27,673 nucleotides of DNA, from the NCBI GenBank assembly GCA_034189325.1, contig JAXHUM010000010.1, forward strand, positions 27,484 to 55,156, read 5' to 3'. The notes under the pieces are model-generated. The model was not told the origin of the DNA. It saw only the letters and a list, made by a program, of their open reading frames with translations, and did not search any database. Source of the DNA: Thermodesulfobacteriota bacterium. Its GTDB lineage: Bacteria; Desulfobacterota; DSM-4660; Desulfatiglandales; Desulfatiglandaceae. The position numbers and the translations under genes are program-made. How positions within the stretch are numbered: the stretch's first letter is position 1; every line of letters begins with the position of its first letter. Below are positions 1 through 27,673 of this stretch, piece by piece.

Positions 1-3000
1 CCAGGTCCTCCAGAATCACATCTTTCTTGTTCTGCATATTGGCGACCAGGGCTTCAGGATATTCACCGGTTTGGCTCTTTACAGCCAGAGACAAGCCTCC
101 AAGAAAGGCAAACATATCGTCATTGTCGAGCATGTAGTAGAGGTTGGATGAGCGGGTATGCATGGTTATCTTAACGTCTTTGAGATTGCTCTTATAGGCG
201 CTTTTCAAGGGTTTCCCCCAGATCTTGTCGCCGTAGGCAAAGGAATAATGGTGAATAAAGACGTCCGCTATTTCCTGGTCATCTTCCCACACGCCACTGT
301 TTGGTATCAGTTCCTGAAGAGCATGAGAGTATGCGCCCGGCATGGGGCCGAAGACCCTGGCCCGGCTCAAATCGTGTGCCTCCTCTTTGTTGTAGCCCCT
401 TTCGAGGAGGGTCAGTTCAATTTTGTTGTTATTCAGGGCAATAAAATTCTCCACATCCTTAAGGGCGCCTGCCATTCTTACGGCCCTGTCCAGGAGCTTT
501 ATGATCTGGGCATAGCTGTCTCGAAAAAGCCCGGATGTCTGCACAAGGACATCGATCCTGGGTCTTTTGAGAAGTGCCCCTGAAACCGGTTTTAAGTCCA
601 CTACCTTGTCTTTGGAGTCCCATACAGGTGTGATGCCGAGAAGATTCAGTATGGCCGCGACGCTTGCGCCCTCATTTCTCTGAAGTTCAGTGCTCCAGAG
701 TATCATGCCCAGTTTGTCGGGATAGGACCCATGCTTTTCCCTGTATCCCTCGATCATTTCATCCGCCAGCTTCTTCCCGACAACAAAGGCCTCTTTAGAA
801 GGTACCTTGTCAATGTTGAAGCCGTAAAAGTTGCGACCGGTCGGTATTGCTTCCGGGTTACGCACAGGGTCATTTCCCTCTCCGGGTGGTATGAACTCAC
901 CATTCAATGCTTTCAGAAGAGACCCGATCTCCGACTTGCCGCATGCTTTCAGCCTCGCCCTTAAATCATGTTTGTCGATCTCCGGGCTATTGAGACAAAC
1001 CACATCCCCAAGATCATCAAGTGGATCTCCCTTGGGTGATACCCCGAAGGTGTGCAGACCGTATGGGATCAGCTTTTCCTGTAGTTCGAGGATATAATGC
1101 TCTACCTTCTCGACAGCATCATCATCAATGCTTTTCAGACCAAGATCTCGGTCAAGGCCAAGTTCCCTGATCAGCCTTTGAACTCTCTTAAGCTTTTCAT
1201 CCGCAAGGGCGTTGTCCATCACATGGGCATTGTGATATTCATCTATAAGAGCTGTGAGTTCACGGTACTCAATATAGGATCCTCCCTTTTTGAGAGGCGG
1301 GATCAGATGATCAATGATAACTCCACGGCCCCTGCGTTTTGCCTGGATCCCTTCGCCGACATTATCTACAATATAGGGGTAGATATTGGGTATATCCTGG
1401 ATCAGTGTTTCTGGAGGGCATGATAATGAGAGGCCGATCTGTTTGCCGGGGAGCCATTCATGGGTCCCGTGTTTCCCAAGGCTGATAATTGCGTCCGCCT
1501 TGAATCTCTTTTTCAGCCAGAAATAGAAGGCGATATACTGATGATGGGGATAGACCATGGGATCGTGATACAGGTTTTCAGGATCTTCACCAAAGCCCCT
1601 CGAGGGTTGAGGCAGGAGAAGTATGTTGCCAAGATCAACGATCGGAATAATGATCTCCCGGTTCTTTATCATGATATTGGAATCCTCAGGCCTGCCCCAC
1701 TGGCGAATCATCTCTTTCTGAAAAAGACCCGGCAATTCCCGGAACCATTCCTGATACAAAGACAGGGGTATCCTGATGATATTTCCACCGGCCGTCAGTT
1801 TATCAAGTTCTCCGGGTGCCCATGAACCGACATTGCGTCCGCCGAGGAGGATCTTTTCTTTTATCTCTTCCTCTGACGGTAATTCCCCTTTCATGTCGTA
1901 ACCCTTTTCTTTCATCGCCGGAAGGATTTGAGAAAGAGACGTAAACAGGTTCAGGTAACTTGCTCCGACATTTTGTTTTCCAGGCGGGTGGTTCCAGTAG
2001 AGGATGGCAATCTTTTTTTCCTTATTCGGTTTCACCTGAAGCGTGTGCCATGCTTTTATTCTCCTGACCATAAAATCTATGTTAGCTGGCATGGGGACGG
2101 TATCGTAAACGACCTCGGTCATTCCCTTGAGACGGGCGGCTGTTTTTCCTCCCACCATGGAAGGTTCCATGGCTCCATTCTGTTCCGGTATGCACACCTG
2201 CCATGCAACCCTTAAGGGAGAGATCCCTGCCTCGGATTCTTGCCACTGGTCAATGGTTATGGAATGGGCCTGAAGGGGCATAAAGACCGGGGCGTTTATC
2301 CGGCAAAGCAAGCTCCTAGTCTTCTCATCAAAACCCCTCAGGAATCTAAAGGCAAAGCCACAGATTATTTGAACCCGGGGTTTCCCCTTTTCATCCAGGA
2401 AGTATTTTTTCAGAGATTCGTAGTAGGGCGGCCTTCCAAAGACAGGCAGGACGTTGATCCCTTCTTTTTCCAGTGTCCGGATCAAATGAATCTCTATCTT
2501 GCCCCTCTCCTTTGATACGGATGTAGCGAATGTGTGTATGCCCACCCAAAATCCATCTTGATGATATTCCTCTCTATTGCGGTACCATCCAAGATACTCA
2601 TCGAAACCGGAAAAGATCTTTGGCCCGTCAGGATGGAAGATGCCTGACTCGGGCAATGTAAAGGGTTTTTCATATGCGACCTTTTCTCCATTAATTGACA
2701 AGACCATGAAAATCAGGTTTTTGATATTTTCAAGAGTAGGGGGAGAGTAATACTGTTCTGCCCGAAGATCCGGGTGAAGGCCTTTCTTTTTCATTTTATC
2801 AGCAAGGTGCGCGCACCGAAGGCTGTAGATTTTTGTCTTCTTATCCTTCAGATTGGGGGCTAGAAAAACATCAACATCCCTGTTCATAAAATCAGCCAGT
2901 AGAATGTGTGATTCATGTATCTGATCACCCTTTACCCTGTTATTTCTTATTTCCTGATCCGTGTAGAATTGAAAGGAGTATTTCTCGTTGATATGGGAGA

Positions 3001-3151
3001 TCTTTTCAATATCCCTGAATGCACGAGCTACCGTAAGGCTGTCTCCAGCCATGATGACCATGACGACCTTTTTCCTCTCACTACCTGCCGAAACATTTGA
3101 TGGGAGCAGGATAATGAAAATGCATAAATACAAAAACCTACTCAATCTCAT
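1..3151 (-). CDS. CobN/Mg-chelatase family protein with an N-terminal Sec signal peptide. 3' end lies beyond the left edge of the window (partial).
   Basis: The ORF track omits it because there is no stop codon inside the window. Reverse-strand translation from ATG (complement of 3149-3151) gives MRLSRFLYLCIFIILLPSNVSAGSERKK..., with a positive n-region, hydrophobic core and VSA-G cleavage-like site. It continues in frame for about 1050 aa with CobN-like stretches such as ...SLGKHGTHEWLPGKQ... and ...YPHHQYIAFYFWLKK.... The + strand ORFs across 158-2515 are short and frame-hopping, consistent with a long antisense gene. Confidence 0.8.
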   Translation of the reverse strand, partial: MRLSRFLYLCIFIILLPSNVSAGSERKKVVMVIMAGDSLTVARAFRDIEKISHINEKYSFQFYTDQEIRNNRVKGDQIHESHILLADFMNRDVDVFLAPNLKDKKTKIYSLRCAHLADKMKKKGLHPDLRAEQYYSPPTLENIKNLIFMVLSINGEKVAYEKPFTLPESGIFHPDGPKIFSGFDEYLGWYRNREEYHQDGFWVGIHTFATSVSKERGKIEIHLIRTLEKEGINVLPVFGRPPYYESLKKYFLDEKGKPRVQIICGFAFRFLRGFDEKTRSLLCRINAPVFMPLQAHSITIDQWQESEAGISPLRVAWQVCIPEQNGAMEPSMVGGKTAARLKGMTEVVYDTVPMPANIDFMVRRIKAWHTLQVKPNKEKKIAILYWNHPPGKQNVGASYLNLFTSLSQILPAMKEKGYDMKGELPSEEEIKEKILLGGRNVGSWAPGELDKLTAGGNIIRIPLSLYQEWFRELPGLFQKEMIRQWGRPEDSNIMIKNREIIIPIVDLGNILLLPQPSRGFGEDPENLYHDPMVYPHHQYIAFYFWLKKRFKADAIISLGKHGTHEWLPGKQIGLSLSCPPETLIQDIPNIYPYIVDNVGEGIQAKRRGRGVIIDHLIPPLKKGGSYIEYRELTALIDEYHNAHVMDNALADEKLKRVQRLIRELGLDRDLGLKSIDDDAVEKVEHYILELQEKLIPYGLHTFGVSPKGDPLDDLGDVVCLNSPEIDKHDLRARLKACGKSEIGSLLKALNGEFIPPGEGNDPVRNPEAIPTGRNFYGFNIDKVPSKEAFVVGKKLADEMIEGYREKHGSYPDKLGMILWSTELQRNEGASVAAILNLLGITPVWDSKDKVVDLKPVSGALLKRPRIDVLVQTSGLFRDSYAQIIKLLDRAVRMAGALKDVENFIALNNNKIELTLLERGYNKEEAHDLSRARVFGPMPGAYSHALQELIPNSGVWEDDQEIADVFIHHYSFAYGDKIWGKPLKSAYKSNLKDVKITMHTRSSNLYYMLDNDDMFAFLGGLSLAVKSQTGEYPEALVANMQNKKDVILEDL

Positions 3152-3500
3152 CCTTCATCTCCTCGGGTATGTATATGACCCGACCGTCTTTTAACTGATA
3201 GGCTATTCCCAGTTTTACTCCCTCATCTCCGCCGAGTTTACGGTTGGTCACCTTTCTTGCCGTGACCTCTTTTCCCTTCTTGGTAATGATCCGCCACTGA
3301 TGATCCCTTTTTTTCATAATCGTGATCTCGCTTTCAGGATTAAAAAAATCCAGGATCTGAAAAGTGGCCATGAGGGAGAGCAGCAGGGCCACTATGAAAA
3401 CAAGGGCCACGTCAAAAAGATTGGCTACCCCGTGCAAGGGCTCCTCCTGTTTTACTTTTAACAGATGGCCGGGACGGCTTTTAATCAGGTATTTCATCAT
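3138..3500 (-). CDS. ExbD-like biopolymer-transport / TolR-family small membrane protein. From memory it may belong to the DUF2149-type family that accompanies MotA/ExbB and CobN.
   Basis: 120 aa. Single TM with a conserved Asp (NLFDVALVFIVALLLSL), as in ExbD/TolR. The C-terminal domain is basic. It overlaps the upstream MotA/ExbB gene by 20 nt and the CobN start by 14 nt, indicating an operon. Confidence 0.6.
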   Translation of the reverse strand: MMKYLIKSRPGHLLKVKQEEPLHGVANLFDVALVFIVALLLSLMATFQILDFFNPESEITIMKKRDHQWRIITKKGKEVTARKVTNRKLGGDEGVKLGIAYQLKDGRVIYIPEEMKDEIE

Positions 3501-4149
3501 TTTCCTCTGAAGACTGAACTCCTGATCGGTTGGAAATGCTTTTTGTCATAGCTTCCGTAATCAAATTTACGTGACGCATGTCTTCAATAACCCAGCGTTC
3601 TTTGACAACGGAAAAAAAGTGCGCCGAGATTCCCAGGGCCAGCCCCACCACAGTAGTGGTGAAGGCCAGGATCAGGCTGGAGGAAAGTTGGGCCATGTTG
3701 CCCTGGGTAAGACCGGCAAGTCCGGTGCCCATTGGAATTAATGTGCCCATAAGCCCGAGACTCGGACCGATGCGTACTATGAGCCGGATCTTGTCTACCT
3801 CTTTGAGCAGTGAACACTCCTTCCGTTGATTCAGGTCCTCCACCCGTTCGTCCATGAACAGGTCGTCGCTGAAAAGGATCTCCTCCAAATCTTTTGCGTA
3901 GCCGGAAATATGCAGGGGCAGGGTTTTTCCGATCTCCTGGGGAAGGTTCTTGTTTTTCTGAATTATCTCCAGTGAATTCGCCAATAATCCATTGGAACGA
4001 AACTGTCTCCTTTTTACCCATTCAGAAAGAAAGCCTCCTGCATATATTGTTAGCCAGAGGCTTACAATAATAAGCACCACCACCACAGGGTAGAGCAGGG
4101 CCGTTGAAACAGTGTAAAGGATGGTCTGAAAGAGAGGGAAGATATTCAT
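3481..4149 (-). CDS. MotA/TolQ/ExbB proton-channel family protein
   Basis: 222 aa. N-terminal TM, a cytoplasmic loop, then the characteristic C-terminal TM pair with LGLMGTLIPMGTGLAGL...LILAFTTTVVGLALGI (MotA_ExbB signature). 4-nt overlap with the upstream gene. Confidence 0.85.
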   Translation of the reverse strand: MNIFPLFQTILYTVSTALLYPVVVVLIIVSLWLTIYAGGFLSEWVKRRQFRSNGLLANSLEIIQKNKNLPQEIGKTLPLHISGYAKDLEEILFSDDLFMDERVEDLNQRKECSLLKEVDKIRLIVRIGPSLGLMGTLIPMGTGLAGLTQGNMAQLSSSLILAFTTTVVGLALGISAHFFSVVKERWVIEDMRHVNLITEAMTKSISNRSGVQSSEENDEIPD

Positions 4150-4898
4150 GTTGATTCCCCTTTGAAAAAAAAGTTTCTAATGAATCCGACTCCTCCCAGG
4201 ATGAATAGGGCGATAACAAAGATGAATGTATTGAAAAGATCGATGTTATTTGCCGGAGTGTTGGAGCGGGCCATGACAAAGGCTGCCTTTATCTCCGGAT
4301 ACATAGGGGCAATGATAAGGGTAAAAAGAAAATAGAGGGCGGCCATGACCATTGTCACGCCGAGGAATGTATTGCCCGTCCCGGTTTTATGGCGGAAAGG
4401 AAATATCAGAACCAGAGTCAGGACGACAATACTCAAAAAGAGGGCGAAGAGGATCAGGGTCACCATTGGAGTTGACAGGGAGAAGATGGAATAGGCAAGG
4501 GTCAAATTGAGAAGAATGACCGTGACGCACACCGGACAGGGCAGGATAAGCAGCCAGACAGCCATGTGGGAATGGCCATGTTGTCGCTCCGGGTTTTGCA
4601 GGAGAAGTCTTGCTCCCCAGAAAAAAAGCCCAAGAGCCACCGCGAAATGGAGGAGCATGCCATATTGGAGCATGTCTATAAGCTTGTCTAAATAGTCCAA
4701 TAAGTTTAAATGAGAAACCAGCAAGTAGAGGCAGGCAAAAAGAACGAGGTAAACAAGCCCCGTCCCTAAAACGAGCGTTATTTTCTTTGCCGGGGAGACA
4801 GCCCGGCTGTATGTACGCGCTCCCAGCCCCAGGCCGACCTTTATTGCAAACAGGGAAAATGCGGTAAGGATTCCGCTTATCCAGAGTTGTCTCAGCAT
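4146..4898 (-). CDS. Polytopic inner-membrane protein of unknown function. From memory it may be DUF2162-like. Carries a His/Cys cluster.
   Basis: 250 aa with about 7-8 hydrophobic helices. Motif QHGHSHMAVWLLILPCPVC lies at a predicted membrane interface. Sits between the TonB receptor gene and the MotA/ExbB gene in the same operon. Confidence 0.6.
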   Translation of the reverse strand: MLRQLWISGILTAFSLFAIKVGLGLGARTYSRAVSPAKKITLVLGTGLVYLVLFACLYLLVSHLNLLDYLDKLIDMLQYGMLLHFAVALGLFFWGARLLLQNPERQHGHSHMAVWLLILPCPVCVTVILLNLTLAYSIFSLSTPMVTLILFALFLSIVVLTLVLIFPFRHKTGTGNTFLGVTMVMAALYFLFTLIIAPMYPEIKAAFVMARSNTPANNIDLFNTFIFVIALFILGGVGFIRNFFFKGEST

Positions 4899-4977
4899 GG
4901 TTGTTGATCTCCTTAGAAAAGGGGTTCGGACACATGTGCCCCGTAGTGGCCTGCCTGCTATCTTAGTTAGTGACTAT

Positions 4978-7080
4978 CTAAAAATGGTAACTTACGCCTA
5001 CTTCAACGTAGACGCCGTCTTGAACATAATAGGCGTTTCTCGGCTCGCCATCGGCAGATGTCAGTCTTCCTGTTGAGTTCTGAACATTCTCAATCTCTTC
5101 ATCAAATAGATTCTTCCCAAGCACCCAAAACTTCCAGTTCTGAGTCGTGTAAGAGATGCTTGCGTCAACGGTCGTTTTTGATCCATACTCGATGCGGTTC
5201 AAATAATCTACGTATTCAGACCCGGTATAATTCACGTCAACGCTTGATTTGAGGCCTTTTACAGGGTAGAAATCCAAGCCCATGGTGAAGGAATAGACGG
5301 GTATCCCTATGAATTCCATTCCGTTCAGGTCTTTAAGTTCCCTCACATTTGTCGGATGGACGTAGACTCGCATCTGGCCTTCGGTCCATTGTGTATCAAG
5401 ATAGGACCCGGCAAAACGGTACCCTAAAAAAGGTCGGAGTCTTCCGTCCGCTTCAAGCTCAATGCCTTTGGTCTCTGTCTCCCCGATATTCTTCACACCT
5501 TTCCAGGTCGACCCCTCGTAATAGCTTGCAAACTTGTCCTTGCACTCGGTGAAAAAGCCCGTGAGGCTGATATTCAAAGACCTACTCATCATGTGCTTAT
5601 ACCCTATTTCATAGGTAAGGGATTCCTCAGGTTTCAAGTCTCCGGGGAGGTTGTTTGGGCTGGCCTTTTCTGCGGCCCACGCGTAGTATCTCGGTGTGGG
5701 AAACCAGAAGCTTCTCCCCACGGAAACATAGATGTTTGCTTTATCCATAAAACGACAGGAAGGAGCCACAGACCATCCGAACATGGTCTTGTCCTGATCT
5801 ACCTTTGTGCCTGCCCTATCTTCAAACTCGACTTCCGCCTTATCGATCCTGCCCCCGATCCTGAGTCCCCAGTTTTCTTCCAGCAATATATCGTTATCCC
5901 AGAAAAGGCCGTATTGCTTTTCTGAGATATCAAAGTCGCCGGCCGCAGTACTTTCGTCCGGACCATATGGGTATGTCTTGCGCTGGGTGAAATCGATATC
6001 CTCACAGTTGACGCCCACAGAGGGTGTGTAGCTGATCCCACCGAAATCGAAGTTGCCTCCGCCTGAAAGGGTGAAGGCATACGTTTCTTGATCCTTGTCA
6101 TCGAGGTCGCCGCGTGTTGCGGATGAAGAGATGTAGATATCCCTTGAGTCATTATATCTTTCTTCATAATCAATGTAGGATAATGCTGAAGACGCAAAGT
6201 ACTTATCACCGGCGTGGGAAAACTCGACCGCGTAGGTTGAAACGTCCTGGTCCCTTTCATTATGCCAGACCAATGTGGGGTCGGTTTCGCTCACGGGAAA
6301 ATGGATGTTCCTCCGGTAATTGTCGAGCTGATACTGATATTTCGCGAACCCGTAGACCGTATCATGGTCGTTCGTTAAAAAATTATAACGGACGCCGAGG
6401 CGGGTTTGTTCCGAGAGGTTGTAGCCGAGCTTAAGGAGAGTTGAAAATCGTGATTTTTCTTCCTCTTCGTAGCCGTCGGTCTTATAATTTGAAGCATTTA
6501 TAAAATAATCCCATTGATTAATAGCGCCTGATAAATCAGCGTACTCCTCATGGGTATTCCACGAACCATAAGATGCTGAGAGGTTGAAGTGAACCGGTTT
6601 ATCTCGTTTTCCCTTTTTAGTGATGATATTTATCACACCCCTAGAGGAACCTGGGCCATACGCGACCCCGGCGGAACGGAGGACCTCGATCCGTTCTATC
6701 TGGCTGACAGGGATAAAACTGAAGTGGTCATACCTGTAATCACCAATCTTCTGGGGAACTCCGTCAATAAGTATGACAGGCCCGCCCGCCATGCTGCTCC
6801 CAGTACCCCTTATGGCTACTGCGTCATCCTTGGCGCTCGTGTCTATGACTCCGGGGATTTTTGTCAGGGCCTCAATGATATTCTTCGCTCCCATCTCTTC
6901 CAGTTCCTTGGCAGTAATAATGGAAATACTTGCCGGTGTATCAATCATCTTTGTTTTGTGGGTCGCCGTCACGACAACCTCTTCCAACTCATGTATTCCA
7001 TCCTCTTCTTCCTGTGCGTTACACAGTGCGGATAGGCACACCAGGGGAAAACATACCAGAACAAACATCCACTTCTTCAT
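4978..7080 (-). CDS. TonB-dependent outer-membrane receptor (plug + beta-barrel)
   Basis: 700 aa. Signal peptide MKKWMFVLVCFPLVCLSALCNAQ. TonB-box-like EEVVVTAT. Plug-domain motifs (IEALTKIPGV, IRG..., RIEVLRSAG). C-terminal aromatic terminus ...VGVSYHF. RBS AAGGAGGT lies 6 nt upstream. Confidence 0.92.
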   Translation of the reverse strand: MKKWMFVLVCFPLVCLSALCNAQEEEDGIHELEEVVVTATHKTKMIDTPASISIITAKELEEMGAKNIIEALTKIPGVIDTSAKDDAVAIRGTGSSMAGGPVILIDGVPQKIGDYRYDHFSFIPVSQIERIEVLRSAGVAYGPGSSRGVINIITKKGKRDKPVHFNLSASYGSWNTHEEYADLSGAINQWDYFINASNYKTDGYEEEEKSRFSTLLKLGYNLSEQTRLGVRYNFLTNDHDTVYGFAKYQYQLDNYRRNIHFPVSETDPTLVWHNERDQDVSTYAVEFSHAGDKYFASSALSYIDYEERYNDSRDIYISSSATRGDLDDKDQETYAFTLSGGGNFDFGGISYTPSVGVNCEDIDFTQRKTYPYGPDESTAAGDFDISEKQYGLFWDNDILLEENWGLRIGGRIDKAEVEFEDRAGTKVDQDKTMFGWSVAPSCRFMDKANIYVSVGRSFWFPTPRYYAWAAEKASPNNLPGDLKPEESLTYEIGYKHMMSRSLNISLTGFFTECKDKFASYYEGSTWKGVKNIGETETKGIELEADGRLRPFLGYRFAGSYLDTQWTEGQMRVYVHPTNVRELKDLNGMEFIGIPVYSFTMGLDFYPVKGLKSSVDVNYTGSEYVDYLNRIEYGSKTTVDASISYTTQNWKFWVLGKNLFDEEIENVQNSTGRLTSADGEPRNAYYVQDGVYVEVGVSYHF

Positions 7081-7308
7081 TAGGACCTCCTTTTACGTTT
7101 TTTGTTTATTATTTGGAGGTCTGGTGATAGCCTATTTGCGGCCGGGTTATCCAAACCTCCATTGCGGGTTAGCGATTAAAGCCGGTGGGCAGAGCGGCTT
7201 ATGGCTTGGCGGCTTTCCGCTCTGCCCTTTCTTATCCACACAGTCTGAGTTTGGAAGAATCTGAAACCCCGGCAAGCACACAGGCAATCGTGTTCATGCC
7301 TTTTGGCA

Positions 7309-7556
7309 TAAAAAAATCCCCGGACCGAAATGAATCGATCCGGGGATTTCCCTTTTTTATCCTCAAGATCCTACGGCTTCCCTCAGTCCGCGAAGGTTGT
7401 GCCATTGTTATCCAGGCAGGTCTTCTGACTCTCGGATCATCCTACTTACCGCGCCTTCCCATCTATTTTATAACAGACAGTGGCATGATGCAGTGTTCGT
7501 CCCCGATCACAGCGGCGGGTCCGTCCCCGATTTAAACGGGGTTCCCTATTAAGCTC
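7309..7556 (-). ncRNA. Cobalamin (B12) riboswitch, copy 1, with intrinsic-terminator expression platform. It is the leader of the TonB-receptor/CobN operon.
   Basis: The minus strand reads AAUAGGGAACCCCGUUUAAAUCGGGGACGGACCCGCCGCUGUGAUCGGGGACGAA...GGGAAGGCGCGG...AGUCAGAAGACCUGCCUGG. This matches the conserved AGGGAA / GCCACUG-like core and the B12 box (complement of 7405-7420). It is followed by a 12-bp hairpin (complement of 7316-7348) and a U7 tract (complement of 7310-7316). Confidence 0.85.
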
Positions 7557-7591
7557 CTCAAGAGCTCCTGAATAGAATATATGTAGTAGTA

Positions 7592-7619
7592 AGTTTAGTT
7601 AACTGCAAAAAAGAGTCAA
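7592..7619 (-). promoter_or_regulatory. Candidate sigma-70 promoter for riboswitch 1 and its operon
   Basis: Minus strand TTGACT (complement of 7614-7619), a 16-nt spacer, then TAAACT (complement of 7592-7597), about 35 nt upstream of the aptamer. The same architecture recurs before copy 2. Confidence 0.35.
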
Positions 7620-8431
7620 GAAAAAAATGCGGCTGCAGTCTAGCAACGCGAATGCCCTGCAACCCTGGCATACGACTTCAGTTTTGACCAGATTGTCATG
7701 ATCGCATCTCCGCTCTCCTTAATCGATCAGGATCAGTCCGTACAATACGTTTTCGGTGTAGTCGATTTCTGTAAATGAACCTACTTCGATTCCTATGGCG
7801 TCCAGGGAGGGCCTGACATTTGTCGGATCAAGGCATTTGCCATGTTTCCAAATTCACATGCATCGCAAAGATTACAATTGCCCGGGAAAAAACAAAAGGA
7901 TATCCTTGCCCTCCCTTCGCATCCTCAGACTGCAATCTAGGTCTCAGGCATGTTCTTCAACTTTCCTTTGGCAAGTCACCGGCTTTGCCGGGCGTCCCAG
8001 CAGAGTCTGATATTTAAGGGATAAAATGAAGATCCCTCTTGTAGTGAACCGCTCAGCCCTGCAAACAAAGGAGAGAGTTCGATAAACGATACATCAATTC
8101 CAAATCACGCAAGATAGGAACGCCAATGTCATATCATCCTGGTTCCCAAGGTCCAAAAGAAAATGTTATTCGCTCATTATGGGCACTGCCCGGGTTTTAA
8201 GGAATGTGGAACATACCCGTGAGAGTAAAGTGATGGAAGGACATCCGTCATATCACCAAGTGCCCAACGCTCCTGTCAATGCCCCCAAAATTCTCGATGG
8301 CGCAGACTGTGGTATGTAGCAAGGGTAAAAGCGTCATTCATATCACAGGCACCTACATGGGCCGGCGAAAAAACCTTGGAGGACATCAGTGTCGGTCCAG
8401 GAGATAATTTCGTTTCGACAGTTGATCGTGA

Positions 8432-8920
8432 CTACATATAATCAAACTTTCTCCAAAAATCCTTATCGCCACTTCTCCAATCAGAACCGAATCTTTTGTC
8501 ATAATGGGAGGCCATTCTATCGAGCCAACGCCACCATAAACTCTTGCCTTCCTCTTTGGCTTCCAGGACATCATTTAGATATATTGGAAGGTCAATCATT
8601 TTCTCCTTTGGCACATAAAAGGCAGCTCCTCCCTTGAATGATTTGACAGTATGCTCCGGGCTCAGGGCATTGGCGGTCAACATAACAGCTATTACTTTTT
8701 CTTTGTTTGCTATCTTTAACAGACCATATCCGTCTACACCCATAATATCCAGAATGGCCATGTCAAAATACTGAGATTCTAGTAGTTCTTTTGCTTCATT
8801 AAAGGTTGAGGCCTTTACAACATTACACATTGATAATAGTTCTTCAAGTGTTACCAATATATCGGGTTCGTCATCTACAATAAGAATTCTTTTGCCATGC
8901 AACAGGCTTTTCTTTGTCAT
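8432..8920 (-). CDS. Single-domain response regulator (CheY-like receiver) with a C-terminal Trp/Arg-rich ~45-aa tail. Sits directly downstream of B12 riboswitch copy 2.
   Basis: 162 aa. ILIVDDEPDIL (acidic pocket), AILDIMG (phospho-acceptor Asp), MLTA (conserved Thr), FKGGAAFYVPK (conserved Lys). Tail LEAKEEGKSLWWRWLDRMASHYDKRFGSDWRSGDKDFWRKFDYM. RBS CAGGAGC precedes the ATG. Confidence 0.8.
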   Translation of the reverse strand: MTKKSLLHGKRILIVDDEPDILVTLEELLSMCNVVKASTFNEAKELLESQYFDMAILDIMGVDGYGLLKIANKEKVIAVMLTANALSPEHTVKSFKGGAAFYVPKEKMIDLPIYLNDVLEAKEEGKSLWWRWLDRMASHYDKRFGSDWRSGDKDFWRKFDYM

Positions 8921-8959
8921 GATAAGTGCTCCTGATGAACTAATTTCCGTTTTTGGATG

Positions 8960-9204
8960 GAAAAATCCCCGGACCGAAGCAAATCGATCCGGGGATTTCC
9001 CTTTTTATCCTCGAAATCGTCAGGCAACCTCTGTCCGCGTAGGTCACCGCTCTCTTTGTTCAGGCAGGTCTTCTGACTTTCGGATCATCCTACTAGCCGC
9101 GCCTTCCCATCTGTTTTGTAACAGACACTGGCACAATGCTGCTTTCGTCCCCGATCACAGCGGCGGGCCCGTCCCCGAATTGAACGGGGTTCCCTATTAA
9201 GCTC
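8960..9204 (-). ncRNA. Cobalamin riboswitch, copy 2, with terminator. It is the leader of the receiver-domain gene.
   Basis: Same conserved blocks as copy 1 (AGGGAACCCCGUUCAAUUCGGGGACGGGCCCGCCGCUGUGAUCGGGGACGAA...AGUCAGAAGACCUGCCUG). Terminator hairpin is the complement of 8965-8996, followed by only 5 U. The middle stems are diverged relative to copies 1 and 3. Confidence 0.85.
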
Positions 9205-9235
9205 CATCAGGAGCGCCTGAACAGATTTTATATCC

Positions 9236-9263
9236 AGTTTAGTAAACCACGGAATTGTGTCAA
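9236..9263 (-). promoter_or_regulatory. Candidate sigma-70 promoter for riboswitch 2
   Basis: Minus strand TTGACA (complement of 9258-9263), a 16-nt spacer, then TAAACT (complement of 9236-9241). The position relative to the aptamer is the same as for copy 1. Confidence 0.35.
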
Positions 9264-9366
9264 GAGAAAAATAGTTGAGTAGCCTGGTTGCCCAATGCCT
9301 GCGCGCCGTCACGCTTTGTGGTATTCTCAAACATTCCTGAAACCCCTACCTGTTCCCTTTACGCGG

Positions 9367-9564
9367 TCAGTTCAGAGATGGCGGAATCACAAAATGCTTC
9401 CGGGTCCGAGAGGCATGGGGCATGTCATCCATCCTGCTCAGGGCCAGGACATCCGCCTTCTTTTGGATCCATCTCTCATATTCTCTTGAGATACTCGGAT
9501 CGTAAAAGATGAGGACTTCCCCAAGGTACTTCAATTCTTCACTGATTCGCCAATACTGGTGCAT
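9367..9564 (-). CDS. 65-aa hypothetical small protein downstream of B12 riboswitch copy 3
   Basis: MHQYWRISEELKYLGEVLIFYDPSISREYERWIQKK.... Near-consensus SD AAGGAGGT sits 6 nt before the ATG. About 155 nt downstream of the riboswitch 3 terminator. No recognisable domain. Confidence 0.4.
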   Translation of the reverse strand: MHQYWRISEELKYLGEVLIFYDPSISREYERWIQKKADVLALSRMDDMPHASRTRKHFVIPPSLN

Positions 9565-9719
9565 AACAACCTCCTTCCTTGTCTGTGAGCATCTGAACAG
9601 GGCGGAAAGACGGAGCCCTTATGAGCCTTGATCGTCCCTATCTGTTTCTCACTATTCAGATTCCATGGGTCGATCCGGTGTTTATCTCTTTTTGGTCCTA
9701 TGGCGAAGCAGGGGACCAA

Positions 9720-9965
9720 ATAAAAAATCCCCGGACCGAAATGAATCGATCCGGGGATTTCCCTTTTTTATCCTCAAGATCCTACGGCTTCCCTCAGTCC
9801 GCGGAGGTTGGCCATCGTTATCCAGGCAGGTCTTCTGACTCTTGGATCATCCTACGTGCCGCGCCTTCCCATCCGTTTTAAACGGCCAGTGGCTTCAGGC
9901 GGCTTTCGTCCCCAATCACAGCGGCGGGTCCGTCCCCGAATTCAACGGGGTTCCCTATTAAGCTC
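9720..9965 (-). ncRNA. Cobalamin riboswitch, copy 3, with terminator
   Basis: Shares the conserved blocks. The expression platform (complement of 9722-9810) is virtually identical to copy 1. Hairpin is the complement of 9727-9759, followed by a U6 tract. A small palindromic hairpin GCUCACAUGAGC lies immediately 5' of the aptamer. Confidence 0.85.
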
Positions 9966-9986
9966 ATGTGAGCACCTGTTCTGAGA

Positions 9987-10016
9987 AAAAGTAGATCAAA
10001 TAAACAGAGGTGTCAA
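9987..10016 (-). promoter_or_regulatory. Candidate promoter for riboswitch 3
   Basis: Minus strand TTGACA (complement of 10011-10016), a 17-nt spacer, then a weak -10 TACTTT. Confidence 0.3.
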
Positions 10017-10102
10017 TGCCAAAACCACTCGTACCGAGATTTACACTCATTCAAGTTGGGGTTCTCTTCTTCAGATCAAGAATGATGCGCCTGTTTTTAC
10101 CT

Positions 10103-10131
10103 TGACAATAAAATATGGTTATATCTACATA
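10103..10131 (+). promoter_or_regulatory. Candidate sigma-70 promoter for the ABC-transporter operon, divergent from riboswitch 3
   Basis: TTGACA at 10103-10108, followed by an AT-rich spacer and TATATC/TATCTA-like -10 candidates. An AT-rich tract with an ATATCTA direct repeat follows. Confidence 0.3.
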
Positions 10132-10222
10132 TCTATATATATACACACTTGTATTTCTAGGTAAATCCGGATGGATCCGACTAACCGCTATCTCCTTTTA
10201 CGCTTAGGAATCCAGGATCGAT

Positions 10223-11125
10223 ATGAAACTTTGGCACCTATTTCAGATAACTCCTCAGCGAACACAAATGGAAGATCCCGGCCTTTCTCATGCTTCTGAT
10301 GAGTTTCCGGTCCCTCCTCGGAAGGCAGAAATGTTTTTGAGATCGACCATGATTGGCGTCCTCTCTATCCTCCTGATTCTCGTGGCCTGGCACCTGGTGG
10401 CCCTGATGGTGATCACTCTTAGACAAACGCCCTTTCCAACCCCCTGGGAGGTCTTGGAGCGCTTCGTACGGTTGTTGTCGGGCCATCCTCTTTACAACAA
10501 GGGGATTGAGGAGCATCTGGTCATGAGTCTGAGTCGGTGGGGCATCGGTTATCTTCTGTCGGTGATAACAGGCCTTTTGGTTGGAATGCTTCTGGGTGCC
10601 TATCGTCGCCTGCACTCCCTTTTGATGCCTGCAATTATCGTCCTCCAATTGATTCCCGGAATGGCCTGGATCCCTATTGCCATGCTCCTGTTCGGCCTTG
10701 GGGAGGAGACCACAATATTCATTATTTTCGTGACCGCCCTGCCTCCCATTATCATCGACACAACGGCCGGGATTCGGATGGTACCGAAAATCTATATCAA
10801 GGTAGCCCGGATGGTCGGCCTGAGACAGGGTGAGCTCTTTTTTCGAGTCCTGATGCCGGCGGCCCTTGTTCCGATTATCAATGGACTGCGCATCGGTTTT
10901 GCCAATGGGTGGCGTGTTCTTATTGCCGCGGAAATGATCGTGGGCGTATCAATAGGATTGGGGTATTCATTGATCCAGGCGAGATGGTCCATCGATTTTG
11001 AGGCCGCCCTTGTCTGTATTGTGATTATCTGTATTTTTGGTCTGATTATGGAAAAGGGCCTCTTCGCCCTAATCGAGCAGAGGGTTATGGCGCGCCAGGG
11101 GCTTGTAAAGGATGTCCTCACATGA
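10223..11125 (+). CDS. ABC transporter permease, NitT/TauT (SsuC/TauC/ThiX-like) family
   Basis: Six hydrophobic segments. Binding-protein-dependent permease fold (…IAAEMIVGVSIGLGYSLIQA…). The first ATG gives 300 aa. The true start may be the internal ATG at 10331 (MFLRSTMIGV…, 264 aa), which fits the family size better. 4-nt ATGA overlap with the ATPase gene. Confidence 0.8.
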   Translation: MKLWHLFQITPQRTQMEDPGLSHASDEFPVPPRKAEMFLRSTMIGVLSILLILVAWHLVALMVITLRQTPFPTPWEVLERFVRLLSGHPLYNKGIEEHLVMSLSRWGIGYLLSVITGLLVGMLLGAYRRLHSLLMPAIIVLQLIPGMAWIPIAMLLFGLGEETTIFIIFVTALPPIIIDTTAGIRMVPKIYIKVARMVGLRQGELFFRVLMPAALVPIINGLRIGFANGWRVLIAAEMIVGVSIGLGYSLIQARWSIDFEAALVCIVIICIFGLIMEKGLFALIEQRVMARQGLVKDVLT

Positions 11126-11907
11126 TCGTTGAATGCCGCGATATTTCAAAAATCTATCTCTACCCAAAGGAGCACATGGGCAGGTATGCCCTGAGAGATG
11201 TGACTATCTCTGTGGAGGAAAAGGAGTTCGTCTGTATTATCGGTCCAAACGGTTGTGGAAAGAGCACATTGCTCCACATGATCGCAGGTCTTGAAAAACC
11301 CACTCAAGGCCGAATCCTGGTCCATGGAAGACCACTCAATGGACCGTCTCCCAACCGTGGGGTTGTTTTTCAGGAACCCAGCCTTTTTCCGTGGCAAAGC
11401 GTTCTTGGAAACATTGGGTTTGGCCTCAAGGCCCAGGGAGTCCCGAGGCGTGACCGTGATAAGATATCCAGACATTATCTTGATCTGGTGGGCCTGAGAG
11501 GGTTCGACCATGCCAGACCTCATGAACTGTCCGGAGGAATGAGACAAAAGGCCGCCATTGCACGGACATTGGCGCTGGAACCTGATATTCTCCTTATGGA
11601 TGAACCTTTTGGTTCGTTGGATGAGCAGACAAAATTGAGACTCGATGTTGAGCTCCTCAACATCTGGAAGGAGGAAAAAAGGACGGTAATTTTTGTCACT
11701 CACTCTATTGAGGAGGCGATTTTGTTGGCCGACCGGATTGTCCTCTTAACCGAGCGACCCGGGACCATTCAAAAACAGCTGATTTTGTCCATGCCCAGAC
11801 CGAGGAACCTGTTTGACCCGGGAGTATCGAAGATCAGACAAGATCTCCTGGAACATTTGATCCCTGATTGTCCGACGGTCAATCAGGGTATTTCAGAGGA
11901 AGCATGA
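11122..11907 (+). CDS. ABC transporter ATP-binding protein (NitT/TauT family)
   Basis: Walker A GPNGCGKST, ABC signature LSGGMRQKAAIARTL, Walker B LLMDEPFGSLD, H-loop VTHS. Confidence 0.9.
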   Translation: MIVECRDISKIYLYPKEHMGRYALRDVTISVEEKEFVCIIGPNGCGKSTLLHMIAGLEKPTQGRILVHGRPLNGPSPNRGVVFQEPSLFPWQSVLGNIGFGLKAQGVPRRDRDKISRHYLDLVGLRGFDHARPHELSGGMRQKAAIARTLALEPDILLMDEPFGSLDEQTKLRLDVELLNIWKEEKRTVIFVTHSIEEAILLADRIVLLTERPGTIQKQLILSMPRPRNLFDPGVSKIRQDLLEHLIPDCPTVNQGISEEA

Positions 11908-11910
11908 GGT

Positions 11911-13005
11911 ATGCGGAAAGACATTGAGCATTCAGAGACGGACAAGCAGGTGCGTCGTCTCACACGAAAAGAGAAGATAGAGACCTTCAGAAAGGCGCGA
12001 AAGAGGAGAAACCGAATTATCAGAGACATACTGATGGTCGTTCCCGTGGTCGTGGGTGTGGGGCTGGGCATTATTCTTTATCAGGGTGTCAGGGAAAAAG
12101 AGAAAAGCAGAGAGAGTATTGTCTTTGCCTTTCAAGACCGCGTTGCGGACGCCCTTCCCATTGTGGCGGTCGAGAAAGGCTTTTTCAAGGCAGAGGGGCT
12201 GGATATCACGGCACGCGTGTTTTGCAGCGGCCCGGAATGCACCGAGGCCCTTATTTCCGGTGGTGCCACTTTCGGGACCATGGGTGATACCACGGCTGTT
12301 ATTCTCCTTTCCAGGAGAGCGGATGCCTTTAAAATCATCTGCTCCCACGGCGGCGGTGAAAAACGCCATAGGATCGTTGTTTCGGACAAGAGCGAAATAA
12401 GGAGCATTACCGGTCTCGAGGCAAAGAAAATAGGCGTCAAGAAGGGGACCTCCACACATGGAGGCCTTCTGAGGTTCGCCCGGAAACATGGCCTTGACCT
12501 GAGAGACTCCATTGTGGATATGTCTCCCTCTCTTCAGCTCACGGCCCTGGCGACAGGAGAATTAGACGCTATTGTGGCCAGTGAACCGACACCGTCACAG
12601 GCCGAAGAAGGAGGGTTCGGCAGGCCCCTGGCAACGCTTGAAGGCCTTGGAAACAGCTATCCCGTACTGCTGGCCGTAAAGGCCTGTTTTGCTCAAAAGC
12701 ATCCGGACGTTGTGGCAAAAGTCCTCCGTGCCCTTAATCGGGCCGAGGACTTCGTTGAGGGCCATTGGGATGAAGCCGCTGTCATTCAATCAGAGATCAA
12801 TGGGCTGGGACCCGAAGTCATAAAAAGGGCCATGGGATTTCATTCCTATTCTGTTTCATTGGACAGCAAAATCCGGAAAAGCCTGATGGCTTCGGCGCAG
12901 TTCCTTAAGACAAATGGGACTATAGACCAAATGCCCGATTTTGACGTTGCCCTGGCCCCCTCTTATCTTATGCAGGCTAGTGAAGGGGCAAGGCGTGGCG
13001 AATGA
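11911..13005 (+). CDS. ABC transporter substrate-binding protein, NMT1/THI5/SsuA-like. Membrane-anchored, with a very basic N-terminal extension.
   Basis: 364 aa. TM anchor MVVPVVVGVGLGIILY preceded by KQVRRLTRKEKIETFRKARKRRNRIIRD. The periplasmic domain has the typical two-lobe SBP pattern. It is last in a permease-ATPase-SBP operon. Confidence 0.75.
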   Translation: MRKDIEHSETDKQVRRLTRKEKIETFRKARKRRNRIIRDILMVVPVVVGVGLGIILYQGVREKEKSRESIVFAFQDRVADALPIVAVEKGFFKAEGLDITARVFCSGPECTEALISGGATFGTMGDTTAVILLSRRADAFKIICSHGGGEKRHRIVVSDKSEIRSITGLEAKKIGVKKGTSTHGGLLRFARKHGLDLRDSIVDMSPSLQLTALATGELDAIVASEPTPSQAEEGGFGRPLATLEGLGNSYPVLLAVKACFAQKHPDVVAKVLRALNRAEDFVEGHWDEAAVIQSEINGLGPEVIKRAMGFHSYSVSLDSKIRKSLMASAQFLKTNGTIDQMPDFDVALAPSYLMQASEGARRGE

Positions 13006-13143
13006 CGACAGAGCAGTCAAAAGCCGATGGATAGCCGATAGAAATTTCCATTCCTTGATCCACTCGGATCGAAGAGGGCAGGCAGGACACAAGAGTGTGT
13101 GGAATAAATCGGGGAAATGGTTTAATGTTATAGAAGGTTTGAG

Positions 13144-13515
13144 GTGAACATGGATAGTCCTGAACAAAGAAACAAGAACAAGGGGACATTGCCCCTGATT
13201 TTAGAGCGGGCGCCTGAGGACGGCATATGCTGCAGTACCGATGAGTGCGCCAACATGATGAGGGTCCTGGGTGATACAAATCGCCTGCAGATTATTCGTT
13301 CTCTCATTGCCGGACCCAAGAACGTCAGCCAGATATCCGAAGCCACCCATTTGCATCCTCAAAGGGTGTCCCATCATCTTAGCCCCATGCGATTGGCCGG
13401 TTTGGTGCTGGGTGAGCGGCATGGTCGGAATATCATTTATAGGATCAGCCCCAAAATCGCATGCGAACAGGGGTTGGATCTCGGGTGTTGCTCTATTGTT
13501 TTTCGGGCGTTTTAA
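13144..13515 (+). CDS. ArsR/SmtB-family metalloregulatory transcriptional repressor
   Basis: 123 aa. Winged-HTH core LGDTNRLQIIRSLIAGPKNVSQISEATHLHPQRVSHHLSPMRLAGLV. Cys cluster CCSTDEC just before helix alpha-1, the typical position of metal/metalloid-sensing sites. Confidence 0.85.
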   Translation: MNMDSPEQRNKNKGTLPLILERAPEDGICCSTDECANMMRVLGDTNRLQIIRSLIAGPKNVSQISEATHLHPQRVSHHLSPMRLAGLVLGERHGRNIIYRISPKIACEQGLDLGCCSIVFRAF

Positions 13516-13951
13516 CGCTCTGATACGGCGAATCAGTCTGTCTATCCAATGGCCAAACAACTAAGAAGAAATTTCCATGGTAGATCAAAGCGCCAAGGGT
13601 AACCATGCCTTTCTTTCGCACTTCGAGACCAGGGTGGCGTCTCAGGAATTCTTTTGCAGGAGATCTTCTTGGTCGTGATATCGATTGATACCGGACCGTT
13701 GATCTGTCTCAGCACTTTTTGCTTGCAGCACACACCGCACTCCTTTAAACTTGAAAAGATAGCGAATAAATCCTTGTTTATTTAGTATCCATCCTTAACG
13801 GGCCTTTTTGCCGGTCTCTACGTTATGCGAAAACAGTCCTCGGCACATGAAAAATGCGCCTCCGGCAAGTTTTTGCGCGTGCCTGGATCTTAAACTAAAA
13901 CCTTCATATATGAGTCTGAAGTCCAAATCCAATTTGAAAAAGGGGGGGAAC

Positions 13952-15154
13952 ATGTTTTTTGAGCTTTCGGAGAAATCAAAGGAACTGAGTGAGCGTCTCG
14001 GGTCGTTTATGGACACTTATATTTACCCCAACGAGGGAGTGTTCAGAGAACAGGTAGAGGAGGGGGATCGATGGGCTCCCGTGCCTATCATGAAGGAGCT
14101 CAAACAAAAGGCTCGTGAGCAGGGCTTGTGGAACCTTTTCTTACCGGAGAGCGAATACGGCGCCGGATTGACCAACTATGAATATGCATCGCTTTGTGAA
14201 ATCATGGGCCGCTCTCCCATAGCGCCGGAAGTCTTTAACTGTTCAGCCCCTGATACGGGCAACATGGAGGTCCTTGCCCGGTACGGCAACGAGGAACAAA
14301 AGGAGCAATGGCTCAAACCTTTGCTAGCCGGTGAGATAAGGTCCGCCTTTTGTATGACAGAGCCGGACGTGGCCTCATCGGATGCAAGGAACATTCAGGC
14401 AAGCATTGTTCAAGAGGGCGATGAATATGTGATTAACGGCCACAAGTGGTGGGCATCTGGCGCAGGAGACCCCAGGTGTAAAATTTTTATTTTCATGGGA
14501 AAGACCGACCCTGACGGACCTGCCTACAGGCAACAGTCTATGGTCTTGATACCACGGGATACGCCTGGCATAACCCTTACGAGATCTCTATCCGTGTTCG
14601 GATACGACCACGCGCCGCACGGGCATGGGCAGATCGTATTTAAGAACGTTCGCGTTCCCACCTCCAACATAATACTCGGGGAAGGAAGGGGTTTTGAGAT
14701 CGCCCAGGGACGCCTTGGTCCCGGTCGCATCCACCATTGCATGCGAACCGTTGGCTTGGCCGAACGAGCCCTTGAAGTGCTGTGCAAGCGCGCAAGGTCC
14801 CGAGTTGCTTTCAGGAAACCGCTTGTTGAAATGGGGTCAATTCGGCAAGACATCGCCAAATCACGTATTGAAATTGATCAGGCACGACTCCTTACCATGT
14901 ATGCGGCCTACATGATGGACACAGTCGGAAATAAGGCCGCCCGAACGGAAATAGCCATGATCAAGGTGGTTGCGCCGAACATGGCACTCAGGGTCCTGGA
15001 TCGGGCCATTCAGGTCCATGGAGCCAAGGGCGTTTGCGGGGATACCGGCTTGGCTGAGGATTGGGCCTCTGTTCGCACTCTCCGTTTGGCTGATGGGCCG
15101 GACGAAGTCCACTTGGAGACGATCACCAAATTAGAGTTGAATAAGTATAGATGA
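13952..15154 (+). CDS. Acyl-CoA dehydrogenase, ACAD10/ACAD11-like subfamily
   Basis: Best start is ATG 13952 ([12 protein letters not shown]…), preceded by a perfect SD AAGGGGGGG. The track ORF begins earlier at 13808 but lacks an RBS. ACAD motifs …[14 protein letters not shown]…, …[23 protein letters not shown]… (ACAD11-like), and the C-terminal helical domain. Confidence 0.9.
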
Positions 15155-16215
15155 ACTCATCAGAAGAGATTGTTCAAGTGAGGTCCCCCCACCGTTTCGA
15201 TGAAAAGCGGCTTAGTGATTTTCTCAGGAAGGTGATGGATGACCCCCCCGAAGAACTGAGTATTCGGCAGTTTGAATACGGGCAGTCCAATCCGACCTTT
15301 CTACTCTCCGATGGTGATCGGAGATATGTCTTACGAAAAAAGCCGCCGGGAGAACTGCTTCCCTCAGCTCATGCGGTTGATCGCGAATACCGAATCATCA
15401 AAGCCCTTGAGAACACGGATGTGGCGGTCCCCAAGACCCTGCTTCTCTGTGAGGACATTTCGATTATTGGGACCCCTTTCTATGTCATGGATTTCGTCGA
15501 GGGACGGATTTTTCGTGATCCCTATGCAAGCCAAGTCTCCGACCCGAAAGAGCGGACGGCCATCATTGATGCCATGAATGAAATGCTTGCGAAGATCCAT
15601 CTGGTGGACTGGCAGGGGGTGGGCCTTAGTGATTATGGAAAGCCGGGCAATTACATGGCCAGGCAGGTCCACCGATGGACAAAACAGTATGAGGCCTCAA
15701 AGACTGAGAAAATTGAGAGTATTGTGAGTCTTATTCAGTGGCTCCGGAACAACGTTCCGGACGATGATAGCACGACGATTGCGCATGGAGACTATCGTCT
15801 TGAAAACATGGTTATTCATCCGAGCGAACCGCGTGTCCTTGCTGTGCTCGATTGGGAACTGTCCACGCTCGGTCATCCCCTGGCGGATCTTGCTTATAAC
15901 TGTATGGTCTACCATTTGCCCGCAATCGGAGGTAAAGATCTCGGCTATGGAGATAGAGATCTTGAGGCCCTTGGAATACCCCCTGAATCGGATTATATCG
16001 ACGCCTACTGCCGCCGCACCGGTCGGAGTGAGATCTCCGACTGGGAGTTCTTCATAGCTTTTAGCATATTTCGCCTTGTAGTGATCGTGCAGGGCGTTTA
16101 CAAACGTGGATTGAACGGCATTGCCAGTTCCGACAATGCAAGAATTTATGGTAAGCATGTCCGATTTCTATCGGACTTGGCATGGGAAATCGTGTTGAAT
16201 CGAAAAGGCATGTGA
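15151..16215 (+). CDS. Aminoglycoside-phosphotransferase-fold kinase (APH/ACAD10-11 kinase-domain-like)
   Basis: 354 aa. [28 protein letters not shown] (nucleotide-binding Lys region, closely resembling the ACAD10/11 kinase domain), catalytic [12 protein letters not shown], and DWELS. 4-nt ATGA overlap with the ACAD gene. Confidence 0.9.
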
Positions 16216-16246
16216 CGGGCAAACAACTCAGAATCCCTGACCTGGT

Positions 16247-18238
16247 TTGATAAGAATCATTGAAGATATTATGACCGAGTCTTTATTCAATTCCCCTTTT
16301 GATGATAGACCTGATAAGTGGACCGATTCTTTCGAAGGGAAGCGGACCGACATACCTATCAATATAGCCTTTATCGGTGGAGGAAAGGCCTGCTACAACC
16401 TTCTTCTGATTCTGGAGAAGAATCGTTCCTCGCGGGTCAACGTAAACGTCCTGGGCGTTGCTGATACCAATCCGGAAGCGCCGGGGTTGATTTATGCAAA
16501 GAAGCTCGGGCTCTTTGCAACGACCGATTTTAGAGACCTCTACAAGTTGGAAGGGTTGAATCTTCTCCTTGAATTAACAGGATCCGAAAAAGCCAGAAAA
16601 GAGATCATCAAAACGAAACCAGCGCATATTTCAATGATGGACCATATTGGAGGAAGATTCCTGTGGGATCTTGTCCAAATGGAGATGGAAAAGACAACCC
16701 TGGAAAGAGAACACCAGATTGAACAGCAGAAGGAGAAAAAACACACACAGGTGATCCTTGATTCTCTGCCCTACAGGGTCATGGTTATCAATATGGACAT
16801 GACGGTCGATAATGTTAACCAGACCTTTCTGAGTGAATTTGATCTCACGGATAAAGATGTCATCGGCGAAAAATGCCACAAGGTGAGATACAATCTTAAT
16901 CGACCTTGCGCGGAGTGTGGTAAGACATGTTATCTCAATGAGGTTGGGAAAGAAAAAAAGTCCATCAGCACGATCCAAGAGTGGAGGAATGATAACAGTG
17001 GGGAGAGGTTTGAAGTTGTGACCGTGTCCCCGATATTGGATGAAGATAATGAAATGGTCCAGTTCATAGAGGCATCGAGGGATGTTACCGAAAGGATCAG
17101 CCTGGAACGTGAAGCCCAGAAGACAAAGGTTTTTCTTGAAGATGTCATTCAGAGTACAGTGGACGGGATCGTTGTTGTCGATAATAAGGGATATGTTCTC
17201 ATATTCAACGAGGGGATGGAACGTCTGACAGGCTACGATGCCCGAGAGGTCAACCATCTGACAAGTTTCTATGACATCGATGTGGCCCGAGAGAACATGA
17301 GAAAGATGAGAAGTCAAGAGTATGGACCTCTGGGAAAACTCAACCCGACCAGCATGTCGGTGACAACCAAGGATGGCCGGGAGATTCCTGTTACACTTTC
17401 CGCATCCCTTGTTACCGTCAATAATGAGGTGATCGGAAGCGTGGGCGTGTTTACGGACATGCGGGAGATAGTCCAGATGCGCAAAGAGCTTGAAGACGCT
17501 CATCTTCAGCTGGTACAAACGGAAAAAATCGCATCAGTGGGAAGAATGGCCGCGGGTGTTGCCCATGAAATCAACAATCCTCTCTCGGGCGTGTTGATCT
17601 ATGCGGAGCTTTTAAAAGAATCCTTGGACGATCGGTCCCCCCTTCAAAAGGATATTCAGGAGATTGTAGATCAGACTCTTCGATGCAAGAAAATCGTGTC
17701 GGAACTCCTGGAATTCAGCAGACAGTCCATTGGGAAGACATCTTCTTTCAGTGTAGAGACATTGATCAATGATTGCCTGAATCTCTTGATAAACCAGGCT
17801 ATTTTTCAGGATATCGAGGTCAACACGCGACTGGAAGAGGAGATGCCTCAGATGCTGGGTGATAGGGGTCAACTTCAACAGGTCTTCACCAATCTCTTTA
17901 TCAACGCTGCCCATGCAATGGAGGGAAAGGGAGCTCTGGGTATCGACGCAAGATATGACAAGGCGAGGGAGTGTTTTGTCATTAAGGTGTCGGATTCAGG
18001 TCCCGGCATTTCTGAGGACCTTCGCGATAAGATCTTTGACATTTTCTTCACAACCAAACCGGTTGGAGAGGGCACCGGGCTGGGCCTGAGCATTTCCCAG
18101 AACATCATCAGTCTTCATGGAGGCAATCTCAGATTTGAATGTCCGAAGGAGGGAGGGACTGCTTTTATTGTTGAATTGCCTATTGGACTGTCAGAGACCG
18201 TTGTTGATGAACGTCTTTTTATTGGATTGGATGAATAA
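16247..18238 (+). CDS. Soluble sensor histidine kinase. N-terminal Rossmann-like domain, then a PAS region with a four-Cys motif, then HisKA and HATPase domains.
   Basis: 663 aa, no TM segments. N-terminal IAFIGGGKACYNLLLIL…VLGVADTNPEAPG (GxGxxA dinucleotide-fold-like). CHKVRYNLNRPCAECGKTC (C-X11-C-X2-C-X3-C). HisKA AAGVAHEINNPLSGV. HATPase N-box/G-boxes …NLFINAAHAM…DSGPGIS…GTGLGLSISQNIISLHGG. An alternative start at 16271 (MTESLF) is possible. Confidence 0.85.
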   Translation: MIRIIEDIMTESLFNSPFDDRPDKWTDSFEGKRTDIPINIAFIGGGKACYNLLLILEKNRSSRVNVNVLGVADTNPEAPGLIYAKKLGLFATTDFRDLYKLEGLNLLLELTGSEKARKEIIKTKPAHISMMDHIGGRFLWDLVQMEMEKTTLEREHQIEQQKEKKHTQVILDSLPYRVMVINMDMTVDNVNQTFLSEFDLTDKDVIGEKCHKVRYNLNRPCAECGKTCYLNEVGKEKKSISTIQEWRNDNSGERFEVVTVSPILDEDNEMVQFIEASRDVTERISLEREAQKTKVFLEDVIQSTVDGIVVVDNKGYVLIFNEGMERLTGYDAREVNHLTSFYDIDVARENMRKMRSQEYGPLGKLNPTSMSVTTKDGREIPVTLSASLVTVNNEVIGSVGVFTDMREIVQMRKELEDAHLQLVQTEKIASVGRMAAGVAHEINNPLSGVLIYAELLKESLDDRSPLQKDIQEIVDQTLRCKKIVSELLEFSRQSIGKTSSFSVETLINDCLNLLINQAIFQDIEVNTRLEEEMPQMLGDRGQLQQVFTNLFINAAHAMEGKGALGIDARYDKARECFVIKVSDSGPGISEDLRDKIFDIFFTTKPVGEGTGLGLSISQNIISLHGGNLRFECPKEGGTAFIVELPIGLSETVVDERLFIGLDE

Positions 18239-19710
18239 TGGATCAAAAGACTCGGATTTTGGTTGTAGATGATGAGAAGGTCGTGAGGGATGGCTGTATC
18301 AGGGTTTTGGCAGGCAAGGGGTATGAAGTCGTTGCTGCTGAAAATGGCCGACAGGCCCTGGATATTATGGCGCAAGAGCTTGTCGATCTTATTCTTCTTG
18401 ACTTGAAGATGCCCGTGATGAGCGGCGAGGAAGTCCTTGATATCACCAACACCACGTATCCTGAAATACCGGTCATCATTATCACGGGCCATGGGACTGT
18501 AGACACGGCAGTGGAATGTATGAAAAAGGGTGCCTACGATTTTATCACCAAGCCGTTTCAAATTGATCAGTTTCGGTTAACCGTATCCAGGGCCATTGAA
18601 AAGAGGAGGCTCGAGCAAAGAGCCAGGCAGTTTCAAGAGGAGAACATTCGAAATCTCTACGATCTGGACCTCGAAAAGAGCCGGTTGAAGACAATTGTCA
18701 ATTGTATGGCCAACGGGGTTATGGTAAGCAATCGGAATCTTGAGGTTGTCCTTCATAATCCGGCGTTGATGAGGCTGTTGGAGGTGTCGGAAGAGGTGTC
18801 GGGTCCGGTTCCCGTGGATCGAATAATAAAGGACGAATCCCTCGAAAATGTCCTTAGGCAGATTCAGGCGGGAGAATCTCCTGAAGAGGGATATATTTCG
18901 CAGGAGATCCAGGCCGGGCCGAAGGTCCTGCGATCCATGTCCGCGCCTGTCCTTGGACCTGACGGCGGGATTGTCGGCACGGTCACCGTCCTTGAAGACA
19001 TTTCGGCCTTTAAGCAACTTGACCAGATGAAGTCCGACTTCGTTAATATGGTGGTGCATGAACTTCGCAGTCCACTGGTCTCAATTAGACAGTTGAATAC
19101 GGTCCTTGTCGAGGGGCTGGCCGGAAAGCTTGAAATGAAGCAGGAAGAACTCATAGAACGAGGGAACAAGAAGATTGATGTTCTCCTGGACCTTGTCAAT
19201 GATCTCCTCGATGTGGCCAAGATTGAGGCCGGTAAGTACATACAACACCAGGTGCCCACCGATATTGGTCGTATTGTCGAAGATACTATGGCACTTATGG
19301 AAATGAGGGCCAAAGAGCAGGGCATTGATTTGAGCTATTCGTGCGAGAATCTGAAGCCGATTCATGCAGATCCAAAAAACATGGAAGAAATTCTTAATAA
19401 CCTCATCAGTAATGCCATCAATTACTCTCCCGAGGGGGGCCGGATAATGGTTAGTGCCTGTGGCTTGGGAGAGTATATGGAAATCAAAGTATCGGATACG
19501 GGAGTGGGGATTCCTGAAGAGGAACTGCCAAAGGTCTTTGATAAGTTCTATCGGGTCAAACATCCCAAAACCAGGCAGGTCCTGGGGACGGGCTTGGGGC
19601 TTGCCATTGTCAAGAGTGTTGTCGAGTCGCACCATGGTTCCATTGACGTGGAAAGCATCCTGGACAAAGGCACGACCTTTAGGATTTTGCTTCCAGTCAT
19701 ATCGCATTAG
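18238..19710 (+). CDS. Hybrid response-regulator/histidine kinase (REC-PAS-HisKA-HATPase)
   Basis: 490 aa. REC domain ILVVDDEKVVRDG…DLILLDLKMP…IIITGHG…KKGAYDFITKPF. HisKA MVVHELRSPL. HATPase GTGLGLAIVKSVVESHHGS. Start ATG overlaps the upstream stop (TAATG). Confidence 0.85.
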   Translation: MDQKTRILVVDDEKVVRDGCIRVLAGKGYEVVAAENGRQALDIMAQELVDLILLDLKMPVMSGEEVLDITNTTYPEIPVIIITGHGTVDTAVECMKKGAYDFITKPFQIDQFRLTVSRAIEKRRLEQRARQFQEENIRNLYDLDLEKSRLKTIVNCMANGVMVSNRNLEVVLHNPALMRLLEVSEEVSGPVPVDRIIKDESLENVLRQIQAGESPEEGYISQEIQAGPKVLRSMSAPVLGPDGGIVGTVTVLEDISAFKQLDQMKSDFVNMVVHELRSPLVSIRQLNTVLVEGLAGKLEMKQEELIERGNKKIDVLLDLVNDLLDVAKIEAGKYIQHQVPTDIGRIVEDTMALMEMRAKEQGIDLSYSCENLKPIHADPKNMEEILNNLISNAINYSPEGGRIMVSACGLGEYMEIKVSDTGVGIPEEELPKVFDKFYRVKHPKTRQVLGTGLGLAIVKSVVESHHGSIDVESILDKGTTFRILLPVISH

Positions 19711-19772
19711 GCCCACAATGAGCTCTCGGACCGCCTTGAAAGGGCGACAAAGGGACTTCTCTCCGGATTGCG

Positions 19773-21128
19773 ATGGATAAGACACATCTCAAACAGGTTC
19801 TCATCGTCGACGATGAGTCGGTTGTTAGAAACGGTATCAGCAGGGCCCTCAAGAACAGGGGGATGGAGACAAAACCGGCGGCAAACGGCAAAGAGGCCTT
19901 ATCCCTTTTGGATCATTTTGTTTTTGATCTTGCCCTTGTCGATATTCGGATGCCCGTCATGGACGGCATTGAGCTCTTAAGAGAGATGCGTTCCAAATAC
20001 CCCCAGGTGCCTGTTATCATGATCACCGGGTACCCGACCATTGATTCTGCTGTTGACTGCATCAAAATCGGCGCTGTAGACTATCTTGTCAAACCCTTCC
20101 GGCTCGATGATCTGGAAACCGCCTTGAGTAAGGTCGGCCCATCCAAAGGTCCGGTCCAGCATACCGCCATAAGCCAGGTGGGCCTGGAAATTGACTCCAA
20201 GAATAACCTCATTATTGGCCAGAGCCGGGCAATGAGGAGGATATTTGAGAAAACCCTCAAAGTTGCGCCGACGGATACCACGGTTCTGATAACCGGAGAA
20301 TCAGGGACAGGAAAAGAATTGGTGGCTCAGGCAATCCATGCCAACAGTAATCGCAAAGACCGAGAATTTGTGGCTGTTGATTGTTCTTCTCTCATGGAAT
20401 CGCTCCTTGAGAGTGAACTCTTCGGACATGTCAAAGGGTCTTTTACAGGGGCCCACCAGACAAAACACGGATTTTTTGAGCTGGCAAATTATGGGACCTT
20501 TTTTTTCGATGAAATCGGTAACTTAAGCCATAAAATTCAAGCTAAACTTCTCCGTGTGATCCAAGAGAGAGAGTTTGTAAAGGTGGGCGATCATGAGAGA
20601 ATAAAACTGGATATCAGGATCATATCCGCGTCAAATAAGAATCTTGAAGACTCTCTCAGTTCAGGTGAATTCAGAGAAGACCTCTATTACAGACTCAGTG
20701 TGGTCCCGATTCACCTGCCGCCTCTGAGGAAGAGAAAGGAGGATATCCCTCTGCTCGTTCCTCATTTTCTGAGTAAGTTCACTAAAAAACTGAAGAAATC
20801 GGTCCCGGAAGTATCGACTGAGGCAATGGAAATGCTGAAGGAATATGCCTGGCCGGGGAATGTAAGGGAGCTTGAACATACCATTGAGCGAATCCTCATC
20901 CTCGAAGATACAGACGTCATACAGGCTCGGGATCTCCCCTCATTTATCTCACAGAGGCAGGGTGAATTCCAGATGTTCTCTGAAGAACCGTTTACTCTTG
21001 AAGAGCTGGAAAAGAGATATATACGTTTTGTACTTCGCCGGACAAAAGGGAAAAAGTCTGTTACAGCCGATATCCTCGGTATCAATCGCAAGACGCTGGG
21101 CCTGAAAATTAAAAAGTATGGCCTTTGA
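19773..21128 (+). CDS. Sigma-54-dependent transcriptional response regulator (NtrC family: REC-AAA+-Fis HTH)
   Basis: 451 aa. REC domain (VLIVDDESVVRNG…ALVDIRMP). AAA+ Walker A GESGTGKELVAQAIH, ESELFGH, sigma-54 contact motif GSFTGA, R-finger region. C-terminal HTH …TKGKKSVTADILGINRKTLGLKIKKYGL. Confidence 0.9.
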   Translation: MDKTHLKQVLIVDDESVVRNGISRALKNRGMETKPAANGKEALSLLDHFVFDLALVDIRMPVMDGIELLREMRSKYPQVPVIMITGYPTIDSAVDCIKIGAVDYLVKPFRLDDLETALSKVGPSKGPVQHTAISQVGLEIDSKNNLIIGQSRAMRRIFEKTLKVAPTDTTVLITGESGTGKELVAQAIHANSNRKDREFVAVDCSSLMESLLESELFGHVKGSFTGAHQTKHGFFELANYGTFFFDEIGNLSHKIQAKLLRVIQEREFVKVGDHERIKLDIRIISASNKNLEDSLSSGEFREDLYYRLSVVPIHLPPLRKRKEDIPLLVPHFLSKFTKKLKKSVPEVSTEAMEMLKEYAWPGNVRELEHTIERILILEDTDVIQARDLPSFISQRQGEFQMFSEEPFTLEELEKRYIRFVLRRTKGKKSVTADILGINRKTLGLKIKKYGL

Positions 21129-21413
21129 AGGATGACCCTGTCATAAGATCCCGAGTCTCAATGACGGTTGTAGATCCGATTGAAAGAAGAATAGCCCAAC
21201 AATGATAGCTCCGCAAAAAGTAGGAATTTCGATGTTTTCGTAAAATCTTCGAGGTCAAGCCCCCCCAAATCCTGAGGAATGAGGCGTCGTTATTGTATGC
21301 CTCAAGGACGAAGGATGCAGTGGAGAGCAGATATTCGGCTTTTTACGAGACCGGCAATAATATGTTTATGGGGTCTGTTCAATTGAGGTGGCCCCACCAA
21401 TACCTAACAGGAG

Positions 21414-22523
21414 GTGATGATGGGTGAGAGGTTGTTTGTGATTGGGAATGAAGCGATCGGTTGGGGTGCCCTTGAAGCGGGGTGCGACGCCTACGTCGGG
21501 TATCCCATAACTCCGCAGAACGAGACGACGGAATGGTTTGCGGAAGAATTTCCGGAGAGAGGGAAAGTCTTTATTCAATCCCAGTCAGAGGTCGGTTCAA
21601 TTAATATAGTTTTTGGTGCCGCATCCACGGGGTATCGCGTGATGACGTCTACCTCTGGGCCTGGATGGGGCCTGATGCAGGAGGGCATGTCTCATCTGGC
21701 AAACGCCGAATTACCCTGCGTTGTATCTCTCGTTCAACGGGGAGGGCCTGGCGCAGGGACCACGAGACATGGTCAAATGGATTATCTGTCGGCTACCTGG
21801 GGAGGAGGAAACGGTGGTTACAGGAACATCGTGTTGACTCCCGCCTCGGTTCAGGAAACTTATGATTTCACGCAGCTTGCCTTCTATCTTTCGGATAAAT
21901 ATCGCAATCCTGTGATCCTCTTGTCTGACGGGCTTTTGGGGCAAATGGCGGAACCTCTGGAGTTGAAAAAACTCCAGTTCGGAGCCCTTCCTGAAAAGGA
22001 TTGGGCTGTCAAGGGAAGTGATAATCAGCTGGACGGCATAAGACGGGTTGTCACTTGCATGCAGGGGCTTATGCTTGCGCCTCCTTATCCGCCCTATACA
22101 GGCTTTTCCGGCCTTTTAGAGGCCTTGAATGAGAAATACGAGAAGATGAAAGAGACTGAGGTAAGATATGAGACATACCTGCTTGAAGATGCGGAACTCG
22201 TGATTGTGGCCTATGGATATACAGCGAGGGTGTCTAAGGAGGCCCTGAAAAGGGCCAGACAAGAGGGCCTGAAAGTCGGTATGATAAGGCCCCAGACCGT
22301 TTGGCCCTTCCCATACGATATAGTCAGAGAGACGGCCCTCAGGGGATCTCGTTTTCTCGTGGTTGAGGACAGTCTTGGTCAATTGGTAGAAGATGTCAGG
22401 TTCGGTGCCCAGGGACGAACGGAGATTCATCTCTTGGGCGCCCTGGCGCGCCACGTGCCCACAGATGGAGGAATGATTCTGCCTGATGCGGTCTTGGATG
22501 AAATATTCAGATTGATGAAATAA
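21414..22523 (+). CDS. 2-oxoacid:ferredoxin oxidoreductase alpha subunit (KorA/OorA-like)
   Basis: 369 aa. N-terminal …GNEAIGWGALEAGCDAYVGYPITPQNE… and …MTSTSGPGWGLMQEGMSHLANAELPCVV…, typical of the KorA/POR alpha core. RBS AGGAGGTG. A tandem MMM start is present. Confidence 0.85.
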   Translation: MMMGERLFVIGNEAIGWGALEAGCDAYVGYPITPQNETTEWFAEEFPERGKVFIQSQSEVGSINIVFGAASTGYRVMTSTSGPGWGLMQEGMSHLANAELPCVVSLVQRGGPGAGTTRHGQMDYLSATWGGGNGGYRNIVLTPASVQETYDFTQLAFYLSDKYRNPVILLSDGLLGQMAEPLELKKLQFGALPEKDWAVKGSDNQLDGIRRVVTCMQGLMLAPPYPPYTGFSGLLEALNEKYEKMKETEVRYETYLLEDAELVIVAYGYTARVSKEALKRARQEGLKVGMIRPQTVWPFPYDIVRETALRGSRFLVVEDSLGQLVEDVRFGAQGRTEIHLLGALARHVPTDGGMILPDAVLDEIFRLMK

Positions 22524-22562
22524 GCCGTTTCTTGACGGATATGTCGACAGGAGGTTTTCTAA

Positions 22563-23318
22563 ATGAAAAAACAGCTGGTTACAGGGCTCCCAAAGCTATG
22601 GGCCCATCATCCGGGAGAAAGACTGGAGTGCCCGGGATGTCAATATCCTGTGATAGCGAGAGTAGTCTACGACACTATCGATGAACTTGGAGTCGGGGGA
22701 AGAACCATTCTTATTAACAGTTCAGCCTGCGGACATGGTATTATGCTCACCACTTCCATGGATGCCATGTTCCCCAACCATGGGCAGGGGATAGATGTTG
22801 CCACCGGCGTGAAGCGTCTTCGGCCGGAGTGTTTTGTTGTTTCATACGGTGGAGACGGAGACATTGCAGCCATCGGGGCGGGGGCCTTTGTCAACGCGGC
22901 GCAACGGGCTGAAAAGTATACGGTCATCATGGTGAACAACGGTCACTTTGCCATGACCGGAGGACAACTCGCACCGACCACTCTCATGGAACAGGTGACG
23001 ACAACCAGTCCAAAGGGACGGAGATCGGAAATGGGTTATCCCGCCCGTATGCCGGAGATGATCGCCACGGTGGAGGGGACCGTCTATTCGGCCCGAGGGG
23101 CTGTAAACAGTCCTGCAAACTATCAAAAAGCAAAGACATATATCAAGAGGGCCTTCCAGAAACAGATCGATAACGTCGGATTCAGTTTCGTTGAGTTGCT
23201 CTCAGCATGCCCGACTGGGTGGCATATGAGCCCACGGGCCAGCATTAAATGGATAGAGGAAAAGATGATACCAAAGCTTCCCCTCGGTGAATTCAAGAAC
23301 ATTGACAGGATCGAATGA
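22563..23318 (+). CDS. 2-oxoacid:ferredoxin oxidoreductase beta subunit (TPP-binding, KorB/OorB-like)
   Basis: 251 aa. CPGC near the N-terminus. TPP-binding GDGD…NN motif: YGGDGDIAAIGAGAFVNAAQRAEKYTVIMVNNGHFAMTGGQ. Confidence 0.85.
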   Translation: MKKQLVTGLPKLWAHHPGERLECPGCQYPVIARVVYDTIDELGVGGRTILINSSACGHGIMLTTSMDAMFPNHGQGIDVATGVKRLRPECFVVSYGGDGDIAAIGAGAFVNAAQRAEKYTVIMVNNGHFAMTGGQLAPTTLMEQVTTTSPKGRRSEMGYPARMPEMIATVEGTVYSARGAVNSPANYQKAKTYIKRAFQKQIDNVGFSFVELLSACPTGWHMSPRASIKWIEEKMIPKLPLGEFKNIDRIE

Positions 23319-23327
23319 TTAAATGAG

Positions 23328-23357
23328 TCACGTGGGACCCTTTAGGTCCCACGTCCT
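23328..23357 (+). terminator. Probable terminator hairpin after the kor genes
   Basis: Perfect 11-bp inverted repeat CACGTGGGACC-CTTTA-GGTCCCACGT, 10 nt after the KorB stop. The downstream tract CCTCGGTATTTG is only weakly U-rich. Confidence 0.45.
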
Positions 23358-23712
23358 CGGTATTTGAGAACGTGCCCCTCGTCCTTCCAACCTCTCTATT
23401 TTAACAGAAAAATTGACTCAAGATCCTTTCTGAATGGGACGATAATAAGTTAATGGATCCTTTCGTTTCCGGCTCTCACCAACATCTTTCACAAAGGCTT
23501 TGGCGGGTGCCTGGAAAGACCTCCAAAGAGTGCCTTCTAAGAGGCGGGCCTTTTGAATTACTAAAAAGGCGGAGAACATGAGAATAAAGTCTTCCGTGAA
23601 TATGGAAAATCGCCTGTTTTCCAGCATTTGAAAACCGGATCTCCAATACGAAATCGGATCATCGACGTGCCGGTCCTTAATGTGAGGACTGGAAGCTTGA
23701 CGGAGATGTTGA

Positions 23713-24876
23713 ATGCATGATGTGACCACATTTAGAGATCTTGCGGCAAGGGCGCAAGATCTTGCAATCATGGCTAAGGGAGATATCCCAGGTAGATTCA
23801 AGACGATCTCAGCCAATCTTGTGGAGTTTGCTGAAGGCCTTGAAAAGGGAAGCCAGTCGAGGCGAATAATCGGCGAGAGAATGGGTGAGATGTATCAGGA
23901 CACCTACCTTACCGAGAGCTGGGTGACACAGGTGTTGACTCTGGGCCAGCTGGACATCGTCGGTGTGGATTCGTTTTTTGATGCGTATAGGCAACTCATG
24001 GAAAGCATAGGCCGAGATGAAAGGCCTTCCACTGTTGAATCCACTGCGATTCTTGACACGGCACCACCGGTCAAAGCAACTACCACTGTGGTGATGGAAA
24101 GGGAGGATACGAACAAAAAGGAGAGAAAAACTTCGAGTCCCTTCAAAAAATATCAGACAGACGAAGGCAAAAAAAAGAAACTCTTGATAGCGCTCATAAT
24201 ACTCATCGTCCTAGTCATTTCAGCCGTGACTCTTTTAAGACATTTCCATAAAGGCACCTCTCAAATTCCTATGAAAAAGGCCGTTATGAAGTACAGTATT
24301 GACAGTGTTCCATCTGCGGAAGAGTCTCTTCAAGATTTCAAAACGGTTCTTCAAGGGCCGGACAAGGAGAAGGTCCTGTCTGAGCCGGACAGGCTCATTG
24401 GGGAAATACAAGCCAACCTTCAGACAAACAGTCTTGAGCAGGCCACATCCCTCATAAGGGAGATGACCTCAAAATATCCAAGGCATCCCAGAATATTCGG
24501 GATGGTCCGAGAAGTTATTTCTGGACATATGAATCTCACGGTCAAGAATATTGAGCAAAAGGATTGGGACACAGGACAGGCCCACCTGGACAAGGCGAGA
24601 CATTTCTCTTTGCATTATGGGTTTAATACGAGGAAGGTGGAAAAACTTCGTGAACGGCTGGACAGGTTGAGATACCTCGACAGGCCTCAGGACCTCGTAG
24701 GCAAGAGAATCAGTGTGGATCTCAAAGATGGAAGCATCCGAAACGGTATCGTGGTCTCTGCTTCCGCCAACAATCTGACCATGAAAGTCCGAAGAATGAT
24801 TGGAGGAGGGGTCGCCTCTTTTGTGGCAAAGGTCCAAAACTCCGACATCGAGAGCATTGATGTGTTCAGTGAATAA
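23713..24876 (+). CDS. Hypothetical bitopic membrane protein. Cytoplasmic N-domain, a Lys-rich linker, one TM, and a periplasmic C-domain.
   Basis: 387 aa. TM KKLLIALIILIVLVISAVTLL is preceded by a charged KKERKTSSPFKKYQTDEGKKKK stretch. No recognisable catalytic motif. The C-terminal ~60 aa (…GKRISVDLKDGSIRNGIVVSA…) is small-beta-barrel-like. Confidence 0.5.
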   Translation: MHDVTTFRDLAARAQDLAIMAKGDIPGRFKTISANLVEFAEGLEKGSQSRRIIGERMGEMYQDTYLTESWVTQVLTLGQLDIVGVDSFFDAYRQLMESIGRDERPSTVESTAILDTAPPVKATTTVVMEREDTNKKERKTSSPFKKYQTDEGKKKKLLIALIILIVLVISAVTLLRHFHKGTSQIPMKKAVMKYSIDSVPSAEESLQDFKTVLQGPDKEKVLSEPDRLIGEIQANLQTNSLEQATSLIREMTSKYPRHPRIFGMVREVISGHMNLTVKNIEQKDWDTGQAHLDKARHFSLHYGFNTRKVEKLRERLDRLRYLDRPQDLVGKRISVDLKDGSIRNGIVVSASANNLTMKVRRMIGGGVASFVAKVQNSDIESIDVFSE

Positions 24877-24953
24877 AGCATGTGAAAAGGGCGCATGAGA
24901 ACACCCTTTGAATGGATTAGGAAGCTTAGTTCGAGTCGATAAAGAGGGATACA

Positions 24954-25586
24954 ATGACGACAAAAGTCATGTGCCCTGAGTGTGGCGCATCTTACGGGAA
25001 TATCCAGGAACCTAGTCTTGAAAGAGGGGTCGTATGCAGCCGATGTAGAAGAGGCCCTAAGATCAGATCTGTTGGAAAAGAGAGAGAGGGGTCTTCTTCC
25101 TTCAGACAGGCCCCAAAAATTGTTTACCCAGAGTTAAGGGCCCCCAAGATCTTCTGTTCGCCGAAGCCCTGCCCGAGACTCACCGGCTGGCCGGGAGGGA
25201 TCAACATAAACAGAAAGGATCGAAACTTATTAAAATATCAAGAGATCCTATTAATTTCCATTCTCCTATCGTCAGAGCATCCAAAGAATCGATTGCGGAT
25301 GCTTTTCTTTATCAGAGATTGCAAAAGGCCCTTTGTTGTGGAGAGTCATACAATCCAGTACCCTGACTTTCCTCATGTGAGGGCCCTGACTTCCATTGCC
25401 TCTTTGAGGAATCTTCTGCTGTTTCTTGTCAATCGTAATCCTGAAATCATCCTAGATAATAATACCTACAACTGGGGTCTGGGCTTTCAGCCAAAGCGAT
25501 TGGAAGGAGATGTGGATTCTCTTTCCACGGCCCTTGTGGGAATACTCGAATCAGAAAGTCATTTTGCAGAGTCTATCAGCGGGTAG
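24954..25586 (+). CDS. Hypothetical protein with an N-terminal zinc-ribbon (CPxCG…CxxC)
   Basis: 210 aa. MTTKVMCPECGASYGN…VVCSRCRRGPK. The remainder has no recognised motif. Confidence 0.45.
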   Translation: MTTKVMCPECGASYGNIQEPSLERGVVCSRCRRGPKIRSVGKEREGSSSFRQAPKIVYPELRAPKIFCSPKPCPRLTGWPGGININRKDRNLLKYQEILLISILLSSEHPKNRLRMLFFIRDCKRPFVVESHTIQYPDFPHVRALTSIASLRNLLLFLVNRNPEIILDNNTYNWGLGFQPKRLEGDVDSLSTALVGILESESHFAESISG

Positions 25587-25658
25587 GGGGATTCGCCCTT
25601 TCAGGCAACCGTGAACATCTTCGATTCATCAATTTAGAGGCCCAAGGAGGTATAAATC

Positions 25659-27377
25659 ATGTCGAGTTTGATCTTTGCCTTTCTCTGTGTCATTGCAGCT
25701 GTATTCTTGCCGCGCTTAATTCCTAAGAGAAAAACGGTTTTAAAAGAAACAGGGGAGGGAGAGTTCTCAGAGGAAAATGTCAGATCGAATTTGGCACCCG
25801 TGGGAGTCGCGATTCGAATCGTAGGCTGTGTCATTGCCGCCTTCCTTGTATTATCAACCTCCTTTGTAATCATTGATGCCGACATGACCGGGCACCTGAA
25901 GCGGATATATCTTGGAAAGTCCATGAAACAGGGGCAAATCGTGGCGTTTGAGGGTGAAAAAGGACCTTTGGCAAAGATACTCCCACCCGGTTTCCACTTC
26001 GGTCTCTTGTTAAATGTGTTGCACGAGGTTGAAGAGAAACGGGTGCTGAATATACCAAGCGGAAAATACGGCTATGTCACCGCAAAAGACGGCCTTCCCT
26101 TGCTACCCGGTCAATACCTCGCAAGAAAGTGGAGCGAGGAAAACTTCAAAAAAATGCTGGATGCCGAGTATTTCTTGAAAAACGGCGGCCAAAAAGGATC
26201 TCAACTCACAGTCCTGACTCCAGGTAAATACAGGCTGAACCATTACCTTTTCGATGTAGAACTGCACGAGGCCACAGATATCCCGGCTGGTTTTGTGGGA
26301 GTTGTCAAGTCGAATGTCCAGGAGACAGACGTTTGGGAACTTGCCGATGTCTCATTCGATCTGGCTGGTTCCCTGGCAGTCCCTCTCGTGAAGAAAGGGT
26401 CTGTGGGGATTTGGGAAGAGGCCCTTTCCCCCGGCCGTTACTATCTCAACAAGGTTGCCTACAATGTCACTCAAGTCGATACAAGAGTGCAAACCTGGAA
26501 TTACAAAGGAGGATACAAACGCAGATATATTGATCTGCAGGTGACACAGGATGGGAGAATCGACCAAAAAGAACGGTCTGAGGAAATAAAGATCCCTGGG
26601 CAGGCGGCTGATACGGCCATATTTACGAGGATGGAGGGGTGGCTTGTTCCACAGGAATTGAGAGTCCAGGTGCAGGTTGAGGCAAAAGACGCTTCTTTCC
26701 TGGTTGCTTCGGTGGGGAATGTTGAGGCGGCGGAGAACAAAATCGTTACCCCTTCCATCCGATCAGTAGTAAGGAATATTTGTGCCGGTGAAAAGGTGCT
26801 GAGCCTAATTGACGAAAATCGGACCCATGTAGAGGCACGTATTGAATCGGCCGTTATACCGGAAGGGAAGAAAGCTGGGATTACGATTAAGGATGTCCGG
26901 TTGGTAGATTCTGTAGTCCCTCCGGAACTCCTTGTCGCCAGACTCCGTGAACAGCTTGCCGAGCAACTTCAAGAAACATTCAAACGAGAAAAAGAGGCCC
27001 AGGATCAGAGAATCGAGACCCAAAAGGCCAGGGCCACCGCAGATCAACAACCTGAACTGGTCGCCGCTGAGATACGTGTGAAAATTGCGGATCGAGATAA
27101 ACAGGCAAGCAAACTTTCAGGAGAAGGTGAGAAGCTCAGATTGATAGAAATCGCCAGGGGACAAAAAACGCAGGTGGCGGTTCTCGGGGAGGACAGAGTG
27201 GTTGAGCTGGCCGTGCTCGAAAAAATCCTGAAGGCTGCAGTTGACAATCCCGATATTGTGAAGATACCCCATACCCTCGTGACGGGGAAGGGGACATCAC
27301 TGGAAGGGGCTGCTGCTATATTGGGAGCCAGTAATATCGGTAAAGGGGTCTCCAGTGTAGAAGATGGAAAGAAGTAA
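25659..27377 (+). CDS. Flotillin-like SPFH/band-7 family protein (YqiK/FloT-like)
   Basis: 572 aa. N-terminal TM. SPFH core …KILPPGFHFGLLLNVLHEV… and …PSIRSVVRNICAGEKVLSLIDENRTHVEARIESAV…GITIKDVRLVDSVVPPEL…. A long Glu/Ala/Gln-rich coiled-coil flotillin-type region follows (REKEAQDQRIETQKARATADQQ…). Confidence 0.8.
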   Translation: MSSLIFAFLCVIAAVFLPRLIPKRKTVLKETGEGEFSEENVRSNLAPVGVAIRIVGCVIAAFLVLSTSFVIIDADMTGHLKRIYLGKSMKQGQIVAFEGEKGPLAKILPPGFHFGLLLNVLHEVEEKRVLNIPSGKYGYVTAKDGLPLLPGQYLARKWSEENFKKMLDAEYFLKNGGQKGSQLTVLTPGKYRLNHYLFDVELHEATDIPAGFVGVVKSNVQETDVWELADVSFDLAGSLAVPLVKKGSVGIWEEALSPGRYYLNKVAYNVTQVDTRVQTWNYKGGYKRRYIDLQVTQDGRIDQKERSEEIKIPGQAADTAIFTRMEGWLVPQELRVQVQVEAKDASFLVASVGNVEAAENKIVTPSIRSVVRNICAGEKVLSLIDENRTHVEARIESAVIPEGKKAGITIKDVRLVDSVVPPELLVARLREQLAEQLQETFKREKEAQDQRIETQKARATADQQPELVAAEIRVKIADRDKQASKLSGEGEKLRLIEIARGQKTQVAVLGEDRVVELAVLEKILKAAVDNPDIVKIPHTLVTGKGTSLEGAAAILGASNIGKGVSSVEDGKK

Positions 27378-27472
27378 CACTTTGACGTTGCCTCCCGGAT
27401 CGACTATGGATGATAGAGTTGATCAGGCTTTTTTGCTTTCCTTTGGTGGTCTTGGGACAACAGGAGGCAGCA

Positions 27473-27673
27473 TATGCACTCCATGATACTCCCCGGTCTT
27501 TACAGGGTCGAGACAGGCAAACCAAGCTGTTTGTCCTATCTCGTTAAGACACCGGACCGCAACATCCTTCTCGATCCGGGAGTTGCCGACAACTTTGAGT
27601 TGCTCGCAGATGAAGTGCTTATGTGCCGAGCACACGGCCATGATGTGAGGGGTTATAAGGTCGATCTCTGGCT
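27473..27673 (+). CDS. Start of a metallo-beta-lactamase-fold-like protein (partial, runs off the right edge)
   Basis: RBS AGGAGG at 27461-27466. MHSMILPGLYRVETGKPSCLSYLV…ILLDPGVADNF resembles the N-terminal beta-strand and ILIDxG region of MBL-fold hydrolases. Only 67 aa are visible. Confidence 0.35.

Follow-up and report, generated by a model that had tools for sequence, protein, structure and literature searches.

The window, a stretch of 27,673 nucleotides from a Thermodesulfobacteriota bacterium, carries five genes on its minus strand, in the order TonB-dependent receptor, DUF2162 gene, MotA/ExbB gene, DUF2149 gene and CobN-family gene. They are preceded by a cobalamin riboswitch. In the direction of transcription, the features are as follows.

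7592..7619, minus strand: promoter-like site TTGACT-16 nt-TAAACT, just 5' of the riboswitch (sequence match)
7398..7586, minus strand: full-length cobalamin riboswitch aptamer, RF00174 (110.2 bits, gathering score 31.5, E 4e-27)
7310..7350, minus strand: expression platform, an intrinsic terminator hairpin AAAUCCCCGGAUCGA...UCGGUCCGGGGAUUU followed by U7 (dG -31.7 kcal/mol)
4978..7080, minus strand: TonB-dependent outer-membrane receptor, 700 aa (Plug E 6e-22, barrel E 3e-37)
4146..4898, minus strand: DUF2162 polytopic membrane protein, 250 aa (PF09930, E 4e-38)
3481..4149, minus strand: MotA/TolQ/ExbB-family proton-channel subunit, 222 aa (PF01618, 37.8 bits, cutoff 22.9)
3138..3500, minus strand: DUF2149 protein, 120 aa (PF09919, E 2e-28)
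1..3151, minus strand: CobN/HmuS-family ORF, first 1050 codons (PF02514 CobN-Mg_chel, E 8e-274)

Profile matches thus recover all five gene families in the order given by the first-pass annotation. Overlaps of 4-20 nt had been claimed for neighbouring genes; three junctions do overlap, by 4, 20 and 14 nt, but the receptor and DUF2162 genes are separated by a gap of 79 nt. The long CobN-family ORF lies in one frame, as it should (0 stops in 1050 codons, compared with 60 and 65 in the other two frames), and is truncated at the window edge. The operon runs on beyond it. According to a near-identical contig, the full protein has 1297 aa and its gene is followed by a second receptor, cbiK, cobO, an exported cbiK, cbiL and cbiA, which are genes of anaerobic B12 synthesis. 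No CobS/CobT or ChlI/ChlD partner gene is present at the locus, which uses CbiK, and no BtuCD in the window.

The riboswitch expected in the operon leader is present at 7586..7398 (110 bits), its match spanning model positions 1-189 of 189. The terminator hairpin behind it (z -5.3; no shuffle out of 200 folds this stably) recurs 3' of the other two riboswitch copies. The promoter-like box is found again, at the matching position, ahead of riboswitch 2; such matches are no more numerous in the region than expected by chance. For comparison we used 78 genome loci, mostly from Desulfobacterota. A same-strand riboswitch accompanies 37 of the 58 evaluable clusters, and inspection by eye places one 5' of the chelatase gene in at least 44 of the 78 loci; none was found at the heme-type hmu locus of Bacteroides. 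The tie to cobalamin, first noticed in this window, is therefore general across the family.

The CobN-family protein starts with a Sec-type N-terminus (MRLSRFLYLCIFIILLPSNVSA/GS). Its C-terminus, missing from the window, consists of a CCxHxCNNP motif, a Lys/Glu-rich linker and a TM anchor. Signal-peptide-like N-termini occur in 71 of 74 family members, and C-terminal TM helices likewise in 71 of 74. Because of these two termini, the protein is predicted to be membrane-tethered in the periplasm; of the secreted protein with signal peptide proposed earlier, the signal peptide stands and the free secretion does not. Being extracytoplasmic, the CobN homologue is indeed distinct from the cytoplasmic cobaltochelatase CobNST. 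Its best PDB match is the heme de-chelatase HmuS with 505 bits, CobN reaching 498 bits, and in the central part (residues about 220-715) CobN scores 239 bits vs 186 bits for HmuS. In sequence comparison the catalytic His, Glu and Asp are kept: equivalents of HmuS H538, E577 and D1208 are invariant in the family, as is the equivalent of Met-79. The His-254 ligand of HmuS is not conserved, the position of active-site H1209 is occupied by Asp, which the insertion enzyme CobN also has there, and the Met-rich insertion of HmuS is absent from this protein.

The 700-aa receptor, with RBS AAAGGAGG upstream of its gene, has a signal peptide, the TonB box EEVVVTA and a C-terminal Phe; the TonB box of the second receptor is APMVVTA. 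As the former falls under every NCBIfam equivalog cutoff (BtuB: 102 bits vs 599.7), its substrate is not inferable from homology. The remark that the operon lacks tonB is correct for the window and for its 6.5-kb extension. It says little, since both receptors bear TonB boxes and the sister loci L050 and L052 possess, besides the MotA/DUF2149 pair, ExbB-ExbD-TonB in canonical form.

The MotA/ExbB protein, with conserved motifs GPxLGLxGTLIPMGTGLA and AFTTTVVGL, is homologous to HmuU (E 3e-46), and DUF2149 to HmuV (E 1e-33). DUF2149 has a small C-terminal domain preceded by a single N-terminal TM helix that carries the invariant NLFD(30). Its earlier description as ExbD-like is an analogy of one TM helix and an invariant Asp, homology to ExbD being undetectable (hhalign probability 0.4%). 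The DUF2162 protein has about 7 predicted helices. Its PCPVC motif (residues 120-124) is invariant across the family, bacteria through archaea, and the HGHSH stretch that had been highlighted together with it is not a conserved motif. No relative of DUF2162 was found in PDB. The archaeal module named in the first-pass annotation is real: an Archaeoglobus-like locus (L084) contains the DUF2162-MotA-DUF2149-CobN core without receptor, adjoining DtxR and ZnuABC-type metal-uptake genes. As this core does without a receptor and some bacterial loci add ExbB-ExbD-TonB, the motor pair probably acts for the chelatase/permease and not for the receptor.

Source databases label the family 'cobaltochelatase subunit CobN', and this label and the Pfam MotA_ExbB match would suit a locus of ordinary parts, that is, a BtuB-type B12 receptor with private ExbB/ExbD beside a conventional CobN cobaltochelatase of B12 synthesis. 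We find this hardly credible. A signal peptide and a C-terminal anchor mark the CobN-like protein, which scores under all CobN equivalog cutoffs and is encoded without the usual partners at a locus that uses CbiK; the receptor is far below the BtuB cutoff, DUF2149 is not ExbD, and the MotA/DUF2149 pair coexists with ExbB-ExbD-TonB and occurs also in archaea. Topology and neighbourhood data thus largely refute it.

By its sequence relationships, the module is of the HmuR/S/U/V type of Bacteroidota. The likeness to hmuR-hmuS-hmuTUV pointed out earlier holds for R, S, U and V, all clear homologues, but HmuT is replaced by DUF2162, with no homology between the two. The permease thus differs, HmuT in the heme type and DUF2162 in the B12 type, and we counted this difference for the explanation put forward below. 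To call the family functionally uncharacterised is outdated for its Bacteroidota branch: for HmuS of B. thetaiotaomicron (PDB 9d26; Nath et al., EMBO J 2025), heme de-chelatase activity has been demonstrated, the enzyme taking Fe(II) out of heme in the periplasm without ATP (PMC12583661). The operon might then be a true Hmu orthologue, taking up heme and removing its iron as in Bacteroides, with the B12 riboswitch reflecting cross-regulation of tetrapyrrole metabolism. Homology of four components, HmuS as top PDB match and the conserved Met-79 equivalent agree with this, and the P. gingivalis heme loci iht and hmu do carry B12-riboswitch or B12-box elements (PMC3764172, PMC11681262). Nevertheless, we regard it as very unlikely, given that the HmuY hemophore, the Met-rich insertion and the His-254 ligand are lacking, H1209 is Asp, HmuT is swapped for an unrelated family, the operon runs into cbi genes, riboswitch gating is the family rule and is missing from the Bacteroides locus, and the corrinoid-specific CbiZ is adjacent in sister loci.

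The neighbourhood comparison called for by the first reading of the window found the module conserved across the 78 loci and usually riboswitch-gated. Of the 34 clusters that bear an exported BtuF-CbiZ fusion, 30 encode it directly 5' of the chelatase homologue, which strengthens the link to corrinoids; CbiZ is absent from the window's own clade. In some loci, the fusion is paired with BtuCD-type (FecCD/ABC) genes (ZCD or CDZ). CbiK is the commonest neighbour (21 of 150 nearest same-strand ORFs), with TP_methylase next (10). It directly follows the chelatase gene in 14 clusters and, in the loci inspected, has no signal peptide in this position; exported CbiK paralogues have His-rich N-termini. 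The 25 commonest neighbour families include neither CbiM/N/Q nor NicO.

We tentatively propose that the operon encodes a cobalamin-repressed envelope system of Hmu type, an uptake and remodelling machine that would recover cobalt from exogenous cobalt tetrapyrroles (corrinoids) for the anaerobic B12 pathway of the cell. At low AdoCbl, the terminator behind the riboswitch would not form and the operon would be transcribed. The receptor, energised by TonB encoded elsewhere, would bring the substrate into the periplasm. There, the CobN/HmuS-type protein, kept by its C-terminal helix on the periplasmic side of the inner membrane, may bind the substrate and, by analogy with HmuS, strip the metal; in sister loci, exported BtuF-CbiZ would first cut the nucleotide loop off the corrinoid. 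From this analogy we infer removal rather than insertion of metal. Co(II) would cross the inner membrane through DUF2162 with its intramembrane PCPVC. The MotA/ExbB-DUF2149 pair, filling the role that AAA+ ATPase partners have for class I chelatases of the cytoplasm, might convert the proton gradient into conformational work on the chelatase/permease complex. Cytoplasmic CbiK, encoded downstream, would finally insert cobalt into sirohydrochlorin. In its favour we count the riboswitch control, the cbi genes and exported BtuF-CbiZ of the neighbourhoods, where no CbiM/N/Q or NicO is among the commonest families, the likeness of the chelatase homologue to HmuS with its invariant residues, the exported and anchored topology, the invariant PCPVC, and the occurrence of the motor pair without a receptor or beside ExbB-ExbD-TonB. 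Counted against this explanation are the Asp at position 1209, the receptor substrate that homology does not reveal, and the CbiZ-less clade of the window.

Removal of cobalt from the corrin ring is chemically very hard and no enzyme is known for it; our search of the literature found no paper on a corrinoid de-chelatase. This lack of precedent counts against the proposed explanation and in favour of a second possibility, salvage of intact corrinoids, which we consider somewhat less probable. Here the receptor would import cobamides or cobinamide, BtuF-CbiZ of sister loci would trim them to cobyric acid, the tethered CobN/HmuS-like protein would be only a periplasmic acceptor or chaperone, and DUF2162 with MotA/DUF2149 would form a proton-driven importer of whole corrin, an alternative to BtuCD. 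The CbiZ product, cobyric acid, is a normal pathway intermediate, and therefore import of the intact ring fits CbiZ better than demetallation does. Since BtuF-CbiZ, so often next to the chelatase homologue, is elsewhere paired with BtuCD-type genes, the homologue and DUF2162-MotA-DUF2149 might replace a whole-corrinoid importer. Handover of heme from HmuS to HmuTUV for inner-membrane transport has been proposed by P. gingivalis groups (PMC13227078). Against intact salvage speak the commonest neighbours, which belong to early cobalt-consuming steps (CbiK, CbiL-type methylases) and not to late salvage, the invariant catalytic residues of the chelatase site, the clade without CbiZ, the small size of DUF2162 (about 250 aa) with its thiol CxxC-type motif, and the metal-ion uptake genes beside the archaeal core. 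These last genes would also suit uptake of free or ligand-bound cobalt, in which the receptor takes Co(II) or a cobalt-metallophore, DUF2162 is a Co(II) permease, and the periplasmic CobN-like protein and exported CbiK are metal-binding chaperones, without any tetrapyrrole substrate. For TonB-dependent receptors under B12-riboswitch control, specificity for cobalt has been predicted (PMC7689651); the tails of exported CbiK paralogues are rich in His, PCPVC is invariant, and the neighbourhoods contain no other recurrent cobalt transporter. We think it unlikely all the same: a 1300-aa tetrapyrrole-chelatase fold with conserved tetrapyrrole site is costly for a mere metal chaperone, the invariant Met-79 equivalent corresponds to an axial heme ligand of HmuS, and the tight adjacency of BtuF-CbiZ points to corrinoids.

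The proposed cobalt-recovering system shares parts with several known ones. With class I chelatases CobNST and ChlHID (CobN 9uk9, 7c6o; ChlH 4zhj) it has in common the PF02514 domain and, in the CobN manner, a DxDD motif and the CobN-nearer central part. Unlike them, its chelatase homologue is extracytoplasmic, tethered, below all equivalog cutoffs and without AAA+/vWA partner genes, in a periplasm without ATP and in a host that inserts cobalt via CbiK. A MotA/ExbB-family channel subunit is shared with the ExbB-ExbD-TonB, TolQ-TolR-TolA and MotA-MotB stators, together with an overlapping small gene for a single-pass protein with invariant intramembrane Asp (NLFD; cf. PLID of ExbD). Unlike these stators, the pair has a partner without detectable ExbD homology and no TonB/TolA-like gene in the operon, and is found in archaea lacking an outer membrane and beside canonical ExbB-ExbD-TonB.

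BtuB-BtuFCD with CbiZ remodelling also employs a riboswitch-controlled receptor, and in sister loci its BtuF and CbiZ domains form a single exported fusion. In contrast to it, our receptor is not a BtuB equivalog, the window has no BtuCD, and CbiZ of sister loci is periplasmic, beside the chelatase homologue. In Desulfovibrio vulgaris, CbiK-P is an exported CbiK-type chelatase encoded next to a B12-riboswitch-controlled receptor. A receptor behind a B12 riboswitch and an exported tetrapyrrole chelatase homologue (here the exported CbiK of the extension) are likewise shared with ihtABCDE of P. gingivalis (PMC3764172); the iht and CbiK-P loci employ class II (CbiK) proteins and ABC importers, and lack the CobN/HmuS-MotA-DUF2149-DUF2162 core.

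The closest relative is hmuYRSTUV of Bacteroidota, with its receptor, anchored exported CobN-family protein, MotA/ExbB (HmuU) and DUF2149 (HmuV). HmuS shares the C-terminal extension C-x4-C-[DN]-N with TM anchor and the His, Glu, Asp and Met equivalents named above; unlike HmuS, the protein described here departs at His-254 and H1209 and has extra Cys/His in the C-terminal motif (CCxHxC). The window operon further differs in lacking HmuY and the Met-rich insertion, in having DUF2162 with PCPVC in place of HmuT, in its gene order R-T-U-V-S, and in its B12-riboswitch control and embedding in cbi genes. By analogy, it looks like a counterpart, for cobalt or corrinoids, of the heme system of Bacteroides.

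Positions 1-7620 of the window, read on the minus strand, form a single unit in which a control region is followed by five genes. From the start of this unit, the features are:

7619-7592, minus strand: promoter-like box
7586-7398, minus strand: full-length cobalamin riboswitch aptamer (RF00174; 110.2 bits, gathering score 31.5)
about 7350-7310, minus strand: hairpin with U7 tail (dG -31.7 kcal/mol, z -5.3, equalled by 0 of 200 shuffles)
7080..4978, minus strand: TonB-dependent receptor of 700 aa
4898..4146, minus strand: DUF2162 membrane protein (PF09930; 131.5 bits, gathering score 34.4)
4149..3481, minus strand: MotA/ExbB-family protein (PF01618; 37.8 bits against 22.9)
3500..3138, minus strand: DUF2149 protein (PF09919; 98.9 bits, gathering score 27.1)
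start at 3151, minus strand, reaching the window edge: CobN-family ORF, here called S, with no stop in 1050 codons

Because a strong hairpin with its U7 tail follows the aptamer, this first riboswitch most likely works through transcription termination. The leader between riboswitch and receptor ATG measures 230 nt, and a ribosome-binding site, AAAGGAGG, precedes the ATG. Overlaps of 4-20 nt between neighbouring genes, as described in the first-pass annotation, exist at the three later junctions (4, 20 and 14 nt), but receptor and DUF2162 gene are separated by a gap of 79 nt. The CobN-like ORF does run in one frame, its 1050 codons being open to the window edge against 60 and 65 stops in the two alternative frames. 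Pfam matches across the operon genes reach E values of 2e-9 to 8e-274, so that the gene calls are beyond chance and the CobN-like nature of the ORF is borne out by HMM. A scan of the operon for internal terminators found terminator-like sites no commoner than by chance.

The control region is one of three copies, about 82% identical to each other, of a cassette built of promoter-like box, cobalamin aptamer and identical-type terminator hairpin, all inside 2.7 kb of the minus strand (7290-7625, 8940-9270 and 9690-10030; aptamers at 110, 107 and 106 bits). Directly behind the second riboswitch lies a gene for a stand-alone receiver-domain protein of 162 aa (8432-8920, minus strand; PF00072 at 40 bits, plus an unassigned tail of about 50 aa); a response regulator under a B12 riboswitch is unusual. 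The approximately 850 nt between this gene and the first riboswitch (7587-8431) hold no convincing ORF on either strand, and between the third riboswitch (9994-9808) and the start of the second copy no ORF exceeds 65 aa. About 230 nt from the third riboswitch begins a divergent NitT/TauT-type ABC transporter (10223-13005, plus strand), composed of permease, ATPase and NMT1/THI5-like binding protein. Farther away, at 23713-25586, two ORFs of 387 and 210 aa without Pfam family are located upstream of a 572-aa SPFH/Band-7 protein.

The continuation of the operon past the window edge is provided by a metagenomic contig (L001) that is 99.9% identical to the window. In this contig, S is followed at short gaps by a second receptor, CbiK, CobO adenosyltransferase, an exported CbiK, a CbiL-type methylase and CbiA, and the module therefore stands at the head of an anaerobic B12-synthesis operon. 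The cytoplasmic CbiK (L001:9928-10959) is oddly arranged, being fused at its C-terminus to an IF-1/eIF-1A S1 domain (PF06180, E 8e-57; PF01176, 70 bits). Its exported paralogue (L001:11665-12660) carries a signal peptide, and its mature N-terminus is not His-rich.

Complete in this contig, S measures 1297 aa. A Sec-type signal peptide, MRLSRFLYLCIFIILLPSNVSA/GS, opens the protein, and its C-terminal end comprises, in this order, the invariant motif CCxHxCNNP, some 80 aa rich in Lys and Glu, a hydrophobic helix and RRKV. The first-pass annotation had called it a secreted CobN-type chelatase; the signal peptide agrees with export, but together with the C-terminal transmembrane helix it makes S a protein tethered to the periplasmic side of the inner membrane, not a secreted one. 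The same architecture prevails among 74 full-length members of the S family, with a hydrophobic N-terminus in 71, a C-terminal transmembrane helix in 71 and an interior segment of transmembrane grade in none. That S is not the cytoplasmic cobaltochelatase of B12 synthesis, as had been argued, is upheld by the export signal and anchor, by the lack of genes for AAA+/vWA partners (CobS/CobT, ChlI/ChlD) in the window and L001, and by scores of the 1050-aa window fragment that stay below the CobN equivalog cutoffs (best NCBIfam model 756 bits against 1619; TIGR02257 580 bits against 822). Relatives of about 1300 aa with full coverage are present in Desulfobacterota, Poribacteria, Hydrogenedentota, Verrucomicrobiota, Synergistaceae and one anammox MAG, and all of them bear the database name 'cobaltochelatase CobN'.

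Searched against PDB, full-length S has HmuS (9d26) as top match at 505 bits and CobN as a close second at 498 bits; our grouping of S with HmuS is based on shared architecture and partner genes. HmuS of Bacteroides thetaiotaomicron, characterized in 2025, is a membrane-bound, ATP-independent and NADH-dependent enzyme converting heme to protoporphyrin IX and Fe(II) (PMC12583661). Residues 736-1235 of S align with residues 929-1433 of HmuS, that is, with the C-terminal half including the HmuS-specific extension. The equivalent of Met-79, an axial ligand of HmuS heme site 1, is invariant in the S family (M89), and so are those of H538, E577 and D1208 from the catalytic dyads of site 2 (His-538/Glu-577 and His-1209/Asp-1208). 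In contrast, the position of H1209 is occupied by Asp or Gly, as in CobN, and the column of His-254, the other axial ligand of site 1, contains Leu, Ala, Tyr, Ser, Gln or Gly (Leu or Phe in the window S), a moderately secure assignment in a gapped local alignment. Unlike HmuS, S has no Met-rich insertion: HmuS residues from about 686 to 928 are unmatched, and S runs directly from 706 to 736.

The window receptor scores 102 bits with the BtuB equivalog model TIGR01779, short of the cutoff of 599.7, and its substrate is not readable from homology; its closest solved relatives are the plugs of CirA and FhuA. The second receptor has a BtuB-like plug. TonB boxes are present in both receptors, which presumably draw on TonB encoded elsewhere. 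A reading of the module as BtuB, ExbBD and conventional CobN is effectively excluded by the receptor score, by the exported and anchored S and by its scores below the CobN cutoffs.

The MotA-family protein keeps motifs of the ExbB/TolQ type, including those of the C-terminal transmembrane helices. DUF2149 possesses one N-terminal transmembrane helix with an invariant intramembrane Asp30 (NLFD), recalling the essential Asp of ExbD. The designation "ExbD-like" given to it earlier describes an analogy, homology not being detectable: DUF2149 does not match ExbD PF02472 at E<=10, its profile retrieves neither ExbD nor TolR nor anything else meaningful from PDB, and when it is compared by hhalign with the canonical ExbD encoded in the same loci the probability is 0.4%. 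The DUF2162 profile likewise found nothing meaningful in PDB. AlphaFold2 models of DUF2149 (39-sequence alignment, pLDDT 55) and DUF2162 (single sequence, pLDDT 54) are too poor for fold comparison. HMMER scanning collected DUF2149 proteins in 513 clusters at 50% identity; a word-index search yielded close relatives only.

The module of CobN, MotA, DUF2149 and DUF2162 that had been mentioned for archaea can be seen in an Archaeoglobus-like locus (L084:6685-16130), in which the core, in the order DUF2162-MotA-DUF2149-CobN, lacks a receptor gene. The CobN of this locus, 1614 aa long, is anchored at its C-terminus and carries CCxHxC; PCPVC is present in the DUF2162, and behind the core come genes for a repressor of DtxR type and a metal importer of ZnuABC type (ZnuA/ABC/ABC-3). 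Two sister bacterial loci possess, besides the DUF2162, MotA and DUF2149 genes, those for a canonical ExbB-ExbD-TonB trio running in the same direction (L052:8225-10240 and L050:7891-9776). Both findings argue against the MotA/DUF2149 pair being simply an energiser of the receptor. Class I chelatases require an AAA+ motor, and the periplasm contains no ATP, which makes it an attractive idea that a proton-driven stator might work on the tethered S.

A scan of species-representative genomes gave 432 stretches, of which 78 loci were analysed. Receptor, DUF2162, MotA/ExbB, DUF2149 and S (R, T, U, V and S) occur together almost everywhere, in the order R-T-U-V-S or R-S-T-U-V. Rfam placed a riboswitch upstream of the module in five of eight loci tested, and an nhmmer model built from the Rfam-confirmed riboswitches found it in 51 loci. 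Under a strict rule, demanding a riboswitch on the strand of the cluster, located at or within it and upstream of S, 37 of 58 evaluable clusters qualified; inspection by eye revealed at least 44 loci with a riboswitch further upstream in the same operon. The proposed tie to cobalamin sensing thus extends well outside the window. Two or more exported S paralogues are present in nine single loci (L011, L021, L028, L033, L036, L038, L039, L076 and L078), in some of which every paralogue comes with a separate T-U-V set or a separate riboswitch. One contig (L068, CAYVVQ010000047.1) encodes a 42%-identical module with no nucleotide similarity to the window.

Genes next to the module offer clues to its substrate. 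In 30 of the 34 clusters possessing it, in clades 42-55% identical to the window S, a gene for a protein of about 685 aa is situated directly upstream of S. The protein consists of a signal peptide, a BtuF-type domain (Peripla_BP_2) and a CbiZ adenosylcobinamide amidohydrolase domain (L058:7925-9988, L025:7947-10004, L072:7084-9255, L043:1730-3742 and about 30 more loci), a composition that places a corrinoid-specific enzyme in the periplasm. Elsewhere, the BtuF-CbiZ fusion is paired with BtuCD-type genes. According to the main rival among our readings, the whole CbiZ-trimmed corrin ring would be imported, with T-U-V as a proton-driven importer. Two points favour it: the product of CbiZ is an ordinary pathway intermediate, and taking cobalt from corrins is chemically without precedent; no publication on a corrinoid de-chelatase came up in our literature search. 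We consider this import of an intact ring doubtful, if still deserving serious attention.

When Pfam families were counted in the 150 same-strand ORFs lying closest to the module but outside it, CbiK (21) and TP_methylase (10) came first, followed by FecCD and TonB_C (5 each), CbiA (4), CbiC (3) and CbiD (2). CbiK comes immediately after S in 14 clusters; in the loci inspected it has no signal peptide there and is therefore a Co(II)-consuming cytoplasmic enzyme. Eight exported CbiK paralogues with His-rich N-termini were also encountered, and the His-rich mature N-terminus of those in L005, L014, L036, L046, L053 and L073, for example HAHAHGDGHGHSHGHQEH, suggests periplasmic metal binding. Neither CbiM/N/Q nor NicO is among the 25 commonest neighbour families. 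Uptake of free cobalt or of a metallophore by the module seems quite unlikely to us.

Our preferred reading, which we hold tentatively and at somewhat less than even odds, is that exogenous cobalt tetrapyrroles are the source from which the module obtains cobalt for B12 synthesis: S, with its likeness to HmuS, would take the metal out of the tetrapyrrole and DUF2162 would bring Co(II) into the cell. It is favoured by the dominance of early cobalt-consuming genes in the neighbourhood, by the chelatase catalytic residues kept in S, by the thiol motif of DUF2162 and by the metal-uptake setting of the archaeal core. If cobalt is harvested from corrinoids, this would explain the cobalt supply of B12 producers where sulfide removes the free ion, and environmental corrinoid cycling would gain a further sink; if trimmed corrinoids are imported instead, T-U-V would present a new proton-driven alternative to BtuCD. 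Either way, hundreds of S proteins are mis-annotated by genome pipelines as 'cobaltochelatase subunit CobN'.

A broader and rather speculative proposal, which we rate as improbable, regards the T-U-V-S core as a (de)chelatase machine for tetrapyrroles, ancient and independent of ATP, extending from archaea to bacteria, with the stator in place of the AAA+ motor. The stator would pull the tethered enzyme via its charged stalk and C-terminal helix, the invariant PCPVC of DUF2162 and the invariant CCxHxC of the enzyme might constitute a trans-membrane relay of Co(II) or electrons, and the B12-gated bacterial form would demetallate corrinoids or other cobalt tetrapyrroles ('cobalt mining'). If true, demetallation of a cobalt tetrapyrrole would for the first time be assigned to an enzyme, and sulfidic habitats would have a new route of cobalt acquisition. 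Archaeal forms without outer membrane, bacterial forms with separate ExbB-ExbD-TonB and the difference in permease between the heme and B12 branches are natural controls for the mechanism.

The Hmu kind of system is already known. The hmu operon of Bacteroidota, hmuYRSTUV, consists of the same kinds of parts (PMC11681262), and a resemblance of the window operon to hmuR-hmuS-hmuTUV had been pointed out. HMMs built from the family of the window module support it for four of the parts in a B. thetaiotaomicron-like hmu locus, L082 (HmuS E 4e-231, HmuR 1e-77, HmuU 3e-46, HmuV 1e-33), but not for T: the DUF2162 HMM does not match HmuT (E 0.5), which has neither Pfam family nor Cys motif, so that DUF2162 with its PCPVC occupies the place of an unrelated protein. 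HmuS of this locus was reassembled for the comparison, with an approximate junction (1464 versus 1469 aa); protein search from an HmuS fragment retrieved C-terminal half-proteins only, since assemblies contain the Bacteroides gene frameshifted or in fragments. Both systems share an exported, membrane-anchored S, homologous across body and C-terminal extension. No HmuY hemophore gene heads the operon, HmuY-family ORFs being absent from the window and L001 and present in L082, and the cobalamin riboswitch preceding the window module has no counterpart in the Bacteroides locus. With the Hmu traits also partly missing, the window module appears to be a sister of the heme system rather than its member, and a true heme system is a still less probable reading than uptake of free cobalt.

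The earlier description of the module as functionally uncharacterised no longer applies to the heme branch, which has in HmuS a de-chelating enzyme demonstrated in 2025: a class I chelatase homologue able to work in the reverse direction as a periplasmic enzyme independent of ATP (PMC12583661). In the literature searched, we found no description of the B12-gated branch with its DUF2162, its place among cbi genes and, in many cases, a BtuF-CbiZ in the periplasm; Rodionov et al. 2003 (JBC) may list such genes. Related hints in published work are B12 boxes reported inside the hmu operon of Porphyromonas gingivalis (PMC11681262), a B12 riboswitch ahead of the iht receptor with its CbiK-like partner (PMC3764172), conjecture about chelatase genes beside a B12 receptor in Chlorobaculum (PMC8620254) and predicted cobalt-specific receptors (PMC7689651). 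The branch of the Hmu-type machine to which the window locus belongs is the larger and probably the older one, linked to B12 sensing and cobalt-consuming biosynthesis instead of heme.

Follow-up and report, generated by a model that had tools for sequence, protein, structure and literature searches.

The canonical AdoCbl riboswitches (class Cbl-I, RF00174) are associated with btuB-type TonB receptors and B12-independent isozymes, and Sun et al. 2013 (PMC3766115) set out the classical B12-repressed gene categories. In Desulfobacca acetoxidans, three AdoCbl riboswitches separated by open reading frames (ORFs) lie within 7 kb (Sherlock et al. 2022, RNA Biol 19:1059; PMC9481103), a cluster that its authors read as independent OFF switches. 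There, every AdoCbl unit has a c-di-GMP-I or c-AMP-GMP riboswitch as its partner, so that the two make up a two-input gate. Tandem (pseudo-cooperative) riboswitches, by comparison, share a single 5′ UTR in which no ORF intervenes and the gaps are <300 nt, and examples include 26 AdoCbl doublets and a SAM-I/AdoCbl NOR gate (PMC9481103).

Here we describe three cobalamin riboswitches (RS1, RS2, and RS3) found in a 27.7-kb window, i.e., the whole 27,673-nucleotide stretch of DNA analyzed. The likeness to the Desulfobacca cluster, drawn from its description, extends to a Desulfobacterota host and to three AdoCbl aptamers with their own terminators, separated by ORFs within a few kilobases; an ORF-separated triple AdoCbl cluster is already known, and the present array is not the first of its sort. 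Unlike in Desulfobacca, no two-input gate was recognized at RS1–RS3: no second Rfam riboswitch family was detected in the window at the gathering threshold, or in 7000–10250 at E ≤ 1, although a very stable leader of 230 nt, as yet unclassified, comes after RS3. Like tandem riboswitches, the array has several complete switches of the same class and strand, and each of them possesses a separate platform. We considered and rejected its classification as a tandem riboswitch in the sense of Sherlock et al. 2022, since ORFs and promoter-like sites intervene and the aptamer-to-aptamer gaps are ~570 and ~1460 nt. The preliminary description of this DNA had likewise rejected a read-through tandem aptamer and assigned the copies to three different cargoes (an operon, an orphan receiver, and a 65-aa microprotein), and the ORFs found between and after the copies agree with it on both points. 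Our preferred reading, to which we give a probability of about 0.72, is that RS1–RS3 are three separate AdoCbl-type OFF units of one platform type, old family members that happen to adjoin, with one conversion from RS3 to RS1. What is unusual is two of the three controlled genes, those for the receiver and the 65-aa protein, rather than the switches themselves.

When the window was searched with Rfam cmscan at the gathering threshold (31.5 bits for RF00174), exactly three matches were obtained, all on the minus strand, which is the outcome that the preliminary description had predicted for such a search. RS1 (9808..9994; 106.1 bits, E = 6e-26), RS2 (9046..9235; 107.0 bits, E = 3.5e-26), and RS3 (7398..7586; 110.2 bits, E = 4e-27) each span model positions 1–189 of 189, and chance is excluded for scores of 106–110 bits. 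The GGGAA core and a B12 box reading AGUCAGAAGACCUGCC are common to all three: a motif search recovered the B12 box and the GCCACUG..GGGAAGG block in 3/3 copies, the GGGAA block is visible in the alignments, and the full set of RF00174 core blocks (B12 box; GGGAA / GCCACUG / GGGAAGGC) is present in each. Thus, the three complete minus-strand units described at the outset, with an AGGGAA-type core, a B12 box, and a hairpin plus U-tract in every copy, were all found. Compensatory drift in the stems, which had also been proposed, does occur, but it is sparse, with 4/48 predicted consensus pairs altered on both sides in an alignment whose three sequences make this weak evidence alone. Judged from their sequences, with the full covariance-model match, the B12 box, the P6 extension, and the downstream terminator of canonical Cbl-I, RS1–RS3 are genuine, complete AdoCbl-type riboswitch units of an ordinary kind.

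An intrinsic terminator lies between the aptamer and the start codon in all three units. Its 18-bp GC-rich stem begins 50–60 nt past each aptamer and is followed by a U-tract (U7 in RS3, U6 in RS1, and U5CC in RS2), with fold z-scores of −2.9 to −5.7. In RS1 (platform 9722..9815, minus strand), folding gave a two-tier hairpin with a CGCGGAC loop (9815–9784), the antiterminator strand GGAUCUUGAGGAU (9782–9770), and the 18-bp terminator with U6 (9763–9722). The RS3 platform (7310..7405, minus strand) has the same arrangement, with the CGCGGAC-loop hairpin at 7405–7373, GGAUCUUGAGGAU at 7371–7359, and the 18-bp terminator with U7 at 7352–7310, and that of RS2 (8961..9048, minus strand) comprises a CGCGGAC-loop hairpin (9048–9023), the antiterminator strand CGAUUUCGAGGAU (9019–9007), and a terminator with U5 (9001–8961). 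In most riboswitches it is the expression platform that varies most; unlike that usual pattern, the platform type of RS1–RS3 is kept almost to the nucleotide across many genomes and paralogues.

From these elements we infer the ligand response and the switching direction. Each unit would run from a sigma-70-like promoter, with transcription starting at P1, through a full class-I aptamer to a platform made of a small, two-tier P13-like hairpin with a conserved CG(C/U/A)GGAC loop, a GAUC..GGAU strand that may act as an antiterminator by pairing with the terminator 5′ arm, and the invariant 18-bp terminator with its U-tract. The units would thus be OFF switches: with corrinoid bound, the folded aptamer would favor the terminator, and transcription would stop ahead of the cargo. 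Under corrinoid scarcity, antiterminator pairing would persist and the cargo would be transcribed. B12 limitation would thereby turn on a canonical cargo, the TonB-dependent uptake/CobN-chelatase operon, together with the 65-aa microprotein and the orphan receiver. The OFF direction is proposed because the cargo of related units with this platform (hereafter type 1), which includes TonB-dependent receptors (TBDRs), porins, CbiK, and NrdD, falls in the classical B12-repressed categories; OFF behavior is also what Sherlock et al. 2022 predict for the similar Desulfobacca AdoCbl units (PMC9481103).

In ~30/52 type-1 units the minimum free energy (MFE) fold of the nascent transcript pairs the terminator 5′ arm with the adjacent upstream GAUCUUGAGGA strand, and across 37 units variation in the conserved GAUC..GGAU strand is confined to a predicted internal loop. 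In the MFE folds of RS1–RS3 themselves, the partners of the terminator arm are aptamer segments (UGAUCCG and UUCGGGGA), not the proposed strand, and the ~10-bp antiterminator is much less stable than the terminator. Pairing in the inner stem of the P13-like hairpin amounts to 81%; one of its positions occurs as UA, UG, and CG, and its covariation score was reached by 0/500 shuffles. L5 is invariant, so there is no variation with which to score an L5–L13 kissing loop; RNAalifold pairs the conserved platform loop with CCUGC of the B12 box.

Whether the three units are transcribed separately depends on the sequences between them. The preliminary description had placed a TTGAC(A/T)-N16/17-TAAACT promoter at every copy, and this stood for RS2 (TTGACA-N16-TAAACT, 9236..9263, minus strand; 10/12 consensus matches) and RS3 (TTGACT-N16-TAAACT, 7592..7619, minus strand; 9/12), where a good −35/−10 pair ends right at the aptamer start. 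The corresponding site of RS1 (9988..10013, minus strand) reads differently, with TTGACA (10013–10008), N17, and TACTTT (9993–9988); it failed the consensus scan, its −10 matches at 3/6 positions only, and its TTGACA lies ~8 nt closer than usual to the CAGG of P1. Among usable nonredundant members of the family, single units included, TTGAC occurs upstream of P1 in 40/40, at a distance of 36–42 nt in 34 of these 40, against a chance expectation of ~9% per unit. Since TTGAC is kept at a fixed distance in this way, RS1, RS2, and RS3 each plausibly have a promoter of their own. A terminator-like hairpin with U7 (7622..7647, minus strand), recovered by terminator scanning and folding directly upstream of the RS3 promoter, is a candidate end for the RS2/receiver transcript. 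A decayed homologue of this segment was seen upstream of the RS2 promoter. No terminator was predicted between the stop of the 65-aa gene (9367) and RS2, where the fold of 9260–9370 has z = −0.3, and read-through from RS1 into RS2 is therefore likely. The claim of independent transcripts is thus borne out only in part, with a candidate transcript end ahead of RS3 but none predicted between the 65-aa gene and RS2.

These observations also bear on a rival explanation, that a single long operon extends from the RS1 promoter to the TBDR operon and is serially attenuated at three successive B12 checkpoints, giving distal genes a steeper, pseudo-cooperative response in place of three independent units. 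All elements do lie on the same strand, the RS1–RS2 interval has just been seen to lack a terminator-like site, and serial AdoCbl doublets with separate platforms are known, 26 having been reported (PMC9481103). We nevertheless consider this explanation unlikely, given the good −35/−10 pairs at the starts of RS2 and RS3, the fixed-distance TTGAC that even single units carry, and the hairpin with U7 (7647–7622) just ahead of the RS3 promoter. The serial and separate modes are not exclusive, and partial RS1-to-RS2 read-through, which is likely, would give the receiver gene a serial effect similar to that of tandem riboswitches.

RS3 precedes the most conventional cargo, an operon on the minus strand (1..7080) annotated by Pfam and NCBIfam as a TBDR (7080–4978), DUF2162 (4898–4146), MotA/ExbB (4149–3481), DUF2149 (3500–3138), and a CobN-like chelatase (3154 to past the window end). 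The TonB-receptor/ExbB/ExbD-like/CobN operon named earlier was thus recovered with two amendments: the member taken for ExbD-like belongs to DUF2149, and a gene for DUF2162 has to be added. The same gene order occurs in one of the other loci (L087), and the operon fits the canonical Cbl regulon, as does NrdD in sister loci; the stand-alone receiver and the 65-aa protein fall outside the categories listed for that regulon (PMC3766115). DUF2149 is mentioned in papers on iron and haem in Porphyromonas and Bacteroidetes. A putative counterpart is the hmu-type or CobN-like TBDR operon, such as hmuYRSTUV of Bacteroidota, which unites the same families (TonB receptor, CobN-family chelatase, MotA/ExbB-like, and DUF2149). 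In contrast to hmuYRSTUV, the RS3 operon is under a predicted B12 riboswitch and includes DUF2162, and its putative substrate would be cobalt or a tetrapyrrole, whether a corrinoid or some other. The 230-nt leader that separates the TBDR start codon from the RS3 terminator (7081..7309, minus strand) folds at −86.1 kcal/mol (z = −5.8; 0/200 shuffles as stable), and a predicted helix sequesters its GGAGG ribosome-binding site. The leader matched no Rfam family at E ≤ 1, a weak NsiR1 match falling on the terminator, and apart from 25 nt in L108 it is not conserved in the other loci.

RS2 lies directly upstream of a 162-aa stand-alone response-regulator receiver (8432..8920, minus strand; PF00072, E = 4.5e-10, 40.1 bits where the cut-off is 30.2) whose Trp-rich C-terminal tail is conserved. 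D16, D17, D58, T82, and K105 are invariant in an alignment of 20 family members, so that the acidic pocket, the phospho-acceptor Asp, the Thr, and the Lys are all kept; no ANTAR or other known output domain was found in the protein. The family is large and multicopy, with >5000 homologues and at least 555 matches confirmed among 599 candidate genome stretches, many copies occurring per genome. A B12 aptamer was near 0/80 of the genome loci examined, and among these the family thus appears to sit behind a riboswitch only here; it has no conserved gene neighbor. The receiver may have been added in this lineage, and through it a phosphorelay could respond to corrinoid status. Two histidine kinases are encoded 7–10 kb away on the opposite strand. 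The EutX/Rli55 systems of Firmicutes also tie a response regulator to a B12 riboswitch; in these, the riboswitch controls a decoy RNA that sequesters the ANTAR response regulator EutV; unlike there, RS2 directly precedes the coding sequence of the receiver itself, which is without ANTAR. Downstream of the receiver gene, ~780 nt (7650..8431, minus strand) without a convincing ORF extend to the RS3 unit, possibly a long 3′ UTR or a decayed gene; this segment showed no homology to any fetched locus (blastn and six-frame tblastn), no Rfam match at E ≤ 1, and a fold z-score of −0.6.

To place the three units among their relatives, we compared them with other genomes. Outside the window, the terminator hairpin of RS1–RS3 was recovered from 54 metagenome contigs whose cargo is diverse, and 53/54 of these have a B12 aptamer on the same strand just upstream, which suggests that RS1–RS3 share one platform type (type 1) common to a clade of marine-sediment Desulfobacterota. 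In all 54, the 36 specified hairpin nucleotides are identical while cargo and aptamer stems diverge, although this invariance is partly a matter of ascertainment, since only exact matches were taken; two loci found independently of the hairpin search, L091 and L147, also possess this hairpin, either unchanged or in compensated form. The aptamer cores of RS1–RS3 are 85–89% identical to one another and 85–88% identical to units of other genomes. The platforms form a mosaic: those of RS1 and RS3 are 99% identical over 89 nt (7311–7399 vs. 9722–9810), which bears out the near-identity of copies 1 and 3 remarked on earlier, whereas the RS2 platform is 80% identical to both and has its nearest relatives in other genomes. 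Specific sharing is confined to the 3′ tract of RS1 and RS3 (96%, vs. ≤88% for any foreign unit), and we therefore propose one local conversion event. The duplication or gene conversion initially invoked for the array as a whole is largely unsupported, given the hairpin in 54 other contigs and cores no closer than foreign ones, and survives for this single tract. RS1–RS3 would then be three old family members that happen to adjoin, with no recent triplication, and a recent conversion of ~90–130 nt would have put an RS3-type 3′ end onto RS1, breaking most of its P1.

The state of RS1 is the subject of a second rival explanation, in which the conversion from RS3 destroyed P1 and RS1, possibly with the whole RS1–microprotein unit, is decaying or nonfunctional, the microprotein being constitutive or permanently terminated. 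By its predicted fold RS1 is structurally weakened compared with RS2 and RS3: its P1 has 4 bp (CAGG/CCUG), against 9 bp in RS2 and 8 bp in RS3, its best P1 5′/3′ duplex reaches −4.3 kcal/mol, against −14.9 and −9.3 kcal/mol, and wherever an outer P1 pair is broken in the RS1–RS3 alignment (three pairs), the break is in RS1. In L002, a strain polymorphism removes basal pairs from the RS1 terminator stem and weakens it there. On the basis of the 4-bp P1, the weak −10, and this polymorphism, RS1 may be leaky or inactive. Yet the RS1 aptamer retains every core block and a score of 106 bits, and class-I Cbl switches probably depend more on the L5–L13 contact than on a long P1.

The cargo of RS1 also speaks against decay. 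The 65-aa microprotein gene (9367..9564, minus strand), which has a GGAGG ribosome-binding site, matched nothing in Pfam or NCBIfam; it has 11 close homologues, and a profile search returned 92 representative clusters. With a dN/dS of 0.1–0.35, indicative of purifying selection, we regard the intact ORF as a real gene. It is the first ORF past the type-1 riboswitch in L099, L103, and L127, and a truncated form is present in L098, L113, L116, and L130; in eight loci it lies 27–180 nt past a type-1 terminator. The microprotein is thus a recurrent companion of the type-1 riboswitch, and also of TBDR, CobN, and NrdD genes in related genomes. Since the riboswitch-before-microprotein order has been kept in the first three loci, the linkage would be ancestral and selected, and a decayed RS1 unit seems doubtful to us. 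An AF2 model of the microprotein predicts a helical hairpin at residues 2–46.

Far less probable is the idea that terminated leaders of ~270 nt (aptamer plus GGA-rich platform) act in trans as sRNAs, for example by titrating a CsrA/RsmA-type protein at high B12. Such a role would explain the frozen platform sequence (36 nt identical in 54 contigs), each platform has six GGA motifs, and there are precedents for riboswitch RNAs that act in trans, among them the B12-controlled RNAs by which EutV is sequestered. A weak RsmY-like match on the RS1 platform (23.2 bits, E = 0.008) falls well below the RsmY gathering score of 57, however, is found in 1/3 copies only, and does not qualify the leaders as sponge RNAs. 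The invariance itself is in part a product of the exact-match search, the hairpin of L147 having diverged and been compensated, and the slow change is already explained by a three-way pairing constraint among the antiterminator strand, the 5′ arm, and the 3′ arm. Finally, that the triple array is an assembly artefact (repeat collapse or a chimeric join) is very improbable even though the copies are repeats of 80–99% identity and several short contigs end inside them (L001 both starts and ends in riboswitches), for the array was recovered at 99.4–99.9% identity in three independent assemblies, with a JGI contig (L002) matching the window over 12.4 kb, all three copies included, at 99.8% identity, the Logan contig L001 joining RS2, receiver, spacer, and RS3, and an ENA contig from a different project (L003) joining microprotein, RS2, and receiver. 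The window itself derives from a MAG named Desulfatiglans sp., a relative of marine-sediment sulfate reducers.

Scanning the whole window with Rfam at gathering thresholds returned exactly three matches, all to the Cobalamin family (RF00174, gathering score 31.5), all on the minus strand and all covering model positions 1–189. Numbered in transcription order, these are RS1 (9994–9808, 106.1 bits), RS2 (9235–9046, 107.0 bits) and RS3 (7586–7398, 110.2 bits, E = 4e-27). Each carries the GGGAA core and the B12 box AGUCAGAAGACCUGCC and, ~55 nt past that box, an 18-bp hairpin GGGAAAUCCCCGGAUCGA/UCGGUCCGGGGAUUU followed by a U-tract (U6 in RS1, U5CC in RS2 and U7 in RS3). The array is therefore real and far above chance, and the three complete riboswitches, each with its own hairpin terminator, that a preliminary description had read from the sequence were all recovered; the interpretation offered there held in part. 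An assembly artefact was ruled out, since the array recurs in three independent assemblies of the same organism (Desulfatiglans sp. MAG in one source): a 21-kb JGI contig (L002) covers all three copies, with 99.8% identity over 12.4 kb; a Logan contig (L001) joins RS2, the receiver gene, the spacer and RS3; and an ENA contig from a separate project (L003) joins the 65-aa gene, RS2 and the receiver gene.

These are additional examples of a well-known kind, and their arrangement has published precedent, the closest being Desulfobacca acetoxidans, where three AdoCbl riboswitches with their own terminators lie in a 7-kb region, separated by ORFs (Sherlock et al. 2022, PMC9481103). There, however, the AdoCbl units each work together with a c-di-GMP-I or c-AMP-GMP riboswitch, whereas no second riboswitch family was found in the window array, even at E ≤ 1. 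The same study defines a tandem riboswitch by the lack of an intervening ORF and by gaps of <300 nt; the window array falls outside that definition, in keeping with the earlier view that it is not a read-through tandem aptamer. Since the riboswitches themselves are textbook material and a similar cluster has been published, the array itself adds little and the surrounding results are more useful, with some novelty in the lineage-specific receiver cargo, the recurrent microprotein family and a near-frozen expression platform across genomes. All functional statements on the array made here are inferences from sequence and context. The broadest of them, that a gated receiver and a microprotein family would extend the B12 regulon of this Desulfatiglans-like lineage past metabolism and transport, with platform freezing reflecting an added leader-RNA function, we consider unlikely, at a probability of about one in five.

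The three riboswitches lead into different cargo, all on the minus strand. A 65-aa ORF (9564–9367) with a GGAGG ribosome-binding site starts 160 nt behind RS1, and a 162-aa receiver (PF00072; 8920–8432) with a 55-residue C-terminal tail starts 42 nt behind RS2. Behind RS3, after 230 nt, stands a TonB-dependent receptor gene (TBDR; 7080–4978), then DUF2162, MotA/ExbB-family, DUF2149 and CobN-family chelatase genes in an operon that continues beyond the window. The gene list of the preliminary description was right in outline, but its "ExbD-like" gene is DUF2149, and it had overlooked DUF2162. The 230-nt RS3 leader between terminator and TBDR start codon (7081–7309, minus strand) folds far more stably than shuffled sequence (−86 kcal/mol, z = −5.8); it contains an 11-bp GC-rich hairpin, GGGCAGAGCGG..CCGCUCUGCCC, and in the predicted fold a GACCUCC/GGAGGUC helix sequesters the ribosome-binding site. 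It had no Rfam family match, and its sole match among other loci was 25 nt in L108. On this folding model, the leader may provide a second layer of control, at translation, downstream of the riboswitch.

We then considered the transcript boundaries. The idea that each copy has its own TTGAC promoter fits RS2 and RS3, where TTGAC(A/T)-N16-TAAACT ends 1–6 nt short of the aptamer match, but not fully RS1, whose promoter-like site is TTGACA-N17-TACTTT, with a −10 element too weak for the consensus scan. By themselves, consensus matches prove little (the scan found 6 sites vs. 4.4 expected); the comparative data are stronger. TTGAC lies upstream of the P1 strand in all 40 non-redundant family units on other contigs, at a distance of 36–42 nt in 34 of them, while ~9% of random 90-mers of the same composition contain it by chance. 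The riboswitch family therefore probably carries its own promoter. The proposal of three independent transcripts likewise stood in part: the receiver transcript could end at a hairpin with U7 (7647–7622) directly ahead of the RS3 promoter, but nothing terminator-like was predicted between the 65-aa gene and RS2, so that read-through from RS1 into RS2 is likely.

To place the platform in a wider setting, public metagenome contigs were scanned for exact matches to 36 specified bases of the terminator hairpin. It was present on 54 contigs, in 53 of which the same strand has a B12 aptamer 50–60 nt upstream; the sequence of many of these aptamers has diverged far more than that of the hairpin itself. 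At the nucleotide level, this shared platform family, termed type 1 (a P13-like hairpin, an antiterminator strand and the terminator), appears near-frozen across many genomes and cargoes. The apparent hairpin invariance is inflated by the exact-match search: two contigs found separately through protein homologues carry the type-1 hairpin too, L091 with the same stem and a shorter loop, and L147 in a diverged form with a compensatory CCCC/GGGG to CCC/GGG change, so the hairpin is conserved rather than literally immutable. Other B12 riboswitches on type-1 contigs (L099 2985–3154, L133 12065–12232, L109 5232–5392 and L128 59–245) have two quite different terminators, AAAUCCUCGAGCG../..GGGGAUUUUUUU and GGGUGCAGCCCUUCAAAC../GUUUGAAGGGCUUUUUU, each conserved between contigs. 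Type 1 is therefore one platform type among several, and each genome may hold a number of distinct platform families that are conserved separately. On L143 (3491–3530), a second terminator hairpin with a GAUCUUGAGGAUAAAAAA strand lies 435 nt past the first with no aptamer upstream; two N bases precede it, and either an assembly problem or an orphan platform may be the explanation.

Type-1 cargo is mainly concerned with uptake and comprises ~20 diverse TonB receptors, OprB-like porins, CbiK, DUF4465, DUF3450, a CcsA-like protein, NrdD, AraC-family regulators and an 86-aa protein. The last, a conserved protein (MKTGVILY..G..., no Pfam match), is the first type-1 cargo in L092, L094, L100, L111, L129, L135 and L143, all independent contigs; it adds a second small protein, also uncharacterised, to the type-1 regulon.

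The plan of the platform was derived from an alignment of 37 non-redundant platforms combined with folding. The B12 box and P1 3′ strand are followed by a two-tier hairpin, the strand GAUCUUGAGGAU, an A-run and the terminator. The inner stem of the two-tier hairpin is 81% paired, with UA, UG and CG at one position and a covariation score reached in 0 of 500 shuffles; its loop reads CG(C/U/A)GGAC. When the nascent RNA was folded without the terminator 3′ arm, GAUC..GGAU paired with AUCC..GAUC of the 5′ arm in ~30 of 52 units, and variation in the GAUCUUGAGGAU strand across the 37 platforms falls within a predicted internal loop. In the mechanism we propose, the GAUC..GGAU strand would act as antiterminator. 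A three-way pairing constraint on the antiterminator strand and the two terminator arms would help explain the slow evolution of the platform; the freezing could also stem from a further role of the leader RNA once terminated. The corrinoid-bound state would repress the cargo, an OFF direction proposed because the cargo falls in classical B12-repressed categories (PMC3766115) and also predicted for similar units in PMC9481103.

The conserved platform loop resembles L13 of the class-I kissing loop. Next to no variation is seen in L5 (GCCCG) across the units, and the C/U/A variation in the platform loop thus occurs without partner variation. In the minimum-energy folds of RS1, RS2 and RS3, the terminator arm is paired to a segment of the aptamer. 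RNAalifold proposed that the loop CGCGG pairs with CCUGC in the B12 box, but with just two double changes this pairing was too weak to adopt. The three platforms each contain six GGA motifs within ~80 nt. The frozen set as a whole could serve as natural data for learning how class-I cobalamin aptamers are coupled to terminators. Separately, an RsmY-like match (23 bits, E = 0.008; sub-threshold, gathering score 57) was seen on the RS1 platform (9725–9857, minus strand).

How the three copies arose is the next question, the preliminary description having favoured duplication or gene conversion. The near-identity of the RS1 and RS3 terminator platforms on which this rested was confirmed, with a single mismatch over 89 nt, and by whole-unit identity the copies are nearest neighbours (RS1–RS3 86–90%, RS2–RS3 83–86%, foreign-genome units 81–83%). 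Among neighbouring platforms, however, sequence identity alone is no proof of recent duplication, and a segment-wise nearest-neighbour test, by which recent triplication was rejected, left the duplication reading mostly unsupported. Aptamer cores are 85–89% identical among the three copies vs. 85–88% to foreign units; in the 5′ parts (promoter, P1 and P2), RS1 is closest to foreign units and RS3 to RS2 at 72%, tied with L091; and the RS2 platform is closest to foreign units. The sole specifically shared segment is the tract from B12 box to hairpin that includes the 89 nt, 96% identical between RS1 and RS3 vs. ≤88% for any foreign unit. Such a pattern points to family members that are otherwise old and between which a single conversion or recombination event took place locally. 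Compensatory changes in the aptamer stems, also claimed earlier, exist but are few (4 of 48 pairs).

The RS1/RS3 conversion left its mark on RS1, which now carries the P1 3′ strand of RS3 (CCUGGAUAAC) facing an unrelated 5′ strand; its P1 is cut to CAGG/CCUG. The best P1 duplex has −4.3 kcal/mol in RS1, compared to −9.3 (8 bp) in RS3 and −14.9 (9 bp) in RS2, and the three broken outer P1 pairs in the alignment are all in RS1. In addition, a strain polymorphism in L002 (9803–9850, corresponding to window 9763–9722) changes GGGGATTTTTT to GGGTTTTTTT in the 3′ arm of the RS1 terminator and deletes its basal pairs, the RS2 and RS3 terminators being unaltered there. Together, the short P1 and this terminator variant suggest that RS1 may be a weakened switch.

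The receiver behind RS2 has all canonical phospho-acceptor residues, and a Trp-rich tail (WWRW..FG..W..D..FW) is conserved across its family. The family is large, with >5000 matches, of which the best 120 are all ~160 aa and 66–80% identical; a scan of species-representative genomes gave at least 555 confirmed matches among at least 599 candidate stretches, and genomes hold many copies (at least eight in one MAG). When the family profile was compared with PDB sequences, only the receiver domain matched, the C-terminal tail having no match. A conserved gene partner was rejected, as neighbours were diverse in 72 loci (largest cluster, 9). A conserved riboswitch–receiver link was ruled out by 80 genome loci in which nhmmer and motif searches found no B12 aptamer near the receiver; the nhmmer profile was built from three similar sequences yet detected diverged aptamers in other loci. 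Rfam found no B12 aptamer in 13 receiver loci (10 genome loci and L084–L086), and no receiver occurred as cargo among the 54 type-1 units elsewhere. The wiring of riboswitch to receiver is therefore lineage-specific.

Signalling proteins are absent from the cobalamin-riboswitch regulon categories listed in PMC3766115. The window receiver is not the sole regulatory protein that is B12-gated in the clade, because AraC-family HTH regulators (PF12833/PF00165, tested on the L125 protein) are direct type-1 cargo in L119 and L125. In the EutX/Rli55 systems, the RNA under B12-riboswitch control is a decoy for a response regulator, whereas here the receiver's own mRNA is gated. As a working inference, the receiver would be a phosphate sink or connector made only under corrinoid limitation, and it could rewire a two-component or sigma-54 pathway. 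A B12-gated phospho-accepting receiver would be a rare, testable metabolite-riboswitch input to two-component signalling and, if true, a direct link from riboswitch to phosphorelay. The plus strand carries three consecutive genes (16247–21128) for a PAS histidine kinase, a hybrid receiver-PAS histidine kinase and a sigma-54-dependent response regulator, with the kinases at 16247–18238 and 18238–19710; these two kinases and the sigma-54 activator, 7–11 kb away on the other strand, are possible phosphorelay partners. The closest paralogue (L084 10001–10489, 80% identity), from the same metagenome as the window, neighbours MeaB, a B12-binding domain protein, CoA-transferases, carboxyltransferase/OAD subunits and MmgE/PrpD; this cluster has no riboswitch and, judging by its genes, looks like a B12-dependent mutase pathway.

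Neither Pfam nor NCBIfam matched the 65-aa protein behind RS1. Its 11 close homologues all come from Desulfobacterota-type metagenomes, and a profile search gave 92 representative clusters, nearly all of 44–90 aa, with the N-terminal 36–45 residues in common. Pairwise dN/dS is 0.12–0.35, and the nine full-length members compared are all 65 aa and end in LN; the ORF is therefore a translated gene. An AlphaFold model consists of a two-helix hairpin (residues 2–46, pLDDT ~80–92) and a disordered tail, and Foldseek found no PDB match at E ≤ 0.001. A microprotein homologue is the first ORF after a type-1 terminator in L127 (family spacing, 27–180 nt) and, followed by NrdD, in L099 and L103; truncated forms take first position ahead of a porin gene in L098, L113, L116 and L130. 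Other homologues directly follow a TBDR in L118 and L147, lie upstream of a riboswitch–TBDR pair in L091, stand between CobN of a window-type operon and nrdD-nrdG in L087 (10001–13269), and precede an ATP-cone fragment in L146. Outside the riboswitch and microprotein segments, nothing aligned between the window and the homologue loci. From these repeated contexts, the riboswitch-before-microprotein order is a conserved arrangement, and the microprotein appears to be a recurrent unannotated corrinoid-regulon member in the clade. As a previously undescribed family of helical-hairpin proteins, it may be a widely conserved, dedicated part of the B12 regulon in Desulfobacterota and may act with TonB-dependent corrinoid uptake, CobN or class III ribonucleotide reductase, adjacency to NrdD (L087, L099 and L103) hinting at a functional link to the last. 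This makes it a concrete candidate for a so far unrecognised participant in the uptake or use of corrinoids by anaerobes.

Between the receiver gene and RS3 lies a spacer of ~780 nt (7650–8431) with no convincing ORF, though the JGI annotation places a 46-aa ORF inside it on the opposite strand (8179–8319). Against all fetched loci (blastn and six-frame tblastn), it matched only the same-organism contigs L001 and L002; it had no Rfam match, its folding was ordinary, and a long 3′ UTR or a decayed gene may account for it. Divergent from RS1, an ABC transporter operon (permease, ATPase and NMT1/THI5-like binding protein; 10223–13005, plus strand) has no riboswitch in front and is followed on the same strand by an ORF (13144–13515) annotated as HTH_5 (ArsR-type) by JGI in L002.

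Follow-up and report, generated by a model that had tools for sequence, protein, structure and literature searches.

A cobalamin riboswitch leader directly upstream of a stand-alone receiver gene in one Desulfobacterota population

In Listeria and Enterococcus, the riboswitch-controlled sRNAs Rli55 and EutX sequester the response regulator EutV. The locus analyzed here resembles these systems in that B12 availability would be wired into response-regulator output, but in those systems it is a non-coding RNA that is truncated by the riboswitch, acting in trans on an ANTAR regulator encoded at another site, whereas the riboswitch of interest, the second of three copies (copy 2), forms the 5' leader of the mRNA for the regulator itself. 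Copy 2 does not have the character of a trans-acting RNA, since a Shine-Dalgarno sequence and an ATG follow the leader on the strand of the receiver ORF. According to a review (PMC8079631), the eut operon is regulated by the B12 riboswitch Rli55, and PocR, a transcription factor, is the target of AspocR, an antisense RNA under B12 riboswitch control. AspocR offers a second likeness, namely a cobalamin riboswitch that governs a regulatory protein and couples use of a B12-dependent pathway to the supply of its cofactor; it differs in that it is antisense, has an AraC-type target, and is conserved and experimentally shown.

The OFF-switches of btuB/TonB-receptor, cob/cbi and nrdDG genes belong to the same aptamer family as copy 2 and share its terminator-type platform and its expected logic, in which the genes are expressed under corrinoid scarcity only (RF00174; PMC545781). 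Copy 2 differs from them in that its target is a receiver, not a transporter, a biosynthetic enzyme or a B12-independent isozyme, and in that its link to this target is confined to one population. Described cobalamin riboswitch regulons comprise transport, biosynthesis and B12-independent isozymes, and their links to regulators run via trans-acting RNAs. In the literature that we searched, no response-regulator gene was found with a cobalamin riboswitch directly ahead of it, in line with an earlier note on this DNA, which knew of no description of the arrangement.

For the protein itself, comparison can be made with the single-domain response regulators CheY, DivK and CpdR, and with the Cle proteins, which bind c-di-GMP and carry an Arg-rich tail. 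Like these proteins, the receiver encoded in the window (the whole 27,673-nt stretch of DNA that we analyzed) is without a classical output domain and is expected to function through protein contacts, and, as in Cle, it ends in a basic, aromatic C-terminal extension. Neither by sequence nor by structure could this WWRW...FG..W...FW tail be matched to CheY, DivK, CpdR or the Cle proteins.

The riboswitch leader of the receiver gene

Three full-length cobalamin aptamers were identified in the window by Rfam, all on the minus strand, and copy 2 lies in a leader with the following features:

9236-9263, minus strand: promoter-like site of leader copy 2, TTGACA (9263-9258), 16 nt, TAAACT (9241-9236)
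9046-9235, minus strand: cobalamin riboswitch aptamer copy 2 (RF00174, 107.0 bits, E 3.5e-26)
9126-9132, minus strand: variant of the conserved GCCACUG core, GCCAGUG in the window and GACACUG in strain L171
8959-9001, minus strand: expression platform, a terminator hairpin with an 18-bp stem, GGGAAAUCCCCGGAUCGA-loop-UCGGUCCGGGGAUUUUUCC, and a 5-U tract
8929-8933, minus strand: Shine-Dalgarno sequence AGGAG, read from the sequence, 8 nt ahead of the ATG at 8920

The promoter-like site, which was called by consensus match alone and is putative, has 10/12 matches in a consensus scan, and its 3' end abuts the aptamer; TTGACT-16-TAAACT is the paralogous site ahead of copy 1 (7619-7592). Aptamer 2 spans the full Rfam model (1-189/189), and its score of 107.0 bits exceeds the gathering score of 31.5, which bears out the B12 riboswitch that had been proposed upstream of the ORF; the same aptamer scores 110.7 bits in strain L171. 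Its B12 box, AAGUCAGAAGACCUGCC (9063-9079), is intact and is the same in all three copies. The platform folds with an MFE of -49.2 kcal/mol (z -3.8) and was also called by a terminator scan, and its U-tract has 5 U, compared with 6-7 U in copies 1 and 3 in the paralog alignment. Two further features were seen by eye only: a possible anti-terminator pairing in copy 2, and, where the 7-nt loop of an aptamer hairpin is set against the terminator loop, a G-C pair in copy 3 that corresponds to C-G in copy 2, with copy 1 misfitting.

Between the 3' end of the Rfam aptamer and the ATG there are 125 nt; counted from where the hairpin and U-tract end, the distance is 40 nt. The gap of about 40 nt reported in the earlier note is right only if the expression platform is counted as part of the riboswitch, because measured from the aptamer end the gap is 125 nt. 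The 40 nt ahead of the ATG are too short for a bypass promoter.

From this anatomy we infer a ligand response and OFF logic, and in the reading that we favor, which we regard as evenly poised between right and wrong, the locus is a real, young, lineage-specific functional unit in which corrinoid, through the cobalamin riboswitch, represses a stand-alone receiver. A btuB-type leader consisting of promoter, class-I cobalamin aptamer and intrinsic terminator would have been triplicated locally, and one leader copy would have come to stand ahead of a gene of a stand-alone receiver family. With corrinoid bound, the 18-bp terminator would form and transcription would stop 40 nt before the ATG; with corrinoid scarce, read-through would allow the receiver to be made, alongside the uptake/CobN operon of copy 1 and the 65-aa protein of copy 3. 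The most economical guess is that the receiver would then adjust a catabolic module to cofactor supply.

The receiver, its tail and its closest paralog

The receiver gene and the two parts of its product are as follows:

8432-8920, minus strand: receiver ORF, 162 aa, ATG start
8603-8887, minus strand: receiver (REC) domain, residues 12-106, Pfam PF00072 Response_reg
8435-8548, minus strand: conserved C-terminal extension, residues 125-162, GK-x-WWRW-x2-R ... Y-D-x-x-F-G-x-x-W ... D-x-x-F-W

A Pfam search of the ORF matched PF00072 Response_reg at 40.1 bits against a cut-off of 30.2, and among 75 homologs D16, D17, D58 (in AILDIMG), T82 and K105 were invariant and the aromatic switch residue, Y102, was at least 90% conserved. 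AlphaFold, supplied with the 75-sequence alignment, predicted a (beta-alpha)5 receiver fold with a long fifth helix (pLDDT 88, pTM 0.85). With PF00072 above its cut-off and all catalytic residues present, the description of the product as a complete CheY-like stand-alone receiver stands, and from its sequence the protein looks phosphorylatable. At codon 84 (8669-8671), two residues past the conserved Thr, the window receiver has Asn, in contrast to the His present in at least 90% of the family; this position is presumably one that affects receiver autodephosphorylation rates.

The tail is roughly 40 aa long and was predicted by AlphaFold to form two helices (129-144 and 148-161), and W129, W132, R135, G145, W148 and W156 are invariant in the family alignment. 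Sequence and structure searches with the tail returned no match to any recognised domain or solved structure, consistent with the original impression that it contains no recognisable output domain. Homologs of the receiver fill more than 5000 database clusters (90% identity). The best 120 of these come from Desulfobacterota, range from 155 to 182 aa, with 160-166 aa in nearly every case, and are 66-80% identical over their full length, with one at 99%; the family is mostly confined to Desulfobacterota. When a profile of the tail alone was run against 1.84 billion representatives, it recovered 178 clusters, essentially all of them receiver-plus-tail proteins or fragments, and the rare fusions consist of a PEP-utilizer-type protein with receiver and tail (723 aa, P0259), Usp with receiver and tail, and receiver and tail with a second receiver. 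A large family of stand-alone receivers in Desulfobacterota is marked by this Trp/Arg tail. The receiver is without DNA-binding or enzymatic output and most likely acts through protein-protein contact via its tail.

We also considered whether the ORF might be a truncated form of a longer regulator, a possibility raised in the earlier note. This was ruled out by the conserved tail and by the constant homolog length, which at about 162 aa shows that the ORF is not a fragment.

The closest paralog in the same genome, P0002, is 80% identical to the receiver and is encoded in the same two MAGs, as judged by the accession numbers of the assemblies. Between the two genes dN/dS was 0.11 and dS 0.94, and on this sequence comparison the receiver gene is under purifying selection. 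Its composition is unusual: GC is 39% in a window of 49% GC, and GC3 is 0.39, compared with 0.52-0.61 in its neighbors and 0.49 in P0002. The gene lies 9.4 points in GC below its locus, where family genes usually lie about 3.5 below, and at the 78 other loci examined for the family the deficit never goes beyond 8.9 points. The receiver gene may, on this sequence evidence, be a recent arrival, as its low GC would fit recent acquisition, or alternatively a different expression regime.

The P0002 gene (L081, 1-9584) lies 34 nt past a gene for a family-III CoA-transferase, in an operon that encodes three family-III CoA-transferases, a 132-aa B12-binding-domain protein of the mutase-subunit type, MmgE/PrpD, OAD-beta and an HMGL-like/biotinyl protein. 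This operon is the sole hint that links the present receiver lineage to B12-dependent metabolism. Copying of flanking DNA along with the gene from the paralog locus was excluded, as the nucleotide similarity to L081 begins and ends with the ORF. A more specific version of the functional reading, which we consider decidedly improbable, is that corrinoid scarcity induces a dedicated receiver that competes with or replaces the 80%-identical sibling P0002 via the helical tail, and that B12-dependent catabolism is thereby shut down or re-routed.

Paralogous leaders, strain variation and conservation of the link

The other leaders and the sequences around them are as follows:

7398-7586, minus strand: cobalamin riboswitch copy 1 (RF00174, 110.2 bits)
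9808-9994, minus strand: cobalamin riboswitch copy 3 (RF00174, 106.1 bits)
7301-7620, 8959-9263 and 9722-10020, minus strand: the whole leader units of copies 1, 2 and 3 (promoter-like site, aptamer, terminator), all within 2.7 kb
9367-9564, minus strand: 65-aa ORF behind copy 3, with a good ribosome-binding site and a native-like GC3 of 0.61
7587-8431, minus strand: ORF-free stretch of 845 nt from the receiver stop codon to the promoter of leader copy 1

Homology among the three leaders runs from the -35 hexamer through the U-tract (about 310 nt, 84-99% identity) and ends abruptly past the terminator. Comparison of the three paralogs revealed 4 stem pairs that were changed on both sides with pairing kept, implying that the paralogs diverged under structural constraint after duplication; this number was equalled in 14/500 shuffles, and sliding the 3' partners by 1-3 columns gave at most 2. 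Copies 1 and 3 share 99% identity over 89 nt in their platforms and differ more in their aptamers, a pattern that suggests that the platform was recently duplicated or subject to gene conversion.

Copy 1 precedes an operon for a TonB-dependent receptor, DUF2162, an ExbB-like protein, DUF2149 and CobN (assigned by Pfam, and CobN by homology). The CobN-type cobaltochelatase homolog (3151-2, minus strand) is truncated by the start of the window and is 41% identical over 1052 aa to the CobN of a relative, L172. The delta-proteobacterial B12 regulon includes B12-regulated transport and nrdDG (PMC545781), and by analogy the copy-1 unit is an ordinary corrinoid/cobalt operon, a textbook case of B12 regulation. 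The 65-aa ORF behind copy 3 has 11 homologs of 65-70 aa in Thermodesulfobacteriota; one of them lies between CobN and NrdD-NrdG in L172 and another beside an ATP-cone fragment in L176. The ORF encodes a small conserved protein associated with loci for B12 and ribonucleotide reductase, and the copy-1 and copy-3 units fit a corrinoid-starvation regulon. The idea that this ORF is always riboswitch-led was refuted, as there is no riboswitch near its homologs in L172 and L174; in L175 and L176 the upstream DNA is too short to judge.

The 845-nt stretch past the receiver gene contains no ORF of more than 71 aa on either strand, and it has a terminator-like hairpin at 7647-7632. It gave no Rfam match and no similarity to any locus collected for comparison. 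A decayed nrdD or other gene was sought here and past copy 3, and tblastn and tblastx comparisons with NrdD, NrdG and all collected loci returned nothing. The stretch may represent a long 3' UTR, the remains of a gene or an unrecognised RNA.

Repeated leaders of 84-99% identity over about 310 nt are places where short reads might be mis-joined, and the short-read contigs L084 and L169 do break inside the repeats, so we considered whether the junction between riboswitch and receiver ORF could be an assembly chimera. However, the same junction was recovered in four assemblies from at least three read sets: the window, L084 (SRR24907504), L169 (SRR24907505), which carries SNPs of its own, and L171 (JGI 3300040801), a second MAG that is annotated as Desulfatiglans sp. 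and contains all three riboswitches. Furthermore, bases private to copy 2 run through its aptamer and platform and continue unbroken into unique ORF sequence. Because the junction recurs in four assemblies, one of them with SNPs of its own, it is not an assembly artefact, and we consider a chimera extremely improbable.

The link was found in one population only, represented by two MAGs and two read-set assemblies, and recurrence restricted to the contigs of one population implies a single evolutionary event. At the other family loci, a cobalamin riboswitch was found at 0/119. These comprise 30 species genomes with true family members, where the locus had no riboswitch and no match to any Rfam family; 88 further loci (80 metagenomic and 8 on long contigs), where none was found with a covariance model built from copies 1-3 of the window and used without a divergent positive control; and L170, which encodes the 73%-identical P0004 and was negative by both our own model and Rfam. 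The 8 long-contig loci include L081-L083, which encode the 80%-identical P0002 and had no riboswitch by our own model, nor, for L081, by Rfam. Co-occurrence of this tail with RF00174, for which the earlier note had proposed a search in other genomes, was not seen at these loci, and with 0/119 other loci riboswitch-led there is no comparative support for selection favoring the wiring. The riboswitch-receiver wiring is a real local curiosity and not a general rule.

Within the population, the window and L171 differ at 22 positions in 5.8 kb, of which 4 fall within the 190 nt of aptamer 2 and 0 within aptamers 1 and 3. This gives aptamer 2 the highest SNP density of any feature (2.1% vs 0.3% background), an excess with a Poisson P of about 0.0035 that is marginal once corrected for 15 features. 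Two of the 4 differences fall in the CCACUG block, one per strain and with different substitutions. The CCACUG core, given in capitals in the Rfam consensus, is not matched by aptamer 2 in either strain (CCAGUG in the window, ACACUG in L171), and the change in either strain breaks one base pair of the core helix. In the window variant, the first pair of this helix becomes a G.G mismatch, which is marked as non-standard in the Rfam alignment, and comparison of the three paralogs showed that pair 108-129 is unpaired in copy 2 only. The copy-2 platform has 0 SNPs between the window and L171, and the terminator stem is perfect in both. Given the SNP excess, the core change in each strain and the shorter U-tract, it is possible that aptamer 2 is relaxing.

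These observations bear on the main rival to the functional reading, namely that copy 2 is a by-product or relic: the neutral outcome of leader duplication, or of a gene landing behind a leader, that is now drifting, with the receiver expressed leakily or constitutively and corrinoid control weak or lost. Its absence from all 119 other family loci, the SNP density of aptamer 2 with its independent core changes, a U-tract of 5 U, a GC3 that suggests a foreign or recent gene, and the featureless 845 nt past the gene, which are consistent with a rearranged region, would all be accounted for in this way. However, aptamer 2 still scores 107-111 bits with its B12 box intact, both strains have the same perfectly paired terminator stem, and the compensatory changes indicate past structural selection. 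In addition, a single mismatch per strain need not abolish binding, and SNPs located in repeats may partly reflect assembly cross-talk between the copies. We regard this explanation as possible, if on the unlikely side.

The functional-unit reading draws its support from the complete leader anatomy, the preserved stems, the maintained gene, the invariant catalytic residues, the confident fold, the junction in four assemblies, the corrinoid-type neighbors and the link of P0002 to B12. Against it count the lack of conservation of the link, the variability of aptamer 2, which is the greatest of any feature, the core change in both strains, the shorter U-tract and the low GC3 of the receiver gene.

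Gene neighborhoods and the possible role of the receiver

The earlier note had named two histidine kinases and an NtrC regulator in the window as candidate partners. The kinases (16247-19710) and NtrC (19773-21128) lie on the other strand in an operon of their own that already contains two receiver domains, and no kinase gene adjoins the receiver gene. We rejected them as partners: the operon is self-contained, and no evidence ties its products to the receiver. Because this tie is missing, the suggestion that corrinoid availability feeds into a phosphorelay went beyond any finding and could only be inferred.

The receiver family as a whole has no fixed partner gene, and its neighbors are mostly catabolic enzymes, in operons with PEP-utilising, UbiD-type carboxylase and CoA-transferase modules. 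Within +/-2 genes at about 118 loci, UbiD-type (de)carboxylases were found at 12 (directly upstream at 11), UPF0261 at 12, PPDK_N at 12 and AMP-binding/hydrolase proteins at 11; a PAS histidine kinase, on the opposite strand, was found at 10 of about 118. A PEP-utilizer-type protein of about 570 aa is encoded two genes upstream of the receiver in L147, L151, L008, L024 and L019 and two genes downstream in L099, and in P0259 the same protein is fused to receiver and tail in a 723-aa polypeptide. The evidence for linkage and fusion comes from loci L001-L030 and L089-L168 and from proteins P0259, P0184 and P0280. We take the family modules to resemble phenylphosphate-synthase/carboxylase, by comparison with the Thauera pps/ppc genes, and this analogy suggests a role of the family in catabolic modules of that type. 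The phosphodonor for the family receivers is possibly not a kinase, and the pattern speaks for control of catabolic enzyme systems through protein-protein contact, as opposed to a classical kinase-to-DNA pathway.

Applied to the present locus, this leads to an alternative in which the switch works and the receiver is not kinase-fed: it would take its phosphoryl group from a PEP-utilising (phospho-histidine) enzyme or from small molecules, or would instead be a phosphate sink or an allosteric subunit of the PEP-utilising enzyme, and the riboswitch would consequently tune an enzyme system and not a two-component pathway. The PPDK_N, UbiD-type, UPF0261 and AMP-binding neighbors, the PEP-utilizer-type neighbors in six loci together with the fusion in P0259, and the occurrence of a histidine kinase within +/-2 genes at only 10 loci are in line with this alternative. 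However, no PEP-utilising enzyme adjoins the receiver gene of the window, the fusion and neighborhoods indicate functional linkage and not phosphotransfer, and the receiver has a canonical pocket that suits His-Asp transfer whatever the donor. We consider it unlikely for this receiver, whose phosphorylation and target are both inferred.

If the functional-unit reading is correct, a receiver mRNA with a B12 riboswitch acting in cis would provide a direct and minimal route from cofactor status to protein signaling; if the receiver does compete with or replace its sibling P0002, the locus would provide a cis-riboswitch input to receiver-based control of catabolic enzymes. The value of the finding is limited, since the wiring was found in a single population and copy 2 of the riboswitch may be weakening. 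The locus is a natural snapshot of a riboswitch leader that was copied and then recruited to a new gene. The receiver family, with more than 5000 clusters at 90% identity, is a tractable candidate for a new receiver output, given its invariant WWRW tail, its linkage or fusion to PEP-utilising proteins and its linkage to UbiD-type modules, and anaerobic aromatic degradation is the candidate setting.
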